Assembly (NCBI GenBank): GCA_043826435.1
Contig: JBDRQF010000010.1
Span: forward strand, 1,818 to 65,817
Direction of reading: 5' to 3'
Length of the DNA: 64,000 nucleotides
Origin: Elusimicrobiota bacterium
GTDB taxonomy: Bacteria; Elusimicrobiota; Endomicrobiia; CG1-02-37-114; JAHJSO01
The notes beneath the pieces are model-generated. The model was not told the origin of the DNA. It saw nothing but the letters and a program-made list of their open reading frames with translations, and made no database searches. Positions 1 through 64,000 of the stretch are shown here, piece by piece (the first letter of the stretch is position 1; each line of letters starts with the position of its first letter). Position numbers and translations under genes: made by a program.

Positions 1-2046
1 TTTGAAGACGCAACCGTGGAGTTTGATTCTTCAACATACAGGGTCACTTTTAAAGTCCGGGAAAAGCCCTTCCTGAAAAAGATTGATTTCAAAGGCAATA
101 AAAAATTCTCAAAAGGCCGGCTCAGGGACGATATGACTGCTAAGGAAGATGAATACATGGACACAATGTCGCTGGACAGAGACAGGCAAAAGATATACGA
201 CCTCTATGCGGAAGAGGGTTACACTGACACCGTGGTTTCCTACGAGCCGACAATAGACAGGAATACCAACAGGGCGACCGTAACCTTCTTTATAACCGAA
301 GGGAAGAAGGTGAATGTAGAAAGCGTCCGGATTGCCGGAACAAAATTCTTCAATGAAAAAAAGGTCCTGCGTCAGATTCAGACAAAAAAGAAAAAGGTCT
401 TCAAGGAAAAGATTATGGCGGAAGACATTGAAAAGATAAGGAATTTCTATACAAACTCAGGGTTTGAAAGCGTGGATGTCTCAACCCCGGCAATGTCCTA
501 CAACGAGGACAGGACGAAGGTATCCATAACCATAAACATATCGGAAGGCCCCCGTTACCGCATAGGCGGGATTGGATTTTCAGGGATGAGCGTTTACACG
601 GAAGAGGACCTGCACAAGGTCATCCAGATAAAGACAAAACAACTGTATAACAAGGAAAAGATTGAATTATCAAGACAATCAATGGCGGAACTCTATTCGG
701 AAAAGGGCTATCTGCGCGTGGAGATTGTGCCCGAATTTACAAAATACCTTGAAACCGGTGTTATGGACATAAATTTTAACATTACCGAAAACAGCATCGT
801 CTATCTGGATAGGATTTACATTGACGGGCTGGCGCAGACAAAAGAGTTCGTCATCAGGCGGGAGATATTGCTGGAAGAAAAACAGCCATTCAACAGCATA
901 AAACTACGCAGGAGCGTTGAAAAGATATATAACTTAGGGTTTATAGACGAGGTGAAGGTTGACCTGCAGGACACCGGCTCGCCCGACACAGCCGACCTTG
1001 TTCTTAATGTAACCGAAGGCAAACCGGGGATGCTTTCTGCGGGCGCGGGGTATTCTTCCATAGATAAACTTGTCGGGACTTTGCAGGTGACCCACATGAA
1101 TCTTTTCGGCAGGGCTCAACGGCTTAACCTTATGTGGGAATTCGGTGACAGGAGACAGAACTATGAAATTAGCTGGACGGAACCGTGGTTCATGCACAAG
1201 CCGTTAAGTTTAGGCACGGGGCTTTACGATTTAACCAGAAAACAGTACTACTCCGACATGTACGCCTACACGTACAACAGGCAGGGCGCAGATATAAAGG
1301 TGGGCCCGCGACTGAGCGACTACCTGAACCTGTTCTTCATATACAGTTATGAAAGAATCACCATCACGGACATCCAGCCCGGAGTTTTAACCGTCGCCGG
1401 TTCCGAACTGACATCCAGTTTTACGGGACAGGTGATCTACGACAACAGGGACAACGTTTTTGATGCTTCCAGGGGCAGCAGGAATTCGTTTTCTCTGCAA
1501 CTGGCAGGCGGGCCTTTTAGCGGGGACGTGCATTTTTATAAACCGCTAATACGCTCTTCGTGGTTTTTAAAGACCGTCTGGAAGTTCGTATTGTCTGCGA
1601 ACGCAACACTGGGGTATGTTGAGAGTTACAACAACTACCGTATGACCGACCCCAACATGTTCCATGTCGGCGGGGCTGATTCCGTGCGCGGTTATACCTA
1701 CAATACCCTGAATCCGCCTGAAGGCGGAAGGGTGATGTTCATCGGCAATATTGAATATAAATTCCCTATCGTTCAGGAGAAAGGCCGGACAATACTTCAG
1801 GCAGTGCTCTTTTACGACGTAGGTGCCGGCTGGACTGATTTCAGCAAATTTAATTTCAATACGGGCGCTACCGACGAGTGGACGTATTACAGGAAATGGG
1901 ACAACCTGATGAAATCCGGGTGGGGGTTTGGTATAAGGTTCACAACGCCAGTTTTTCCCATACGGCTTGACTGGGGCTGGCCGGTCCATCCGAAAATCGG
2001 CCAGACATCGCCTGAATTCTACTTTTCAATGGGCCAAATGTTTTAA
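1..2046 (+). CDS. bamA: Outer membrane protein assembly factor BamA (5' truncated by window edge)
   Basis: POTRA-like repeats (IRREILL, IYNLGF), NLFGRAQ, FHVGGADSVRGY loop, PIRLDWG and C-terminal Phe; frame open from base 1. Confidence 0.96.
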   Translation, partial: FEDATVEFDSSTYRVTFKVREKPFLKKIDFKGNKKFSKGRLRDDMTAKEDEYMDTMSLDRDRQKIYDLYAEEGYTDTVVSYEPTIDRNTNRATVTFFITEGKKVNVESVRIAGTKFFNEKKVLRQIQTKKKKVFKEKIMAEDIEKIRNFYTNSGFESVDVSTPAMSYNEDRTKVSITINISEGPRYRIGGIGFSGMSVYTEEDLHKVIQIKTKQLYNKEKIELSRQSMAELYSEKGYLRVEIVPEFTKYLETGVMDINFNITENSIVYLDRIYIDGLAQTKEFVIRREILLEEKQPFNSIKLRRSVEKIYNLGFIDEVKVDLQDTGSPDTADLVLNVTEGKPGMLSAGAGYSSIDKLVGTLQVTHMNLFGRAQRLNLMWEFGDRRQNYEISWTEPWFMHKPLSLGTGLYDLTRKQYYSDMYAYTYNRQGADIKVGPRLSDYLNLFFIYSYERITITDIQPGVLTVAGSELTSSFTGQVIYDNRDNVFDASRGSRNSFSLQLAGGPFSGDVHFYKPLIRSSWFLKTVWKFVLSANATLGYVESYNNYRMTDPNMFHVGGADSVRGYTYNTLNPPEGGRVMFIGNIEYKFPIVQEKGRTILQAVLFYDVGAGWTDFSKFNFNTGATDEWTYYRKWDNLMKSGWGFGIRFTTPVFPIRLDWGWPVHPKIGQTSPEFYFSMGQMF

Positions 2047-2077
2047 TGCCACTTTCAGATAACAGGAGAACTCATGA

Positions 2078-2251
2078 ATGAGAAGTAAATTGCCAGATAT
2101 TATTGACAACAAATCTTTTTTACTTAAAGATGCCATAAACTTGCTTTTGAAAAAATCGCAATTAAGCAAAATATGGGAGCGCAACGATTGTTTAGTCAGA
2201 TGGAAAACAACAGCGTGTAATCCGTTCGTGACATTTCGCCACACTGATTGA
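2078..2251 (+). pseudogene. 57-codon ORF resembling the extreme N-terminus of PLD-SNF2 helicase-type proteins; likely gene remnant
   Basis: RBS AGGAGA upstream; MRSKLPDIIDNKSFLLKDAINLLLKKS resembles the xDIIDNxxxxLxDxLxxLL start of such proteins, after which similarity is lost. Confidence 0.35.
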
Positions 2252-2340
2252 TATTCAAAAATTTACACTACACTACTAAAATTTTGTTATAATACAGTGT
2301 AGAATACAGAAATTAAAAATATAAAGGGGAAAAATAATAA

Positions 2341-2871
2341 ATGAAACAAATTATAATACAGGAAATTATTGAACAAAAGATTTTTTTTATTCGTGGACAT
2401 AGAGTTATGGTTGATAGCGATCTTGCACATATATATGGTGTTACCACAACAAGATTAAATCAACAAGTAAAAAGGAATTTAAGTCGCTTCCCGAAAGACT
2501 TTATGTTTCAATTAACGAGAGATGAATTCAAAAATTTGATGTTGCAATTTGCAACATCAAATAAAGGACAAGGTGGCCGTCGTAAATTACCATATGTATT
2601 TACGGAACATGGAGCTATTATGTTAGCGAGCGTATTGAACACTCTTATTGCTGTGAGATCCAGTATCCAAGTAGTACGTGCATTTGTCAAATTAAGAGAA
2701 ATTCTTTCAACCCATAAAGAACTTGCCCATAAATTAACCGAACTTGAACAAAAGATTGAAAAACACGATACTGAAATTAAGACTATTTTCGAAGCAATTC
2801 GCCAGTTAATGGCTCCACCAACAAAACCTAAACGCCCTATTGGATTTTTGGGTAGTCATGATATAGGTTAG
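2341..2871 (+). CDS. ORF6N-domain DNA-binding protein
   Basis: IFFIRGHRVMVDSDLAHIYGV..LNQQVKRN..RFPKDFMFQLT..GGRRKLPYVFTEHGAIMLASVLN; C-terminal RPIGF; AT-rich. Confidence 0.93.
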   Translation: MKQIIIQEIIEQKIFFIRGHRVMVDSDLAHIYGVTTTRLNQQVKRNLSRFPKDFMFQLTRDEFKNLMLQFATSNKGQGGRRKLPYVFTEHGAIMLASVLNTLIAVRSSIQVVRAFVKLREILSTHKELAHKLTELEQKIEKHDTEIKTIFEAIRQLMAPPTKPKRPIGFLGSHDIG

Positions 2872-3020
2872 TATTGAGAGAGGAATTATTTTATGGATAT
2901 ATTATCCTTATTAGGATTTCTTATGTATAAAGAGTTAATGGAAAGAAGATACTCTGACAGAGTTAATAGTTTTATTGAAAAAGTTCCGTATGGGCAAAGA
3001 ACGGGAAGGAGAATAAAAGT

Positions 3021-3245
3021 ATGCCTATCAAATTGACAGCGGAACTTGCAGAAAGATTATTATCACAACCGGAAACAGGTATGGGTTATCAAAAAGTAAA
3101 TATTATACTTAAAAATGGCGATGTAATAAGAGACACTATTGTGTATAATGCCGGAAATTTGGAATTGCCAGAAAAATTCTCTGAAGTAAAAGTTTCCAGT
3201 ATCGCACAAATTGAATTGGTTAAGGAACCAGTATCAACTATATAG
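3021..3245 (+). CDS. Small hypothetical protein with PETGMGYQ motif
   Basis: RBS AAGGAG; 74 aa; AT-rich composition like the neighbouring insert. Confidence 0.7.
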   Translation: MPIKLTAELAERLLSQPETGMGYQKVNIILKNGDVIRDTIVYNAGNLELPEKFSEVKVSSIAQIELVKEPVSTI

Positions 3246-3376
3246 ACCGTGAGTTAGCCGAAGTAGGCTCTGTAAGAGCAGAACATTATTATGGGTTTAC
3301 AGAAATGGTTGGGACGTTTCACTTGAAAAAACAATTTGAAAATTTAAAATAGGGGACACCGGAGGAGGAATAAAAA

Positions 3377-4141
3377 ATGAAAAAAATATCTTTTGTATCT
3401 TTGTTCTTTATTGTTATTCTTTTTTCATACGCACACGCGATTGAGATTCCTCTTGAAGGGACCGGCGACGGGACAAGCGTCGGCTATGTTGACATGGAAA
3501 AGGTATTCGCCGCATACCCGAAATTCATTACGTTGAAACAGGAGTTTGAAACCCTGAAAAAACAAAAGGATGCGGAGGTGTCAAAAAAAATTGAAGAAGT
3601 AAACTTAATTAAGAAAGACATCCTGACACTTGAGACGCAACTCGTCCAGGAGAAAATAAAGAAACAACTCAGTGAAGATACGGCGAAGGGGACTGAAACC
3701 GCAACCTTGCAGGAAACACAGTCCGTTGCCGAAACCACGACTACTGCTGAAACAGCCGCTCAGGGGACAATCCCTGCCACTACCGAAACCCAGCCCGCAC
3801 AGGAAACCGTTCCGGCCGCACAATCCGCACAATCCGAGCAACTTGCGCAGTCCCAATCACAATCAATGGCATCCGCCATTGAAGAAGAACTCGTCGTAAA
3901 AAGAGAAAAACTCCTCACACAACAACAGGAATTAGAGGCATTAAAAATAAAGGCTGAAAAGGAAATCAGGGATTTTGAAGAAAGCAAGACCCTCTCAATA
4001 ATGGGGGAGATATATCAAATAATTGAACAACTTGCAAAAGAGGAAAACATTTCCATTGTGGCGGAGAAGGCAAGCATCCTGTACGGCCAGGCGAAGACCG
4101 ACCTCACGGACAAGGTTATGGACAGGATAAGAGGCAAATGA
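3377..4141 (+). CDS. skp: OmpH/Skp periplasmic chaperone with Thr/Ala/Gln-rich insertion
   Basis: Signal peptide, VGYVDMEKVF, coiled coil, ILYG..DLTDKV end; between bamA and lpxD. Confidence 0.85.
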   Translation: MKKISFVSLFFIVILFSYAHAIEIPLEGTGDGTSVGYVDMEKVFAAYPKFITLKQEFETLKKQKDAEVSKKIEEVNLIKKDILTLETQLVQEKIKKQLSEDTAKGTETATLQETQSVAETTTTAETAAQGTIPATTETQPAQETVPAAQSAQSEQLAQSQSQSMASAIEEELVVKREKLLTQQQELEALKIKAEKEIRDFEESKTLSIMGEIYQIIEQLAKEENISIVAEKASILYGQAKTDLTDKVMDRIRGK

Positions 4142-5184
4142 CAATGAAACTAACCCCGGAGGAAATTGCACGGATTATATCGGGAGAGTTGGAACAACCA
4201 AAGGGCGCACCTGCTGCCGGCAAAATTATCATAACCGGGGCCGCGGGTCTGAAAGAGGCGTCCGGGACGGACGTATCCTATTTTTCCGACAGCCGTTTTA
4301 CCGGAGACCTTCACAAAACGAAAGCAGGCGCGGTTATTATTTCATCCGGCATTCCGGGGTTTGAAAAGATTAAGGAAAGTATCGGCGTTCCCCTGATAAA
4401 AGTAAAGAACGCATTGCTTTCATTCACCCTTATCCTTGAAATACTGGAAAAGGAAAGGACCGTCCGGCAGGAGGGCGTTCACAAAACCGCAATCGTCTCA
4501 AAAACTGCCAAATTAGGCAGTGGCGTTTCCGTCGGAGCGCACTGTGTCGTAGAAGAAAACGCGTTCATAGGCGGGGGCAGCGTTATCTTCCCGCAGGTCT
4601 ATGTCGGGCAAAACGTTAAAATAGGTAAGAATTCCAAAATATACCCGCAGGTGGTGATAAGGGAGAATGTGTCCATCGGCGAAAACACCATTATCCATTC
4701 GGGGAGCGTCCTCGGTTCCGACGGGTTCGGTTACATTAAAAACGGAACCCTGCACAAGAAGATACCGCAAATAGGCCGCATTGAAGTAGGCGACAACGTT
4801 GAAATAGGGGCAAATGTCGCAATTGACCGCGCAACGACCGGCGCGACGGTTATCGGCAGCGGAACAAAGATTGATAACCTCGTCCACATTGCCCACAACG
4901 TCCGGATAGGAAAAAACTGTCTTATCTTAGGGCAGGTGGCTGTTGCGGGTAGTTCAGTTCTCGGCGATAACGTTACCCTTGCAGGACAGTCGGGTGTCAC
5001 TGACCACGCAAACGTCGGCGCTAACGTGACTGTGGCAGGGAAGTCCGGAGTAATCGGGGACATACCCGACGGCCAGGTCGTATCGGGATTCCCCGCAAGG
5101 CCTCACAGGGAGAATATGAAAACACAGGCAATACTGCACCGGTTACCCGATATTATTAAATCGCTAAAAGAAAAGAATAAATAA
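4138..5184 (+). CDS. lpxD: UDP-3-O-acylglucosamine N-acyltransferase
   Basis: Hexapeptide repeats, GSDGFGY, KIPQIG, IDRAT, KIDNLVHIAHNV. Confidence 0.97.
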   Translation: MTMKLTPEEIARIISGELEQPKGAPAAGKIIITGAAGLKEASGTDVSYFSDSRFTGDLHKTKAGAVIISSGIPGFEKIKESIGVPLIKVKNALLSFTLILEILEKERTVRQEGVHKTAIVSKTAKLGSGVSVGAHCVVEENAFIGGGSVIFPQVYVGQNVKIGKNSKIYPQVVIRENVSIGENTIIHSGSVLGSDGFGYIKNGTLHKKIPQIGRIEVGDNVEIGANVAIDRATTGATVIGSGTKIDNLVHIAHNVRIGKNCLILGQVAVAGSSVLGDNVTLAGQSGVTDHANVGANVTVAGKSGVIGDIPDGQVVSGFPARPHRENMKTQAILHRLPDIIKSLKEKNK

Positions 5185-5194
5185 GGACGGGCGG

Positions 5195-6541
5195 ATGGAC
5201 ATAGAAATGCAAAAGACCCTAAGGGGAGAGATTAAAATTTCGGGCAAGGGGCTGCACACCGGGAACGCCACCACCATGACTTTTAAACCTTCTCCTGCGG
5301 ATTCGGGAATAAAATTCACCAGGACTGATTTACCCGGCTCCCCGTCTGTTCCGGCCAGGGTTGAATATGTAAGCGGGACCATGCGGGGGACTGCGCTCGG
5401 TATAAACAAAAATGCCGCCGTATATACGGTTGAACACCTGCTCGCTGCATTATACGGTCTCGGGATAGACAACCTTGAAATTCTGCTGGACAACAACGAG
5501 CCGCCGGTACTTGACGGCAGCTGCAGGGGTTTTGTGGAGTACATACAACAGGCGGGCATAATAACCCAGAATAAACCGAAAAACTTCATCGTCCTTAAAA
5601 AACCCATAAGGTACTCAAGCGTAGAAAAACAGCACACCGTTGAAATAGTCGCAGAGCCGTCCGACGAATTCATCGTTGAATACCACCTCTCGTACGACCA
5701 CCCTCTCGTCGGGAAGCAGTCATTCCGTTTTGTCCTGAACTCCGATGCCTTCTGCAGGGAAATCGCCCCTGCAAGAACGTTTTGTTTTGATTTTGAAGTT
5801 GAAACACTGAAAAAATATAACCTTGCAAAAGGGGGGGGGCTTGACAACACGATAATTGTCGGGTTTGACAGGATACACAACGACGAAAAACTCAGGTTTC
5901 CGGATGAATTCGTCAGGCATAAACTGCTGGATTTGATGGGGGACGTCTCCCTGATCGGCTCACCTGTCAAGGCGCGCATAACGGCAAAATATTCGGGCCA
6001 TAAGCACAACATAAACTTCCTGAAACTGATGCAGCGGGAGATGGCAAAAGAAGCGCAGATTGCAGGGGGGGTGAACGTAACAATGTTAGACAGGGAAATT
6101 TCTACGGAGGAGGTCAAGCAAATCATACCGCACCGCGAGCCGTTTCTTATGATTGATACCGTCCGGATACCAGACCTGCAAAAATCGGCCATAGGGTACA
6201 AACGATTAACAGGCAAAGAGGACTTTTTCAGGGGGCACTTTCCGGGTAACCCCATAATGCCCGGCGTCCTGATAGTTGAGGCGATGGCCCAGACCGCATG
6301 CGTGCTTCTCCTTTCACGGCCTGACCTGAAGGACAAACTCGCTTATTTTATGTCCATAGAAAAAACAAAATTCAGGAAACCGGTTTATCCGGGTAATACC
6401 CTTGAATTAAAGATTGAGGTTCTTAAGGCCCGCGGGCGCTCCGGGAAGGTGCGCGGCGAGGCATTCGTTGACGGTGTAATAGTGGCTGAAACGGAATTCA
6501 TGTTCATGGTGATTGACAGGCCTCAAAGGAGTGATACTTAA
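5195..6541 (+). CDS. lpxC-fabZ: Bifunctional LpxC deacetylase / FabZ dehydratase fusion
   Basis: GKGLHTG, TVEHLLAAL, IAPARTF, RHKLLDLMGD, followed by PHREPFLMID and FFRGHFPGNPIMPGVLIVEAMAQ. Confidence 0.96.
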   Translation: MDIEMQKTLRGEIKISGKGLHTGNATTMTFKPSPADSGIKFTRTDLPGSPSVPARVEYVSGTMRGTALGINKNAAVYTVEHLLAALYGLGIDNLEILLDNNEPPVLDGSCRGFVEYIQQAGIITQNKPKNFIVLKKPIRYSSVEKQHTVEIVAEPSDEFIVEYHLSYDHPLVGKQSFRFVLNSDAFCREIAPARTFCFDFEVETLKKYNLAKGGGLDNTIIVGFDRIHNDEKLRFPDEFVRHKLLDLMGDVSLIGSPVKARITAKYSGHKHNINFLKLMQREMAKEAQIAGGVNVTMLDREISTEEVKQIIPHREPFLMIDTVRIPDLQKSAIGYKRLTGKEDFFRGHFPGNPIMPGVLIVEAMAQTACVLLLSRPDLKDKLAYFMSIEKTKFRKPVYPGNTLELKIEVLKARGRSGKVRGEAFVDGVIVAETEFMFMVIDRPQRSDT

Positions 6542-6543
6542 AA

Positions 6544-7353
6544 ATGATACATAAAACGGCAATAATTAATAAATCAGCGCAAATCCATCCGTCCGCGGAG
6601 GTAGGGGAGTATGCCATAATAGGGGAAAATGTTTCAATAGGGCAGGGAACAAAGGTCGGTCCTTACTCTTTTATTGAATACAGTATTATCGGGGAAAACT
6701 GCAAAATATCAAACCACACGGTAATAGGCGCCCCTCCCCAGGACATGAAATACGGCGGGCAGGAAACAAAAGCCATCATAGGGAATAACTGCACCATAAG
6801 AGAGTTCACAACCATTCACAGGGGCTCAAGCACCGGCGTTACAAAGGTCGGTAACGGTTGTTATTTTATGGCTTATTCACACATAGCCCACGATTGCGTC
6901 CTCGGCGATGAGGTCATTCTGGCAAACTGCGGGTCGCTTGCCGGCCACGTTGAGGTGGAGGATTTTGTTATCATCGGCGGCCTGGCGGCTGTACACCAGT
7001 ACACCCGTATAGGGAAACTTGCAATGTTAGGCGGCGGCGCAATGGTAACAAAAGACGTGCCCCCGTTTACGATGGCCAGCGGCGACAGGGCAAGGTTATA
7101 CGGTCTAAACGTTGTCGGGCTCAAGAGACGGGGATTCAAAAACAAAACAATAAAACAGTTAAAACACGCGTACCACATACTTTTTAATTCAAGGATAAAT
7201 TTTTCAATAGCGTTAAGACAACTTGAGGAAACACATAAGAAAGAGGATTTCGGCAGAGAGGTTGACCACATTATCGGGTTTATCAAAATGACAAAAAGGG
7301 GAATTGTCTTCCCGGCAAACAGAAGGGTGAAGTTTAATGAAAGCGATACCTGA
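6544..7353 (+). CDS. lpxA: Acyl-ACP--UDP-N-acetylglucosamine O-acyltransferase
   Basis: PPQDMKY, IREFTTIHRG, HIAHDC, LAGHV, GLNVVGLKRRGF. Confidence 0.97.
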   Translation: MIHKTAIINKSAQIHPSAEVGEYAIIGENVSIGQGTKVGPYSFIEYSIIGENCKISNHTVIGAPPQDMKYGGQETKAIIGNNCTIREFTTIHRGSSTGVTKVGNGCYFMAYSHIAHDCVLGDEVILANCGSLAGHVEVEDFVIIGGLAAVHQYTRIGKLAMLGGGAMVTKDVPPFTMASGDRARLYGLNVVGLKRRGFKNKTIKQLKHAYHILFNSRINFSIALRQLEETHKKEDFGREVDHIIGFIKMTKRGIVFPANRRVKFNESDT

Positions 7354-8164
7354 GTCCATCGGGATAATAGCGGGTCGCGGTCTGTTACCCGTTGAGATCG
7401 CCCGCAACATACTGAAAAAATCCCCGCAGACAAAAATATTTTCAATCGGTTTCGCAGGTGAAAACAACCGGAAGATGAGATATTACTCATCCGAAGCCGT
7501 CGTTGTCCCGCTCGGACACATGGGGGTGATGATTGAATACCTTAAATCGCAAAAACTCAAAAACGTCCTTATGGCGGGACTCATAAGGCATACGAACATT
7601 TTTGGCTCCGGCACCAAACTTGACCCGCTCGCAAGTAAGATATTTGATGAAATAAAAGACAGGAGAGCCGACTCCATCCTCGGCGGTGTTGCGGACCACC
7701 TGCAACGGGAGGGCATTACGTTACTGCCGCTAATTGATTTTGCTGGCGGCATGCTTGCAGCGGAACGGAATAACGGCGTCTGCCTGCCCGGCAAAAAACA
7801 TACCGAAGACATTGAATTCGGCTTCGGCATTGCAAAGGAAATATCCCGGATGGACATAGGCCAGACGGTGGTCGTAAAAGACAGGTGCGTCGTCGCAGTA
7901 GAATCGCTTGAAGGGACCGATATGTGCATCCTGCGCGGAGGGAGATTGGCCGGCAGGGGCTCAGTCGTAATCAAAGTGGCGAAAATGCACCAGGACCTCA
8001 GGTTTGATTTGCCTGTTATAGGACCGCGGACGATGAAACTGATGAGAAGAACCGGTTCCGGCGTAATATCCGTTGAGGCGGGGAAGACATGCATCGTTGA
8101 CAGAGAAAAAACGATATCACTCGCAAATAAATACAATATCAGCATATGGGGCAGGGGCGCTTAG
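7337..8164 (+). CDS. lpxI: UDP-2,3-diacylglucosamine diphosphatase LpxI (DUF1009)
   Basis: GIIAGRGLLP, DIGQTVVV, AVESLEGTD, QDLRFDLPVIG. Confidence 0.94.
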   Translation: MKAIPESIGIIAGRGLLPVEIARNILKKSPQTKIFSIGFAGENNRKMRYYSSEAVVVPLGHMGVMIEYLKSQKLKNVLMAGLIRHTNIFGSGTKLDPLASKIFDEIKDRRADSILGGVADHLQREGITLLPLIDFAGGMLAAERNNGVCLPGKKHTEDIEFGFGIAKEISRMDIGQTVVVKDRCVVAVESLEGTDMCILRGGRLAGRGSVVIKVAKMHQDLRFDLPVIGPRTMKLMRRTGSGVISVEAGKTCIVDREKTISLANKYNISIWGRGA

Positions 8165-8196
8165 TGTAGTGTCCCTGACAGATCTTTATGTTTGGT

Positions 8197-8281
8197 TGTC
8201 GTTGCGAGGAGTGTTAGCGACGAAGCAATCTCGTTTTTACCGATGAGATTGCCACGCTCCCTTCGGTCGCTCGCAATGACA
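8197..8281. repeat. REP-doublet-like palindromic element, subfamily A
   Basis: TGTCGTTGCGAG..GAAGCAATCTC / GAGATTGCC..CTCGCAATGACA; near-exact reverse complement of the outer arms at 38765-38799 and 38898-38933. Confidence 0.88.
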
Positions 8282-8366
8282 GTCCGATGGGTATTCAAAT
8301 GTCAACGTGCACGGGGCCATGTGCGGGGATACAGGTCTTGCATCATCTGACAAACAGGTACCGTCT

Positions 8367-9305
8367 ATGGAAAAAACAAATGTTTGTGTGGTCGGCGTCG
8401 GTAATCTGGGGCAGCACCATGCTCGTATCTATTCCCAGATGGAAAACGTTTGCCTTGCGGGCTGCGCCGATACCGACAGCAAGAAACTCTCAAAGGTATG
8501 CTCCTCTTATAAGACACAGGGCTACACCGACTACACCCAACTTCTTGACAAGGTTGACGCCGTAAGCGTTGTGGTCCCGACCACGATGCATTTCAGGGTT
8601 GCCAGGGATTTTCTGCTGAACGGCGTCCACTGCTTCGTTGAAAAACCTCTCACTACGAGCGTGCAGGAGGCGGAGGAACTTATCTCCCTTGCAGAAAAAA
8701 AGAATTTAATACTGCAGGTAGGCCATATTGAAAGGTTCAACGCTGCAATACTTTCGGTCAGGGATTACATAAAAGAACCGAAATTTATAGAAGCCAGCCG
8801 TTTAGGGCCTTACGACCCGCGGGTGAGCGACGTCGGCGTGGTGCTTGACCTTATGATACACGACCTTGACATTGTCCTCTACCTCGTGAATAGCAAAGTT
8901 ACGGACATAGAGTCCTACGGCACGAGCATTTTCTCGTCGCATGAGGATATCGTGAAGGTACGGCTGAAATTTGAAAACGGATGCATCGTTGACCTGTCCG
9001 CAAGCAGGGCGACCTTCGGCAAATACAGGAAACTCAGGATTTTCCAGCCGTCCGCCTACATCTCAATTGACTATTCGTCACAGAGGTTCAGGGTTTACAG
9101 AAAAAAAACAGAGAACGTCCAATCAATGAAAGACATAGAAATAATAAGCCCTCGCCTTGCAAAGGTTGAACCGCTCCGCAAGGAACTTGAACATTTTATA
9201 GAGTGCAGCCGTGAAGGGAAAACCCCCATGGTCAGCGGCGAACACGGCAGGGACGCCCTTGAACTTGCGCTTGAAATATTAAAAAACCTGATTCTCCATG
9301 GCTAA
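8367..9305 (+). CDS. Gfo/Idh/MocA oxidoreductase, GnnA-like UDP-GlcNAc 3-dehydrogenase
   Basis: VVGVGNLGQHH, VEKP, QVGHIERFN, DVGVVLDLMIHDLD; between lpxI and lpxB; start moved to ATG 8367. Confidence 0.85.
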   Translation: MEKTNVCVVGVGNLGQHHARIYSQMENVCLAGCADTDSKKLSKVCSSYKTQGYTDYTQLLDKVDAVSVVVPTTMHFRVARDFLLNGVHCFVEKPLTTSVQEAEELISLAEKKNLILQVGHIERFNAAILSVRDYIKEPKFIEASRLGPYDPRVSDVGVVLDLMIHDLDIVLYLVNSKVTDIESYGTSIFSSHEDIVKVRLKFENGCIVDLSASRATFGKYRKLRIFQPSAYISIDYSSQRFRVYRKKTENVQSMKDIEIISPRLAKVEPLRKELEHFIECSREGKTPMVSGEHGRDALELALEILKNLILHG

Positions 9306-10410
9306 AGAAATATTTATTTCATGCGGTGACCCGTCAGGCGACATGCACGCGTCAAACCTGGCAAAATGGATTAAAAAACTGAGCCCGGGGATAAAGATTA
9401 CCTCAATGGGAGGCAGTCGCACGGAAAGTGCCAGCGACAACTTCCTCTGCAACCTTGTTGATATGCAGTTGCATGGTATCTGGGAACCGGCAAAACACTA
9501 CTTCGGCCTGAAAAAATTGTTAAGCGAAAAAATCATCCCGTACCTTAAGCAAAACAGGCCGTCTGCAATCATCCCGGTTGATTTCTACGGGTTCAACATA
9601 CGGTTGTCAGGTTATGCGCGGTCAATGGGTATCCCCGTTTATTACTACGTCAGCCCGCAGGTATGGGCAACAAGGCCGGGACGACTAAGACATCTTAAAA
9701 AAAACATTGACCATATGTTTGTAATATTTCCGTTTGAAGAAAAAATTTACAGGGACGCGGGCATACCCGTAAGTTTCACCGGCCACCCGCTGATAGACCT
9801 TGTGCCTCATCCAAACGACTACCGGCAGGATACCGCCGCGCTGAACGTCGGCGTTTTCCCGGGTTCAAGAAAACAGGTCATAAGGTGGAACCTGCCGACT
9901 ATGCAGGGAGCGGTTGACATATTAAAAGACAGGTTCCCGCAGGCCAAGTTTTATATTTTCGGATTCAGGGAGTTTGAAGAATTGTACAAGGGCGTCCGTA
10001 GTGCCGAAATAATATATGGTTCACCCGACGGGAAAAACTATGCCGGCAGGGAACAACTTTCCCTTGCCATAAGTACCAGCGGGACGGTGACCCTTGAAAA
10101 CGCCCTGATGGGCATACCCATGATAGTCACGTATAAACTCCCGTGGCCCACGTATTTTTTAATAAAATCACTGATTCGCGTATCAACCATCACGATAGTA
10201 AATCTCATCATGAATGAAAATATAGTCCCGGAATACATCCAGCGGAACGCAATGCCCGGTCTCATCGCAAACGTTGCAACGGCATGGCTGAAAGACCCGC
10301 CGGCTCTGGATAAAATAAGGGAAAAATTCAAGTCGCTCAGGTCCCGTCTCGGTGAGGAAGGGGTTTACGAAAGGACGGCAAGGAGCATACTGGAAAAGAT
10401 CCATGAATAA
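9298..10410 (+). CDS. lpxB: Lipid-A-disaccharide synthase
   Basis: CGDPSGD, YYVSPQVWA, IFPFE, GHPL, PGSR, SGTVTLE. Confidence 0.96.
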   Translation: MAKEIFISCGDPSGDMHASNLAKWIKKLSPGIKITSMGGSRTESASDNFLCNLVDMQLHGIWEPAKHYFGLKKLLSEKIIPYLKQNRPSAIIPVDFYGFNIRLSGYARSMGIPVYYYVSPQVWATRPGRLRHLKKNIDHMFVIFPFEEKIYRDAGIPVSFTGHPLIDLVPHPNDYRQDTAALNVGVFPGSRKQVIRWNLPTMQGAVDILKDRFPQAKFYIFGFREFEELYKGVRSAEIIYGSPDGKNYAGREQLSLAISTSGTVTLENALMGIPMIVTYKLPWPTYFLIKSLIRVSTITIVNLIMNENIVPEYIQRNAMPGLIANVATAWLKDPPALDKIREKFKSLRSRLGEEGVYERTARSILEKIHE

Positions 10411-12127
10411 AACGATTTACAAACGCCTGCTGGAATACTTCAAAGAACACAAGTCGCGTTTTATAACGGCCGTCCTGTGCATGGCCGGCGTATCCGCCTT
10501 AAACGGTATGGTGCGCCTCCTTATAAAACCGATGATAGATAAGGTGTTCATACAGAAGGACGCCGGGACACTTTCACTAATTGTCATTGCCATACCGTCC
10601 ATATACCTCCTGTTGGGTGTCCTGAATTACGCAAAGAATTACCTGATGTCGTACATCGCCCAGAAAATAACCCTGCAAATACGGAATGAGGCATACAGCC
10701 ACCTGCAATTCTTGTCAATGAGGTTTCACACTTCAGGGTCAACCGGCAGGGTCGTTGCCCGCCTTACCAATGACATATCCTTCCTGCAGACGGCTCTTAA
10801 TAAGATACCTGCGACTGCAGTGTTGGACGTGCTGACGGTAATGGTGCTTATGGGCATAATGTTTTATCTTAACTGGAAGTTCGCCCTTGTAAGCCTGGTC
10901 GCATTCCCCGTTGCAAGCATCCCGATAATTAAATTCACCCGGAAAATGAGAGACCTCTCCCGGCACGGGCAAAAGCAAATGGCGGAAATATATAAACACC
11001 TGGGCGAATCCCTCGGCGCGATAAACATTACAAAGGCATTTAACAGGGAGAAAACAGAAATAGGAAGGTTCAGCAGGGCCAACCGGGACTTTTATGAACT
11101 CGTAATACGGTTTGTAAAAACAGAGGCGCTCTCTTCGCCGATTATGGAGTTCCTGGGCGCGCTCGCCATAGCCCTGGTTTTGTTTTTCGCCGCAAAAGAG
11201 GTTATAGGAGGGTACTGGTCGGCAGGATCGTTCTTCGCATTCTTCGGCGCCGCATTCTCAATCTACCAGCCGCTGAGAAATTTCGCGCAGTTCAACCCGC
11301 AACTGCAACAGGCGTTGTCCGCATCCGAAAGAATATTTGAAATACTTGAGGAGAAGCCGGAAATAATTGAAATGCCTGGAGCGCAGCCGGTTACCGATTT
11401 TAAAAAATCTATAACCTTTGACGGGGTCGGATTTCGGTATAACCAGGGACAGTCCGTACTGAAAGACGTATCGTTTGAGATAAAGAAGGGAGAGATTGTC
11501 GCTCTCGTCGGGCCGTCAGGGTCGGGCAAGACGACTATAGCCCACCTGCTCCTGCGGTTTTACAACCCTTCCTCCGGGAAAATATGCCTGGACGGGGAGG
11601 ATATTACGCGATACACCTCCGCCTCCCTGAGGGAACTCATGGGCGTCGTTACCCAGGAACCGGTCTTGTTTAATGAAAGCGTCCTGTACAACATCTCATA
11701 CGGGAAAGAAAATGCAACCGAAGAGGAAATAATAAACGCGGCAACAATAGCCCACTGCCACCCTTTTATAACAAAGATGCCCGGCGGTTACAACACCGTC
11801 GTCGGTGAAAGGGGCGTACTGCTTTCGGGGGGGGAGAAACAGCGCATAGCCATCGCCAGGGCGATAATAAAGGACCCGAAGATATTGATTCTTGACGAGG
11901 CAACCAGCGCCCTGGACGCCGAATCCGAAAAACAGGTCCAGGCAGCCCTTGAAAAGGTTATGGAGGGCAGGACCACCGTCATCATCGCCCACCGCCTCGC
12001 AACGGTAAAGAAAGCGAACAAGATCGTAGTCCTTGAAAAGGGCAGTATCGTGGACGCCGGAACACATGAAGAACTTTTTAAAAAGGAGGGGCTATACCGG
12101 CGGCTGCATCAATTACAGATAATCTGA
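10403..12127 (+). CDS. msbA: Lipid A exporter ABC transporter MsbA-like
   Basis: TM domain plus GPSGSGKTT, LSGGEKQR, ILDEATSALD, IAHRL; follows lpxB. Confidence 0.9.
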   Translation: MNKTIYKRLLEYFKEHKSRFITAVLCMAGVSALNGMVRLLIKPMIDKVFIQKDAGTLSLIVIAIPSIYLLLGVLNYAKNYLMSYIAQKITLQIRNEAYSHLQFLSMRFHTSGSTGRVVARLTNDISFLQTALNKIPATAVLDVLTVMVLMGIMFYLNWKFALVSLVAFPVASIPIIKFTRKMRDLSRHGQKQMAEIYKHLGESLGAINITKAFNREKTEIGRFSRANRDFYELVIRFVKTEALSSPIMEFLGALAIALVLFFAAKEVIGGYWSAGSFFAFFGAAFSIYQPLRNFAQFNPQLQQALSASERIFEILEEKPEIIEMPGAQPVTDFKKSITFDGVGFRYNQGQSVLKDVSFEIKKGEIVALVGPSGSGKTTIAHLLLRFYNPSSGKICLDGEDITRYTSASLRELMGVVTQEPVLFNESVLYNISYGKENATEEEIINAATIAHCHPFITKMPGGYNTVVGERGVLLSGGEKQRIAIARAIIKDPKILILDEATSALDAESEKQVQAALEKVMEGRTTVIIAHRLATVKKANKIVVLEKGSIVDAGTHEELFKKEGLYRRLHQLQII

Positions 12128-12138
12128 TTTTATTTTTG

Positions 12139-12176
12139 CCCGGTACGCTCAACCTTTCCCGGTACGCTCAACCTTT
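12139..12176. repeat. 19-bp perfect tandem duplication at the rpmB 3' end
   Basis: CCCGGTACGCTCAACCTTT x2. Confidence 0.95.
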
Positions 12177-12325
12177 CTTTGTGTCCTCAGACACCTCGTG
12201 CACACGTATCCAAGTTTTGTTTTCTGTAAATTCGGCCTGAACAACCTTGGCGTCGCCCTTTTTGAATGACTTACATTCTTGCCTGCCGACGGCCCCTTGC
12301 CGCAAACGACACATTTGTATGACAT
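12149..12325 (-). CDS. rpmB: 50S ribosomal protein L28 (58 aa, below ORF-track cutoff)
   Basis: Hand translation [58 protein letters not shown]; AGGAGG RBS; divergent from recG. Confidence 0.93.
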
Positions 12326-12370
12326 GACTTACCTCCTAACGCAATATACTATTTATTCTACCCAACATAG

Positions 12371-12399
12371 ATTTTACATAATTTTTTTTGAATTGTCAA
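12371..12399 (-). promoter_or_regulatory. Sigma70-type promoter for rpmB
   Basis: Minus strand TTGACA-17 bp-TAAAAT. Confidence 0.65.
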
Positions 12400-12430
12400 A
12401 ATTCAATTCAAAATTTAGTATAATTTCATT

Positions 12431-14542
12431 ATGAGCGGACACCTGTCAGGTTCTGTCCAATACCTCAAAGGCGTGGGCCCCGCCCGCGCAAACGGACTTT
12501 CTAAACTCGGAATACTCACGATAAGGGACCTGTTGTACTATTTTCCTAAAAGGTACGAGGACCGCAGGTTATACAAAAAGATACTTGAACTTAAAGACGG
12601 CGAAATAGCCACAGTATCAGGTAAGATTGAGTTAACCGATGTCGTTGCGATGCACCCGAAACTGGCCGTATTTAAGGCGGCCGTGTCGGATGGCAGCGGC
12701 ATAATTTTTGCGATGTTCTACAAGAGGCCCAGTTACAGGTATGATGTTTTCAATAAACTCAAAACCGTCCTTGTCCCCGGCACAAGAATAATCCTGCACG
12801 GCAGGGTGGAAATATTTCACAATACCAGGCAAATCAGGACGGAAGAATATGAAGTCCTTGCCGGGGACGAGACCGACCGCCTGCATACAGGCAGGATCGT
12901 CCCTGTTTATCCCGGGGCTGAAGGAGTCCCCTGCAGGTTCCTCAGGTCAATTATAAAACAGGCGGTTGAAAGGTTTTCTAAATACGTCCCTGAAATTGTA
13001 CCCCCGGGCTATGAAAAGACGGTTGATGAAACCCCGGTGAAATACGCGATGGAACAGATTCATTTCCCTGATGAATTTGATAAAATTGAACGGGCCCGGA
13101 AGCGGCTTGCCTTTGATGAATTTTTGATCCTTGAACTGGCGATGCTGCTTTCAAAAAGACAGCATTCTGAAAAAAGGAAAAACAGGGATATAAGGATACT
13201 CAAAAACCTCCTTACCCCTTTCAGGCAACGGCTGGGTTTTGATTTCACAAGACCGCAGAAAAAGGTCATAAACGAAATTTTTATGGATATGACTTCCGCC
13301 AAACCGATGAACCGCCTGCTGATGGGCGATGTCGGAAGCGGAAAGACAGTAGTGGCATTAAGCGCCGTGCTGCTTGCAATAGAAAACGGTTACCAGGCGG
13401 CAATGATGGCGCCGACGGAAATACTTGCCGAGCAACACTATTATACGACAAAAAATTTCCTTAACGACCTGTCGGTCCGCACCGCCCTGTTGACCGGTTC
13501 AACGCCGCAATCAAAAAAAAGGGACATCGTCAGGTCGCTGGCGGAGGGCGGCATTGACCTGCTGATAGGCACCCACGCTCTCATTGAGAGCAGGGTCAGG
13601 TTCGGGAAACTTGCGCTGGTTGTTATAGACGAGCAACACAAGTTCGGCGTGATGCAGAGGCACAAACTCCACCGGAAGGGAGCCCTTACGGAGGAGGCAT
13701 CTCCGCCGGACGTCCTGATAATGACGGCCACCCCGATACCCAGGACGCTTGCCCTTACTATATACGGCGATCTTGATGTGTCCGTAATTGATGAACTCCC
13801 GTCAGGCCGGCTTCCGGTAACCACAATGCATGCGGACGAGCCATTCGCATGGGATTTTATCGCAAAAAAAATAAGGGAGGGCCGCCAGGCGTACATCGTT
13901 TTCCCGCTTGTTGAGGAATCGGACAAGATAGAACTTAAGGCCGCTGTCCAGGAAGCCCGGCGTCTTTCCATGGACGTTTTTCCCGAATTCAGGGTTGGGC
14001 TACTGCACGGCCAGATGAAAGGTGCCGACAAGGAAAAGGCGATGCTGGACTTCAGGGACAGGAAATACGACATACTGATAGCAACCACAGTAATAGAAAT
14101 AGGGATTGACATACCGGACGCAACCGTCATCGTAATAGAACACGCCGACAGATTCGGGCTTTCAACCCTGCACCAGTTAAGGGGACGCGTGGGGAGAAAA
14201 AGCGGGGTTGAATCATACTGTCTGCTCCTGGGAGAACCGAAAACCGACGAGGCAAAAAAACGGATGAATACCCTCATTTCAACAACGGACGGTTTCGTTA
14301 TAGCAGAGAAAGACCTTGAGATAAGGGGCCCCGGCGAATTCTTCGGCGTCCAGCAGCACGGCGCACTCCCATTAAAAATCGGGGATATTTTCAGGGACAT
14401 AGGGATAATAAACAGGACCAGAAAATTAGCGGGCGAGATACTCTCAAATGACCCGGCTCTTGCCGGCCGGAAACATTTAAACATGAAAGAAGAACTTATC
14501 AGGAATTACGCAGGAAGGTTCTTCCTACCGCAGACAGGTTGA
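12431..14542 (+). CDS. recG: ATP-dependent DNA helicase RecG
   Basis: LKGVGP, RLLMGDVGSGKT, MAPTEILAEQH, DEQHKFG, TATPIPRT, LHQLRGRVGR. Confidence 0.98.
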   Translation: MSGHLSGSVQYLKGVGPARANGLSKLGILTIRDLLYYFPKRYEDRRLYKKILELKDGEIATVSGKIELTDVVAMHPKLAVFKAAVSDGSGIIFAMFYKRPSYRYDVFNKLKTVLVPGTRIILHGRVEIFHNTRQIRTEEYEVLAGDETDRLHTGRIVPVYPGAEGVPCRFLRSIIKQAVERFSKYVPEIVPPGYEKTVDETPVKYAMEQIHFPDEFDKIERARKRLAFDEFLILELAMLLSKRQHSEKRKNRDIRILKNLLTPFRQRLGFDFTRPQKKVINEIFMDMTSAKPMNRLLMGDVGSGKTVVALSAVLLAIENGYQAAMMAPTEILAEQHYYTTKNFLNDLSVRTALLTGSTPQSKKRDIVRSLAEGGIDLLIGTHALIESRVRFGKLALVVIDEQHKFGVMQRHKLHRKGALTEEASPPDVLIMTATPIPRTLALTIYGDLDVSVIDELPSGRLPVTTMHADEPFAWDFIAKKIREGRQAYIVFPLVEESDKIELKAAVQEARRLSMDVFPEFRVGLLHGQMKGADKEKAMLDFRDRKYDILIATTVIEIGIDIPDATVIVIEHADRFGLSTLHQLRGRVGRKSGVESYCLLLGEPKTDEAKKRMNTLISTTDGFVIAEKDLEIRGPGEFFGVQQHGALPLKIGDIFRDIGIINRTRKLAGEILSNDPALAGRKHLNMKEELIRNYAGRFFLPQTG

Positions 14543-14567
14543 CAAGCCCCGAAATATTTTATATAAT
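14539..14567 (+). promoter_or_regulatory. Consensus sigma70 promoter, probably leaderless coaD
   Basis: TTGACA-17 bp-TATAAT, ATG 6 nt later, no SD. Confidence 0.75.
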
Positions 14568-14573
14568 CTCGTT

Positions 14574-15059
14574 ATGAAACTTGCGGTTTACCCGGGTAGT
14601 TTTGACCCCCCGACAAACGGCCATATTGACATTATAACCCGTGCATCCCGGCTCTTTGACAGGGTCATAGTGGCCATAACCGACAACCCGAATAAGAAAC
14701 CGTTTTTCAATATTGAAGAGAGGAAACGGATGTTAATCGCTTCCCTTAAAAATATCCGCAGTGTTGAGGTGGATTCATTCACGGGGCTTTTGATAAACTA
14801 CCTCGGAAAGAAAAAAGCCCGAATAATAATACGCGGCCTCAGGGCGGTGAGCGATTTTGAATACGAATTCCAGTTGGCGCTTATGAACAGGAAACTTTCA
14901 AAAAACATAGAAACGGTGTTCCTGATGCCGGACGAAAAATACACGTTCTTATCTTCAAGCATGGTAAAAGAGGTGGCCCTCCTGGGCGGTGGGATTAAGG
15001 ACTTCGTTCCGTCCGTCGTTGAAAGAAGTATAAAACAGAAAATAAAAAATGGCCAATAA
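14574..15059 (+). CDS. coaD: Phosphopantetheine adenylyltransferase
   Basis: YPGSFDPPTNGH, RGLRAVSDFEYE, LSSSMVKE. Confidence 0.98.
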   Translation: MKLAVYPGSFDPPTNGHIDIITRASRLFDRVIVAITDNPNKKPFFNIEERKRMLIASLKNIRSVEVDSFTGLLINYLGKKKARIIIRGLRAVSDFEYEFQLALMNRKLSKNIETVFLMPDEKYTFLSSSMVKEVALLGGGIKDFVPSVVERSIKQKIKNGQ

Positions 15060-16803
15060 AACCGTTGTCCCGTTAAAGAAATTGGGGGAGATGCTCGTCA
15101 GCGTCGGGATGCTCACGCAGGAGCAGTTAGACGAGACGCTAAAAGTCCAGCAGAAATCGGGCGGAAAACTCGGCCACATACTCATACAGTTGGGTTACGT
15201 GTCCGAGGAACTTCTTCTTGCATTCCTTGGCAAGCAGGCGGGTATGCAGTTTGTCTCACTGCAGGAATACGGCGACATATCCGAAGACGTAATCAAATCG
15301 GTGCCTGAAAGCATCGTCCGGCACCAGACACTCCTGCCGATCGCAAGGTCAGGCAAGAACCTCACCATCGCCCTTTCAGACCCTTTCAACATATTCGCCA
15401 TAGACGACCTGAAACTCATGACCGGTTATGAGATAAACGTGGTAATTGCGTCTGAAAAAGAAATAAAGGACGCGATAGAAAAATACTACAGCGCCAAGGG
15501 GTCAATAGAAGACGTGCTGAGGGACATTGAAATGACCCCGGAAGCCGCAGACCTTGAACTTGTCAAGGAGAGTGACGCCGGGACGGACATAGTCGCCCTT
15601 GAACAGCAGGGGGAAGAAGCCCCCGTCATCAAACTCGTAAATTTTGTACTCACCAATGCGGTAAAACAAAAGGCGAGCGACATTCACATAGAGCCGTACG
15701 AAAAGTCATTCAGGGTGAGGTACCGCGTTGACGGCGTTCTGCACGAACAACAACCGCCTCCCAAGAGACTCCAGAACGCAATTATATCAAGGATAAAGAT
15801 TATGGCGAAATTAGACATCGCCGAGCACCGGCTCCCGCAGGACGGCAGGATAAAAATCAAACTTCTTAACAAGGAGGTTGATTTAAGGGTGTCCATACTT
15901 CCGACGAACTTCGGCGAGAAGATCGTAATGAGGATACTTGATTCCAGCAACCTGTGCGTTGATTTGCACAAATTGGGTTTTGAACCTGAAACCCTCGCCA
16001 TATATGAAAAAAATATAAAACTTCCTTTCGGGATAAACCTTGTAACTGGTCCTACCGGCAGCGGCAAATCCACCACCCTTTATTCGGCGCTGTCAACCCT
16101 GAACCACCCGGACATCAACATAATGACAATAGAGGACCCTGTTGAGTTTGTAATGCAGGGCATAAACCAGGTTCAGGTCAAAGCGTCTATAGGGCTGACA
16201 TTTGCATCGGCATTGAGGTCATTCCTCAGGCAGGATCCCAATATCATACTGGTCGGGGAAATCAGGGATACCGAAACGGCTGAAATCGCAATAAATGCGT
16301 CCCTCACGGGGCACCTGGTATTCGCAACCCTTCATACAAACGACGCGCCCGGCGCAATAACGCGACTCACAAACATGGGGATTGAGCCGTTCCTCACGGC
16401 TTCCACTATCGCTATGGTTGTAGCGCAACGGCTTGTCCGGTCAATATGCAAACACTGCAAGGAGCCGTACGAAATATCCGTTGAACACCTTGAACACTTA
16501 GGGATTAAAAAGGAATTGATTGAAGACAAGAAAAACATTACGCTATACAAAGGGAAAGGGTGCGATCACTGTTCAAAGGGATACAGGGGACGGCTGGGCA
16601 TTTATGAAGTTATGGAGATGAACGATGATATCCGGCAGTTAATCCTTGATCGCGCCTCGGCGCACGTAATAAGACAGGCAGCCCGTAAATCAGGGATGTT
16701 CACGTTGAGGGATAGCGCTATCCGGAAACTGCTTTCAGGGATAACGACCGTTGAGGAAGTCATGCGTGTTACAACGGGCGAAACGGATATGGAGGCGGAC
16801 TGA
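15049..16803 (+). CDS. pilB: Type IV pilus assembly ATPase PilB
   Basis: N-terminal KLGEML/KLGHIL MshEN-like motifs, ASDIHIEP, GPTGSGKST, TIEDPVE, LRQDP, GEIRD, tetra-Cys. Confidence 0.95.
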   Translation: MANKTVVPLKKLGEMLVSVGMLTQEQLDETLKVQQKSGGKLGHILIQLGYVSEELLLAFLGKQAGMQFVSLQEYGDISEDVIKSVPESIVRHQTLLPIARSGKNLTIALSDPFNIFAIDDLKLMTGYEINVVIASEKEIKDAIEKYYSAKGSIEDVLRDIEMTPEAADLELVKESDAGTDIVALEQQGEEAPVIKLVNFVLTNAVKQKASDIHIEPYEKSFRVRYRVDGVLHEQQPPPKRLQNAIISRIKIMAKLDIAEHRLPQDGRIKIKLLNKEVDLRVSILPTNFGEKIVMRILDSSNLCVDLHKLGFEPETLAIYEKNIKLPFGINLVTGPTGSGKSTTLYSALSTLNHPDINIMTIEDPVEFVMQGINQVQVKASIGLTFASALRSFLRQDPNIILVGEIRDTETAEIAINASLTGHLVFATLHTNDAPGAITRLTNMGIEPFLTASTIAMVVAQRLVRSICKHCKEPYEISVEHLEHLGIKKELIEDKKNITLYKGKGCDHCSKGYRGRLGIYEVMEMNDDIRQLILDRASAHVIRQAARKSGMFTLRDSAIRKLLSGITTVEEVMRVTTGETDMEAD

Positions 16804-16829
16804 CGTCAATAAGGAGGGGAAATAAAAAT

Positions 16830-17912
16830 ATGACAGGGACAATACTTAACATGCAGGACCTATTATTTCTGATGAATGAAAAAAAGGCGAGCGACATGCA
16901 CATAACCGCCGGCCTTCCTCCAATGATCAGGATTGACGGCGAACTCGTCCCCACGCAGTACGACAAACTCACCCCTGATTTGTGCCAGCGGCTTGTCTAT
17001 TCGTTGCTGACCGACGTCCAGAAAGAAAAATTTGAGGCGTCAAACGAACTTGACCTGTCATTCGGCATAAAAGGCGTGGGCAGGATAAGAATGAACGTAT
17101 TCCGCCAGAAAGGGGTGATTGCGGCTTCCCTGCGTTCCATACCGAACAAAATACCGACTTTTGAAGAACTCGCCCTACCGGGCGTCATCTATGATATAAC
17201 GAAACTCACAAAGGGGTTTGTAATCGTCACAGGGCCTACGGGCTGCGGAAAATCAACCACGCTTGCATCAATGGTTGACTACCTGAACGAGCACAGGCAC
17301 TCTCACATAGTCACGATTGAAGACCCGATTGAATACCTGCACTCCCACAAGAAAAGCATGGTCAACCAGAGGGAGATAGGCGCCGATACGGCGTCATTCC
17401 CGCAGGCACTGAAATACGTCCTCAGACAGGACCCGAACATTATACTTGTAGGTGAAATGCGCGACCTGGAAACCATCCAGAGCGCTCTCACAATCGCAGA
17501 AACAGGACACCTCGTTTTAGCCACACTGCACACGACTGATGCCGCATCATCCATAAACAGAATCATAGACGTGTTCCCGCCGCACCAGCAGGAACAGGTA
17601 CGGTCGCAGTTATCGTTCACTCTGCAATATGTTATTGCCCAGATGCTCCTGCCCCACGCCTCGGGAACGGGCAGGGCGCTGGTATGCGAAGTCCTGACCG
17701 TTACGTCCGCCATCAGGAATCTGATAAGGGAAGGGAAAACGGAACAGATTTCCATTGCGATGCAGACAGGCGCCAAGTACGGCATGCAGACGATGAATCA
17801 GTCGCTGGCTGAACTTTACCGCAGGAAGCAGATTACGTACCAGGAGGCGCTGAACCGCACGCTTGACCAGGAAGACCTTAAACGTCTCATTCAGAGGGAG
17901 GTCGGCGTCTGA
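16830..17912 (+). CDS. pilT: Type IV pilus retraction ATPase PilT
   Basis: ASDMH, GPTGCGKSTT, AETGHLV, AIRNLIRE, GMQTM. Confidence 0.96.
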   Translation: MTGTILNMQDLLFLMNEKKASDMHITAGLPPMIRIDGELVPTQYDKLTPDLCQRLVYSLLTDVQKEKFEASNELDLSFGIKGVGRIRMNVFRQKGVIAASLRSIPNKIPTFEELALPGVIYDITKLTKGFVIVTGPTGCGKSTTLASMVDYLNEHRHSHIVTIEDPIEYLHSHKKSMVNQREIGADTASFPQALKYVLRQDPNIILVGEMRDLETIQSALTIAETGHLVLATLHTTDAASSINRIIDVFPPHQQEQVRSQLSFTLQYVIAQMLLPHASGTGRALVCEVLTVTSAIRNLIREGKTEQISIAMQTGAKYGMQTMNQSLAELYRRKQITYQEALNRTLDQEDLKRLIQREVGV

Positions 17913-17920
17913 AATACCTG

Positions 17921-17967
17921 TGCAATATTTGCCACTTGGCTGTGCGAATGCAGGGATGATGTTTACA
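17921..17967. repeat. Copy of dispersed 45-46 bp TGCA-bounded element (degenerate right end)
   Basis: TGCAATATTTGCCACTTGGCTGTGCGAATG matches the reverse complement of 60848-60892 at 28 of the first 30 bases. Confidence 0.75.
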
Positions 17968-18028
17968 CTGAAACACCGGGCTGCATTTTAAACGGAATAA
18001 TTATGCCACGTACGGAGGAAAACATAAA

Positions 18029-19234
18029 ATGCCTCAATTTCATTATAAGGTGAGGACGCCGGCAGGGGTAGTAAATACAGGCACGACCGAAGCCGCAAGC
18101 ATCTCCGCAGCGACGGAAAAACTCAAGGCGCAGAGATACGTCGTCCTTGAAATCACGGGGGCGAAAAAGGGCGGGCTGGGATTCGGGAAAAGGGTAAAAG
18201 CAAAGGATATTGCGTTGTTCTCAAGGCAATTGGCAACGTTGGTCACATCGGGCGTGCCCATAGTCCAGGGGTTGAGCATCCTCGGCGAACAGATAGAAAG
18301 TAAAGGGCTGGAGTACGTAGTAAATAAAATCAAGGAAGACATAGAGGCGGGTATTTCAATAGCGGACGCAATGAAAAAACACCCTACCGCATTCAGCGAA
18401 CTGTACGTGGCAATGGTAAAGGCAGGCGAGGTCGGAGGAATCCTGGACGTAATCCTTGACCGCCTCTCCGGCTATCTTGAGGCGTCCGAGGAACTGAAGG
18501 GCAAAATAAAGAGCGCAATGACTTATCCTGTGCTCGTCGCATTCATTGCAGTGGCTGCTTCTGGCTTCATGTTAACCGGCGTCATACCGCAGTTTGCCGG
18601 GATATTCCAGGAAATGGGGGTTGACCTGCCTCTACCGACGATAATAATGCTTGCCCTTAGTGATTTTGTGAAGGCGAACATTCTCTTCTTAATAGCTGGT
18701 CCCACGCTAATATTTGTCGGGTTGAAACAACTTTTCAAAAGGAGCCCCGAAGCCAGGTTCAGATTTGACGCGATAAAACTGAAACTGCCGATGTTCGGCC
18801 TCCTGATTAAAAAAACCAGCGTCGCGAAATTTACAAGGACATTGGGGACACTGGTTAAATCAGGCGTGCCGATAATCCAGGCGCTGGAAACAGTTGCGAA
18901 AACAAGCGGGAACAGCGTCATTGAAAGGGCGATAATGGCGGCAAGGGAGTCCATAAAGGAAGGCGAGAGAATCGCTCCCCCGCTCAGGAGATGCGGGGTA
19001 TTCCCGCCGATGGTCATACAGATGATTTCCGTGGGTGAAGAGACCGGCACCTTGGATACGATGTTAAGCAAAATTGCGGACTTTTACGACAGGGAGGTTG
19101 ACGATGCGGTAAAGGCGATAACCAGCATGATTGAGCCGCTCATAATCGTTTTTATGGGCGGTGTAATCGGAGGGATGGTACTTGCCCTATTCCTGCCGAT
19201 GTTTGAACTTACGAACCAGATGAGCCAGGGCTGA
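18029..19234 (+). CDS. pilC: Type IV pilus platform protein PilC (GspF family)
   Basis: FSRQLATL, AGEVGG, SAMTYP, VGEETG, IEPLII. Confidence 0.96.
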   Translation: MPQFHYKVRTPAGVVNTGTTEAASISAATEKLKAQRYVVLEITGAKKGGLGFGKRVKAKDIALFSRQLATLVTSGVPIVQGLSILGEQIESKGLEYVVNKIKEDIEAGISIADAMKKHPTAFSELYVAMVKAGEVGGILDVILDRLSGYLEASEELKGKIKSAMTYPVLVAFIAVAASGFMLTGVIPQFAGIFQEMGVDLPLPTIIMLALSDFVKANILFLIAGPTLIFVGLKQLFKRSPEARFRFDAIKLKLPMFGLLIKKTSVAKFTRTLGTLVKSGVPIIQALETVAKTSGNSVIERAIMAARESIKEGERIAPPLRRCGVFPPMVIQMISVGEETGTLDTMLSKIADFYDREVDDAVKAITSMIEPLIIVFMGGVIGGMVLALFLPMFELTNQMSQG

Positions 19235-19255
19235 TACACGGCCGGTGCGCGCCGG

Positions 19256-19305
19256 TGTGATTTTTTTCACATCCCCTTGACAAAAACAAAAAAATATGTT
19301 ATACA
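19256..19305 (+). promoter_or_regulatory. CRP/FNR-family box plus sigma70 promoter of the pilin gene
   Basis: TGTGA-TTTTTT-TCACA (19256-19271), TTGACA (19277), 17 bp spacer, TGn-TATACA (19300). Confidence 0.72.
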
Positions 19306-19371
19306 TATGGTGGGTTTACGGGGAATATAATAAAGTCCCGCAATCTTTAAACCCAAAGGAGGTGAAAAGAA

Positions 19372-19821
19372 ATGAAGAAATCAAAAGGGTTTACGCTAAT
19401 TGAGTTAATGGTAGTCATCGTTATCCTGGGGATTCTTGCCGCTGTGATAGCCCCGCGTATCCCCCAGTTCGTCAACAAGGCGAAAGAGGGGAAGACAAAG
19501 GGTAACCTGGCAAACCTGCGTTCCACTCTTAACATCTACTACAGTGACAACGATGGGATATATCCTGGAGACCTCGCAACCCCCCTTGCCTGTTTGTCGC
19601 CAAAATACATAAAGGCAATTCCGGATGCAGAGATGCCTCCTATCCACGCTAAAAGTAATGCAGTTGAAGCTGATGGAGCTGATGACCCGGATGCCCTCTC
19701 AGCCTCAGATGTCGGTGGCTGGATATATGAATATATGAGGACCGAAGGCAACTGGGGTGACGTGGGTGTTAACTGCAATGCACATACTGATTCAAGTGGC
19801 GAAGACTGGACTACCTACTAA
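19372..19821 (+). CDS. Type IV pilin / pseudopilin, probable major pilin
   Basis: MKKSKG|FTLIELMVVIVILGILAA prepilin site; own promoter, strong RBS and terminator. Confidence 0.92.
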   Translation: MKKSKGFTLIELMVVIVILGILAAVIAPRIPQFVNKAKEGKTKGNLANLRSTLNIYYSDNDGIYPGDLATPLACLSPKYIKAIPDAEMPPIHAKSNAVEADGADDPDALSASDVGGWIYEYMRTEGNWGDVGVNCNAHTDSSGEDWTTY

Positions 19822-19850
19822 GTCAGTGTTGTAACACCAGATACATATTA

Positions 19851-19886
19851 AGAGGGGCGAAAATTAAAAATCGCCCCTCTTTTTTT
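19851..19886 (+). terminator. Rho-independent terminator after the pilin gene
   Basis: AGAGGGGCGA-loop-TCGCCCCTCT followed by a T tract. Confidence 0.9.
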
Positions 19887-19903
19887 ATGTTCCTTAATTA
19901 AAC

Positions 19904-20632
19904 ATGATTGAATTTATACTGGTAATCATTTCAGGACTTGCACTGGGCAGTTTTGCAAACGTCCTCATATACCGCATACAGGAAGGCATGTCCGTCATTA
20001 AACCCCGCTCGTTCTGTCCCGTATGCAAAAAACCTATAAAGTGGTACGACAACGTCCCCGTTTTAAGTTATATCCTGCTTAACGGTAGGTGCCGGCAATG
20101 CGGCGAAAAAATCCCGGTAAGTTATCTGCTGGTTGAGATTGTCACGCCTATCCTCTTTCTGGCAGTTTATTCCGGGTTTAATGACTGGGGCCAGCGGTTT
20201 GTATATGCCATCTTTGTATACTCTATGCTGGTAATATCCGTAATTGACCTCCAGCGCTCCGTAATACCCGACATTTTATCGCTCCCGCTCATTCTCTTCG
20301 GTATTATTTCATCACCCTGGACAGGGACAGGCGTCCTGCAGTCCGTCATTGGCGCCGCCTGCGGGATAATTGTATTTTTAATAATGAGTTTTGCCGGCAA
20401 AAGGATATTCAAAAAGGATGCCCTCGGCGGGGGAGACGTAAAACTTGCAGGGGTCTTCGGCGCCTTCCTCGGGTGGGAAGGATTGCTCGTTTCTGTTTTT
20501 GTCGGTTCGCTTATAGGGACGCTTACATCTCTTGCCCTGATATACGTTATAAAGAAAAAACGCTGGGGGGATTATATTCCTTTCGGCCCTTTCCTGTGCG
20601 CCGGCGCATTTCTTGCATTGTTCCTGGTATGA
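19904..20632 (+). CDS. pilD: Prepilin peptidase
   Basis: GSFANVLIYR, RSFCPVC..GRCRQC, GGGDVKL, IPFGPFL. Confidence 0.96.
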   Translation: MIEFILVIISGLALGSFANVLIYRIQEGMSVIKPRSFCPVCKKPIKWYDNVPVLSYILLNGRCRQCGEKIPVSYLLVEIVTPILFLAVYSGFNDWGQRFVYAIFVYSMLVISVIDLQRSVIPDILSLPLILFGIISSPWTGTGVLQSVIGAACGIIVFLIMSFAGKRIFKKDALGGGDVKLAGVFGAFLGWEGLLVSVFVGSLIGTLTSLALIYVIKKKRWGDYIPFGPFLCAGAFLALFLV

Positions 20633-20706
20633 AAAAATACATTCCTCTAATTTTACTCCTTCTTTTTGTCGCGGGACAAAATATTAAGCGAAATTGATAC
20701 GTCTAC

Positions 20707-20735
20707 TTGACAAATCTTATTTATTTTTATACAAT
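20707..20735 (+). promoter_or_regulatory. Sigma70 promoter of the transcarbamylase operon
   Basis: TTGACA-17 bp-TACAAT, about 98 nt upstream of ATG 20833. Confidence 0.7.
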
Positions 20736-20832
20736 TAAAGTTAGGTTTAGGGGGAAACTTCTTGACATCTTGACACGACACCCCTGTTTCAAAACCAAAC
20801 AACAAAATAAATCAAAGGAGGATACGGGTAAA

Positions 20833-21909
20833 ATGAGGTCAAACAAATTTTACGGCAGGGACTGGATTGATGCGGAACTGGATTTTACGAAAGAGGAATG
20901 GGAAGCCCTCATTGATGTGGGGCTTGAATTAAAAAGAAGGTATGCGATGAATGAAGACCATTCACACATCCTGAAGGGCAAAACCCTCTTTACGATGTTC
21001 TTCAACCAGTCGTTAAGGACAAGGTGCACCTTCGCGGCAGGGATACAGCAATTAGGCGGTTTCCATGTGGATTTAGAACCGGGGAAAACGTACACCCCTG
21101 CAAGGAAGGGGTTTGAGATCCCCTATAAGACCGAACGAATCATAGATGTCGCGCAGATGCTTTCCCGTGTAGGCGACGCGATAGCCATAAGGGCATACGG
21201 TGAGGCGGGACACTGGATTTACGGGTTCACCAATGCAATGATAAAGGAGTTTGCGCAGTATGCAGACATCCCTTTAATCAACATGGAGTGCGACAAGTTC
21301 CACCCGACGCAGGCCCTTGCCGACATGCTAACGGTAAAGGAAAAATTCGGCGGGTTCAGGAAAGTGAAATTCGTAATGTCATGGGCTTATTCGGGCTCAA
21401 CCCACAAGCCCTACGCAGTGCCTCAAAGTTTGGTGCTTGCGCCCACAAAATTAGGGATGGACGTCGTTTTCGCAAGGCCGAAGGGCTTTGAGCTTGACCC
21501 TGAGGTTATCAAAAAATGCAAGGAGTTCGCGGCACAGAACGGCAGTTCATTTGAAGAGACGGACAGCATGGAAGATGCATTCAAAAATGCCGATGTGGTA
21601 TATCCCAAGTGCTGGGGAGCTGGCGATTATTTCGCCCAGGTTGATGCCTCAGGCAAGAAGGTTAAAAACGAAGACCTTGACGGGATGAAAGTCCTTTTTG
21701 ACAAAAACAAACACTGGATATGCGACTCCAAAAAGATGAAACTCATTAAGCCATCGGGCATATACATGCACTGCCTGCCAGCAGACAGGGACATGGAAGT
21801 TACCGACGATGTTATAGACGGTCCGCAGTCGGTAGTGTTTGACGAGGCGGAAAACCGCCTGCATGCCCACAAGTCCATAATGGCAATGACAATGGGCGGG
21901 CGTCTATAA
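20833..21909 (+). CDS. Knotted-type transcarbamylase paralog 1 (YgeW/AOTCase-like)
   Basis: FFNQSLRTR, HPTQ, MSWAYSGSTHKPYAVPQS, VVYPKCWGA (no DxxxSMG loop), HCLP, EAENR; RBS AAGGAGG. Confidence 0.88.
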   Translation: MRSNKFYGRDWIDAELDFTKEEWEALIDVGLELKRRYAMNEDHSHILKGKTLFTMFFNQSLRTRCTFAAGIQQLGGFHVDLEPGKTYTPARKGFEIPYKTERIIDVAQMLSRVGDAIAIRAYGEAGHWIYGFTNAMIKEFAQYADIPLINMECDKFHPTQALADMLTVKEKFGGFRKVKFVMSWAYSGSTHKPYAVPQSLVLAPTKLGMDVVFARPKGFELDPEVIKKCKEFAAQNGSSFEETDSMEDAFKNADVVYPKCWGAGDYFAQVDASGKKVKNEDLDGMKVLFDKNKHWICDSKKMKLIKPSGIYMHCLPADRDMEVTDDVIDGPQSVVFDEAENRLHAHKSIMAMTMGGRL

Positions 21910-21933
21910 GAGATACCAAGGAGGCATGCTACT

Positions 21934-22998
21934 ATGGCAAAAAAATCAACACGAAAAAATACACAAAAAACCAAAAAATCAACCCTTTTCGGGAAAGACC
22001 TGATCTGCACCCAGGACTGGTCAATGGACGAACTTGTCAGGACGGTTGAACTTGCAGAAGACATGCAAAAGAAACGCTATTCTCCGAAATACACCGACCT
22101 GCTGGCAAACAGGACTTTCTTTATGTTTTTCTTTAACCCATCCGTCAGAACACGGCAGTCGTTTGAATGCGCCGCAACCGAACTCGGCGGGCATGCCCAG
22201 TTCCTGACCCCTGAAGGCATGCGTCTGAAAGGCGAGAAAACGGCAGGTGAAACAGTTGAAGACGCAGCGAAAGTTATGGCAAGGTACGCTTCGGGCATAG
22301 GTATAAGGATTCTTGAAGACAAGGTTAAGTATTACGGGCAGGGGAATGAACTCCTCAGGGAATATGCCAAATGGTCTAACATACCCATAATAAACATGGC
22401 GGACGACAAATTCCACCCGTGCCAGGGCCTTGCCGATATCATGGGCCTGCGTAAACATATAGGGAAAAACCTGAAGGGTAAAAAACTGCTCCTCTACTGG
22501 GGGCACGGCGCGCTTGCCCGCAGCTGGTGTTCCGTGCAGGAAGCCGCACTCCTGTATTCAAGGTTCGGGATGGACGTTACAATCGCCTCGCCAGAAGGGT
22601 ATAACCTTGACCCTGAGGTTATTGAGCAGACAAAAAAGAACTGTTCTCAGAACGGGCAGAAGTTTGAAATCGTCAACGACCCGGTTGAGGGATACAAGGG
22701 AGCGCATGTCGTTTATTCCAGGAACTGGATGAGCCCCAACGCCTATGCAGGGAACGTCCTTAACAAACCGGCTGAAATAGAAAAGGCGTTGAAATATACC
22801 GACTGGATATGCGACGAGCAAAAAATGAGTCATACCGACAACGGGCTGTTTATCCACCCGATGCCGGTTGACCGGGGACACGAGGTAAGCGACGAAGTGG
22901 CTTCCGGTCCCAGGTCAATAATGGTTGATGTCGCGGAAAACCGCCTGCACGTCCAGAAGGCGATAATGGCATTGACGATGTCGGAAAAAATCAAATAA
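21934..22998 (+). CDS. Knotted-type transcarbamylase paralog 2 (divergent)
   Basis: FFNPSVRTR, HPCQ, LYWGHGALARSWCSVQE, VYSRNWMS, HPMP in place of HCLP, AENRLH. Confidence 0.87.
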   Translation: MAKKSTRKNTQKTKKSTLFGKDLICTQDWSMDELVRTVELAEDMQKKRYSPKYTDLLANRTFFMFFFNPSVRTRQSFECAATELGGHAQFLTPEGMRLKGEKTAGETVEDAAKVMARYASGIGIRILEDKVKYYGQGNELLREYAKWSNIPIINMADDKFHPCQGLADIMGLRKHIGKNLKGKKLLLYWGHGALARSWCSVQEAALLYSRFGMDVTIASPEGYNLDPEVIEQTKKNCSQNGQKFEIVNDPVEGYKGAHVVYSRNWMSPNAYAGNVLNKPAEIEKALKYTDWICDEQKMSHTDNGLFIHPMPVDRGHEVSDEVASGPRSIMVDVAENRLHVQKAIMALTMSEKIK

Positions 22999-23015
22999 AA
23001 AAGGGGAATATAACA

Positions 23016-23960
23016 ATGACAAAACAGGTGGCGGTAGTTGCCGTCGGCGGAAATTCGCTGATTAAAGACAACAAGCACCAGTCGGTGCAGGACCAGTACC
23101 TTGCTGCCCGCGAGACAATGCAGCACATCTCAAAAATGATACAGAAGGGATGGGATGTGGTAATAACCCACGGGAACGGCCCGCAGGTGGGGTTCATCCT
23201 TGCGAGATCGGAATACTCCAGGGGGATTATGCATGAGATACCGCTGGATTCATGCGGCGCCGACACCCAGGGAGCCATCGGCTATAATTTCCAGATGGCA
23301 TTGGGTAATGAGTTTAAAAAACTCGGAATAAAAAAAACTGTTGCATCCGTGATTACGCAGACAGTGGTTGATAAGGACGACCCTTCATTCAAAAAGCCCA
23401 CAAAACCCATCGGCCAGTTCTACAATGAAGAAGAAGCCCTCCGCAGGAAAGATAAAGACGGCTGGGACATTATGGAGGATGCGGGCAGGGGCTGGAGGAG
23501 AGTCGTTGCGTCGCCTGCGCCTCTTGAAATAGTTGAACTGGATGCAATAAAATCGCTGATACAGGCAGGGGTCGTAGTGGTCGCAGTAGGAGGCGGGGGG
23601 ATACCCGTAATCCGCCAGGACGACGGGATGTTAAAAGGGACTGCTGCCGTTATTGACAAGGACTTTGCCTCAAGTTTGCTTGCTACTCTTATTGTGGCGG
23701 ATGTTTTTATTATATCCACCGCGGTGGAAAAGGTTTATCTGAATTTCGGTAAACCGGACCAGAAAGCGGTTGACAAAATGACGCTGTCTGAGGCGAAAAA
23801 ATATGTTGAAGAGGGACATTTCAAACCGGGTTCAATGCTTCCCAAAATGAAGGCGATAATTTCATTCCTGGAAAATGGCGGGCAAACGGCGATAATAACC
23901 GACCCCCAACACATTGAACTTGCCCTGGACGGTAAAACAGGGACTCACATCACAAAATGA
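23016..23960 (+). CDS. arcC: Carbamate kinase
   Basis: AVGGNSL, THGNGPQVG, PTKPIG, GRGWRRVVASP, GGGGIPV, VIDKD, GSMLPK. Confidence 0.96.
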   Translation: MTKQVAVVAVGGNSLIKDNKHQSVQDQYLAARETMQHISKMIQKGWDVVITHGNGPQVGFILARSEYSRGIMHEIPLDSCGADTQGAIGYNFQMALGNEFKKLGIKKTVASVITQTVVDKDDPSFKKPTKPIGQFYNEEEALRRKDKDGWDIMEDAGRGWRRVVASPAPLEIVELDAIKSLIQAGVVVVAVGGGGIPVIRQDDGMLKGTAAVIDKDFASSLLATLIVADVFIISTAVEKVYLNFGKPDQKAVDKMTLSEAKKYVEEGHFKPGSMLPKMKAIISFLENGGQTAIITDPQHIELALDGKTGTHITK

Positions 23961-25237
23961 ATTATATCGCGGGCTTAAAATGCGTATCATGCGGCAGGGA
24001 ATTATCCCATGAAGAAGCGAAGTATATCTGCCCGTCCTGCGGCGGGAACCTGGACGTCGTTTATGACTATTCACGCCTGAAGAAAAAAATAACCAGGGCC
24101 GGGCTTAAAAAAAACACCGACCTCTCAATGTGGAGGTATTCTTTCCTGCTGCCCCTCGTTGAATCGAAAAAGGCAAGAATACCGTCCCTTACCGTGGGCT
24201 GGACGCCTCTGTCCAAAGCGTCTGCCCTTGGCGACAAATTAGGGCTCCAGAATCTCTATTTCAAGGACGACACGAAAACTCCGTCCGCTTCATTCAAAGA
24301 CAGAGCGAGCGCTCTCGTTGCAGTAAAAGGCCAGGAAGTCGGCGCCAAAACCTACACCACTGCTTCTACGGGTAATGCGGGGTGCGCCCTTGCGTGCATG
24401 TGCGCAAACCTACGGTTGCCGTGCACAATATTCGTCCCTGAAACAGCCCCGAAAGCGAAAATAGCCCAGTTGTTGATTTTCGGCTCAAGGGTCATAGCGG
24501 TGCGGGGGACATATGACGAGGCATTTGATTTGTCCGTCCGGGCAGCGGAGGAATTCGGGTGGTATTGCAGGTCAACAGGATACAACCCTTACACCAGGGA
24601 GGGGAAAAAAACCGCCGCTTTTGAAATCGCCGAACAACTAAAGTGGAAAACCCCTGACAAGGTACTTGTACCTGTCGGCGACGGGAATATAATATCAGGC
24701 ATCTGGAAGGGATTCTCCGACCTGTATGATATTGGGCTCATAGACAAACTGCCGCAGGTCATAGGCGTCCAATCCAACAAGAGCAATGCGATTTCCCTGG
24801 CGGTAAAGAAATACGAAAAGGAAAAATATTCGGTCAGGAAAAAGACCGGTCCCGGGCGCAAAAAGATTGAAATTGAACCTGTCCACGCTACAACCATTGC
24901 TGACTCCATCTCGGTGGACTTACCGCGTGACGGTGTCGCCGCGGTCATGGCGGTTGTCAATTCGGGTGGTTTCATGATAGAGGTAAGCGACGAAGAGATA
25001 CTTTCCGCAATAAAGGAAATCGCCTGCATAGAGGGCATTTTCAGCGAACCGGCAGGGGCTGCAAGTTACGCAGGGCTGAAGAAACTTCTTGGAATCAGCA
25101 AACTTAAAACCAGGGACACCATCGTCTGCCTTATCACGGGGAACGGTCTCAAGGACATAAACTCCGCAATGAAGGTCGCGGGCGAACCGCTTGTAATTGA
25201 ACCTTCGTTGCAGGAACTTAAAAAAGTAATATCATGA
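23957..25237 (+). CDS. Threonine-synthase-like PLP fold-type II enzyme
   Basis: N-terminal CxxC/CxxC, PSASFKDR (PLP Lys), ASTGNAG, EGKKT, VPVGDGNI, ITGNGLKD. Confidence 0.88.
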   Translation: MNYIAGLKCVSCGRELSHEEAKYICPSCGGNLDVVYDYSRLKKKITRAGLKKNTDLSMWRYSFLLPLVESKKARIPSLTVGWTPLSKASALGDKLGLQNLYFKDDTKTPSASFKDRASALVAVKGQEVGAKTYTTASTGNAGCALACMCANLRLPCTIFVPETAPKAKIAQLLIFGSRVIAVRGTYDEAFDLSVRAAEEFGWYCRSTGYNPYTREGKKTAAFEIAEQLKWKTPDKVLVPVGDGNIISGIWKGFSDLYDIGLIDKLPQVIGVQSNKSNAISLAVKKYEKEKYSVRKKTGPGRKKIEIEPVHATTIADSISVDLPRDGVAAVMAVVNSGGFMIEVSDEEILSAIKEIACIEGIFSEPAGAASYAGLKKLLGISKLKTRDTIVCLITGNGLKDINSAMKVAGEPLVIEPSLQELKKVIS

Positions 25238-26175
25238 AAAACACAAAACATTTAATTTCGGTAACCGACTTAACCGCCGGGGAGATGCAGGAGGTCTTTT
25301 CCCTTACGCACTCCGTAAAATCGGAAAGGGAAAAGTTTTACAATGCCCTTGCCCACAGGACTCTTGCAATGATTTTCCAGAAACCGTCCACCCGCACAAG
25401 GGTCTCTTTTGAAACGGGCATGACTCAATTGGGCGGCCATGCAATATTTTTAAGCAACCAGGAACTCCAACTCAAGAGGGGTGAAACCATCGCCGACACG
25501 TCCAGGACGCTCTCCAGGTACGTTGATGCAATAATGATAAGGTCAAACAACCACAGGGACGTCCTTGAACTTGCAGGGACTTCCTCCGTCCCCGTAATAA
25601 ACGGGCTGAGCGACATTGAACACCCCTGCCAGGTGCTGGGCGACATTTACACCATACTTGAAAAAAAATCCACCAAAGACCTTTCTCATCTTAAAACAAC
25701 CTTTATCGGTGACGGAAACAACGTTTCAAACTCCCTGATGCTCGCTTCCGCCGTACTGGGCATGCATTTTGTCCTCTGCACGCCGGAGGGTTATGAACCC
25801 CCCAAAGGAATTATTGAAAAGAGCATTGAGATAGCCCGCAGGACCGGTGCAAAAATAGAAATTCTTTCCTCACCCGTGAAAGCCGTTGACGGGTCCGATA
25901 TAATATATACGGACGTGTGGACTTCCATGGGGAAGGAAGAAGAACAATCAAAAAGGAAAGAGATATTCACGCCTTACCAGGTAAACAGCGGGTTATTGTC
26001 CCGGGCTAACCCTTCGGCAATAGTGATGCACTGCCTTCCTGCAAGGAGGGGAGAGGAAATTACCGACGAGGTTATGGACGGCCCGAGTTCCGTCGTATTT
26101 GACCAGGCGGAAAACCGGATGCACGTGCAGAAAGCAATCCTCCTGTATCTGCTGAAAGAAACCTGCAATATTTAG
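25234..26175 (+). CDS. argF: Ornithine carbamoyltransferase (canonical)
   Basis: FQKPSTRTR, HPCQ, GDGNNV, DVWTSMG, HCLP. Confidence 0.95.
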   Translation: MKNTKHLISVTDLTAGEMQEVFSLTHSVKSEREKFYNALAHRTLAMIFQKPSTRTRVSFETGMTQLGGHAIFLSNQELQLKRGETIADTSRTLSRYVDAIMIRSNNHRDVLELAGTSSVPVINGLSDIEHPCQVLGDIYTILEKKSTKDLSHLKTTFIGDGNNVSNSLMLASAVLGMHFVLCTPEGYEPPKGIIEKSIEIARRTGAKIEILSSPVKAVDGSDIIYTDVWTSMGKEEEQSKRKEIFTPYQVNSGLLSRANPSAIVMHCLPARRGEEITDEVMDGPSSVVFDQAENRMHVQKAILLYLLKETCNI

Positions 26176-26264
26176 CATAGGGCTATACGAATATACCTAT
26201 GATGTTGCACTTCAACAGCTGCAATATTTAGCAAGAGGGATGCGTAAATGTGTATGATGTTGCA
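26164..26264. repeat. Two tandem copies (56-bp period) of the 45-46 bp TGCA-bounded element
   Basis: TGCAATATTTAGCA...TATGATGTTGCA at 26164-26209 and 26220-26264. Confidence 0.8.
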
Positions 26265-26269
26265 CCAAA

Positions 26270-26791
26270 ATGATTAAACAATTAGGGGGGATAAAACCAC
26301 AGGTTGACGTGACTGCCTACGTACATAGTTCGGCTGAAATCATAGGCCGGGTAAAGATTGCAAGGGACGCATCCGTGTGGCCCGGGGCAGTGCTGCGCGG
26401 GGACGTGGAAGAAATAACCATCGGAGAGGGCAGCAACATCCAGGACAACGCCGTCGTGCATACAAACTTTTCATGCCCCGCGGTCATCGGTAAAATGGTA
26501 GTGGTCGGGCACGGCGCCATACTACATGGGTGCAGGATCGGCGACAACTGTCTTATAGGTATGGGCGCGATAATAATGGACGGGGCAGTCATAGGGAATA
26601 ACTGCGTAATCGGGGCGGGTAGTGTGGTGGTTGAGAAAACCATAGTGCCCCAGGGTTCTCTTTTCCTTGGTTCGCCCGCGAGGGCAGTCCGCAAACTCAC
26701 ACCGGAAGAAATCCGCATGATACAGGAAGGCGCCGGACACTACATCCAAAAAATAAAAGAATACAAAAGAGGGCTGAGGAGCCCCTTATAG
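26270..26791 (+). CDS. Gamma carbonic anhydrase family protein (YrdA/CaiE-like)
   Basis: AVLRGD, SNIQDN, GHGAILHGC hexapeptide motifs. Confidence 0.92.
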   Translation: MIKQLGGIKPQVDVTAYVHSSAEIIGRVKIARDASVWPGAVLRGDVEEITIGEGSNIQDNAVVHTNFSCPAVIGKMVVVGHGAILHGCRIGDNCLIGMGAIIMDGAVIGNNCVIGAGSVVVEKTIVPQGSLFLGSPARAVRKLTPEEIRMIQEGAGHYIQKIKEYKRGLRSPL

Positions 26792-26801
26792 GAATGGCCC
26801 G

Positions 26802-27308
26802 ATGGAAATCGTAAAATACCCCTCGCCGGTCCTGAAGAAAAAATGCAGCCCCGTCCTGGGCATTACGTCCGAAACAAAAGGGCTTATAAAGAACATGGTT
26901 GACATGATGAGGGCAAGCAACGGATTAGGGCTTGCCGCAAACCAGATAGGGCATCCCGTCAGGATCCTGGTAATATCATTACCGGAAAAGGACGGCAAAC
27001 CGTCCGAACTCGTACTTATAAATCCCACAATTTTACAGAAAAGGGGTAAGATTTTTGAGGAAGAGGGGTGCCTCTCTTTCCCCGGGTTTTATACGAAAAT
27101 AAAACGACACAAAAAGGTAGTTGTCAGCGCGATAAACGAGAGGGGAAAAACAGTTGAGATAATGGTGGAGGACCTGTTGAGCAGGGTCATCCAGCATGAG
27201 ATTGACCACCTGAACGGAATAAGTTTTGTACAGAGGCTGCCGTTCCTTCAAAGAATAAAAACACTTCTTGACATTCACCGCAGGATAAAAAAGGGGACGT
27301 GGTCATGA
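26802..27308 (+). CDS. def: Peptide deformylase
   Basis: GLGLAANQIG, EGCLS, QHEIDHLNG. Confidence 0.97.
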   Translation: MEIVKYPSPVLKKKCSPVLGITSETKGLIKNMVDMMRASNGLGLAANQIGHPVRILVISLPEKDGKPSELVLINPTILQKRGKIFEEEGCLSFPGFYTKIKRHKKVVVSAINERGKTVEIMVEDLLSRVIQHEIDHLNGISFVQRLPFLQRIKTLLDIHRRIKKGTWS

Positions 27309-27355
27309 CCCCCCCCCCCGCTGTTTTGTCTACGACAAAACAAAGATGCGGGGGC
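27309..27355. terminator. Hairpin between convergent def and DUF374 genes
   Basis: CCCCGC-TGTTTTGTC-TAC-GACAAAACA-..-GCGGGG stem; no clear U tract. Confidence 0.5.
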
Positions 27356-28005
27356 TAGGTGAACAAACCGTCGGCATATCCGGTAATACGGTTCAACTCC
27401 GATTCCAGTTCCCTGCACTTGGCATGAATGTCGTCCGTCCTGCGGACTTCCAGTGACCTGCCGTAAACCACTGCGCAATCGTTAAACGGGAACGGCACGC
27501 AATACCTGTCCCAGTTATTCATGACTATTTTAAACCTCGCTGAAAATGTAACCGGGACAATCGGCCTGCCTGTCTTCTGCGCAATAAAAATAATACCGGG
27601 CTTCACCTGAAAGGCAGGGCCGCGGGGGCCATCAACTGCAAAGGCGGCGTCATCCCCATTCTCAATACGCTTTATAAGTTCAAGCGTCCCCTCAACGGCG
27701 CCCCTCTTGCGGTGTGATCCTCTTATGATATTATACCCGAAACCGGACATTATGCCGGTCTGTAATTCCCCGTCCCTTGAATAACTTGTCATTAAATAAA
27801 CCCCCTGAAACCTGTGCGTCCATACAAGCATAAACTGCCTGCCGTGCCAGAATGCGTATATAACGTTTTTTGATTTATCCCTGGCGCCGGCTATTGCGTC
27901 TTCGTTGATTTTGGCTGTTTTTGAAGTCCGCGCCACAAGATTTATTATTAATCGTGCCAGGAATGCAGTGAATTTATTTTTGAATTTATCAGGCAGGAAA
28001 GTCAT
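27355..28005 (-). CDS. DUF374 lysophospholipid acyltransferase family protein (LpxJ-like)
   Basis: AFWHGR, SYSRDGE, IRGS, AVDGPRGP, WDRYCVPFPF. Confidence 0.88.
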   Translation of the reverse strand: MTFLPDKFKNKFTAFLARLIINLVARTSKTAKINEDAIAGARDKSKNVIYAFWHGRQFMLVWTHRFQGVYLMTSYSRDGELQTGIMSGFGYNIIRGSHRKRGAVEGTLELIKRIENGDDAAFAVDGPRGPAFQVKPGIIFIAQKTGRPIVPVTFSARFKIVMNNWDRYCVPFPFNDCAVVYGRSLEVRRTDDIHAKCRELESELNRITGYADGLFT

Positions 28006-28553
28006 TTTTTGCCCCTGATCACGGGGACCCATTCCACACTGGCGACTGCAGTATAGAACGGCTGTAGTTCGTTATTATCGTTAAGACGGATGCCTATCCT
28101 TCCGGGGTTTATTTTATCAAAAACGGCTTTTACCTGGTTACCCGTAAGTTTTGTCAGAGGTCTAAGTTCGCATTCCTCCTTGCCCGCCTCTTCAAGCAGA
28201 AGTTTATAAATAAAATTCAGCCCCACCTCAATGCCGTCCAGCCCGATAGAGTGGATTATATTGGAACGAATCGTCTCAGAGACAGGCGCACAAGCATCAA
28301 TCTCCTTTTCAATGGCTTCCCCAAGGGTAACAAACAAATAACTTATTGAAACCGAACCCGTTTCCCCTTCGGGCCCGGGTTTCACGGTTTCAAACATACA
28401 GGCGGGTGTAAGATATTCCCCGGCGCGCGCCATTTCCTTTTTAACCGCCTCTTCCAGCTGGGATGTTATTTCTTTTGTCTGTGTTATGATTTTAAGGTTT
28501 TTTATTATCTCGCGCAGGCGGAGGTTTATCCTGAATTTTTTTATCTTTTTCAT
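28002..28553 (-). CDS. Hypothetical protein, weak resemblance to stand-alone MetH activation domain
   Basis: FVTLGEAIEKEI..IGIRLNDNNELQP pattern; overlaps the secF stop. Confidence 0.6.
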   Translation of the reverse strand: MKKIKKFRINLRLREIIKNLKIITQTKEITSQLEEAVKKEMARAGEYLTPACMFETVKPGPEGETGSVSISYLFVTLGEAIEKEIDACAPVSETIRSNIIHSIGLDGIEVGLNFIYKLLLEEAGKEECELRPLTKLTGNQVKAVFDKINPGRIGIRLNDNNELQPFYTAVASVEWVPVIRGKK

Positions 28554-29488
28554 TTTTGACGCGGGATATTGATTTTGCGCGACCCGTCCCGGGCGGTACT
28601 CCGACGCTGTAACCATTCATAGACGAGCGGGCTCGCTACAAACACCGAGGAATATGTCCCGAGCACTATCCCGAACAACAAGGTCAGTGAAAAATCATGG
28701 AGGACGTCTCCCCCGAGAAAGAACATTACGACAAGGACAATCAACGTCGTGGTGCTTGTTATTACCGTTCTGCTGAGTGTCTCATTGATGCTTGTATTCA
28801 TAATCTTTTCCAGCGGCTCTTTTCTAAGTAAAGAAAGGTTTTCTCTTATACGGTCAAAAATGACTATCGTATCGTTTATTGAATAACCGGCGAGCGTCAG
28901 GACGGCCGCTATAACGGTGAGCGTTATTTCCCTGTTTATCAGTGAAAGAAACCCGACCGTAATGAAAACATCATGTACAAGGGCTATAACGCCCGAGACA
29001 CCCCACACCGTTGACTTGAACCTGATAGCTACATATACAATTATCCCGGCGAGCGAAAACAAAAAGGCGTACACCGCCCGGCCGGTGAGATACTTCCCGA
29101 TGGTCGGGCCCACGTATTCAGTCCTCTCAATACTGCATTCCTTCGTCCTTTCGTTTGCAATTAGGATTTCCTGCACCGTGTTCCTGACCGTTTCAAGTTC
29201 CGCCCCCGTCCCCTTTATTTTTATAATAAATGCATTCCTCAGGGGGAAACTCTGCAGCTCAAAGGAGGGCAATCCGCCGCCGGATAACACGCCCCGGAGT
29301 TCTTCAATGCTCATCGGGCGGTCAAACCTGACCTCATTCAGTGAGCCGCCCGTAAAATCAATGCCCAGGTTCAGCCCCCTTTTTGAAACGATTGAAACGA
29401 TGCACACCAGAATCATAACCGCAGAGACGGCAAAAAACAATTTCCTCTTGCCCAGAAAATCAAAGTTTGTTTTTGAGAATAATTTCAC
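28550..29488 (-). CDS. secF: Protein translocase subunit SecF
   Basis: LGIDFTGG, VGPTIG, HDV, GYSINDTIVIFDRIREN, GTYSS; GTG start after GGAGG. Confidence 0.96.
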   Translation of the reverse strand: MKLFSKTNFDFLGKRKLFFAVSAVMILVCIVSIVSKRGLNLGIDFTGGSLNEVRFDRPMSIEELRGVLSGGGLPSFELQSFPLRNAFIIKIKGTGAELETVRNTVQEILIANERTKECSIERTEYVGPTIGKYLTGRAVYAFLFSLAGIIVYVAIRFKSTVWGVSGVIALVHDVFITVGFLSLINREITLTVIAAVLTLAGYSINDTIVIFDRIRENLSLLRKEPLEKIMNTSINETLSRTVITSTTTLIVLVVMFFLGGDVLHDFSLTLLFGIVLGTYSSVFVASPLVYEWLQRRSTARDGSRKINIPRQK

Positions 29489-29564
29489 GCATCCCTCCAT
29501 CAGTCACCAATCTATAAACTGACTGGTAAATCTAATTCAGTTAATAACCGTATCTACCCGTGGT

Positions 29565-29610
29565 TGCAATATTTAAACGCACGGCTATGTCATTATGCCG
29601 GAAAGTTGCA
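29565..29610. repeat. Copy of the 45-46 bp TGCA-bounded element between secD and secF
   Basis: TGCAATATTT...GGCTATG...TGCCGGAAAGTTGCA. Confidence 0.75.
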
Positions 29611-29611
29611 T

Positions 29612-31030
29612 TCATAGCGTTATTTTCTCCATTATTCTTTTGTGAAAAGCATACTCGTATATTACCTTCGTCACAAAGATTGCCGTAAACATGCTCATCA
29701 GTATCCCTAAACTGAGCGTTACTGCAAAACCCTTCACGGGCCCCGTCCCAAACTGAAAAAGAAAAACGGCTGCAATAAGCGTGGTGATATTTGAATCAAT
29801 TATTGCGCTCAATGCCTTCTCGTAACCCAGGTCAACGGCTACCCTGCTTGTCTTGCCTAACCCCAATTCATCCCTTATCCTCTCCAGAATCAGGACGTTC
29901 GCATCAACCGCCATTCCCAGTGAAAGTATTATGCCTGCAATGCCGGGCATCGTAAGGGTTGCGTGAAAAGCGGCAAGCGCAGCCAAAAGCAGGACGAGGT
30001 TCAGGAGAAGGGCTATGTCCGCTATAATTCCTGACAGGCGGTAATAGAAAAACACAAAAAATATAACCAGGACAAACCCTGTAATTGAAGCGATTGTCCC
30101 TGCCTTTATTGAGTCCTCGCCGAGCGCAGGCCCGACCGTCCTTTCTTCAATAATCTTCACTGGCGCAGGCAGGGCGCCGGCCCTGAGGACGGTTGCGTAA
30201 AATTTCGCTTCCTCAATAGAGAAATTCCCTTCTATCACACCCTTGCCGTCGGGGATTCTTGAACGGATTACAGGCGCCGACTGGACGACGCCGTCCAGTA
30301 TAATTGCCAGGTTCCTGTTTATGTTTGACTCAGTTACCTTGGAAAATATCTTCGCTCCTTCCTTGTTAAACTCTATGCCCACCCTTGGAAGCCCGAACTC
30401 GCCGCCTAATTCAACCTTTGCATTTACGAGGTGAGCCCCTGTGATTTGCTGGGACGATTCAATAATAAAAAACGAGTCCTCGCTCCTGCCTCCCATAAGG
30501 ACGTGGCCTGTAGGCACAAGCGCAAGTATTTCCTCGTTTGTCTTTGCCTCGTCAAACCTTATTCCCAGATCACGCATTTTGTCCACAATCCTCGTTATAC
30601 GCTCGGAATCATCCACCAGACGGAATTCCAGCAGGGCCGTTTTACCTATTATCGCCTTTGCCCTATCAGGGTCCTTTATGCCCGGCAGTTGCACGACAAT
30701 CCACCTGTCTCCCTGACGGACTATAAACGGCTCTGCAACCCCGAACTGGTCAACGCGGTTCCTGATAATTTCAATCGCCATTTCAACTGCATCCTGGACG
30801 TCCGTGTCCTTTCCAAGTTTGGTATCGTCTAATTCAAGTACGAGGTGAGACCCGCCTCGGAGGTCAAGCCCCAGGTTCAGTATCTTCCCAAGAATTTTAT
30901 CCCTTGACGTCTCTAATTTTTCGTGCTCTGCAGCGTCCATGGCGTACCACCTGACGGTGGGCAACAGAAGATATACCGAAGCCACCAGCACTGCAATAAC
31001 AATCCATAATTTAATCTGTAGTTTTGTCAT
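29612..31030 (-). CDS. secD: Protein translocase subunit SecD
   Basis: LGLDLRGG, RVDQFGVAEP, LRAGALP, GPALG, GMAVDANV, GPVKGFA. Confidence 0.97.
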   Translation of the reverse strand: MTKLQIKLWIVIAVLVASVYLLLPTVRWYAMDAAEHEKLETSRDKILGKILNLGLDLRGGSHLVLELDDTKLGKDTDVQDAVEMAIEIIRNRVDQFGVAEPFIVRQGDRWIVVQLPGIKDPDRAKAIIGKTALLEFRLVDDSERITRIVDKMRDLGIRFDEAKTNEEILALVPTGHVLMGGRSEDSFFIIESSQQITGAHLVNAKVELGGEFGLPRVGIEFNKEGAKIFSKVTESNINRNLAIILDGVVQSAPVIRSRIPDGKGVIEGNFSIEEAKFYATVLRAGALPAPVKIIEERTVGPALGEDSIKAGTIASITGFVLVIFFVFFYYRLSGIIADIALLLNLVLLLAALAAFHATLTMPGIAGIILSLGMAVDANVLILERIRDELGLGKTSRVAVDLGYEKALSAIIDSNITTLIAAVFLFQFGTGPVKGFAVTLSLGILMSMFTAIFVTKVIYEYAFHKRIMEKITL

Positions 31031-31090
31031 TGAACGCTCCCGTCCCGGGCGATCACCGACCCGCGCTCGTTATTCCTCGCGGGACGACCC

Positions 31091-31753
31091 TCACAGTAGT
31101 TTTTTCTCGTTTATCAGGAGTTCAAAATTACATCCCAGGAATTTCGCCGCCCTGCGGCAGATTATCATCCTTGACATAAATATCTCAAAATACTCCATCA
31201 CCTGGGAAATTTTGCTGTCAATCGTCAATTCAAGTGTAATCGTCTTTTTGGCCGGGTCAACCCTGAGAAAGCTCCTCTCAACCGCATAGTTAACCCTGTC
31301 GTGTATGTCAAAACATATCATCTGCGGGTTGCGTACCCTCGTCTTGTGCACGTCGGATTTGTCGGCAAGAATCAGCGCGGCAGCAACCGGGTTCACCGGG
31401 TCGCCCGTTTCCTCCTCGTGGTTGCCGATGGCGGAAACAACCATGGCAATTTCATTCACCGGCATGTTTAACTCCTCAAGGATGTATATTGATATCATCG
31501 CGCTTGACTGTCCATGGTCATGCCTGTTAACCACATTGCCTATGTCGTGCAGGTAAGCAGCGATACTGGCGAGTTCAGGCATGGGCTCCTCGTAGTTGAG
31601 GTAGCGCAAAACGTTGTGAGCGATGTTTGCCACTAAACTGACGTGGCGGAAACCGTGTTCCGTAAAGCCGAGCGCTCCCAGGTAACTGTTCGCCGCTTCA
31701 ATAAACTCCTTGACAAGCGGATGGTTTTTTACCGTTTCAAGTGATACAGTCAT
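31091..31753 (-). CDS. HD-domain phosphohydrolase, paralog 1
   Basis: TEHGFRH, YLHDIGN, NHEE, ADKSDVH, DIHDRVNYAV. Confidence 0.9.
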   Translation of the reverse strand: MTVSLETVKNHPLVKEFIEAANSYLGALGFTEHGFRHVSLVANIAHNVLRYLNYEEPMPELASIAAYLHDIGNVVNRHDHGQSSAMISIYILEELNMPVNEIAMVVSAIGNHEEETGDPVNPVAAALILADKSDVHKTRVRNPQMICFDIHDRVNYAVERSFLRVDPAKKTITLELTIDSKISQVMEYFEIFMSRMIICRRAAKFLGCNFELLINEKKLL

Positions 31754-31758
31754 TTTAT

Positions 31759-32051
31759 TTAAGCCCCTAATTTTTCCGGTTTAACGACCGTGGTAATGGC
31801 ATTTTTTGCAAGCTGAACTTTCGTATTATCGTCAATCCTCAACTCAACCGAATCAGCCCTGACGTTCACGACCGTCCCGTAAATGCCTCCCGACGTTATA
31901 ACCTGGTCATCCTTTTTAACGCCCGCTATCATCTTCTGCCTTTCCTTCTCCTTCTTCTGCTGGGGCCTTATCAGCAGGAAATAAAAAATAAAGAAGATAA
32001 CCAGAAAAGGGAACATTGAAGAAAGTGGGTTAACTTGTTTTTCCATGTCAT

Positions 32052-32055
<4 letters not shown>
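31759..32055 (-). CDS. yajC: Preprotein translocase subunit YajC
   Basis: FYFLLIRPQQK, VITSGGIYGTV. Confidence 0.96.
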
Positions 32056-34914
<2,859 letters not shown>

Positions 34915-34927
34915 TTTGGTTTCCCCT

Positions 34928-35995
34928 TCACAAAATCAGCATTGCGTCCCCGTACGAATAAAACCTGTATTTATTCTTTATCGCTTCCCTGTATGAATGG
35001 AAGATAATTTCAGCGCCTGCGAAAGCGCTTACGAGCGCAAGCGGGGTGGTCATCGGCAAATGAAAGTTAGTAATAAGCGCATCTATTGTTTTAAACCTGT
35101 ATCCGGGATAAATAAAAAGATCCGTCTCGCCTGAAAACGCCCTGACGCACCCGTCCTCATCCGAGGACGCCTCAAGTGACCGGACAACGCTTGTGCCGAC
35201 TCCAAACACCCTCCCGCCTTTTCTCCTGCAAAGGTTTACTCTTTCTGCCGCCCCTTCGCTGACTTCAAAATATTCAGGGAGCATCTTGTGCTCATGGACG
35301 TTTTCCGTCCTTATGGGCCTGAACGTCCCCCATCCGATATGGAGTAAAATCCGGACAACCTCAACGCCTTTTTTTTCCAGTTGTCCGAGCAGGTCATGCG
35401 TAAAATGGAGGCCTGCAGTGGGGCACGCAACCGAACCGGTAACGTCAGCATAGACCGTCTGGTATCTCTCAAAATCTGTCCCGTGTACTTCATCGCGCAC
35501 ACCGGCGTTCCCGGATTGCTCCCCGGAGCCATCTCTGTGGATATAGGGAGGCAGGGGCATAATGCCGTATTTTTCAAGGAGCGCAAAAACGTCAACCCCG
35601 TCCCGGAACTCAATAATGTATTCCCCGTTACCAGTCCTGCCGACACACTTCGCCCCCGTAGTGTCGGGGAAAACGACTGACCTGCCCAGGAGGTCCCTGC
35701 GTGAGAGCACCGTCCACCTGTTGTTCAAACCGCTTTTCAGAAAAAGCAATTCAACCCTGCCGCCCGTATCCTTGTTGCAGAATATCTTTGCAGGGAAAAC
35801 CTTCGTATTGTTTATAACGATACAGTCGCCGGGCCGGACATAGTTTAATATGTCGGAAAATCTTTTGTGTTCAATCATCGGTTCCCCGCCGCCATTCCGG
35901 CTTAAAACAAGCAACCTGCTGTTTTCCCGTTCCTGAGACGGCGACTGCGCAATTAACTCCTCCGGGAGTGAATAATCTAATTTTATTCTTCCCAT
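34928..35995 (-). CDS. queA: S-adenosylmethionine:tRNA ribosyltransferase-isomerase
   Basis: LPEELIAQ, PLPPYI, YQTVYA, PTAGLHF, TNFHLP, YRFYSYGDAM. Confidence 0.97.
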   Translation of the reverse strand: MGRIKLDYSLPEELIAQSPSQERENSRLLVLSRNGGGEPMIEHKRFSDILNYVRPGDCIVINNTKVFPAKIFCNKDTGGRVELLFLKSGLNNRWTVLSRRDLLGRSVVFPDTTGAKCVGRTGNGEYIIEFRDGVDVFALLEKYGIMPLPPYIHRDGSGEQSGNAGVRDEVHGTDFERYQTVYADVTGSVACPTAGLHFTHDLLGQLEKKGVEVVRILLHIGWGTFRPIRTENVHEHKMLPEYFEVSEGAAERVNLCRRKGGRVFGVGTSVVRSLEASSDEDGCVRAFSGETDLFIYPGYRFKTIDALITNFHLPMTTPLALVSAFAGAEIIFHSYREAIKNKYRFYSYGDAMLIL

Positions 35996-37167
35996 GTATC
36001 AACCTTTGTTCCATGATAGTAGAAATGAATAATCTTTTTATAATTCCATCCCTTTTCAGAAAGATGCTTCGCTCCCCACTGGCACATGCCCACCCCGTGT
36101 CCCCAGCCGTAGCCGCTGAACCTGAAAGTATTTTTGTCTATTTTTTTTATAAAATCAAGTTTGGTGCTCTTGATAAGCCACGGGTCAACAATCAAACGGA
36201 ATCTCGCCGCCCTGACATTGAGCGTTGCCGTCCCTCCTGTTTTTTTTATATACTTAATAAAAAGTGTAGCGTTCCTGCCTGAATTATTTTTTTTACCGGG
36301 GATGATGGAAACAATACCTCTTATGTCCTTGTAATCCGCTGTTTCCATTTTCTTTATTATAAAATCTTCCTTTACGTCTTTTGTCCATCTGAAATGAGGG
36401 CTTGCTACGCAGTACCTGTCCCGGACTCCGTACAGGTATTCGGGGACGTTCCCGCCCCACGACCACACGTATTTGGGGTTTTCCGTGTGTCCGCCGCAAG
36501 AAGCGTGGTAAACAGCCGAAATCAGGTTTCCCTTGTACGTAACCACCTCGCCCCTGGTCAGCTCAACCGCCCTATTCGTCCTGCTGTTCTCTCCCTCTGC
36601 CCCGGCATAAACCTGGCAGTGGACTTTGTTGCACAAATCATGGCCGTCATCTTTGTGCTTGCCTAAATTTGACATTGCATACGTGCGTGAAACGACCGCC
36701 TGCGCCTTTAATGCCTCCATATCCCATGCAGGGTTGACCTCATGTGGCAGCACACCCGCCAGATAACTTTCAATCCCCAATTCGTTTATTACGTTAAGTT
36801 TGCCTTTTCTGTTTTTCTTAATCAATACGCTGTCCCTGTATCGCCTGCCGTTAATTCTGATTGACCCTGCCCCGTCACCCGGGACAATCCTTACCCCGCC
36901 TGATAATACCTTCATATCGTCAAAAAGGATGCCCCCGCTGAACGGCTGCACAAGGCATATATTCTCTCCTGTGAATTGCTTTTTTTCGCCGTCGTTAAGG
37001 GCATAGACGGCATAGTCGCCCTCGCATCCGAGATTTATTTTGTCCGCGTCGGTAATAATTGAAACCCGTATAATGGTTTCAGGTAAACGCCTGCAGTCCG
37101 CCGGGATACACAGGGCGATAAATCCTGCCAGGACGCCGCCCGTCCATAATAATCCTTTAATTTTCAC
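35983..37167 (-). CDS. SpoIID/LytB domain peptidoglycan lytic enzyme
   Basis: INELGIESYLAGV, EALKAQAVVSRTY, CQVY, GWGHGVGMCQWGA. Confidence 0.93.
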   Translation of the reverse strand: MKIKGLLWTGGVLAGFIALCIPADCRRLPETIIRVSIITDADKINLGCEGDYAVYALNDGEKKQFTGENICLVQPFSGGILFDDMKVLSGGVRIVPGDGAGSIRINGRRYRDSVLIKKNRKGKLNVINELGIESYLAGVLPHEVNPAWDMEALKAQAVVSRTYAMSNLGKHKDDGHDLCNKVHCQVYAGAEGENSRTNRAVELTRGEVVTYKGNLISAVYHASCGGHTENPKYVWSWGGNVPEYLYGVRDRYCVASPHFRWTKDVKEDFIIKKMETADYKDIRGIVSIIPGKKNNSGRNATLFIKYIKKTGGTATLNVRAARFRLIVDPWLIKSTKLDFIKKIDKNTFRFSGYGWGHGVGMCQWGAKHLSEKGWNYKKIIHFYYHGTKVDTWEE

Positions 37168-37805
37168 AATGCCTGCCCTCCGGCAACAACCTCCCGTTTA
37201 TTCCGCACAGCGACCCTTTGTTCAAACTCCCTGTATGAGAAAACACAACCACAGTACTTCTGCATGTAGAGCCCTTTCTGCCGGACAACGTCTCTGCCTC
37301 TATAAAATTCCTGCCTGAAATCCCTGTCTATGAACTCTACGCCTGAAACACCCGATGCCTCTTCGCCTGCCTGTCTGACGAGGTCGTGTTTCTGGTACGG
37401 GCTTGAAAGCAGGGTTGTTGAAAAATGCCCGAACCCGCCGTCCTTTGCTGCGAGAGCGGTTTCACGCAACCTCATCGCGTAACATTTCCCGCACCTTTCC
37501 GGCTCCCGGACAGAACCGCCTATTTCAGAAAGCCACGCGTCGTTTAATTCCTGTCCCTGGCTGCCGTCCGGTGAATAAGCCTCTTTGCGTCCCGAAGTTC
37601 TGGCGGCATACCCGTCCTTAACCAATATGGCGTATCCCTTATCAAACTCCCTGAGAGAGGAAAGCCGCCTTGTGTTTTCTTCCGCAGGGTAAATATTCGG
37701 GTTAAACCAGAAACCGGCTACCTCACTGAAGTTTTTCCTGAAAAATTCCAGCACGGCGGGAGTACAAACGGCGCAACAGTGATGCAGTAAAATTCTATTT
37801 CTCAT
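37164..37805 (-). CDS. queH: Epoxyqueuosine reductase QueH (DUF208)
   Basis: LLHHCCAVC, NPNIYP, RCGKCYAMRL, FSTTLLSSPYQ, YMQKYCGCVFS. Confidence 0.93.
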   Translation of the reverse strand: MRNRILLHHCCAVCTPAVLEFFRKNFSEVAGFWFNPNIYPAEENTRRLSSLREFDKGYAILVKDGYAARTSGRKEAYSPDGSQGQELNDAWLSEIGGSVREPERCGKCYAMRLRETALAAKDGGFGHFSTTLLSSPYQKHDLVRQAGEEASGVSGVEFIDRDFRQEFYRGRDVVRQKGLYMQKYCGCVFSYREFEQRVAVRNKREVVAGGQAL

Positions 37806-37889
37806 AAGTGTCAATTTGATTTTTTCCGTGAAACATTATTATACATAATTTATTAAAAATTGTCAAAAATGTGAGGGGTGGAAATGCAG

Positions 37890-38741
37890 TTAACCGCCAA
37901 AACCGACAAGAAAATTGTATATACATTCAGGCAGGTCGGGGCTGTAACCACCCTCAAGAACTGCATATCTCGGAAGGTTGAGTTCTGATATGTGTTCCCC
38001 TATTTTTCTATAAGTCGTTTTCTCTAAATTCATCTGCGTTAGCGGGTCGCCGCGGTACGTATCAAACCCGGCGGAAACAGCCAGGACCTCCGGCCCGAAC
38101 TCCCTGATTTTCCCGATCGCCGTATCCAGGACAGACATGTACATTTTTTCGTCTGTCCCGGGGGAAAGGGGGAAATTCAGGCAATTGTCCTGCGAGCGGT
38201 GTCCCGTGCCGGGATACAGCGGCACCTGGTGGAGTGAAACAAACAGCGCCCTTTTGTCTCCCAGAAAAATATCCTGCGTCCCGTTCCCGTGGTGACAGTC
38301 AATATCCAGAATCGCCGCCCTGCCGATATCCTTTTCAGACAGCAGTTTCAGCACGGATATAGCGATGTTGTTAAAATAGCAAAAACCCCCTAACCTACTC
38401 CTTGTGGCATGATGTCCCGGCGGTCTCATAAGGGAGAAGTGCGGCTCATTAAAACACCCGTCCCCCGCCATACAGGCAGCGCCTGCCGAAAGGACAGCAT
38501 ACTCATATATACCGTTATAGTCGGGGGTGTCCGGGTCATTGAAGCCCCCCGATTTAACCTCGTCAAGCAGGGACCGTGTGTGCGCGCGGAGAATGTCCTG
38601 CGTCCGACACCCTGCCGGGTTAACGAATTCCCAGTTCTTTTTCAGCAGGTAATCATATGTTCCCGTAACCCTCACAGGTGACTCCGGGTGCCCCATCTGC
38701 CCGTATTCACTACACTTTTTGGAATATATAATTTTTATCAT
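37890..38741 (-). CDS. Histone deacetylase family protein (AcuC/AphA-like)
   Basis: HPESP, RPPGHHA, GFCYFNN, DIDCHHGNGTQ, SAGFD, VLEGGY; the ORF-track N-extension is only translated repeat sequence. Confidence 0.93.
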   Translation of the reverse strand: MIKIIYSKKCSEYGQMGHPESPVRVTGTYDYLLKKNWEFVNPAGCRTQDILRAHTRSLLDEVKSGGFNDPDTPDYNGIYEYAVLSAGAACMAGDGCFNEPHFSLMRPPGHHATRSRLGGFCYFNNIAISVLKLLSEKDIGRAAILDIDCHHGNGTQDIFLGDKRALFVSLHQVPLYPGTGHRSQDNCLNFPLSPGTDEKMYMSVLDTAIGKIREFGPEVLAVSAGFDTYRGDPLTQMNLEKTTYRKIGEHISELNLPRYAVLEGGYSPDLPECIYNFLVGFGG

Positions 38742-38764
38742 ACTCGGATTAACCCCCTGCAATG

Positions 38765-38933
38765 TGTCATTGCGAGCGACCAAAGGGAGCGTGGCAATCA
38801 AAATGTCATTGCGAGCCCGAAGGGCGTGGCAATCTGTGTTCAAAGTTGAGATTGCTTCCCACCACGCTTCGCTCGTGGTCGCAATGACAGACATATCGAG
38901 ATTGCTTCGTCGCTAACGCTCCTCGCAATGACA
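38765..38933. repeat. Nested REP-doublet elements (subfamily B inside subfamily A)
   Basis: Four GTCATTGCG / CGCAATGAC arms arranged A-left, B-left, B-right, A-right. Confidence 0.88.
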
Positions 38934-38960
38934 AATATCAAGATACTTAATACGTTTGCA

Positions 38961-39887
38961 TTATATTATCGGCTCAACCCTTATATCAACGCCCGGCATC
39001 GGTTTAAATTCGGGCACAGGCACGCCTACCGGCAGGTTAAACTTGCCTGCGATTTCGGCAATCTCACCGTTGACCCTCTGGGCGTAATTGTCTGCCGGCA
39101 AACTTTCCGTCCTGTATAACTCTTCATACCTGTGGACAAGGTTGTTAAAGTGTTTTTCAAGTATTGCAAAAAACCTGCGGCGCACGGCGTCGGTGCAAAA
39201 ACACATTGCCATCGGTACTACGTATTCCGCCCCGAACCTTTTTATTGCCCTGAAGAATTCCTCAATCGTCGTCCTGTCGTCGTTAATGTACGGCATAACC
39301 GGGATGAAAGCGACCCCGCACAGCACGTCCCTTTTCCTGAGAGCGGAAATGAGTTTCATCCTGACCTCTATGCCGGGCGCTCGCGGCTCAAAAATATTTT
39401 TCAGGTGCTCGTCCATCGTAAAAACCGTTATATTGACCGCGCAGAACCCCTGTTTTGAGTAGTCGCTCAATAAATCAATGTCCCTCAGAATAAGATTTGA
39501 TTTTGTAAATATCTGGACCGGTATTTTTCTTTCCATGATCAACTGTATGCACTGCCGGGTCAGGTTAAACTCTCTTTCCGCCTGCTGGTACGGCTCTGTT
39601 TCATTCCCGAGCATTACTGAAAATTTCTCAGCGCCGGGGTTTCTCGTAATGGCATCCAGTTTCTTTTTAAGATGGTTTAAAACATTTGTTTTTATGCCGA
39701 TTCTTGAACACGGTATTTCGTTGTCGTTGACATCAGGAACGCCATGACAATACGGGCAGCAGTACTCACAACCGACGTAGGGGTTTACCGTCAGGTTGCT
39801 AAGAAAAACAGGGTGAGGCGTTTTCAGCTGCCTGACGGCAGTTTCCGGCTGGAAAAAATTGTATTTCAGTAATGAATGGTCACCCAT
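38961..39887 (-). CDS. Radical SAM protein, SplB-like/Rv2578c family
   Basis: [13 protein letters not shown] (CX3CX2C), [25 protein letters not shown]. Confidence 0.88.
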
Positions 39888-40935
39888 TGAAAAGTTCTTC
39901 CTGGTTTGGCTGCGGGTTTGAAGGTAATTGTTTATTCAGGTGTTTGTAGGCGTGCGGAGTCGTAACTCTCCCCCGCGGTGTCCTGGCGAGGAAACCCGCC
40001 TGTATCAGATACGGCTCATATACGTCGGAAAGCGTCTCTATCTCTTCGGAAACGGCGACCGAAAGGGTATCAAGCCCCACGGGCCCGCCGGAAAACTTGT
40101 CTATTATCGCCAGAAGAACCTTCCTGTCCATCTCGTCAAGGCCCTTGTCGTCTATACCCAACGCCGACATCCCGCTTTCAACGACATCGTGAGTCACCTT
40201 CCTGCCGGGGGTTATCTCAGCGAAATCCCTGAGCCGCCTCAAAAGACGGTTGGCTATCCTCGGCGTGCCCCTTGAACGGGCGGCCACGTCCAGCGCCGCG
40301 TCGTCCGTAATTTCAACCTTAAGTATCCTGCTTGAACGCAGGACAATGATCCTGAGTTCCTCCGTAGAGTAGTAGTTCAGGTGCTCTACAATACCAAACC
40401 TGTCCCTCATCGGGGATGTCAGGAGACCCGCTCGGGTCGTAGCGCCAATCAGCGTAAATTTGGGAATATTCAGTTTTATCGTTTTTGCCGACGGCCCCTG
40501 TCCGATTATTATGTCAAGCGCAAACTCCTCCATAACGGGATAGAGCGCCTCTTCAATAACGTGGCTGAGACGGTGGATTTCATCAATAAAGAACACATCG
40601 CCTTCGGAAAGCCCTGAAAGTATGGCTGCCAGATCACCGACCCGCTCAAGCACCGGGCCTGTCGTGGAACGCAGGTTAACGCCCATTTCTCTCGCGATTA
40701 TGTGCGCAAGCGTGGTCTTGCCAAGCCCCGGCGGGGAATTAAAAAGACAGTGGTCAAGCGGCTCCTTCCTCCTCCTTGCCGCCTCAACAAAAACCTTCAG
40801 GTTGCTTTTTAATTTCTCCTGGCCGACAAATTCCGTAAGCATCCTGGGACGCAGACTGGTTTCTAATTTTGTTTCATCATCAGAGACCGCCTCCGTAATT
40901 ATCCTTTTTTCTATCGGCTCTTTTGAAGAATTCAT
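39880..40935 (-). CDS. ruvB: Holliday junction helicase RuvB
   Basis: [42 protein letters not shown]. Confidence 0.98.
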
Positions 40936-41552
40936 TTTATTTGTTTCAATGCCAGTTTTACCAGTTCGCTTGTTCCCGCAATTGCCCCGTCGCCCCTGAG
41001 TAAAACCGCCTGTTCAACCGCCGCCCTCGCCTGTGATTCCCTGTAACCCAATGCAACCAGCGCTTCCAATGCCTCGCTCGTGGCATTGTTTTCACTGTGG
41101 GCTGCCTGCCACTTTTGCGCACTTGAAACCTTTATATTAGAGAGTTTATCGTACAGCATCGCAATAATCTTCTCGGCAGTAGGTTTCTTGAAACCGAAAA
41201 TGGACGTAAGGATTTTCGTATTCCTTTCCTGAACCGCCCGCTGGAAGTCGGCTAATGATTTCATCGCCCTGTCAAGATACTCAAGGGACTTCTTCGCCCC
41301 CGTGTTCTTGAGCCCGTCTTTGAAAGTTAAAAATATATTTTTCTCTTCGGCGTTCAGAAAACCGTAAAGCGTGGTGCCGCCCCCGTACATCCCCACTACC
41401 TCAACGATATGCAGTTTTACGGATTTGCCCTCAGCGGGAACACGGTTATAGGTTGAGACGGAAACATTCACCTCATAACCAATGCCGTTGATGTTCAGCA
41501 CAACCGCCGCAGGCGTCCTGACTTCAATAATACCTTCTAACGTAGCGTACAT
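40932..41552 (-). CDS. ruvA: Holliday junction DNA-binding protein RuvA
   Basis: [21 protein letters not shown]; between ruvC and ruvB. Confidence 0.93.
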
Positions 41553-41554
41553 TT

Positions 41555-42043
41555 CTATAACCTTATTGAGTTCAAGTGGCACAGCCCGACCGCTATGGCA
41601 TCGCTCACATCTTTAAGCGGGGGGAGTGTTTTGATGTTCAACAACCTCTTCACCATCTCGCGGACCTGGTTTTTGTCGGCGCCACCGTAGCCGGTAATTG
41701 CAAGTTTTATTGACTTCGGGTTGTATTCCTGCACGCCAACCCCCTTTTTTGCCGCAAGTAAAATTATTACGCCGCGCGCCTCGCTCGTTGACAGCACCGA
41801 TTGCGCTCTCTGGTAGAGATACTGTTTTTCAAGACACACGGTGTCCGGCATGTCCTTGTTTATTATACTTTCAAGGGAAGAGTACAAAACGAGTAATCTT
41901 TCCTGCAGGGGCATTGACGGTTTCGTTATTATACATCCGCAGTCCTTCATTGAAATATCCCCTGTCCCCGCGCCGTCTCCGCCCTTTTCAAGGACAGCCC
42001 ATCCGGTCCTGGCAAGCCCCGGGTCTATCGCAAGAATCTTCAT
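41555..42043 (-). CDS. ruvC: Holliday junction resolvase RuvC
   Basis: ILAIDPG, EARGV, ITGYGGADK, DVSDAIAVGLCH. Confidence 0.96.
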   Translation of the reverse strand: MKILAIDPGLARTGWAVLEKGGDGAGTGDISMKDCGCIITKPSMPLQERLLVLYSSLESIINKDMPDTVCLEKQYLYQRAQSVLSTSEARGVIILLAAKKGVGVQEYNPKSIKLAITGYGGADKNQVREMVKRLLNIKTLPPLKDVSDAIAVGLCHLNSIRL

Positions 42044-42804
42044 AGCAGCGATTCAACCTTTTCCATTATTTCCTTCGGTATGTCAAAGTTTGCGTAAACA
42101 TGCCCTACGTCCTCCTGCTCCTCAAGGTCATTCATAAGGTTCAGCATCTGCTCCGCCTCTTTACCTGCAAGTTTTATGTACGACTTGGGCAAAACGGTAA
42201 CCTCTGCCTGGGCAAGTTCTATGCCGTTGCTTTCAAAACCCTTCCTAACCTTCTCCATGTCCTCAGGTGAGGTTATAACCTCATACACATCCTCGTCATC
42301 GGTCCCGAAGTCATCCGCTCCCATGTCAAGGGCAATCGCCATCAGGTTTTCTTCCCTGTCCCTATATTTTGATTTATCAAAGGTAATATATCCCTTCTGC
42401 GAAAACATCCACGCCACGCATCCGTTCTCCCCCAAGTTCCCGCCTGATTGAGAAAATATCTTCCTTACTTCGCTCGTTGTGCGATTTTTATTGTCCGTGG
42501 TTGCCTCAAGCAGGACTGCGACGCCTCCCGGCCCGTAGCCCTCGTACACTATCTCTTCGTAAGTTACGCCCGGCAGTTCTCCGGTCCCGCGTTGTACCGC
42601 CTTTTTTATGTTATCCTGCGGCATATTCGCATCCCTCCCCGCCTCAATCGCTTTTCTCAGCTGGGGGTTGTTGTCCGGGTTGCCGCCGCTGCGTCTTGCC
42701 GCAATGGTTATCTCCCGGATAATCTTCGTGAAGACCTTTCCTTTTTTCGTATCCTGCGCCATCTTGTGATGCTTTATCCCTGCCCATTTTGAATGTCCTG
42801 ACAT
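42040..42804 (-). CDS. yebC: YebC/PmpR family protein
   Basis: MSGHSKWAGIKH, YEGYGPGG, TDNKNRT. Confidence 0.96.
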   Translation of the reverse strand: MSGHSKWAGIKHHKMAQDTKKGKVFTKIIREITIAARRSGGNPDNNPQLRKAIEAGRDANMPQDNIKKAVQRGTGELPGVTYEEIVYEGYGPGGVAVLLEATTDNKNRTTSEVRKIFSQSGGNLGENGCVAWMFSQKGYITFDKSKYRDREENLMAIALDMGADDFGTDDEDVYEVITSPEDMEKVRKGFESNGIELAQAEVTVLPKSYIKLAGKEAEQMLNLMNDLEEQEDVGHVYANFDIPKEIMEKVESLL

Positions 42805-43065
42805 TTTGTTACCTCCTGACCCGCTTTCCCGGGCGATTGCTTATTATATCAAAATATTTTATCAATATCAAGTTAATTACAATACAATCTTTTGCTCTCG
42901 CATCGGTATCCCTTGCTTTTTTGAATTAAATTTTATAGAATTGTTTCCGGGCGGAGTGCGTGGCAGCGGTGGCGAAGCGTGGGAGCGGGGAGACAGGGGA
43001 GCGGGAGCGTGTTAGTAAGGAGACAGAGGAGCGTGTTAGTTGGGTGCGGGGGCGGATATTAAAAC

Positions 43066-43920
43066 ATGAATAACGCGGATAACGGCAGAACAATAATTGT
43101 CCCGTTAAGCGGGCAAAAAATAAATATTTTTATTGTCTGGAAACAGATGCTTGACGAACACATGAACAGCCGTGAACTTACCTGGCGGCTTTTTCTGCGT
43201 GATTTTCTTGCAGGGTATAAACAATCTATGTTAGGGGTTGGCTGGATAATCATTGTGCCCCTGCTGTTCGTGGGGGCTTTTATCTTTTTGAACCGCTCCG
43301 GCGTACTGAACATCGGAGAGACGTCCGTGCCCTATCCTCTCTTTGCGCTGACGGGTCTGTCCGTCTGGCAGGTATTCGCATCGGGTATTGTTGCCTGCAC
43401 AAACTGCCTAATATCAAGCGGCGGACTTATCACCAAAATAAATTTTCCGAAAGAGTCGCTGGTCTTTTCATCTCTTGCACAGACGATGCTTGATTTCATA
43501 ATACGCATTGTCCCGCTGGCTGCGGCTTTTGTTATTTTCGGGGTGTCCCCTCACTGGACAGTCCTTTTCCTGCCCCTGCTTTTAATCCCCCTGCTTTTAT
43601 TGACGCTCGGTTTGGGATTTCTTTTTTCATTGTTTAATGCAATCGTCAGGGACATCGGCAATGCGGTATCCCTTCTTATGACCTTCCTCTTGTTTGTTAC
43701 GCCCGTCCTTTACCCCGCACCCGATTCCGCAACTTTTGTTATGCTTAACCGATTTAACGTCCCCGGCATACTCGTGACGTCAATAAGGGATTTCGTCTTA
43801 ACGGGCGCTATGCCCCGGCCGCTGTCGTTCATCTGTTCCTGCATCGTGTCCGTAGCGGTTTTTGTTGTATCCTGGACGATATTCCACCTAACAGAACCTA
43901 TTGTTGCCGAAAGGATTTAA
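43066..43920 (+). CDS. ABC-2 polysaccharide export permease (Wzm/RfbA-like)
   Basis: RDFLAGYKQSMLGVGW, LITKINFP, RDIG, TPVLYP. Confidence 0.9.
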   Translation: MNNADNGRTIIVPLSGQKINIFIVWKQMLDEHMNSRELTWRLFLRDFLAGYKQSMLGVGWIIIVPLLFVGAFIFLNRSGVLNIGETSVPYPLFALTGLSVWQVFASGIVACTNCLISSGGLITKINFPKESLVFSSLAQTMLDFIIRIVPLAAAFVIFGVSPHWTVLFLPLLLIPLLLLTLGLGFLFSLFNAIVRDIGNAVSLLMTFLLFVTPVLYPAPDSATFVMLNRFNVPGILVTSIRDFVLTGAMPRPLSFICSCIVSVAVFVVSWTIFHLTEPIVAERI

Positions 43921-43932
43921 CAAGAATTAAAA

Positions 43933-44730
43933 ATGGACGCCGTCATAAAAGTTGAAAACATCTCCAAAAAGTTTTGTAAAAGTCAGGAACGCTCCATCGT
44001 CTATGGCATTAGGGACGTCGCAAAAAGGGTGCTTGGTTTAATGCCGTGGTATAACGGGGGATGGGGCGGCAGAACGTCAGGGCAAAGTGACCAATTGCGC
44101 GAAGGAGAATCGCACAAAGACGAATCGCGTAGCCCCGAATTGCGTCCAGACGAATTCTGGGCGTTAAACGGCGTCTCATTTGAATTAAATAGGGGGGAAA
44201 CATTAGGTATCGCCGGCCCGAATGGCGCCGGAAAAACTACGCTTCTAAAACTATTAAACGGAATAATTATGCCCGACGCCGGCAGGATTGAAATTACAGG
44301 AAAAACCGGCTCTCTGATAGAACTCGGCGCAGGGTTTCATTCACTCCTCTCCGGGAGAGAAAACATTTATGTTAACGGGGCAATCCTCGGGATGAAGAAA
44401 CGGGAAATAGACAAAAAGTTTGACTCAATCGTTGAGTTTTCGGGCATCAGGGATTTTCTGGACGCCCCCGTCAAGAATTACTCCAGCGGGATGTTTGTCC
44501 GCCTGGGTTTTGCAATTGCGATTCACTGCGAGCCGGATATTTTATTAATTGATGAAATCCTTGCCGTCGGTGACGATGATTTTCAGATGAAGTGTTATAA
44601 TAAACTGGATGATTTTAAAAAACAGGGCAGGACAATCCTTCTGGTAACCCGCGACCTTCATCATGCGCTGGGACTGGTGGACAGGCACATAACGCTTAAA
44701 CCACCTTCTAATTTGTCCTCAGTTTGTTAA
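43933..44730 (+). CDS. Polysaccharide ABC transporter ATPase (Wzt/TagH-like), short and possibly degenerate
   Basis: FWAL, GPNGAGKTT, LSGREN, YSSGM, IDEILAVGD; H-loop reads VTRD; no C-terminal domain. Confidence 0.85.
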   Translation: MDAVIKVENISKKFCKSQERSIVYGIRDVAKRVLGLMPWYNGGWGGRTSGQSDQLREGESHKDESRSPELRPDEFWALNGVSFELNRGETLGIAGPNGAGKTTLLKLLNGIIMPDAGRIEITGKTGSLIELGAGFHSLLSGRENIYVNGAILGMKKREIDKKFDSIVEFSGIRDFLDAPVKNYSSGMFVRLGFAIAIHCEPDILLIDEILAVGDDDFQMKCYNKLDDFKKQGRTILLVTRDLHHALGLVDRHITLKPPSNLSSVC

Positions 44731-47128
44731 GGTTTTCCTGAGCCGCTGCATTCTGCGGTTCTATCTCAAGTATCCTCTTGAATGTCTCCCTCGCTTCCTC
44801 TCTGGCGCCGCTGTGTGCATAAGCCACACCCAGATTCGCCAGCACGGACGTGTTGCCCGGGCTAAACCTCAACGCCTCCCTGTATTCAACTATTGATTCG
44901 TTAATTTTTCCCGTGGTCAACAACCCGTTCGCAAGATAAAAATGCGCCTTGAAACTTTCCGGGGATAACTCTATGAGTTTTCTTGAAAGGACTATTACCT
45001 CCTGCCATTTTTTTTGCTGTATTTTTTGCTCAACCACGCTCAAAACGTCCCCGTATTCAAGCAGTGGGTCACTCTTTACTCCCGCCATTGCCAGCGCATT
45101 TCTCAGGTTTTCCCTGGTTATATCAATTTCGGGATTCAATTCAAGGGCTTTCCTGTACGCCTTAACCGCCCCTGCATTATTACCCTTTCTCATGTAAATG
45201 AAGCCGAGCGCATTCCAGAAATCAATATTATCCGGAAACAGTTGGACCGCCTGTTCAAAAAGCGCAGCGGCCGGTTCCATAAACTCGTTAATCCTCGGCA
45301 GAAAAATGTTTCCTAATGCCTGGTATCCCTCCTGCGAGACCGGATTTATGTAAAGCGCCTGGGTATAGTTTAATATCGCCTTGTCAAGTTCGCCCATCTG
45401 GTTATAAACGGTCGCAAGGTTAAAGTATATCTCATCGTAACCGCAGTTTGCAGAAAGCGCATTGTAGTAGGACACCAGCGCCTTATCCCTGATATTCAGC
45501 CGGGCATACGAGTTTGCAAGTTCGTACTCACTGTTCACCTCACTGTTGTGGCGGTGTGCATTTTCAAGGAACTTTATTGCAAGGGACACATCGTTTCGTT
45601 TCGCTAATTTAAAGCCGGAAAAATAGTTTATCTCTCCCATATAAAAGTTATACCACCTCAGGATAAGAAACAGAAAAAAGACAATCAGAACCAGAATTCC
45701 CGCTTTGCCCTGCCCTTTCAGTTTATACTCCTTAATTTTCAGCCCGTCGTCAAGTTGTGAAAGTACGCCCATATTCCACCAGTATAAAAATGCCGGGACG
45801 CAGAAATGTATTGAAACATTCCCGAAAAAATTGTCAACAAACATTCCTACTGCTCCTGCTGTCACGACAACCGGAAAAAGTTTCTTTTCTTCAGGCAGTC
45901 CGGATGCTATCTTAAACCCGTAAACTACCATGGTTGTTAAAAACCACAGATAAAGCCCCAACCCTATCGTCCCCGTCTGCGACCATATTTCAAGGACCTC
46001 GTTGTGGGCATTGTTTGCATGGGTGCGGAACTGCCTGTAAATTTTATTGAAGAAATATTTCCCCTGGTAAAAAGGATAAAACAGTTCAAAGAGCCCCCAG
46101 CCCCTGCCGATAACAGGTTTGTCCCTGACCATATCCCAGGCGGAGGAATAAATCATAAGGCGCTGGTGGACGGGACCATAAGGTCTTGTAGCCGCGCTGC
46201 CTATTTCCGTTATACGGGATATTGTCTTGTAGCCGCCAGTGCTTTTCGGCCACAGCAAAAAACCTACTGCCATAAAAAGGGCAAGCGCCACCAGCCATTT
46301 TATCTCCCTCGCAAGGATGTCCCTTCCTTTCAAAACCAGATACGCAAAAATTATCCCGACTGCAACAAAAAGTCCCACCCACGTGGAACGGGTCATTGTT
46401 GACACAATGGCGTAAAAATAGGTCACAAGCGCAACGAGAACGATGAACCTTTTTACTTTTGAGGTGCCCGCTGACAGGTAATAATGGATGGCGACTGAAA
46501 ATAAAATCAAAAGATATGACGACATAAAGTTTGGATTGCCGAAAGTTGAAACGGGTCTGCCTCCGAATGGGTTGAGTACTTTTCCCCACACAAATTCAAT
46601 TTCAAAATATTGCAACAACCCGTAAAACGCAGCGATAAAACCCACGAAAAACAACAGACCCCACGTGGTATTAAGAAATTTTTCCTTTTCCTGCCTGTTG
46701 AAACTCACCGGGACGAATACCGCCGTTATCCAGTAAGCCATAAGCATGTTGACGAGCGTAAACATAAACTTTTTTGAACCCTCGGAGAAAATACTTGAAC
46801 GCAGGTAATCCATGCCGAAGCCGGGCAGGGCTTTGCCGTGTTCTATTGCTTCCGGGATGTGATACGACTGCCCCGCGAACTGGGCGTAAAGCCATGTGAA
46901 TGAAGCGAATATGCAAAAGGATAAGAGCGGCTTATCCAGGGGGGAAAAAATCCATTTGATTGAGCCCGACTTAAACGCTCTTAACAGGTGGACTATCCAG
47001 AAAAAAAGGATAAGGACGTTCAGGAGGAAAATCTGGAAATAATACGGGTTGCGGGTTAAATCGGTAAAAAAAACAATGGGGGGAAAAAGGAGTAATGCGT
47101 AAATAATGTACTTCTGGAAATTATTCAT
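44708..47128 (-). CDS. O-antigen ligase / oligosaccharyltransferase-like (Wzy_C) membrane protein with C-terminal TPRs
   Basis: STFGNPNF, TMTRSTW, PVIGRGWG, AHNEVLEIWSQTG, multiple TPRs. Confidence 0.88.
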   Translation of the reverse strand: MNNFQKYIIYALLLFPPIVFFTDLTRNPYYFQIFLLNVLILFFWIVHLLRAFKSGSIKWIFSPLDKPLLSFCIFASFTWLYAQFAGQSYHIPEAIEHGKALPGFGMDYLRSSIFSEGSKKFMFTLVNMLMAYWITAVFVPVSFNRQEKEKFLNTTWGLLFFVGFIAAFYGLLQYFEIEFVWGKVLNPFGGRPVSTFGNPNFMSSYLLILFSVAIHYYLSAGTSKVKRFIVLVALVTYFYAIVSTMTRSTWVGLFVAVGIIFAYLVLKGRDILAREIKWLVALALFMAVGFLLWPKSTGGYKTISRITEIGSAATRPYGPVHQRLMIYSSAWDMVRDKPVIGRGWGLFELFYPFYQGKYFFNKIYRQFRTHANNAHNEVLEIWSQTGTIGLGLYLWFLTTMVVYGFKIASGLPEEKKLFPVVVTAGAVGMFVDNFFGNVSIHFCVPAFLYWWNMGVLSQLDDGLKIKEYKLKGQGKAGILVLIVFFLFLILRWYNFYMGEINYFSGFKLAKRNDVSLAIKFLENAHRHNSEVNSEYELANSYARLNIRDKALVSYYNALSANCGYDEIYFNLATVYNQMGELDKAILNYTQALYINPVSQEGYQALGNIFLPRINEFMEPAAALFEQAVQLFPDNIDFWNALGFIYMRKGNNAGAVKAYRKALELNPEIDITRENLRNALAMAGVKSDPLLEYGDVLSVVEQKIQQKKWQEVIVLSRKLIELSPESFKAHFYLANGLLTTGKINESIVEYREALRFSPGNTSVLANLGVAYAHSGAREEARETFKRILEIEPQNAAAQENLNKLRTN

Positions 47129-47159
47129 GGAACAATTTATCTTCGCTGAAAACACATTC

Positions 47160-47245
47160 TGTCATTGCGACCACGAGCGAAGCGTGGTGGGAAGCAATCT
47201 CAATTTTAACGACGAGATTGCCACGGGCTTCGCCCTCGCAATGAC
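47160..47245. repeat. REP-doublet-like palindromic element, subfamily B
   Basis: Close reverse complement of 38804-38889. Confidence 0.88.
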
Positions 47246-47265
47246 GCTTTCTTTGCAGTGTTGCA

Positions 47266-49653
47266 TCAACCGGTCGCCGGCGGCCGTGAAAACATCTTTT
47301 GTACGTCCGGGTCATTCGGCGCTACCTCTCTCATCCTGTACCACAACCTGAGCGCATCGTCCTGTCTTTTCTGCCCGTTGTAAATAATAATCAGGTTTTT
47401 CATCGCAGATGCGTTGTCCGGCTTGTATTCAACGGCTTTCAGGTAATGCCCTTCCGCCTTTTTCATGTCGTTTGAAAGATAACTCAGGTTGCCCAGGTTC
47501 ATGTGCGTTTCCGAATATTCATGGAATCTCCTGCTGCCCCAGTCCTCCGGATAGAAGGAATGGTATATCCCTTTGTGTATTTCGCAACCTTCAGGCACGC
47601 TTTCAGCAGGCCTGCCCAGCTGCTGGGAGACCCATTCCTTCTCGTCAGTCCCGGGACGGAATAACGTCTCCTTTGTAAAGAGGTGCCTCCAGTATGTCTC
47701 CTCGGCGGACTTTGCATCACCTATCTGCAAATAAACGTACGCCAGACGGTAATAGTTAAACGCAAAAATCGGATCTATCAGATGATATTGTTCAAACTGA
47801 TAAATTGCCTTTCTGAAATTCTCCATCGCTTTGTCCATCTCATTGCGCGACTTAAAGTACTCACCTAATTTCAGGTGAACCAGCCCCGCCTGGTGGTGCG
47901 ACTGGACATAATTTGGCGCCAGTGTCCAGACATCTCTATACTGGCCAATTGATCGCTCGGGGTCAACCCTGCCTTTTTTCCCCATATCAATGCCTGTCCA
48001 TAACTCATCTGTCTCTTTATCTCCCCATTCAGGATGATATTCCCTGATGAGATGCATTCTATCATTAAAAACATTCCCCATAAAATAATGGGTCATAATA
48101 AACCCATAGTTCTTTTCAGTGACTTTATTGTAGTTCTGTAACGCCTGTGACCATTCACCTCTTTTTGAATGAAAGATTGCTATATTGTGATGAACATCCC
48201 CGATAAAGAAGCCCCTGAATTTACTTATAAGAAAAAAGGCGACCACTATCAGACAAATAAAAATAATTCTCCGCACAAAAACGGGTATCGGATTTTTGAC
48301 TGAATTTTTGTAAAACATTCCTGACTGTTGCGGGAGTGGATTGTTTATTGTAAGCGTCGCGATAAGACCCACGACCAGCCACAGCATAACCCCGGAGGAA
48401 ACAAACCTCAAAGATACACACATAAAATTCTGTACCAGCAAACCAATGAGCCCTGATAGAAAACCTAACATATAAAATGCCCGGGGGTCTTCCGCAAGTT
48501 GCTTAATTTTTCCTTTTGGCCCTGCCCTCGGTATAACTGCCTGTGAAAATGTCTTTAGACCATACCAGCCCATACTAACACAAAAAACAATAAGCCACAT
48601 AAAAAGACCAAAACCGACAATCCCTTCATCATACCAGACCTCTAAATATTCATTCTCGGGGTGGTCACTTTCTGTATTATGTTTCGCTTCAATGAAGAAT
48701 ATCTGTGGTCTGCGCCATGAAGGATAGGTAACATAAAATGTGCCAATCCCTGTGCCAAGAACAGGGTTTACATTTATCATCTCCCAGCATGACAGCCATG
48801 TATAAACCCTGAATTTCACAGAATCAAGCCGCTTCCTTATACCAAAACTTACACCAAGAATGCACACAACCACAACAACAAGGACAATCCCGCCCATTAT
48901 CTTTTTTGCCCATCCTTTTTGCATGTGGGAAAAGAAAAGTGTAAAAAGTATGGCAAAGGAAACAAAACCAAATGCAAAACCAAGCCATGCACCCTTTGAA
49001 TAGGTAAATATTACATTTACCACCACCATTAAATACAGGACTGCTAAAAAAAATTGTCTTGTCTTAATAAATAGCGCCAGTACAATTGGTCCCATAATAA
49101 CCAGAAAATCACCATAAAAATTCGGATTCCCAAAGGTAGAAAATATCCTGTTGCCGAAAGCGCCCCTCCAGATAAACGGGTCAAGTCCCCTCTCACCCAT
49201 ACCACCGGGGAAAAACCTTGTGTCCAGAATCTGAACAATCCCATAAAAGGTTGAAACAAAGGTTGCAAAGAGGAGCCATTTCATGATGAGTTTTATTTTT
49301 TCTTCCGAGTTTATCTCTTTCATCACCAGAAGTGCTATGCCAAAATACATAACTTTTCTAATGAGTTCCATCTCGCTGGCATATTTCAGGGGGGAACGCA
49401 GGTGAGAAACGACGTTTGAAAGGAGTATAAGAAGGACAGGGACAATTATAACCAGGTTCTCTTTGAAGAATTCCGTGTTCCACTCTTCCAGCAGTTTAAT
49501 AAGCCACAGGGTAAGGAGTATTGTCCCGCCGATATGAATCAGTGTTATTTTAATCTGGCAGGAATCATACGTCCGGAGGTAAAAGGATATGGCAATAAGG
49601 AAATAAAGCACCGGCAGGAAGTGTTTTATTATTTTATCCAGACGTTTAATCAT
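47266..49653 (-). CDS. Second O-antigen ligase-like (Wzy_C) TPR protein
   Basis: STFGNPNF, TYSKGAW, PVLGTGIGTF, HPENEYLEVWYDEG, TPRs. Confidence 0.88.
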   Translation of the reverse strand: MIKRLDKIIKHFLPVLYFLIAISFYLRTYDSCQIKITLIHIGGTILLTLWLIKLLEEWNTEFFKENLVIIVPVLLILLSNVVSHLRSPLKYASEMELIRKVMYFGIALLVMKEINSEEKIKLIMKWLLFATFVSTFYGIVQILDTRFFPGGMGERGLDPFIWRGAFGNRIFSTFGNPNFYGDFLVIMGPIVLALFIKTRQFFLAVLYLMVVVNVIFTYSKGAWLGFAFGFVSFAILFTLFFSHMQKGWAKKIMGGIVLVVVVVCILGVSFGIRKRLDSVKFRVYTWLSCWEMINVNPVLGTGIGTFYVTYPSWRRPQIFFIEAKHNTESDHPENEYLEVWYDEGIVGFGLFMWLIVFCVSMGWYGLKTFSQAVIPRAGPKGKIKQLAEDPRAFYMLGFLSGLIGLLVQNFMCVSLRFVSSGVMLWLVVGLIATLTINNPLPQQSGMFYKNSVKNPIPVFVRRIIFICLIVVAFFLISKFRGFFIGDVHHNIAIFHSKRGEWSQALQNYNKVTEKNYGFIMTHYFMGNVFNDRMHLIREYHPEWGDKETDELWTGIDMGKKGRVDPERSIGQYRDVWTLAPNYVQSHHQAGLVHLKLGEYFKSRNEMDKAMENFRKAIYQFEQYHLIDPIFAFNYYRLAYVYLQIGDAKSAEETYWRHLFTKETLFRPGTDEKEWVSQQLGRPAESVPEGCEIHKGIYHSFYPEDWGSRRFHEYSETHMNLGNLSYLSNDMKKAEGHYLKAVEYKPDNASAMKNLIIIYNGQKRQDDALRLWYRMREVAPNDPDVQKMFSRPPATG

Positions 49654-49728
49654 GGGTAAGTTGCTCTGATTCGTTTGATGACCGACTGCAGTGCTTTCAA
49701 CCATTTTAATAATCCTACCGACTTTACA

Positions 49729-49800
49729 AGCCGATGGGGGGACTCGAACCCACAGCCTATCGCTTACGAAGCGATTGCTCTACCGTTGAGCTACATCGGC
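49729..49800 (-). tRNA. tRNA-Thr(CGT)
   Basis: GCCGATG acceptor stem, TAGCTCA/GGTAGAGC D arm, CGCTT-CGT-AAGCG anticodon arm, GGTTCGAGTCC; no encoded CCA. Confidence 0.95.
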
Positions 49801-50045
49801 ATATATTTTTTATTTCTCGTCTGGGGATCCTTAGGGCTATATTATACCACCTTTTTCACCTTGTTTGCGTCTATAAAGTGATTCAGTTTTTCCCGACCAT
49901 TATGATAATATTTCTCTCCGGCGGGATTTATTTATTTTCAAAAATTTTAAGATGAGGGATGACAATCTCTCAGACAGTTCCTGTGTATGTGTTTTGGTTC
50001 ATCATAAACCGTGTAATCCTGTTATTCAGATAATATAATAAATTA

Positions 50046-52517
50046 TTACTTCCTTAGTTGAGCAATAGCGTCTCCGTATTTTTTTTGTATTTCTGCATTA
50101 TTGGGATTTACTCTTAGAACAAATTCATATTCATTTTTTGCTTTTTCAAACATTCTTTTGGCAAAATAAGCATCTCCAAGAAAAGCATGAGCGTTTATTC
50201 TGTTTGGATTAAGTTCTATTGAACGCACAAATGCCAATATTGCTTCATCATGCTGATTTTTAATAAGATAGAGAACCCCGAGATTAAAATGTGCTTTGTC
50301 AAAATTAGGAGAGATCTGTATTAACTGTTTGTATTCCATTAGTGCTTCATTATATTGTCCTTTATTAAAGTATATTAAACCTAAATTATTCCGAGCATCA
50401 ATATGAGATGAATTGATTTTAATGGCATTCTTATATTCTCTAATTGCAGAATCATATTGATGAATATCCTTATAGAAGTTACCAAGAATGACATATCCAT
50501 CCGCATTATCTGGTTCCATTGTAATCCCGCCTCTATAGCACTCAATTGTCTGGCTAACCGAACCCTTGTCTTTATATATATCTCCAAGTAAAAAATAATC
50601 TTCTCCTGTTACATACTTAGTTTTTATTAATTCTTCCATTATCTTAATGGCATTATTATAGTCGGTTCTATCCCTGTATAGTTTTACAAGGTATAAATAT
50701 GACTCTTTATTAAACCGTCCACTAATCTGTTGAAATTCTATTGCCTTTTTGAAATAGGTAAATGCAGAAGCGTTATCTTCTCTGTAAAAATTAATCATTC
50801 CAAGATAATAACAAACTTGTCCAGGTTTATTATTTGTTTTTATGAGTTCTTTAAACAATTTTTCAGCGGATTCGTAATTCTTCATTTCATAAAATACCAT
50901 GGCAATATTGTATCTAGCCTCCTCATATGAAGGATTTATCTTGAGTATTTCTTGAAATTGTTTTAATGCATCCTGATAAAGTTTTTTTTCGAAATATAGT
51001 ACTCCAAGATTTTCTTTAGCAGCGGTAAAATCTGGTTTGGCTTTTATTGATTTTACATATGACTCTATAGCTTTTTCTTTCATGCCTCTATTTGCGAAGA
51101 TGACACCATCATTATAATATTTTATAGACATATCTTCTACAAGAATCCTTTTATTGCTCAATATGACCAATGCAACCACCAATACTATTGTTATAGTAAT
51201 TAATTTATACTTCTTTTGCCGTATTATTTCTACGAGCCGATTAATAAAATATAAAGAAAAAATAATTAAAATTGGCACAAGAGGAAATCTATACTCAGAA
51301 CGTATAAAGAATATGAGATTGCTAACTATATACACTGAGGCATAAGCATAAATCAAAAACCAGGAAATATTCTTGATTTTTCGTATAGCGACCGTTGCCC
51401 CTATAATTCCTAAAGGAGCAATTAAACCCCAATGGAATAGAGGTATTCCTATCATTTTTTTTGCGTCTTCAATCATGAAAAGAGGATAGTTACCCGGTGC
51501 TTCAGTAGCGGTGAAAAGATATATAATTTTTCTTATTTCCAATTGAATAAATTTCAATGGGTTTTTACGAATCCATCTCAAAGATTCTCCAAACCAGTAA
51601 TCTGATACCTCGGCCCAATTATTAATTTTTTTGTTTAATCTTCTTTCCGCTTCTTGCCTAAAACTTATTTGCATTTTTTCTTGTTCAGGTAAAACAAAAG
51701 GCGGTCCATTTCCAAGTCCATCTGCATATTCGTTGTTACCAAGATAAAAATTCATCCCACCACTTGATACTGTCATTGCAAATTTTCTATCAAAATGATA
51801 ATTTCTTATTAATACTGGCAAAACTATAATAAAAGATCCAACACAAAATATTATGAAGTTACGGCAATTTTGAATAAAATAAGATTTTTCATGTAATATA
51901 AATCTATCAATTATGACGGATAGAAGCAAAAAGGGAACGAACAGGAATATATTCGGTCTAACCAAAGATGAAAATCCCATAAATATTCCAGCAAACAACC
52001 AGTATTTTGCTTTTCTTTCCTTAAAACTTAAAATAAGCATTAAAACCATCATCAAGTTTAGAAAATTTATTAATGTCGGTGAAAGGATTCTACTTTCATA
52101 AAACAAAGATACTCCATAAAACGATGCAATGATAGCAGATAATACTGCCACAGTTCTGTTTTTTGACAATTCCAAAGACAAAAGGTATACAATGACACAG
52201 GTAAATGTTCCAATAACATATTGGACCACATACACTACAAATAAATTAGTTCCAAAAATTGCAAAAAGTAATGCAACAAAATATGGATAACCCGGACTTA
52301 AAAAAAACACACCTTGACCTTTACTTAACCAATCACCACTAATAATCCCTTTTGCCCAATCCATATAATAATTATCGTCCATAATGGGAAGGTTAAACCA
52401 TGTATTGTCTCTTGAGGTAAAATAATAAAATAGACGAATCGAGAAGGCTAAAATAAATATCAGCCAGATAAATTTGTCTTTTAGTAATATTTTTAATTGA
52501 GAATTAAGTCTCTCCAA
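50046..52517 (-). CDS. GT-C glycosyltransferase (PMT/ArnT-like, GT39) with long TPR array
   Basis: MDDNYY..W, PGYPYF, RPN, SSGGMNFYLGNN, EYRFPLVP, then many TPRs; strongly AT-rich. Confidence 0.88.
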   Translation of the reverse strand: MERLNSQLKILLKDKFIWLIFILAFSIRLFYYFTSRDNTWFNLPIMDDNYYMDWAKGIISGDWLSKGQGVFFLSPGYPYFVALLFAIFGTNLFVVYVVQYVIGTFTCVIVYLLSLELSKNRTVAVLSAIIASFYGVSLFYESRILSPTLINFLNLMMVLMLILSFKERKAKYWLFAGIFMGFSSLVRPNIFLFVPFLLLSVIIDRFILHEKSYFIQNCRNFIIFCVGSFIIVLPVLIRNYHFDRKFAMTVSSGGMNFYLGNNEYADGLGNGPPFVLPEQEKMQISFRQEAERRLNKKINNWAEVSDYWFGESLRWIRKNPLKFIQLEIRKIIYLFTATEAPGNYPLFMIEDAKKMIGIPLFHWGLIAPLGIIGATVAIRKIKNISWFLIYAYASVYIVSNLIFFIRSEYRFPLVPILIIFSLYFINRLVEIIRQKKYKLITITIVLVVALVILSNKRILVEDMSIKYYNDGVIFANRGMKEKAIESYVKSIKAKPDFTAAKENLGVLYFEKKLYQDALKQFQEILKINPSYEEARYNIAMVFYEMKNYESAEKLFKELIKTNNKPGQVCYYLGMINFYREDNASAFTYFKKAIEFQQISGRFNKESYLYLVKLYRDRTDYNNAIKIMEELIKTKYVTGEDYFLLGDIYKDKGSVSQTIECYRGGITMEPDNADGYVILGNFYKDIHQYDSAIREYKNAIKINSSHIDARNNLGLIYFNKGQYNEALMEYKQLIQISPNFDKAHFNLGVLYLIKNQHDEAILAFVRSIELNPNRINAHAFLGDAYFAKRMFEKAKNEYEFVLRVNPNNAEIQKKYGDAIAQLRK

Positions 52518-52519
52518 TT

Positions 52520-53500
52520 TTAAAACCTCGCTGAAAACGAAATGCGGTGAGTGTCTCCAAGTAAACCATAAGGCACAAAAGAATAATCCATCTGGTAGTT
52601 GGTGAAAAGTTTTAGCCCGAGTCCTGCTCCAAAACCAGTGAGTGTTGCGGTGTCTCTGTTATTGCCTGTTTGCCCCGGGATGATGTCTTTATTCGTTAGT
52701 GTTTCTTCTATAAGTTTCCCTGCATAGCCAAGCCGTAATGCAAGCATGTTCACTGGATAATATTCTGTGCCAATTGAAATTATTGTTCTTCCTTCATATA
52801 CCTGCTGTTTTATGTCCAGCGCTACCATTACTACACCAATATTATATCCAATTCCCAGTGTCGCTGCCAGTGGTAGATTGTATTCCTGCCTGATGAATTT
52901 CATCTGTGGGCCTATGTTCTGAATTGATAGCCCTGTTTTGAGGTTGTTTACTGGCGTTTGGTAAAGTGCTCCTATATCTACTGCTACTCCTTGTGCTGTG
53001 TAATTTTCTATGTTCTGCTGAATAAATTTTACGTTCAGCCCTGCTGAGAGCGTCTCTGATAATATTTCTGGGAGGTGTCTGCTATAACTTATTATCACCG
53101 CAAGGTCAGTTGCAGAAAATGTCCCTGTTTTTTGGCGGTTTTCATTCCTGCCTTCTATCGCTGATTGGGATAAGTAGATTACTCCACCACCTATTACTCC
53201 TGCTTTTGTTGGCTGAGCATAACCAATAAAGTCAAGCCGTGTGTCAACGAGCCATTCTGAATGCATGGCAGAGATTTCGCTCCTGCTCAATTGTGCAAGA
53301 CCGCCTACATTCCACTGCATTGCAGTCACATCGTCTGCTACTGCTGTATAGGCAGAACCCATTCCTATTGGTCTGGCTCCTATGCCTATGTTTAAGAAAG
53401 AGGCACCCGTTGTTTCTGACAAACAAGTAGTTACTGTAAAACAGAATAAAAATACGACTGCAATTGACCCAAAAATTTTTTCAATAATGTTTCTCTTCAT
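52520..53500 (-). CDS. PorV/PorQ (UPF0164) family beta-barrel
   Basis: GASFLNIGIGARPIGMGSAYTAVADD..WN, AVDIGALY, DYSFVPYGLLGDTHRISF. Confidence 0.9.
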   Translation of the reverse strand: MKRNIIEKIFGSIAVVFLFCFTVTTCLSETTGASFLNIGIGARPIGMGSAYTAVADDVTAMQWNVGGLAQLSRSEISAMHSEWLVDTRLDFIGYAQPTKAGVIGGGVIYLSQSAIEGRNENRQKTGTFSATDLAVIISYSRHLPEILSETLSAGLNVKFIQQNIENYTAQGVAVDIGALYQTPVNNLKTGLSIQNIGPQMKFIRQEYNLPLAATLGIGYNIGVVMVALDIKQQVYEGRTIISIGTEYYPVNMLALRLGYAGKLIEETLTNKDIIPGQTGNNRDTATLTGFGAGLGLKLFTNYQMDYSFVPYGLLGDTHRISFSARF

Positions 53501-53545
53501 TGATTTTCTCCCTCTCTTTTTTACTCTCTATTATGACAGCAATCG

Positions 53546-56500
53546 CTATTTTATTATTGCGCCTTTTTTCAATGTTTTTATTTCCCTGTCGCCTTTTTTT
53601 GCTCGCACTAAATACACATACACACCACTCGCTACATCTGATACATCCCAGGTGTACTCGTAACAGTATTTGTTATCCAGGATTTTCCAGTCACTTCCTG
53701 ATATGTCTATTGACCCAACAAGTTCAGCCGCTATGTTGTATAGTCGTATTTCTACCCTGTCTGCAATGCCACATTCTACGTGTATCGTCGGGTGTTTGCC
53801 ACCTTTTGCCGGGTTTGGAAATACATATATTTCGCCTTCCCTGAATGTTGGGTCTGTGTTTATTACTTCTGTTGTGTTATTTTCAGTGCCAGTTCCATCC
53901 GCAGAAGCAACTTCTTCTTCGGTTTTGAGTTTTACCATTATCTTGTAAAGTGAAAAATGCGTTAGTTCCGCTGTTACTTTGTTTTCTTCTGGTAACACTT
54001 TTGATGTTTCTACAACCTCCCATGAGTTTTTCTTAGGATTCCAGTAATAGATTCTCAGGTATTGCTCGTCAATACCTTCTATGTCTTTGTTATTATAAGG
54101 GATCTCTATTGTTACCGGTTTCTTGAATTGTATTCCTTCTGGTTCAAATTCATAGCCGGTTCCTATTGGTCCCAAGTCCTTTCTCTTTATATCAAGTTGC
54201 TTTTTCGTCTCTTCAGCAAGCGTGGTTATTAACTCTGGACCAAGGGCAATAGTTGTTTCATTTTCAAGTGCATTTTCGGAAACAAGTATTCTCGCGCCGG
54301 CTGTATTTGTTATTTCTCCACCCTTTAAACCCACTGTATTCATTGCATCAGGTAAGATTACTCTTATTGTGCCTGAACCTTCAAAGGATTTATCATCTTT
54401 GAGTTCACCTTCAACTGTTATTTTGGCTTTTCCTATTGAGACCACATTTTGCAACAGTTCCCTTTTGAATTTTACCATTAAGTCGTCTATTCCATTTTCA
54501 TCATGGTCACCAATTGAAATAGGTCTTTGCTCAGTAAATATTGGATTAATTCTTTCATTATTGATTTTTGTTATCCGAATTGTGGTGTTGTCTATGTCTT
54601 CTGGGTTATAATTTTCAGGCAGTTCTATATAGCAGGTCACCCAGTTACCTTTGCTTTTTAAGTTCAGTGTGTCAGGGTCAAAATTCACCGTCGTCTTTAT
54701 TACTGGTTTCTTTGTGAATATTCCAACTAACGATAAACTATATATCTCTGCAATTATGCGGTTGTTTGCAAAGTCTACATATTGATATACGTCATTTGTT
54801 GTCCAGGTCTGTGTCCCGGCATCATATCGCCTTATTTCAAGTCCATTGCCATCAAGTGATGGGTCATAGTTGAATATCAGTATTATTGGTGATTCAAATG
54901 TTCCCTCCGTTACTGTAATGTTGTAGACAGGACTTTCAAGATATATTGACGGATCCTCTGTTGTTATTGCTCTTGCTGCATCTTGTGGTACCTCTACCTG
55001 TTCTATGTTTATTGTAAATGTGGGTTGGTGCCATATCTCTACATTGCTATCAGCACTTGTTGCTGTCTGGCTATTTTGGCCCCTTATTACTATCGTGCCT
55101 GTCTGTGAGTTGGCTGATATGTTTGTTGGCGGCGGAATTTTTGCTCTGATTTCATATTGATATAATCCTTCTGCAAAACCTGTTGAGTCCCATGTGAATT
55201 GTTGACCAGGACCTTCTGTGCTACTTTCCCAACCACTTTCATCAGCAAGGTCACCAGCACTGTTAAATATTACATATTTTTGATTTAGAGTAATGTTGTC
55301 CCCGGGGGCAGATGTGTCAAAGGTTATTGTTGATGTGCCATTTATTGCAAGTGGGTCTGGAGTATCTGAGACATTGCTTATTACTGGTTTTGTGTTGTCA
55401 ACTGTTATTGTTATTGTTTCTAAGTCATTTTCCGCAGGCGAGATATTTTGAGCAGAAATTTCACAACTGTATGCCTGGGATGGAACCGGTTGCCCTAAAT
55501 TGTTTGTTCCATCCCAAATTACTTTATGTTGCCCTTGGGTCTGAGATTGGTTTGCTACTAAGTTCTTTATGACTGTAACACCATCAGATATTGTTACATC
55601 CACATCTTCTGCTGGCTCCGATAATACATAAGATATTGTTGTTTTTTCACCACACGCAGGGTTAAATATAGATGGTGTTGCTTTGACATTTGTAAGAGTC
55701 AAAACATTTATATTTATTATAAAACCGTGTGAAGTGCCTGTTGTCATAACATTACCAGCGATATCCTGTGCCAGTGAGATATCTATGGTTGCTGTCCCAT
55801 CGCCAGTTGTTTTGTCTATTGTGTTGTCATTATAAACAATATAAGTATCGTTGGTTTTATTGGTTGTTGCCCAACTACTGTTGGTTCTGCAATCCTGCCA
55901 GCTAATTACACCTGCTGGGTCATATCTCACCAAAGGTGTTATTGATGTATCCATTGTTTCACTGAATACAATCTTAAATGCTATATCACCCGCAATATAT
56001 TCACTTGGGGGTGATTCTACAGGGTCAGGAGTTACCGTGACTGATATTATTATAGGTGGAACACCGTCTACTGCTTGAACTGACGAACCAATAAGACAAT
56101 AATTACCCGCCAGGTCTGATAATGAGTCCCCAGTGATAGTAATTAGCGGTGTAGCATCCGTTGGCATTGCTAATGTCAGTGTTATTGTTACAATTCCAGC
56201 AGAGGATTCGAGAGCGTTTTGGACTGTATATGATGTGTCATTGTTTGTTACAGAAAAATCTGTTGAATCTATTGTTATTTCATCTATGTCTTTACTAAAG
56301 GTCACTTCTATTGTTGTTGTGATTCTTGTGTTGGCTGAAACCAATAATGGTGCCGTAATATCGGCCCATGGTCCACCATAGCATCCCATATCGTTTCTTG
56401 AACCATCAGGATCGTTGTATTCTGGGGCAGTATCTCCGGCATCTATACAAGGAGAATTTGGCTGTAAATGATAATTAAAAGGAGTTCCTCCTACAAACAA

Positions 56501-57496
56501 AGGATCAGAAGAAATACAACCTACGCCAGGCGGACAACCATAATAATCCCCTAAGGTGTTGTTCCATACATCACTATAAGTAACAGTTACACCTCTATCA
56601 GTATAACTTCCAACATAACTGTAAATACCATAACCCATATTCTCTGTAATAATATTGTTAATAAGTGTTGGGTCTGCATAAGTATTATATATACCGTGAT
56701 TACCGTTTTTTCTTATAGTATTATTAATTATTTGAGGATAAACAGATGCCCAGTCAGCCCCAGTTACCTTAATACCACCTCCATAACTAGCTGCGTTGTC
56801 AACTATAATATTGTTGTAAATCTTAACTGTATAATATTTTTGTTCCCATGCAGTATGAACATAGATACCACCACCGGCCCAACTATTATTATTGTTTATC
56901 AAATTACCAACAATATCGGGAGCATTACCATAACACGTAATACCACCCCCCTCCTGTGCCTGGTTGTTAGATATTACATTTCTTGTAATCTTACCTGAAC
57001 CACTACAATAAATCCCTCCACCGTTCCTGGGCAATCCAGTAGATGCAGCCGTGTTGTTAATTATGATGTTTTCAATAATATTAACATCAGAAGCAAAACA
57101 AAAAATTCCCCCACCGTGTTCTGGAGTATTACCATTGGTAATAGTGAATCCTTTGATGGTTGATGAAGACCCACACTCTATCACCCTATTTGTATTTTCT
57201 GCATCTAATATGGACACATCCGCATTTGCTCCATATAACGAAACCCCACTCTTTAACTGAATTGGAAATACTTCGCCATTTGTTGAGGGTGAATATATTC
57301 CATCAGATACTTGAACAATGTCTCCCCAACCGGCTGCATCTATTGCTGATTGAATCGTAGAGTATTCTTGAGGAACTTTTAAAGTCGCTCCTTCCAAGGA
57401 ACCAATACACAAAAACAGCAACCATGTGGATAATCCAAAAACTATTATTTTCTCCAAATTAGTAAAATCCCTGCCACTACAAACATGTTCATTCAT
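53546..57496 (-). CDS. Large secreted surface protein: beta-helix, Ig/FlgD-like and ZU5-like domains, T9SS-type C-terminal sorting domain
   Basis: VPQEYSTIQSAID, GGGI beta-helix repeats, SPCIDAG, WDGTNNLG, EPEGIQF..HFSLY, YVFPNP..ASGVYVY..KKGAIIK. Confidence 0.87.
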   Translation of the reverse strand: MNEHVCSGRDFTNLEKIIVFGLSTWLLFLCIGSLEGATLKVPQEYSTIQSAIDAAGWGDIVQVSDGIYSPSTNGEVFPIQLKSGVSLYGANADVSILDAENTNRVIECGSSSTIKGFTITNGNTPEHGGGIFCFASDVNIIENIIINNTAASTGLPRNGGGIYCSGSGKITRNVISNNQAQEGGGITCYGNAPDIVGNLINNNNSWAGGGIYVHTAWEQKYYTVKIYNNIIVDNAASYGGGIKVTGADWASVYPQIINNTIRKNGNHGIYNTYADPTLINNIITENMGYGIYSYVGSYTDRGVTVTYSDVWNNTLGDYYGCPPGVGCISSDPLFVGGTPFNYHLQPNSPCIDAGDTAPEYNDPDGSRNDMGCYGGPWADITAPLLVSANTRITTTIEVTFSKDIDEITIDSTDFSVTNNDTSYTVQNALESSAGIVTITLTLAMPTDATPLITITGDSLSDLAGNYCLIGSSVQAVDGVPPIIISVTVTPDPVESPPSEYIAGDIAFKIVFSETMDTSITPLVRYDPAGVISWQDCRTNSSWATTNKTNDTYIVYNDNTIDKTTGDGTATIDISLAQDIAGNVMTTGTSHGFIININVLTLTNVKATPSIFNPACGEKTTISYVLSEPAEDVDVTISDGVTVIKNLVANQSQTQGQHKVIWDGTNNLGQPVPSQAYSCEISAQNISPAENDLETITITVDNTKPVISNVSDTPDPLAINGTSTITFDTSAPGDNITLNQKYVIFNSAGDLADESGWESSTEGPGQQFTWDSTGFAEGLYQYEIRAKIPPPTNISANSQTGTIVIRGQNSQTATSADSNVEIWHQPTFTINIEQVEVPQDAARAITTEDPSIYLESPVYNITVTEGTFESPIILIFNYDPSLDGNGLEIRRYDAGTQTWTTNDVYQYVDFANNRIIAEIYSLSLVGIFTKKPVIKTTVNFDPDTLNLKSKGNWVTCYIELPENYNPEDIDNTTIRITKINNERINPIFTEQRPISIGDHDENGIDDLMVKFKRELLQNVVSIGKAKITVEGELKDDKSFEGSGTIRVILPDAMNTVGLKGGEITNTAGARILVSENALENETTIALGPELITTLAEETKKQLDIKRKDLGPIGTGYEFEPEGIQFKKPVTIEIPYNNKDIEGIDEQYLRIYYWNPKKNSWEVVETSKVLPEENKVTAELTHFSLYKIMVKLKTEEEVASADGTGTENNTTEVINTDPTFREGEIYVFPNPAKGGKHPTIHVECGIADRVEIRLYNIAAELVGSIDISGSDWKILDNKYCYEYTWDVSDVASGVYVYLVRAKKGDREIKTLKKGAIIK

Positions 57497-57890
57497 TTTT
57501 AGAACCCCCGGGTTATATAACGCGCCGTTCACAACTGTTACTTATCGTTAACAGAACATTCGCGGAATTTTTCTGTCCAAATTATACATAAGTTAAATTT
57601 GTTTGTCAATTCTTTGAATCAAACCTTAAACCCGATATTGGTTTTTGACTTCGCTCAAATCAGCAATTTATGCTGAAAAAGATTCAAAAAGTACCATTAC
57701 ATAACTCAAACATGGGAAGGATTTTTATCTTACTATCCGTAAGTTATCCCTATGCCACAGCACCGTCTGACAAAATCAGGTTTTTCAAACGCACCTCTCC
57801 AGTGAGCCGGGTATTTCAACTACATTAAAACTATAGCCACTCCGCATTGCATCTGGCATTTTGTTACTCGTTAAAATAGAACAGATAGAA

Positions 57891-57962
57891 TGCCGCGGGA
57901 GAGAATCGAACTCACGACGCCAGGTTTTTCAGACCTGCGCTCTACCACTGAGCTACCGCGGC
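57891..57962 (-). tRNA. tRNA-Phe(GAA)
   Basis: GCCGCGG acceptor stem, CAGGT-CT-GAA-AA-ACCTG anticodon arm, GTTCGATTC. Confidence 0.95.
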
Positions 57963-57982
57963 ACCCGGATAATTTTTTGTTC

Positions 57983-58228
57983 TTACGGATTGGCTTTCTT
58001 CTTATTGTGGGCGGCTCTGTCTTTCACGTCCGATACAAAGCCCTCCACCTTATCCTTCCCTTCTTCAAAAATGTCTTCCGCTTTCTCCCCTAATTCATCA
58101 ATGAGCACTTTAAGTTTTTCTCTTGTTTCCCTGCCCGGCTTCGGGGCAAAGAGAAGCCCGACCGCCGCCCCTATAAGCCCGCCGAGTAAAAATGAAAGAA
58201 TTGCTTCACCTGAATTTCTATCAGACAT
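57983..58228 (-). CDS. YtxH domain protein
   Basis: [25 protein letters not shown]. Confidence 0.9.
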
Positions 58229-58248
58229 AACATGCCCCCCCTTAATTT

Positions 58249-58491
58249 TTATTCCTTTTTTGAAGCCGCCTTCGTTTTTGACAGGAATCCCATTGCCGCA
58301 GCCGCCAATACTCCCGCTACCTTCGCCCAACCCGAACCGATAACGTTTAGTATCTTAACAAACTTTTCAGCCGTATCAAGGACTTTCTTTGCACGGAAAA
58401 GAATAACCGTCACGGCCACCGTCAGAAAAAGGTTTGTAAGCGTTATCAGGACCAGACACACCACCAGCACCGCAGTAAGAGTTGCGTTCAT
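58249..58491 (-). CDS. Small membrane protein (DUF948-like context)
   Basis: N-terminal TM helix; directly upstream of the YtxH gene; overlaps the response regulator stop. Confidence 0.7.
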
Positions 58492-58868
58492 TTTTTACAC
58501 CTCTCTATTGCCTTTTCAAGTTTTTCCTTAATCACAGTGATGTCAAACGGCTTAATCAGGTAACCGTCAGCCCCGAAAAGATACGCATCGTGCGCCGCCT
58601 TTTTGTCTGAATATGCCGTTATCATAAGGACGGGGACATTGCTGAACCCGGGGGTGTATTTAATCTCCCTGCACAAACTTATTCCGTCCATCCCGGGGAT
58701 ACTCACGTCCATGAGTATTGCGTCGGGCGTTCCTTTTGAAAGTTGCTCCCTGAATGTCTTTTCATCGGAAGCGACCAGGACTTCGTAACCATACGCCCCC
58801 AGTCCCACTGAAAGCATCTCCTGAATGCCTTCGTCGTCGTCCACAATGAGTATCCTTTTCCTTTCCAT
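58488..58868 (-). CDS. Single-domain response regulator receiver
   Basis: ILIVDDD, ILMDVSIPGMDG, ITA, KPF. Confidence 0.93.
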   Translation of the reverse strand: MERKRILIVDDDEGIQEMLSVGLGAYGYEVLVASDEKTFREQLSKGTPDAILMDVSIPGMDGISLCREIKYTPGFSNVPVLMITAYSDKKAAHDAYLFGADGYLIKPFDITVIKEKLEKAIERCKK

Positions 58869-58875
58869 CCCCGCA

Positions 58876-58956
58876 ATTATACAAAATTAAAAAAAAACAG
58901 TCAAGATGCGGCGAAAAGTTTTTGACATTGACAAAAAAATAAAAATTCAATACAAT
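58876..58956. promoter_or_regulatory. Back-to-back sigma70 promoters (receiver gene and ECF operon)
   Basis: Minus: TTGACT-17-TATAAT (58904-58876); plus: TTGACA-17-TACAAT (58928-58956). Confidence 0.7.
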
Positions 58957-59045
58957 AATTGGGTCGCATGTCCGTTTATAATAGTGGCGAGCGATGAAAA
59001 TGACGCGGTAAAAAAGAGGCCCGGAAGGAAGAAGCCCGGAACACA

Positions 59046-59666
59046 ATGACAAACAACGATATCGGCTCGCTGGGGGACGCAGAACTCCTGTCAATGGCAA
59101 AGGATGGTTCAACGGAAGCCATGGAAATCATAATAAAGAGATACCAGGAACCGCTCTATAACTTCGCGATAAGAATGACGGGCAACCGCCACTCTGCGGA
59201 GGACGTCACCCAGGAGTCATTCCTGCGGGCGATAAAATCCCTTCCTTATTACAGGCACAAGAATTTCAGGAATTACATATACAAAATAGCGAGCAACCTT
59301 ATAATAGACAGATACAGGAAAAAGGAGCCGGTTGTATCAATTGACGACCCCTTTCTGATGCACAGTTCAAACATGGACGACAATTCCATTACGTTAAAGG
59401 ACGTAATCCCGGACATAGAGACGTCCTCCCCCGATTATATCGTTCAAAAAAAATTGATGAAGCAAAAAATTTCCGATGCAATTGCCGGTATGCCCGAGGA
59501 ACAGAGGCGGGTATTCTCGTTAAGAGTTTTTTCAGGACTGTCTTTTCGGGAAATATCGGAAATATGCGGGTGCTCACTGAACACCGCGCTCGGCAGGATG
59601 CACTATGCGGTTGAAAAAATCAGGAAGTTTTTGGAATCGCGGGAAATGACGCGGGAGAAAATATAA
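59046..59666 (+). CDS. ECF RNA polymerase sigma factor
   Basis: AEDVTQESF, IASNLIIDRYRK, LSFREISE..SLNTALGRMHYA. Confidence 0.94.
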   Translation: MTNNDIGSLGDAELLSMAKDGSTEAMEIIIKRYQEPLYNFAIRMTGNRHSAEDVTQESFLRAIKSLPYYRHKNFRNYIYKIASNLIIDRYRKKEPVVSIDDPFLMHSSNMDDNSITLKDVIPDIETSSPDYIVQKKLMKQKISDAIAGMPEEQRRVFSLRVFSGLSFREISEICGCSLNTALGRMHYAVEKIRKFLESREMTREKI

Positions 59667-59667
59667 A

Positions 59668-60216
59668 ATGTGCAGACACTGGAAGAAGAGCGGATTGCTA
59701 TACATATATAATGAATTAGCCCCTGCCGAAAGGAATAAGTATGAAAACCACATCCGGCAGTGCGGCCATTGCAGTAAAATGATTGAGACATGCAGGGGCG
59801 TCCTTGGTGTAACCGGCAAAACACTCGGTGATGAACCCATGGACAACGCCTTCAAGGAAAGATTGCTGTCCGCATCGTCTCACCTTTTAAGGGACGTCAC
59901 CCGGGATATGCCCCAACACAGATTCATCTGGAAATTAAAATATTCCTGGGCGGGAACCTTTGCATTCGCCGTCATGCTATTTTTGCTTTTCCTTGCCCGC
60001 ATGTCCGACATCAAAAAGAAAGACATTAGAGGTACTTTAGATACTTTTGTTACGAGCCGCAACCTGGAAACCCTCATCTCAACTATAGACCGGGAGATAC
60101 TGGCAGTGGCATCAAACAATGAGCCGGTTAACGGAACGGAAAGTTTCAGTTATAAAATAGAAGAAGTGGAGAACCAACTCTACTATTTAAACAAGGAGGT
60201 TGAAAAACTGCTATGA
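59668..60216 (+). CDS. Zinc-finger (HxxxCxxC) transmembrane anti-sigma factor
   Basis: YENHIRQCGHC, one TM helix, directly after the ECF sigma. Confidence 0.85.
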   Translation: MCRHWKKSGLLYIYNELAPAERNKYENHIRQCGHCSKMIETCRGVLGVTGKTLGDEPMDNAFKERLLSASSHLLRDVTRDMPQHRFIWKLKYSWAGTFAFAVMLFLLFLARMSDIKKKDIRGTLDTFVTSRNLETLISTIDREILAVASNNEPVNGTESFSYKIEEVENQLYYLNKEVEKLL

Positions 60217-60755
60217 AAAGGACTATGATTTTAGTCATGATGATGGCAGCCGCATGTCTATCTTTCGCACAGGAAAAGGAACCGGTTAACCCTGAAAACG
60301 AGAAGAGGACTCTTGAGTTGATGAAGGGTGACGACCCGATGCGTTACAGGGATATGTGTGAGTTAAGGGATAAACACCCTCACCTCTACAGGCGTTTCAT
60401 GGCCGACGAAACAAGAAAAAGGCGGTTTATGTCAAAAATGAGACGGAGAGACCCTGAGGTGTGGAAAAAATTTGAAGACATCCGTGAACTCGGGCGAAAG
60501 TCCCGGAAACTGGCGGAACAGTACAAACAAACCAGTGACCAGAAGAAAAAGGCGGAACTCAAGGTGGAACTGAAAACCCTGCTGAATCAACTATTTGAAC
60601 TCCGCGAAGAAAAGCACAAATTTCATCTTGGTGAACTTGAGAAGGAAATCGTCTCATTGAAAAAAATGATACAGGAAAGAAAAGCAAACAAGGAAAAGAT
60701 AATTACCCGCCGGCTTGAGTCACTTATATCTGAAGAACCCTTGCTTGACTGGTGA
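60213..60755 (+). CDS. Periplasmic helical protein (Spy/CpxP-like accessory)
   Basis: Signal peptide, charged coiled coil, third gene of the ECF module. Confidence 0.65.
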   Translation: MKRTMILVMMMAAACLSFAQEKEPVNPENEKRTLELMKGDDPMRYRDMCELRDKHPHLYRRFMADETRKRRFMSKMRRRDPEVWKKFEDIRELGRKSRKLAEQYKQTSDQKKKAELKVELKTLLNQLFELREEKHKFHLGELEKEIVSLKKMIQERKANKEKIITRRLESLISEEPLLDW

Positions 60756-60785
60756 CCCCGCCATTCCCCTACCCCCCCGGAGGTT

Positions 60786-60892
60786 GTGTGCGTGCAACTT
60801 TTCGGCACATTAGCACAGCCAAGTATCAAATGTTGCAGCAGTGTGCGTGCAACTTTTCGGCACATTAGCACAGCCAAGTGTCAAATATTGCA
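60786..60892. repeat. 55-bp tandem duplication carrying two copies of the 45-bp TGCA-bounded element
   Basis: GTGTGCGTGCAACTTTTCGGCACATTAGCACAGCCAAGTRTCAAATRTTGCA x2. Confidence 0.92.
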
Positions 60893-60896
60893 GGGG

Positions 60897-60941
60897 TGTG
60901 ACAAAAGTCACATTGACAAAAAAATAAAAATATGTTACCAT
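60897..60941 (+). promoter_or_regulatory. CRP/FNR-family box abutting the sigma70 promoter of the FecR operon
   Basis: TGTGA-CAAAAG-TCACA (60897-60912), TTGACA (60913), 17 bp spacer, TGn-TACCAT. Confidence 0.72.
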
Positions 60942-60983
60942 GTAATTGTGCCAGTAAGGTGGCGGGCATCGGAGGTGTGAGTA

Positions 60984-62546
60984 ATGATAACCCGAAAAAC
61001 GTTTTTTCTCTTTGTTTGTCTGTTGTTTACAACTTCTGTAGTTTTTGCCAGGCAGGTGATGGTTCAGAGACTGCGGGGCAATGTTGATATGTTCTCAAAG
61101 GGAAAATGGACTGCAGCAAAAATAGGAACGGTGCTGTCGGTTCATGATAAGGTCAGAACAAAATCCAGAATATCTTACTGTATACTTTTATTTGAAGACG
61201 GACACACCATGCGGCTCGGAGGAAATACAGCAATCGCGATTTCCGAAATCATCACTGATGCCTCTCAGGTATCACTTGAAAAAGGCAGAATAAGAGTCAG
61301 AATAAAACAGTTTTTCGGTGGTAGGTCTTTCAGAATTAAAACCCCGACCGCCGTGTGTTCTGTCAGGGGGACCGACTTTGCGGTTGAATTTGCTGACAAT
61401 ATTACACGCCTTGAGGTCTATGAAGGGGTCGTATCTGCAAAGGAAGAAACGACAGGCAAGGAGATTATGGTCAATCCTGGAGAATTCAGTGTGATTGAAC
61501 AAGGCGGGGAACCATCCGTCCCGGAACCACTCCAGGAAAAACCGCCCGCAGAGGAATCAGAGGAAACATCTGTCCCGGACCCGGAGGAAAAATCAAAAGA
61601 GGAATTAAAGGCGGAAGCGGAAAGGGAAATCTTTCAGGATATATCAAGGGAAGCTGTAATGGAAAGGGCCGCCGAGGAAATAAAACTTGCAGAATTCCAG
61701 AACGGCAAAGCGATAATTGATGTCTTTGGAAAAAGGGTCCGTATGGAAGAATACATTGTCAGACCCAAACCGGAACAATTCAAATATGTGGTACTGAACA
61801 ACAGGGAAGACAGGTTTGACTTCGGGAAGATTCTTTTCACCTTCAATAAGGAACTACCAACCAACTTAACGCTCGCCACAAAAGAGATGTTTTACAAAGA
61901 GGGCCCAAGCAGACCGGAATGGGAACTCGCAAATGTAGAATCAGTTATGTCAAATACATTAGATAAAGTCCTGGAGGATGCATCGGGTGGAACAATGGTC
62001 CCCAATGATTCAACAAACCCTTCCTACTGGACGCATTTCTTCACAAGTTATAAATTCTATATAGGTAATATTAACAGCACTGAAAACAACGGCAAAGGAG
62101 TCATTAAATGGCAGTATGAGGACAAAAACTATGACTTCAAGGCACAGACAGACGAGTTCACATATCTGCCCGGCACTGCATTTGAAAGTCATAACGACCC
62201 AGCACTCAAGGAAGGACAGACACAGTTAGACGGCAATTTATTCAGCCCACAACCACAGGGCACGGACATATACTACTTCAGGTCAAGGGACGAATACGCG
62301 GACGCCACCTTCGTGCAGGCGGACGATTACATTATTACCGACGAAGGAAAAATCGCTACAAAAGAGACATTAAAAACGACCGCCGATTTATATGGATTAA
62401 ATTTTGAAAGGGTCTTTACAGCCACGGAATTTGCCGGTAGAAAAATTGACTTAATATTCAGTTCAAAGTTACTGATTGATGCGGGGATTTTGAGGATACC
62501 TGAAATACAAACCGCAACGGCAAGTTCTATGCTCAGGGTGAACTAA
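60984..62546 (+). CDS. Exported FecR-domain protein with unknown C-terminal domain
   Basis: Signal peptide, DKVRT..FEDG, IKTPTAVCSVRGTDF, VYEGVV, Pro/Glu linker. Confidence 0.85.
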   Translation: MITRKTFFLFVCLLFTTSVVFARQVMVQRLRGNVDMFSKGKWTAAKIGTVLSVHDKVRTKSRISYCILLFEDGHTMRLGGNTAIAISEIITDASQVSLEKGRIRVRIKQFFGGRSFRIKTPTAVCSVRGTDFAVEFADNITRLEVYEGVVSAKEETTGKEIMVNPGEFSVIEQGGEPSVPEPLQEKPPAEESEETSVPDPEEKSKEELKAEAEREIFQDISREAVMERAAEEIKLAEFQNGKAIIDVFGKRVRMEEYIVRPKPEQFKYVVLNNREDRFDFGKILFTFNKELPTNLTLATKEMFYKEGPSRPEWELANVESVMSNTLDKVLEDASGGTMVPNDSTNPSYWTHFFTSYKFYIGNINSTENNGKGVIKWQYEDKNYDFKAQTDEFTYLPGTAFESHNDPALKEGQTQLDGNLFSPQPQGTDIYYFRSRDEYADATFVQADDYIITDEGKIATKETLKTTADLYGLNFERVFTATEFAGRKIDLIFSSKLLIDAGILRIPEIQTATASSMLRVN

Positions 62547-62564
62547 CAGGGGGTAAACTAACAG

Positions 62565-63809
62565 ATGCAATCTATTTTCTCCATAGCAATATTGTGTATC
62601 CTTGTTCTAACAGGGGCTCGCTCCGAACTCTCCGCGGAGATTAAGATTGTTCCCGTGGGAAATCTCCAATTGACAGGCGGGCAGGCATTTTTGAAAAATG
62701 AAGCGACATCTTTCGGGAGCAACCTGAATATCTTTTTTGCCCCTGTGATTAACTTTTCTGCAAACACAGCCCTCCTGCCGATGTATTCAGGGGTATACCG
62801 CGGCACAAAGGACGTGCAGGAACTGGTTGGCGGGGGGACACTTACCAGAGAATATCTGGACAACTCCCTGTCATTAAAATTTGTTAACAGGTTCTCGGAA
62901 AACCTCAAGGGCAAGATCCGTGGCGGGTACAAGATTGAATATCTGAAGGAAACAAAGGACGAGGAATGGACAAAGGGCCTGTTTGATTACAACAAGACAA
63001 TCGTAGGGCTGGAGGTTGAAAAGATCTTCCCTGATGCAACCGTCAATCTACGGGCAGGGTACGATTATTACAAAATGGCATACCCAAACTATGCCACGCT
63101 GATTTCAAAAAATCAGTATCAGACATCAATTGATACTACAACCTACAAAGAGGTTTCAGCCAATGCAGGGGTAAACGTCCTGGATTACGATACACATGAA
63201 ATATTTATAGAAGCAGTAAAAGGTTTTAGCGATTCATTTACGGGGAAATTCCTTTATGACTTATCCCTGAAAAATTTCGCAGACCAGCATCTAATTGATG
63301 AGGCGGGCGCTTTTTCAACTACACTCAGAAAAGATACGATACACCTTGTGGGTTTCACCCTACAAACATCAGCACACAGGGCAGTTCTGTCTGTGGCTGA
63401 CTCAATACAATACTATACATCAAATCAAAACTCCTACGATGCTGGAAGGACACAGTTCATACCCAATTTCTATAATTTTGTCCAGAACAGCGTCGCCCCA
63501 TCAGTACTGTTTTATTTAGGCAGGAAACAGCCCTATGGCCGACTGAACTTCTGGTGGGAAATAACCCACAGAAAATACCAGGACCGCATTGCACAGAAAG
63601 ACGACGGGACATACACAGCAGAAAAGATATATCAGGCAACAAACACGCTGGGCTTCGCCCTTTCTTATCCCCTCGGTATCATGAAAGGACTTTCCGCAAG
63701 GGTGAGCGCCAACTACAGGGATGCATCCTCTAATATGAAATATGAGAAGTACTACAAATACAATTACTATATAACCAACTATTTCGCAGGTATTGAATGG
63801 GAGATGTGA
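62565..63809 (+). CDS. Putative outer membrane beta-barrel protein
   Basis: Signal peptide, Tyr/Phe-rich alternating strands, terminal YFAGIEWEM. Confidence 0.7.
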   Translation: MQSIFSIAILCILVLTGARSELSAEIKIVPVGNLQLTGGQAFLKNEATSFGSNLNIFFAPVINFSANTALLPMYSGVYRGTKDVQELVGGGTLTREYLDNSLSLKFVNRFSENLKGKIRGGYKIEYLKETKDEEWTKGLFDYNKTIVGLEVEKIFPDATVNLRAGYDYYKMAYPNYATLISKNQYQTSIDTTTYKEVSANAGVNVLDYDTHEIFIEAVKGFSDSFTGKFLYDLSLKNFADQHLIDEAGAFSTTLRKDTIHLVGFTLQTSAHRAVLSVADSIQYYTSNQNSYDAGRTQFIPNFYNFVQNSVAPSVLFYLGRKQPYGRLNFWWEITHRKYQDRIAQKDDGTYTAEKIYQATNTLGFALSYPLGIMKGLSARVSANYRDASSNMKYEKYYKYNYYITNYFAGIEWEM

Positions 63810-63832
63810 AAATCCCGGTTAACCGGAGGTAA

Positions 63833-64000
63833 ATGAAAATGAAAGTTAGAATTTTAGCCGTTTTGTCATTGTGTCTGTTTGTGCTTGTCCCTTGTGTTTC
63901 AGGCGCGGGGGCGACGTTGAACGTCAGAGTTCTGGATTCAAACGGTAATCCCGCTATGGCTGGTATCGCTGCCTTCGCCTTTCCTACATCCGGCGGCACT
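63833..64000 (+). CDS. Secreted protein, 3' truncated by window edge
   Basis: RBS GGAGG; MKMKVRILAVLSLCLFVLVPCVSGAGATLNVRVLDSNGNP..., frame open to the end. Confidence 0.75.
   Translation, partial: MKMKVRILAVLSLCLFVLVPCVSGAGATLNVRVLDSNGNPAMAGIAAFAFPTSGGT

Follow-up and report, generated by a model that had tools for sequence, protein, structure and literature searches.

A twin-transcarbamylase operon of a groundwater Elusimicrobiota bacterium looks like a variant of the lower half of the anaerobic uric-acid pathway

In a window of 64,000 nucleotides (the whole stretch of DNA analysed) from a groundwater Elusimicrobiota bacterium, five forward-strand genes stand in a row behind a single sigma-70-like promoter. 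They encode two transcarbamylases of unnamed families (TC1 and TC2), a carbamate kinase (ArcC), a ThrC-like PLP enzyme and an ornithine carbamoyltransferase (ArgF). Judged from its sequence, the module looks like a variant of the lower half of the anaerobic uric-acid pathway, a recent discovery. The link of the operon to purines is strongly supported, and we lean towards the reading that the five genes make up the lower section, where energy is conserved, of a variant reductive (2,8-dioxopurine) uric-acid/purine degradation pathway. If this is true, both ureido groups would yield ATP, up to 2 per urate as compared with 1, and would also provide carbamoyl phosphate for arginine synthesis. The analysis supports the original prediction of a catabolic, probably ATP-yielding module, now tied to the reductive urate pathway. 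Three findings had been named in advance as speaking against it, namely AOTCase placement of TC1 and TC2, a PLP enzyme that is the genome's only real threonine synthase, and a lack of co-occurring purine-ring-opening genes; none of them was made.

Organization of the operon

The host genome is 1.83 Mb in size and 96.7% complete. The promoter upstream of TC1 (Table 1) is the top promoter-like site between 20500 and 27500, a region with 11 such sites, against 7.5 ± 2.7 in shuffled sequences. The match and the open reading frame coordinates confirm the arrangement first noticed, of one promoter ahead of the five genes, with the last three overlapping: arcC and the ThrC-like gene, and the ThrC-like gene and argF, overlap by four bases each, while 24 bases separate TC1 from TC2 and 17 separate TC2 from arcC. 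TC1 starts with the ATG at 20833, preceded by AAGGAGG; a TTG at 20707, chosen by the program that listed the reading frames, was rejected as it coincides with the −35 hexamer of the promoter. In the host genome, the operon is flanked by pilus and housekeeping genes, not by purine genes. No forward-strand terminator-like site was seen between argF and the gamma-carbonic-anhydrase-like gene that follows it. This gene is possibly co-transcribed with the operon, and any role of its product in the module is conjecture.

Table 1. Features of the operon and its immediate surroundings (scores in bits where so given).
Feature	Position	Strand	Remarks
Sigma-70-like promoter TTGACA-17-TACAAT	20707..20735	+	upstream of TC1; 11/12 positions match; consensus match only
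TC1, transcarbamylase of unnamed family, 358 aa	20833..21909	+	both OTCace domains; YgeW sister
TC2, transcarbamylase of second unnamed family, 354 aa	21934..22998	+	AOTCase score 249 (cut-off 288)
arcC, carbamate kinase	23016..23960	+	NF009007 410 (cut-off 266); TIGR00746 382 (cut-off 358)
ThrC-like PLP fold-II enzyme	23957..25237	+	TIGR00260 189 (cut-off 167); PRK08197 279 (cut-off 303)
argF, canonical ornithine carbamoyltransferase	25234..26175	+	428 bits (cut-off 306)
Gamma-carbonic-anhydrase-like hexapeptide protein	26270..26791	+	NF050158 165 (cut-off 250); 95 bases past argF

Proposed pathway

The biochemistry of YgeW, YgeY, YgeX and YqeA is taken from passages of 10.1101/2025.04.24.650524 and PMC12507026. 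In the pathway that we propose, Xdh-family molybdoenzymes, a PreT/PreA-like reductase, SsnA and a D-hydantoinase, all encoded elsewhere in the genome, would convert the purine to 2,3-diureidopropionate. TC1 would then phosphorolyse one ureido group, releasing carbamoyl phosphate, and TC2 the second, which would leave 2,3-diaminopropionate along with another molecule of carbamoyl phosphate; in E. coli, the second ureido group is instead removed by the hydrolase YgeY. ArcC would use carbamoyl phosphate and ADP to make ATP, with part of the carbamoyl phosphate diverted by ArgF to citrulline and arginine. Taking the place of YgeX, the ThrC-like enzyme may break the C3 diamino acid down into pyruvate and ammonia, either by itself or jointly with a CysK-like PLP enzyme whose gene is on another contig.

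The transcarbamylases

As first noticed, and as read directly in the translations, TC1 and TC2 keep the carbamoyl-phosphate motifs SxRTR and HPxQ and both lack the DxxxSMG loop that ArgF retains. The motifs are SLRTR, HPTQ, MSWAYSGSTHKPYAVPQ, YPKCW and HCLP in TC1, SVRTR and HPCQ in TC2, which has HPMP where TC1 and ArgF have HCLP, and STRTR, HPCQ, DVWTSMG and HCLP in ArgF. These three are the only transcarbamylase genes of the host genome. TC1 and TC2 remain below every curated transcarbamylase cut-off (for TC1, 260 against 288 for AOTCase and 185 against 453 for YgeW). In the phylogenetic tree, they form two separate well-supported clades (100/99 for TC1, 100/100 for TC2), outside the OTCases and the sole AOTCase reference, which sits on a long branch. 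TC1 is sister (89/87) to a clade of YgeW and a third type, TC3, itself supported at 99/97 with AOTCase outside.

The resemblance of TC1 to YgeW that had been noticed is real. The overall identity to the E. coli protein is 33%, MSWAYSGSTHKPYAVPQ aligns with MTWAYSPSYGKPLSVPQ of YgeW and VVYPKCW with IVYPKSW, YMHCLPAD is identical, and YgeW Ser200, Lys203 and Lys270 are conserved. By the knot-related sequence criteria, which like the roles of the YgeW and AOTCase residues are taken from sections of PMC4581275, the loop with proline and the extended 120s loop are both present in TC1. We propose that TC1 may be a 2,3-diureidopropionate carbamoyltransferase, performing a YgeW-like step.

TC2 does not keep the three YgeW residues, but has a conserved residue set of its own in addition to all carbamoyl-phosphate motifs; its family conserves SxRTR, HPCQ and AENRLH together with its own HPMP, MAxDK and GHGALARS motifs. 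By the same criteria (PMC4581275), the extended 120s loop is present, and the equivalent of the proline loop (GHGALARSW) is without proline. The predicted model of TC2 has a pLDDT of 92, and its nearest fold, on comparison of structures and not of computed topology, is that of the knotted AOTCase (TM 0.85/0.90). Since TC2 has lost none of the carbamoyl-phosphate-binding motifs and has its own conserved second site, it looks as expected of an active enzyme, which might phosphorolyse the remaining ureido group.

An anabolic operon would instead have TC1 and TC2 as divergent N-acyl-ornithine transcarbamylases, ArcC making carbamoyl phosphate from carbamate, the ThrC-like enzyme making threonine and ArgF citrulline. 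AOTCase is indeed the best profile for TC1 and TC2, some Chloroflexota TC1 orthologs score above its cut-off (301 against 288), TC1 keeps AOTCase Glu144 and Lys252, argF lies in the operon and the ThrC-like enzyme passes TIGR00260. The host genome yielded no CarB and no carbamoyl-phosphate synthetase, and a carbamate kinase working in the anabolic direction would help here. Nevertheless, we regard this explanation as very improbable: besides the scores and tree positions of the host proteins, AOTCase Trp77, Asn185 and Lys302 are altered in TC1 and Trp77, Glu92, Glu144, Lys252 and Lys302 in TC2 (roles as given in sections of PMC4581275), a canonical OTCase and two better ThrC paralogs are already present, and in other genomes the conserved partners of the operon genes belong to purine catabolism and are not arg genes.

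ArgF itself is most likely anabolic in the host, as ArgG is encoded and neither CarB nor an arginine deiminase was found; PyrB was not found in the genome either. The presence of argF and arcC in one operon would also fit a variant arginine-deiminase or citrulline fermentation, with a catabolic OTCase feeding the carbamate kinase. The prediction had noted that the window contains no arginine or agmatine deiminase, and neither family was found even in the whole host genome. With ArgG present, and with TC1, TC2 and the ThrC-like enzyme left unexplained, such a fermentation is hardly credible.

Association with purine genes

The host encodes SsnA (537 bits, cut-off 444) and a D-hydantoinase (400, cut-off 393), the gene of the latter lying on contig C59 of 2.4 kb. 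It also has three Xdh paralogs, accompanied by Fe-S and FAD subunits, and an 828-residue GltD+PreA-like reductase of PreT/PreA-like type. The survey of other organisms comprised 80 TC1 loci, drawn from many phyla. Of these, 51 contain TC2 and 42 contain ArcC; among loci with longer downstream sequence, the counts are 44/61 for TC2 (2.5 kb or more) and 35/56 for ArcC (4 kb or more). The ThrC-like gene occurs in 21 loci, while 15 have a CysK-like PLP gene and 10 have YgeY; at least one of SsnA, HyuA, YgfK, Xdh or YgeY occurs in 24. The expected co-occurrence with xdh, ssnA, hyuA and ygfK was seen beside TC1-TC2-ArcC in other phyla, as was adjacency to ygeY. Representatives of the neighbour clusters exceed the NCBIfam cut-offs (YgfK 1420/835, SsnA 507/444, hydantoinase 495/393, YgeY 460/321). 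Fifty TC1-bearing genomes were reached through the loci; they may be incomplete, and those that are related do not count as independent. SsnA is above its cut-off in 29 of them and reaches 340 bits or more in 45.

SsnA is above its cut-off in 24 genomes of a phylum sample of 151, and all 24 carry YgeW, TC3 or TC1+TC2. The same 24 have a non-OTC transcarbamylase match at E ≤ 1e-43, with one additional genome (G150) lacking SsnA. By match pattern, 6 are of the TC1+TC2 class, 11 TC3 and 7 YgeW; six of the seven YgeW-type loci were checked by BLAST (63–66% to E. coli YgeW), and two YgeW and four TC3 proteins were scanned against NCBIfam. One genome (G017) provides a natural swap: it has PALP489-YgeY-YgeY-YgeW-ArcC(78%)-ThrCL(63%)-ArgF(54%), where the host has TC1-TC2-ArcC-ThrCL-ArgF.

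One of the twin enzymes, most likely TC2, could act on a different ureide such as the N-carbamoyl-beta-alanine formed when pyrimidines are degraded reductively, in which case the operon would pool carbamoyl phosphate from several ring-opening pathways. This would suit the dihydropyrimidine-dehydrogenase type of the PreT/PreA-like reductase, and the dihydropyrimidinase-type hydantoinase, whose gene is followed by that of a class-III aminotransferase, an arrangement that recalls beta-alanine aminotransferase. It would also suit five Chloroflexota loci where TC1 adjoins a HutI-type imidazolonepropionase and not TC2, and the second-substrate site of TC2, which is unlike both YgeW and AOTCase. TC2, however, tracks TC1 closely, as it does the clusters with SsnA, YgfK and Xdh, and we consider a different ureide decidedly unlikely.

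Removal of the second ureido group

That TC2 replaces YgeY, as had been proposed, is supported only in part. Neither YgeW nor YgeY was found in the host genome, the sole M20 peptidase being of CpsA type and located beside thiL; the assembly is broken inside pathway genes, on contigs C25 and C59, so YgeY could lie in a gap. YgeY is present in all 18 single-enzyme genomes and in 23 of 54 twin genomes, being absent from the other 31. The phylum sample contains five twin genomes besides the host, and in four of them (G005, G010, G026 and G032) YgeY is directly upstream of TC1. TC2 is therefore not simply a replacement of YgeY.

This persistence of YgeY would also be accounted for if TC1 and TC2 jointly performed the single YgeW step, as an obligate hetero-oligomer or with one as a regulatory subunit, the second ureido group being hydrolysed by YgeY or, here, another amidase, for 1 ATP per urate. 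TC1 and TC2 are almost never apart (a TC2 ortholog is present in 48 of the 50 TC1 genomes, adjacent in most loci), and the active site of a transcarbamylase includes residues of the neighbouring subunit (PMC4581275, Table 1). In the host, contig C25 has a nitrilase-superfamily carbamoyl-amidase-like gene (CN_hydrolase) near an NCS1 nucleobase or hydantoin-type transporter, and its product could hydrolyse the second group. We find a joint step possible but unlikely: the transcarbamylases covered by the review are all homotrimers (PMC4581275), TC2 has the complete motifs and conserved second site described above, YgeY is missing from many twin genomes and from no single-enzyme genome, and a lineage with TC1-ArcC-ThrCL (G183), where TC2 is not detectable, has YgeY.

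The PLP enzymes

The ThrC-like enzyme has an N-terminal Cys4 ribbon, a Lys-rich insertion (about residues 275–311) and altered motifs. Two better ThrC paralogs are encoded elsewhere in the host genome; as a third paralog, the operon gene is free for a new role, and its product is a candidate for a lyase acting on 2,3-diaminopropionate or a ureido-alanine. It is linked to TCase-ArcC in many loci, and each of the 24 genomes with SsnA in the phylum sample has it at 46% identity or more, but relatives at 44–50% identity also occur in 23 SsnA-negative genomes.

The predicted diaminopropionate lyase activity stays plausible without the ThrC-like enzyme being singled out for it. A CysK-like PLP family (489 residues) tracks SsnA perfectly and more specifically, being present in 24/24 SsnA-positive genomes and 0/127 others, and is at least as good a candidate for the role of YgeX. 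Its gene often adjoins the ThrC-like gene; in the host, it is broken at the end of contig C25. The best YgeX match in the host genome scores 46.5 bits (cut-off 276), and the exclusion of ygeX that had been anticipated is nearly complete, with a YgeX-type lyase above the cut-off in three of 74 TC-bearing genomes. In G176, a true YgeX is encoded alongside the ThrC-like gene in the operon.

Operon organization and family assignments

The two unusual transcarbamylases, TC1 and TC2, are encoded by the first two genes of an operon that continues with arcC, the gene of a fold-type II PLP enzyme (ThrC-like) and argF. This five-gene arrangement on the + strand, proposed in the original prediction, is borne out by the open reading frame (ORF) coordinates and by the overlap of four bases at each of the two junctions between arcC, the ThrC-like gene and argF; arcC starts 17 bases downstream of TC2. 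The motifs quoted for the operon proteins were likewise all found on reading the translations. TC1 starts with the ATG at 20833, preceded by AAGGAGG. The TTG at 20707, given as the TC1 start in the ORF listing, was rejected, as it belongs instead to the -35 box of TTGACA-17-TACAAT, which ranks first among the promoter-like sites of the region (11 of 12 positions matched, a consensus match alone). No RNA datasets containing the operon are listed; the listed DNA datasets are groundwater metagenomes.

Genes of the operon, with positions in the window
Gene	Position	Strand	Product	Source
TC1	20833-21909	+	transcarbamylase	ORF listing and translation
TC2	21934-22998	+	transcarbamylase	ORF listing and translation
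arcC	23016-23960	+	carbamate kinase	ORF listing and translation
ThrC-like gene	23957-25237	+	PLP fold-II enzyme	ORF listing and translation
argF	25234-26175	+	ornithine carbamoyltransferase	ORF listing and translation

The arcC product passes the carbamate kinase models NF009007 (410.4 bits, cut-off 266) and TIGR00746 (381.6 bits, cut-off 358.25). The argF product passes both models for ornithine carbamoyltransferase (OTCase), with 428 bits against 306 and 419 against 281, and the DxxxSMG motif of that enzyme is read as DVWTSMG. Both OTCace domains are present in TC1 and in TC2, but in the NCBIfam profile search the two proteins stay under every curated transcarbamylase cut-off. The best model for both is that of N-acetylornithine carbamoyltransferase (AOTCase), NF003384, with 260.2 bits for TC1 and 249.2 for TC2 against a cut-off of 288, where a true AOTCase from the phylum reaches 402 bits. 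With the YgeW models NF005538 and TIGR03316 (cut-offs 453 and 500), TC1 scores 185.5 and 176.8 bits and TC2 136.3 and 126.2, compared with 673-686 for two true YgeW proteins of relatives. The nearest solved relatives of both are the AOTCase of X. campestris (about 35% identity over the full length), then the P. furiosus OTCase and YgeW.

A maximum-likelihood tree was calculated from 44 rows: 18 TC1, 13 TC2, six sequences of a third unnamed transcarbamylase type (TC3), three YgeW including that of E. coli, one verified AOTCase, two OTCases and E. coli PyrB as the outgroup. TC1 and TC2 form clades with supports of 100/99 and 100/100, and a clade of YgeW and TC3 (99/97) is the sister of TC1 (89/87). 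The AOTCase reference falls outside the TC1 and TC2 clades, in a tree that holds a single such reference and in which several reference branches are long. Together with the NF003384 scores below 288, this argues against TC1 and TC2 being AOTCases, a placement that would have spoken against the original prediction. Database source names put both among the ornithine or N-acetylornithine carbamoyltransferases. One Chloroflexota TC1 ortholog (L083:9001-10044, from a Ktedonobacter-labelled metagenome-assembled genome, MAG) exceeds the AOTCase cut-off, with 301 bits against 288, and is a likely source of misannotation.

Second-substrate site and possible knot

The residues listed for the second-substrate site of YgeW are Q160, S200, K203 and K270 (PMC4581275 Table 1). 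At these positions TC1 has E, S, K and K, three of the four being identical, while TC2 has A, L, S and R, with none identical. The resemblance of TC1 to YgeW that had been noticed holds, with 33% identity to the E. coli enzyme and S200, K203 and K270 kept. TC1 shares with YgeW (PDB 3Q98 / 2YFK) the loop MxWAYSxSxxKPxxVPQ, containing S200 and K203, the motifs VYPKxW (K270) and YMHCLPAD, a 240s region of similar length and the linkage to carbamate kinase; it differs from YgeW in most of its sequence, in its longer 80s loop and in not conserving D124. YgeW-type enzymes (about 396 residues) are marked by additional helices at both termini and by two more in the 240s loop. TC1 lacks the added helical part at the C-terminus: its alignment stops at YgeW residue 361, and its own C-terminus is like that of AOTCase and OTCase.

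TC2 has NMA in place of NME or NLQ and HPMP in place of HCLP. These features and the L, S and R of its second site are kept, together with SxRTR, HPCQ and AENRLH, across 49 and 30 orthologs; judging by its sequence, TC2 therefore seems to be a working enzyme whose second site differs, rather than a degenerating copy.

For AOTCase, the specificity residues are given as W77, E92, E144, N185, K252 and K302 (PMC4581275). The equivalent residues are T, E, E, K (position approximate), K and E in TC1 and M, V, A, S (position approximate), R and E in TC2. The X. campestris enzyme (PDB 3KZC and others) is the best sequence match in the PDB for both proteins; TC1 keeps its E144 and K252 but not W77, N185 or K302, whereas in TC2 nearly all specificity residues are changed. 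Unlike that of AOTCase, the genomic context of TC1 and TC2 is catabolic.

Knotted transcarbamylases are described as recognizable in sequence by a proline-rich loop and an extended 120s loop (PMC4581275). TC1 has both and is likely to be knotted, as had been suggested for the two enzymes. TC2 may or may not be knotted: the extended 120s loop is seen and the predicted model (pLDDT 92) has AOTCase as its closest fold (TM-scores 0.85/0.90), but the equivalent loop contains no proline.

Occurrence of TC1 and TC2 with purine pathway genes

A scan using one genome per species yielded 450 stretches encoding TC1 relatives, the best 80 of which were examined. These 80 loci come from unclassified bacteria, Cloacimonadota, Elusimicrobiota, WOR-3, Chloroflexota, Aminicenantes and Asgard archaea. 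Neighbouring genes were tallied on all ORFs, as shadow ORFs hid genes in GC-rich loci. TC2 is present in 51 of the 80 (44 of 61 if loci with less than 2.5 kb of downstream sequence are set aside) and ArcC in 42 (35 of 56 if 4 kb is required); ThrC-like occurs in 21, a CysK-like PLP gene of 489 residues (PALP489) in 15 and YgeY in 10. At least one of SsnA, HyuA, YgfK, Xdh and YgeY is found in 24, and a YgeW- or YgeX-like gene in none of the 80. Representatives of these neighbours exceed their NCBIfam cut-offs (YgfK, 1420 bits against 835; SsnA, 507 against 444; hydantoinase, 495 against 393; YgeY, 460 against 321), and in other phyla TC1 and TC2 share clusters with ygfK, ssnA, hyuA and ygeY. 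Like YgeW, the pair is thus found near carbamate kinase and co-occurs with SsnA and other pathway genes.

Fifty of the 80 TC1 genomes, namely those of the 32 best-ranked loci and 18 spread over the rest, their completeness not being established, were searched whole. TC2 orthologs (57-78% identity) are present in 48 of them, and a division into genomes with TC1 only and with both was dropped, as nearly all apparent TC1-only genomes carry TC2 elsewhere. SsnA exceeds its cut-off in 29 of the 50 and reaches at least 340 bits in 45.

In five Anaerolineae loci (L046, L050, L052, L056 and L062), the gene after TC1 is not TC2 but one for an imidazolonepropionase of the HutI type (443 bits against 298), perhaps an alternative means of ring opening in Chloroflexota. 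In MAGs of the Asgard archaea (Thor-, Heimdall- and Promethearchaeota; L067, L071, L075, L081 and L084), TC1 and TC2 are accompanied by a penicillin-amidase-family gene, an ODP/flavodoxin protein and a family-5 solute-binding protein.

In a sample of 151 genomes of the phylum, which includes the genome of the window, SsnA exceeds its cut-off in 24. A transcarbamylase other than OTCase is matched at E ≤ 1e-43 in the same 24 and in one more (G150). By match pattern, six of the 24 have TC1 and TC2, 11 have TC3 and seven the YgeW type; the YgeW-type loci are 63-66% identical to E. coli YgeW in six of the seven, G125 not being among those compared. TC3 is an unnamed family of 337 residues, and the four proteins scanned stay under all NCBIfam cut-offs. 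Examples are found at L105:8986-9996, L106:8998-10008, L113, L115 and L116 (genomes G095, G072, G128, G054 and G060); TC3, which groups with YgeW in the tree, occurs in SsnA-positive genomes as TC3-ArcC-ThrC-like or adjoining YgeY. The phylum loci examined also show the order YgeY-YgeW-ArcC-ThrC-like. Genome G017 has PALP489-YgeY-YgeY-YgeW-ArcC-ThrC-like-ArgF, with 78%, 63% and 54% identity for the last three proteins, which is the window operon with YgeY-YgeW in the place of TC1-TC2.

Purine pathway genes in the genome of the window

The assembly comprises 1.83 Mb in 61 contigs and is 96.7% complete. Purine ring-opening genes co-occur with TC1 and TC2 there, as anticipated. SsnA scores 537 bits (cut-off 444) and a D-hydantoinase 400 bits (cut-off 393), the gene of the latter being truncated at a contig end, with that of a class-III aminotransferase after it. 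The genome further encodes three molybdoenzymes of the Xdh family together with Fe-S and FAD subunits, an 828-residue GltD+PreA-like reductase, an 8-oxoguanine-deaminase-type hydrolase, MocA and XdhC. The Xdh paralogs and this PreT/PreA-like reductase (contig C44, 19000-38000; locus L091) have a tungstate-type ABC transporter (TupA-like, WtpC-like) at their flanks, which raises the question of whether one of the three enzymes uses tungsten. An amidohydrolase on the same contig (PF07969 match) was considered as a UacY-like hydrolase and rejected, since it scores as cytosine-deaminase-type. On contig C25 (2627-6349; L125), a nitrilase-superfamily carbamoyl-amidase-like gene, whose product scores 210 bits against the cut-off of 410 for N-carbamoylputrescine amidase, lies two genes from a permease of the NCS1 nucleobase/allantoin/hydantoin type.

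The three transcarbamylase genes found in this genome are all in the window operon. Searches of the genome found no YgeW-type protein, no YgeX-type lyase (top score 46.5 bits against 276), no CarB and no arginine or agmatine deiminase; PyrB (aspartate carbamoyltransferase) was not found either at this completeness, while ArgG is present. The operon may be the only source of carbamoyl phosphate, and the organism may lack de novo synthesis of pyrimidines. YgeY was not found, the sole M20 protein being of the CpsA/amidohydrolase type and encoded beside thiL; as two pathway genes are cut by contig ends, a YgeY gene may be hidden in an assembly gap.

Candidates for the YgeX and YgeY functions

YgeX exceeds its cut-off in three of 74 genomes that carry these transcarbamylases and is thus nearly absent from them, in agreement with the original prediction; the C3 diamino acid must then be processed by some other enzyme. 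The ThrC-like protein scores 189 bits with TIGR00260 (cut-off 167.1), 278.9 with its closest equivalog PRK08197 (cut-off 303) and 52.1 with the YgeX model NF006058 (cut-off 276). It has in common with YgeX the fold type II of PLP enzymes and a place in an operon proposed to degrade ureides. It is not the genome's housekeeping threonine synthase, being the third ThrC paralog after better-scoring ones on contigs C58 (325 bits) and C37 (305 bits), one of which is canonical. The C37 paralog (55356-58668; L092:5356-8668) lies between CysK, a NirA-like sulfite/nitrite reductase and a SAMP(ThiS-like)-MoeB fusion, a context that suggests sulfur-carrier-dependent synthesis of homocysteine or cysteine.

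With threonine synthase (PDB 2ZSJ, 2D1F, 6CGQ and 1UIM), the ThrC-like protein shares the PLP lysine motif SFKDR, ASTGN and TGNGLKD, but it carries some 35 inserted residues, and NPYRIEGQKT, GNAGN and ATAIRIGNP are altered to NPYTREGKKT, GDGNI and ADSISVDLP. The arginine of these positions presumably binds the substrate phosphate in threonine synthase; the positions are partly variable inside the ThrC-like family.

ThrC-like proteins of at least 46% identity are present in all 24 SsnA-positive genomes of the phylum, and relatives at 44-50% also in 23 SsnA-negative ones. PALP489, by comparison, is present in 24 of 24 SsnA-positive and in none of the 127 other genomes, and is presumably a pathway-specific enzyme. 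Its representative scores 99 bits against the CysK cut-off of 351, and its protein atlas clusters are annotated as "PLP-dependent enzyme" alone. It is encoded outside the window, at C25:24664-25539 (full-length example, L014:6057-7523), and adjoins the ThrC-like gene in G072, G090, G092 and G144. The proposal that the ThrC-like enzyme takes the place of YgeX thus keeps the support of a third paralog free for such a role, but PALP489 is at least as good a candidate; either could be the lyase, or both in sequence, for instance on different stereoisomers.

The original prediction also had TC2 replacing YgeY. YgeY matches are found in 23 of the 24 SsnA-positive genomes, the genome of the window being the exception, and in 20 of the 50 TC1 genomes searched whole. 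Genomes carrying both TC1 and TC2 keep YgeY in 23 of 54 cases, against 18 of 18 for those with a single enzyme, YgeW or TC3; related genomes are not independent, and these are counts only. The one genome with TC1 and no detectable TC2 (G183) has YgeY. These distributions fit TC2 being able to do the job of YgeY. Mutual exclusion of the two, however, is contradicted by four genomes (G005, G010, G026 and G032) in which YgeY is directly upstream of TC1. In the genome of the window, the carbamoyl-amidase-like protein of contig C25 could instead hydrolyse off the second ureido group.

A proposed variant of the reductive urate pathway

The urate pathway is already known, and the window operon would belong to a variant of it. 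The reductive uricolytic (2,8-dioxopurine) cluster of E. coli and Clostridium is described as ygeW-ygeX-ygeY-hyuA-yqeA with ygfK, ssnA and xdhD (10.1101/2025.04.24.650524; PMC12507026). The pathway was elucidated only in 2025; which of the two ureido groups is cleaved first is presented as still open (PMC12990295). As judged from the genes, the window operon has in common with this cluster the combination of transcarbamylase and carbamate kinase, suited to forming ATP at substrate level from a ureido intermediate, and both genomes encode SsnA, a D-hydantoinase and Xdh-family enzymes. It differs in having two transcarbamylases of new families where E. coli has one YgeW, in including an OTCase and in lying apart from the upstream pathway genes; YgeW-, YgeY- and YgeX-type proteins were not found in its genome, where the ThrC-like and CysK-like PLP enzymes are candidates for the place of YgeX.

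Transposing the E. coli and Clostridium chemistry to the genes observed here, the Xdh enzymes, the reductase, SsnA and the hydantoinase would convert purine to 2,3-diureidopropionate. TC1 would release one carbamoyl phosphate with phosphate and TC2 the second, and the leftover diaminopropionate would be converted to pyruvate and ammonia by the ThrC-like enzyme, the CysK-like one or both. ArcC would make ATP. ArgF would use carbamoyl phosphate for arginine, drawing it from the window operon since no CarB was found. We consider it possible rather than probable that TC1 and TC2 make the de-ureidation of 2,3-diureidopropionate fully phosphorolytic, doubling the ATP per urate and dividing the labour between the ureido groups, that ThrC- and CysK-derived PLP enzymes replace YgeX and that, without CarAB, the same carbamoyl phosphate is the sole source for arginine.

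Our literature search, which left supplements aside, found neither paired non-YgeW transcarbamylases nor ThrC-like or CysK-like substitutes for YgeX described; a published neighbourhood survey scored partners at Pfam level, with YgeW as PF00185 and YgeX as PF00291 (PMC12507026, section 9). The pair ranges over Elusimicrobiota, Cloacimonadota, Chloroflexota, Asgard archaea and others. If the proposal is correct, the separate specificities of TC1 and TC2 could show which ureido group a YgeW-type enzyme attacks, and uncultured anaerobes of groundwater, sediments and digesters would obtain a higher ATP yield from purines. The three new transcarbamylase families (TC1, TC2 and TC3) and the two PLP families are targets for enzymology.

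Surroundings of the operon

Upstream of the operon, the window contains housekeeping genes (BamA, Lpx genes, MsbA, RecG) and type IV pilus genes; downstream of argF are a gamma-carbonic-anhydrase-like gene, def, SecDF, Tgt/QueA and RuvAB. The region 48000-58000 has a GC content of 0.30-0.40, compared with about 0.48 elsewhere, and encodes large TPR/O-antigen-ligase-like and PMT_2-like proteins, a PorV-like protein and a 1328-residue protein with an FlgD-Ig domain.
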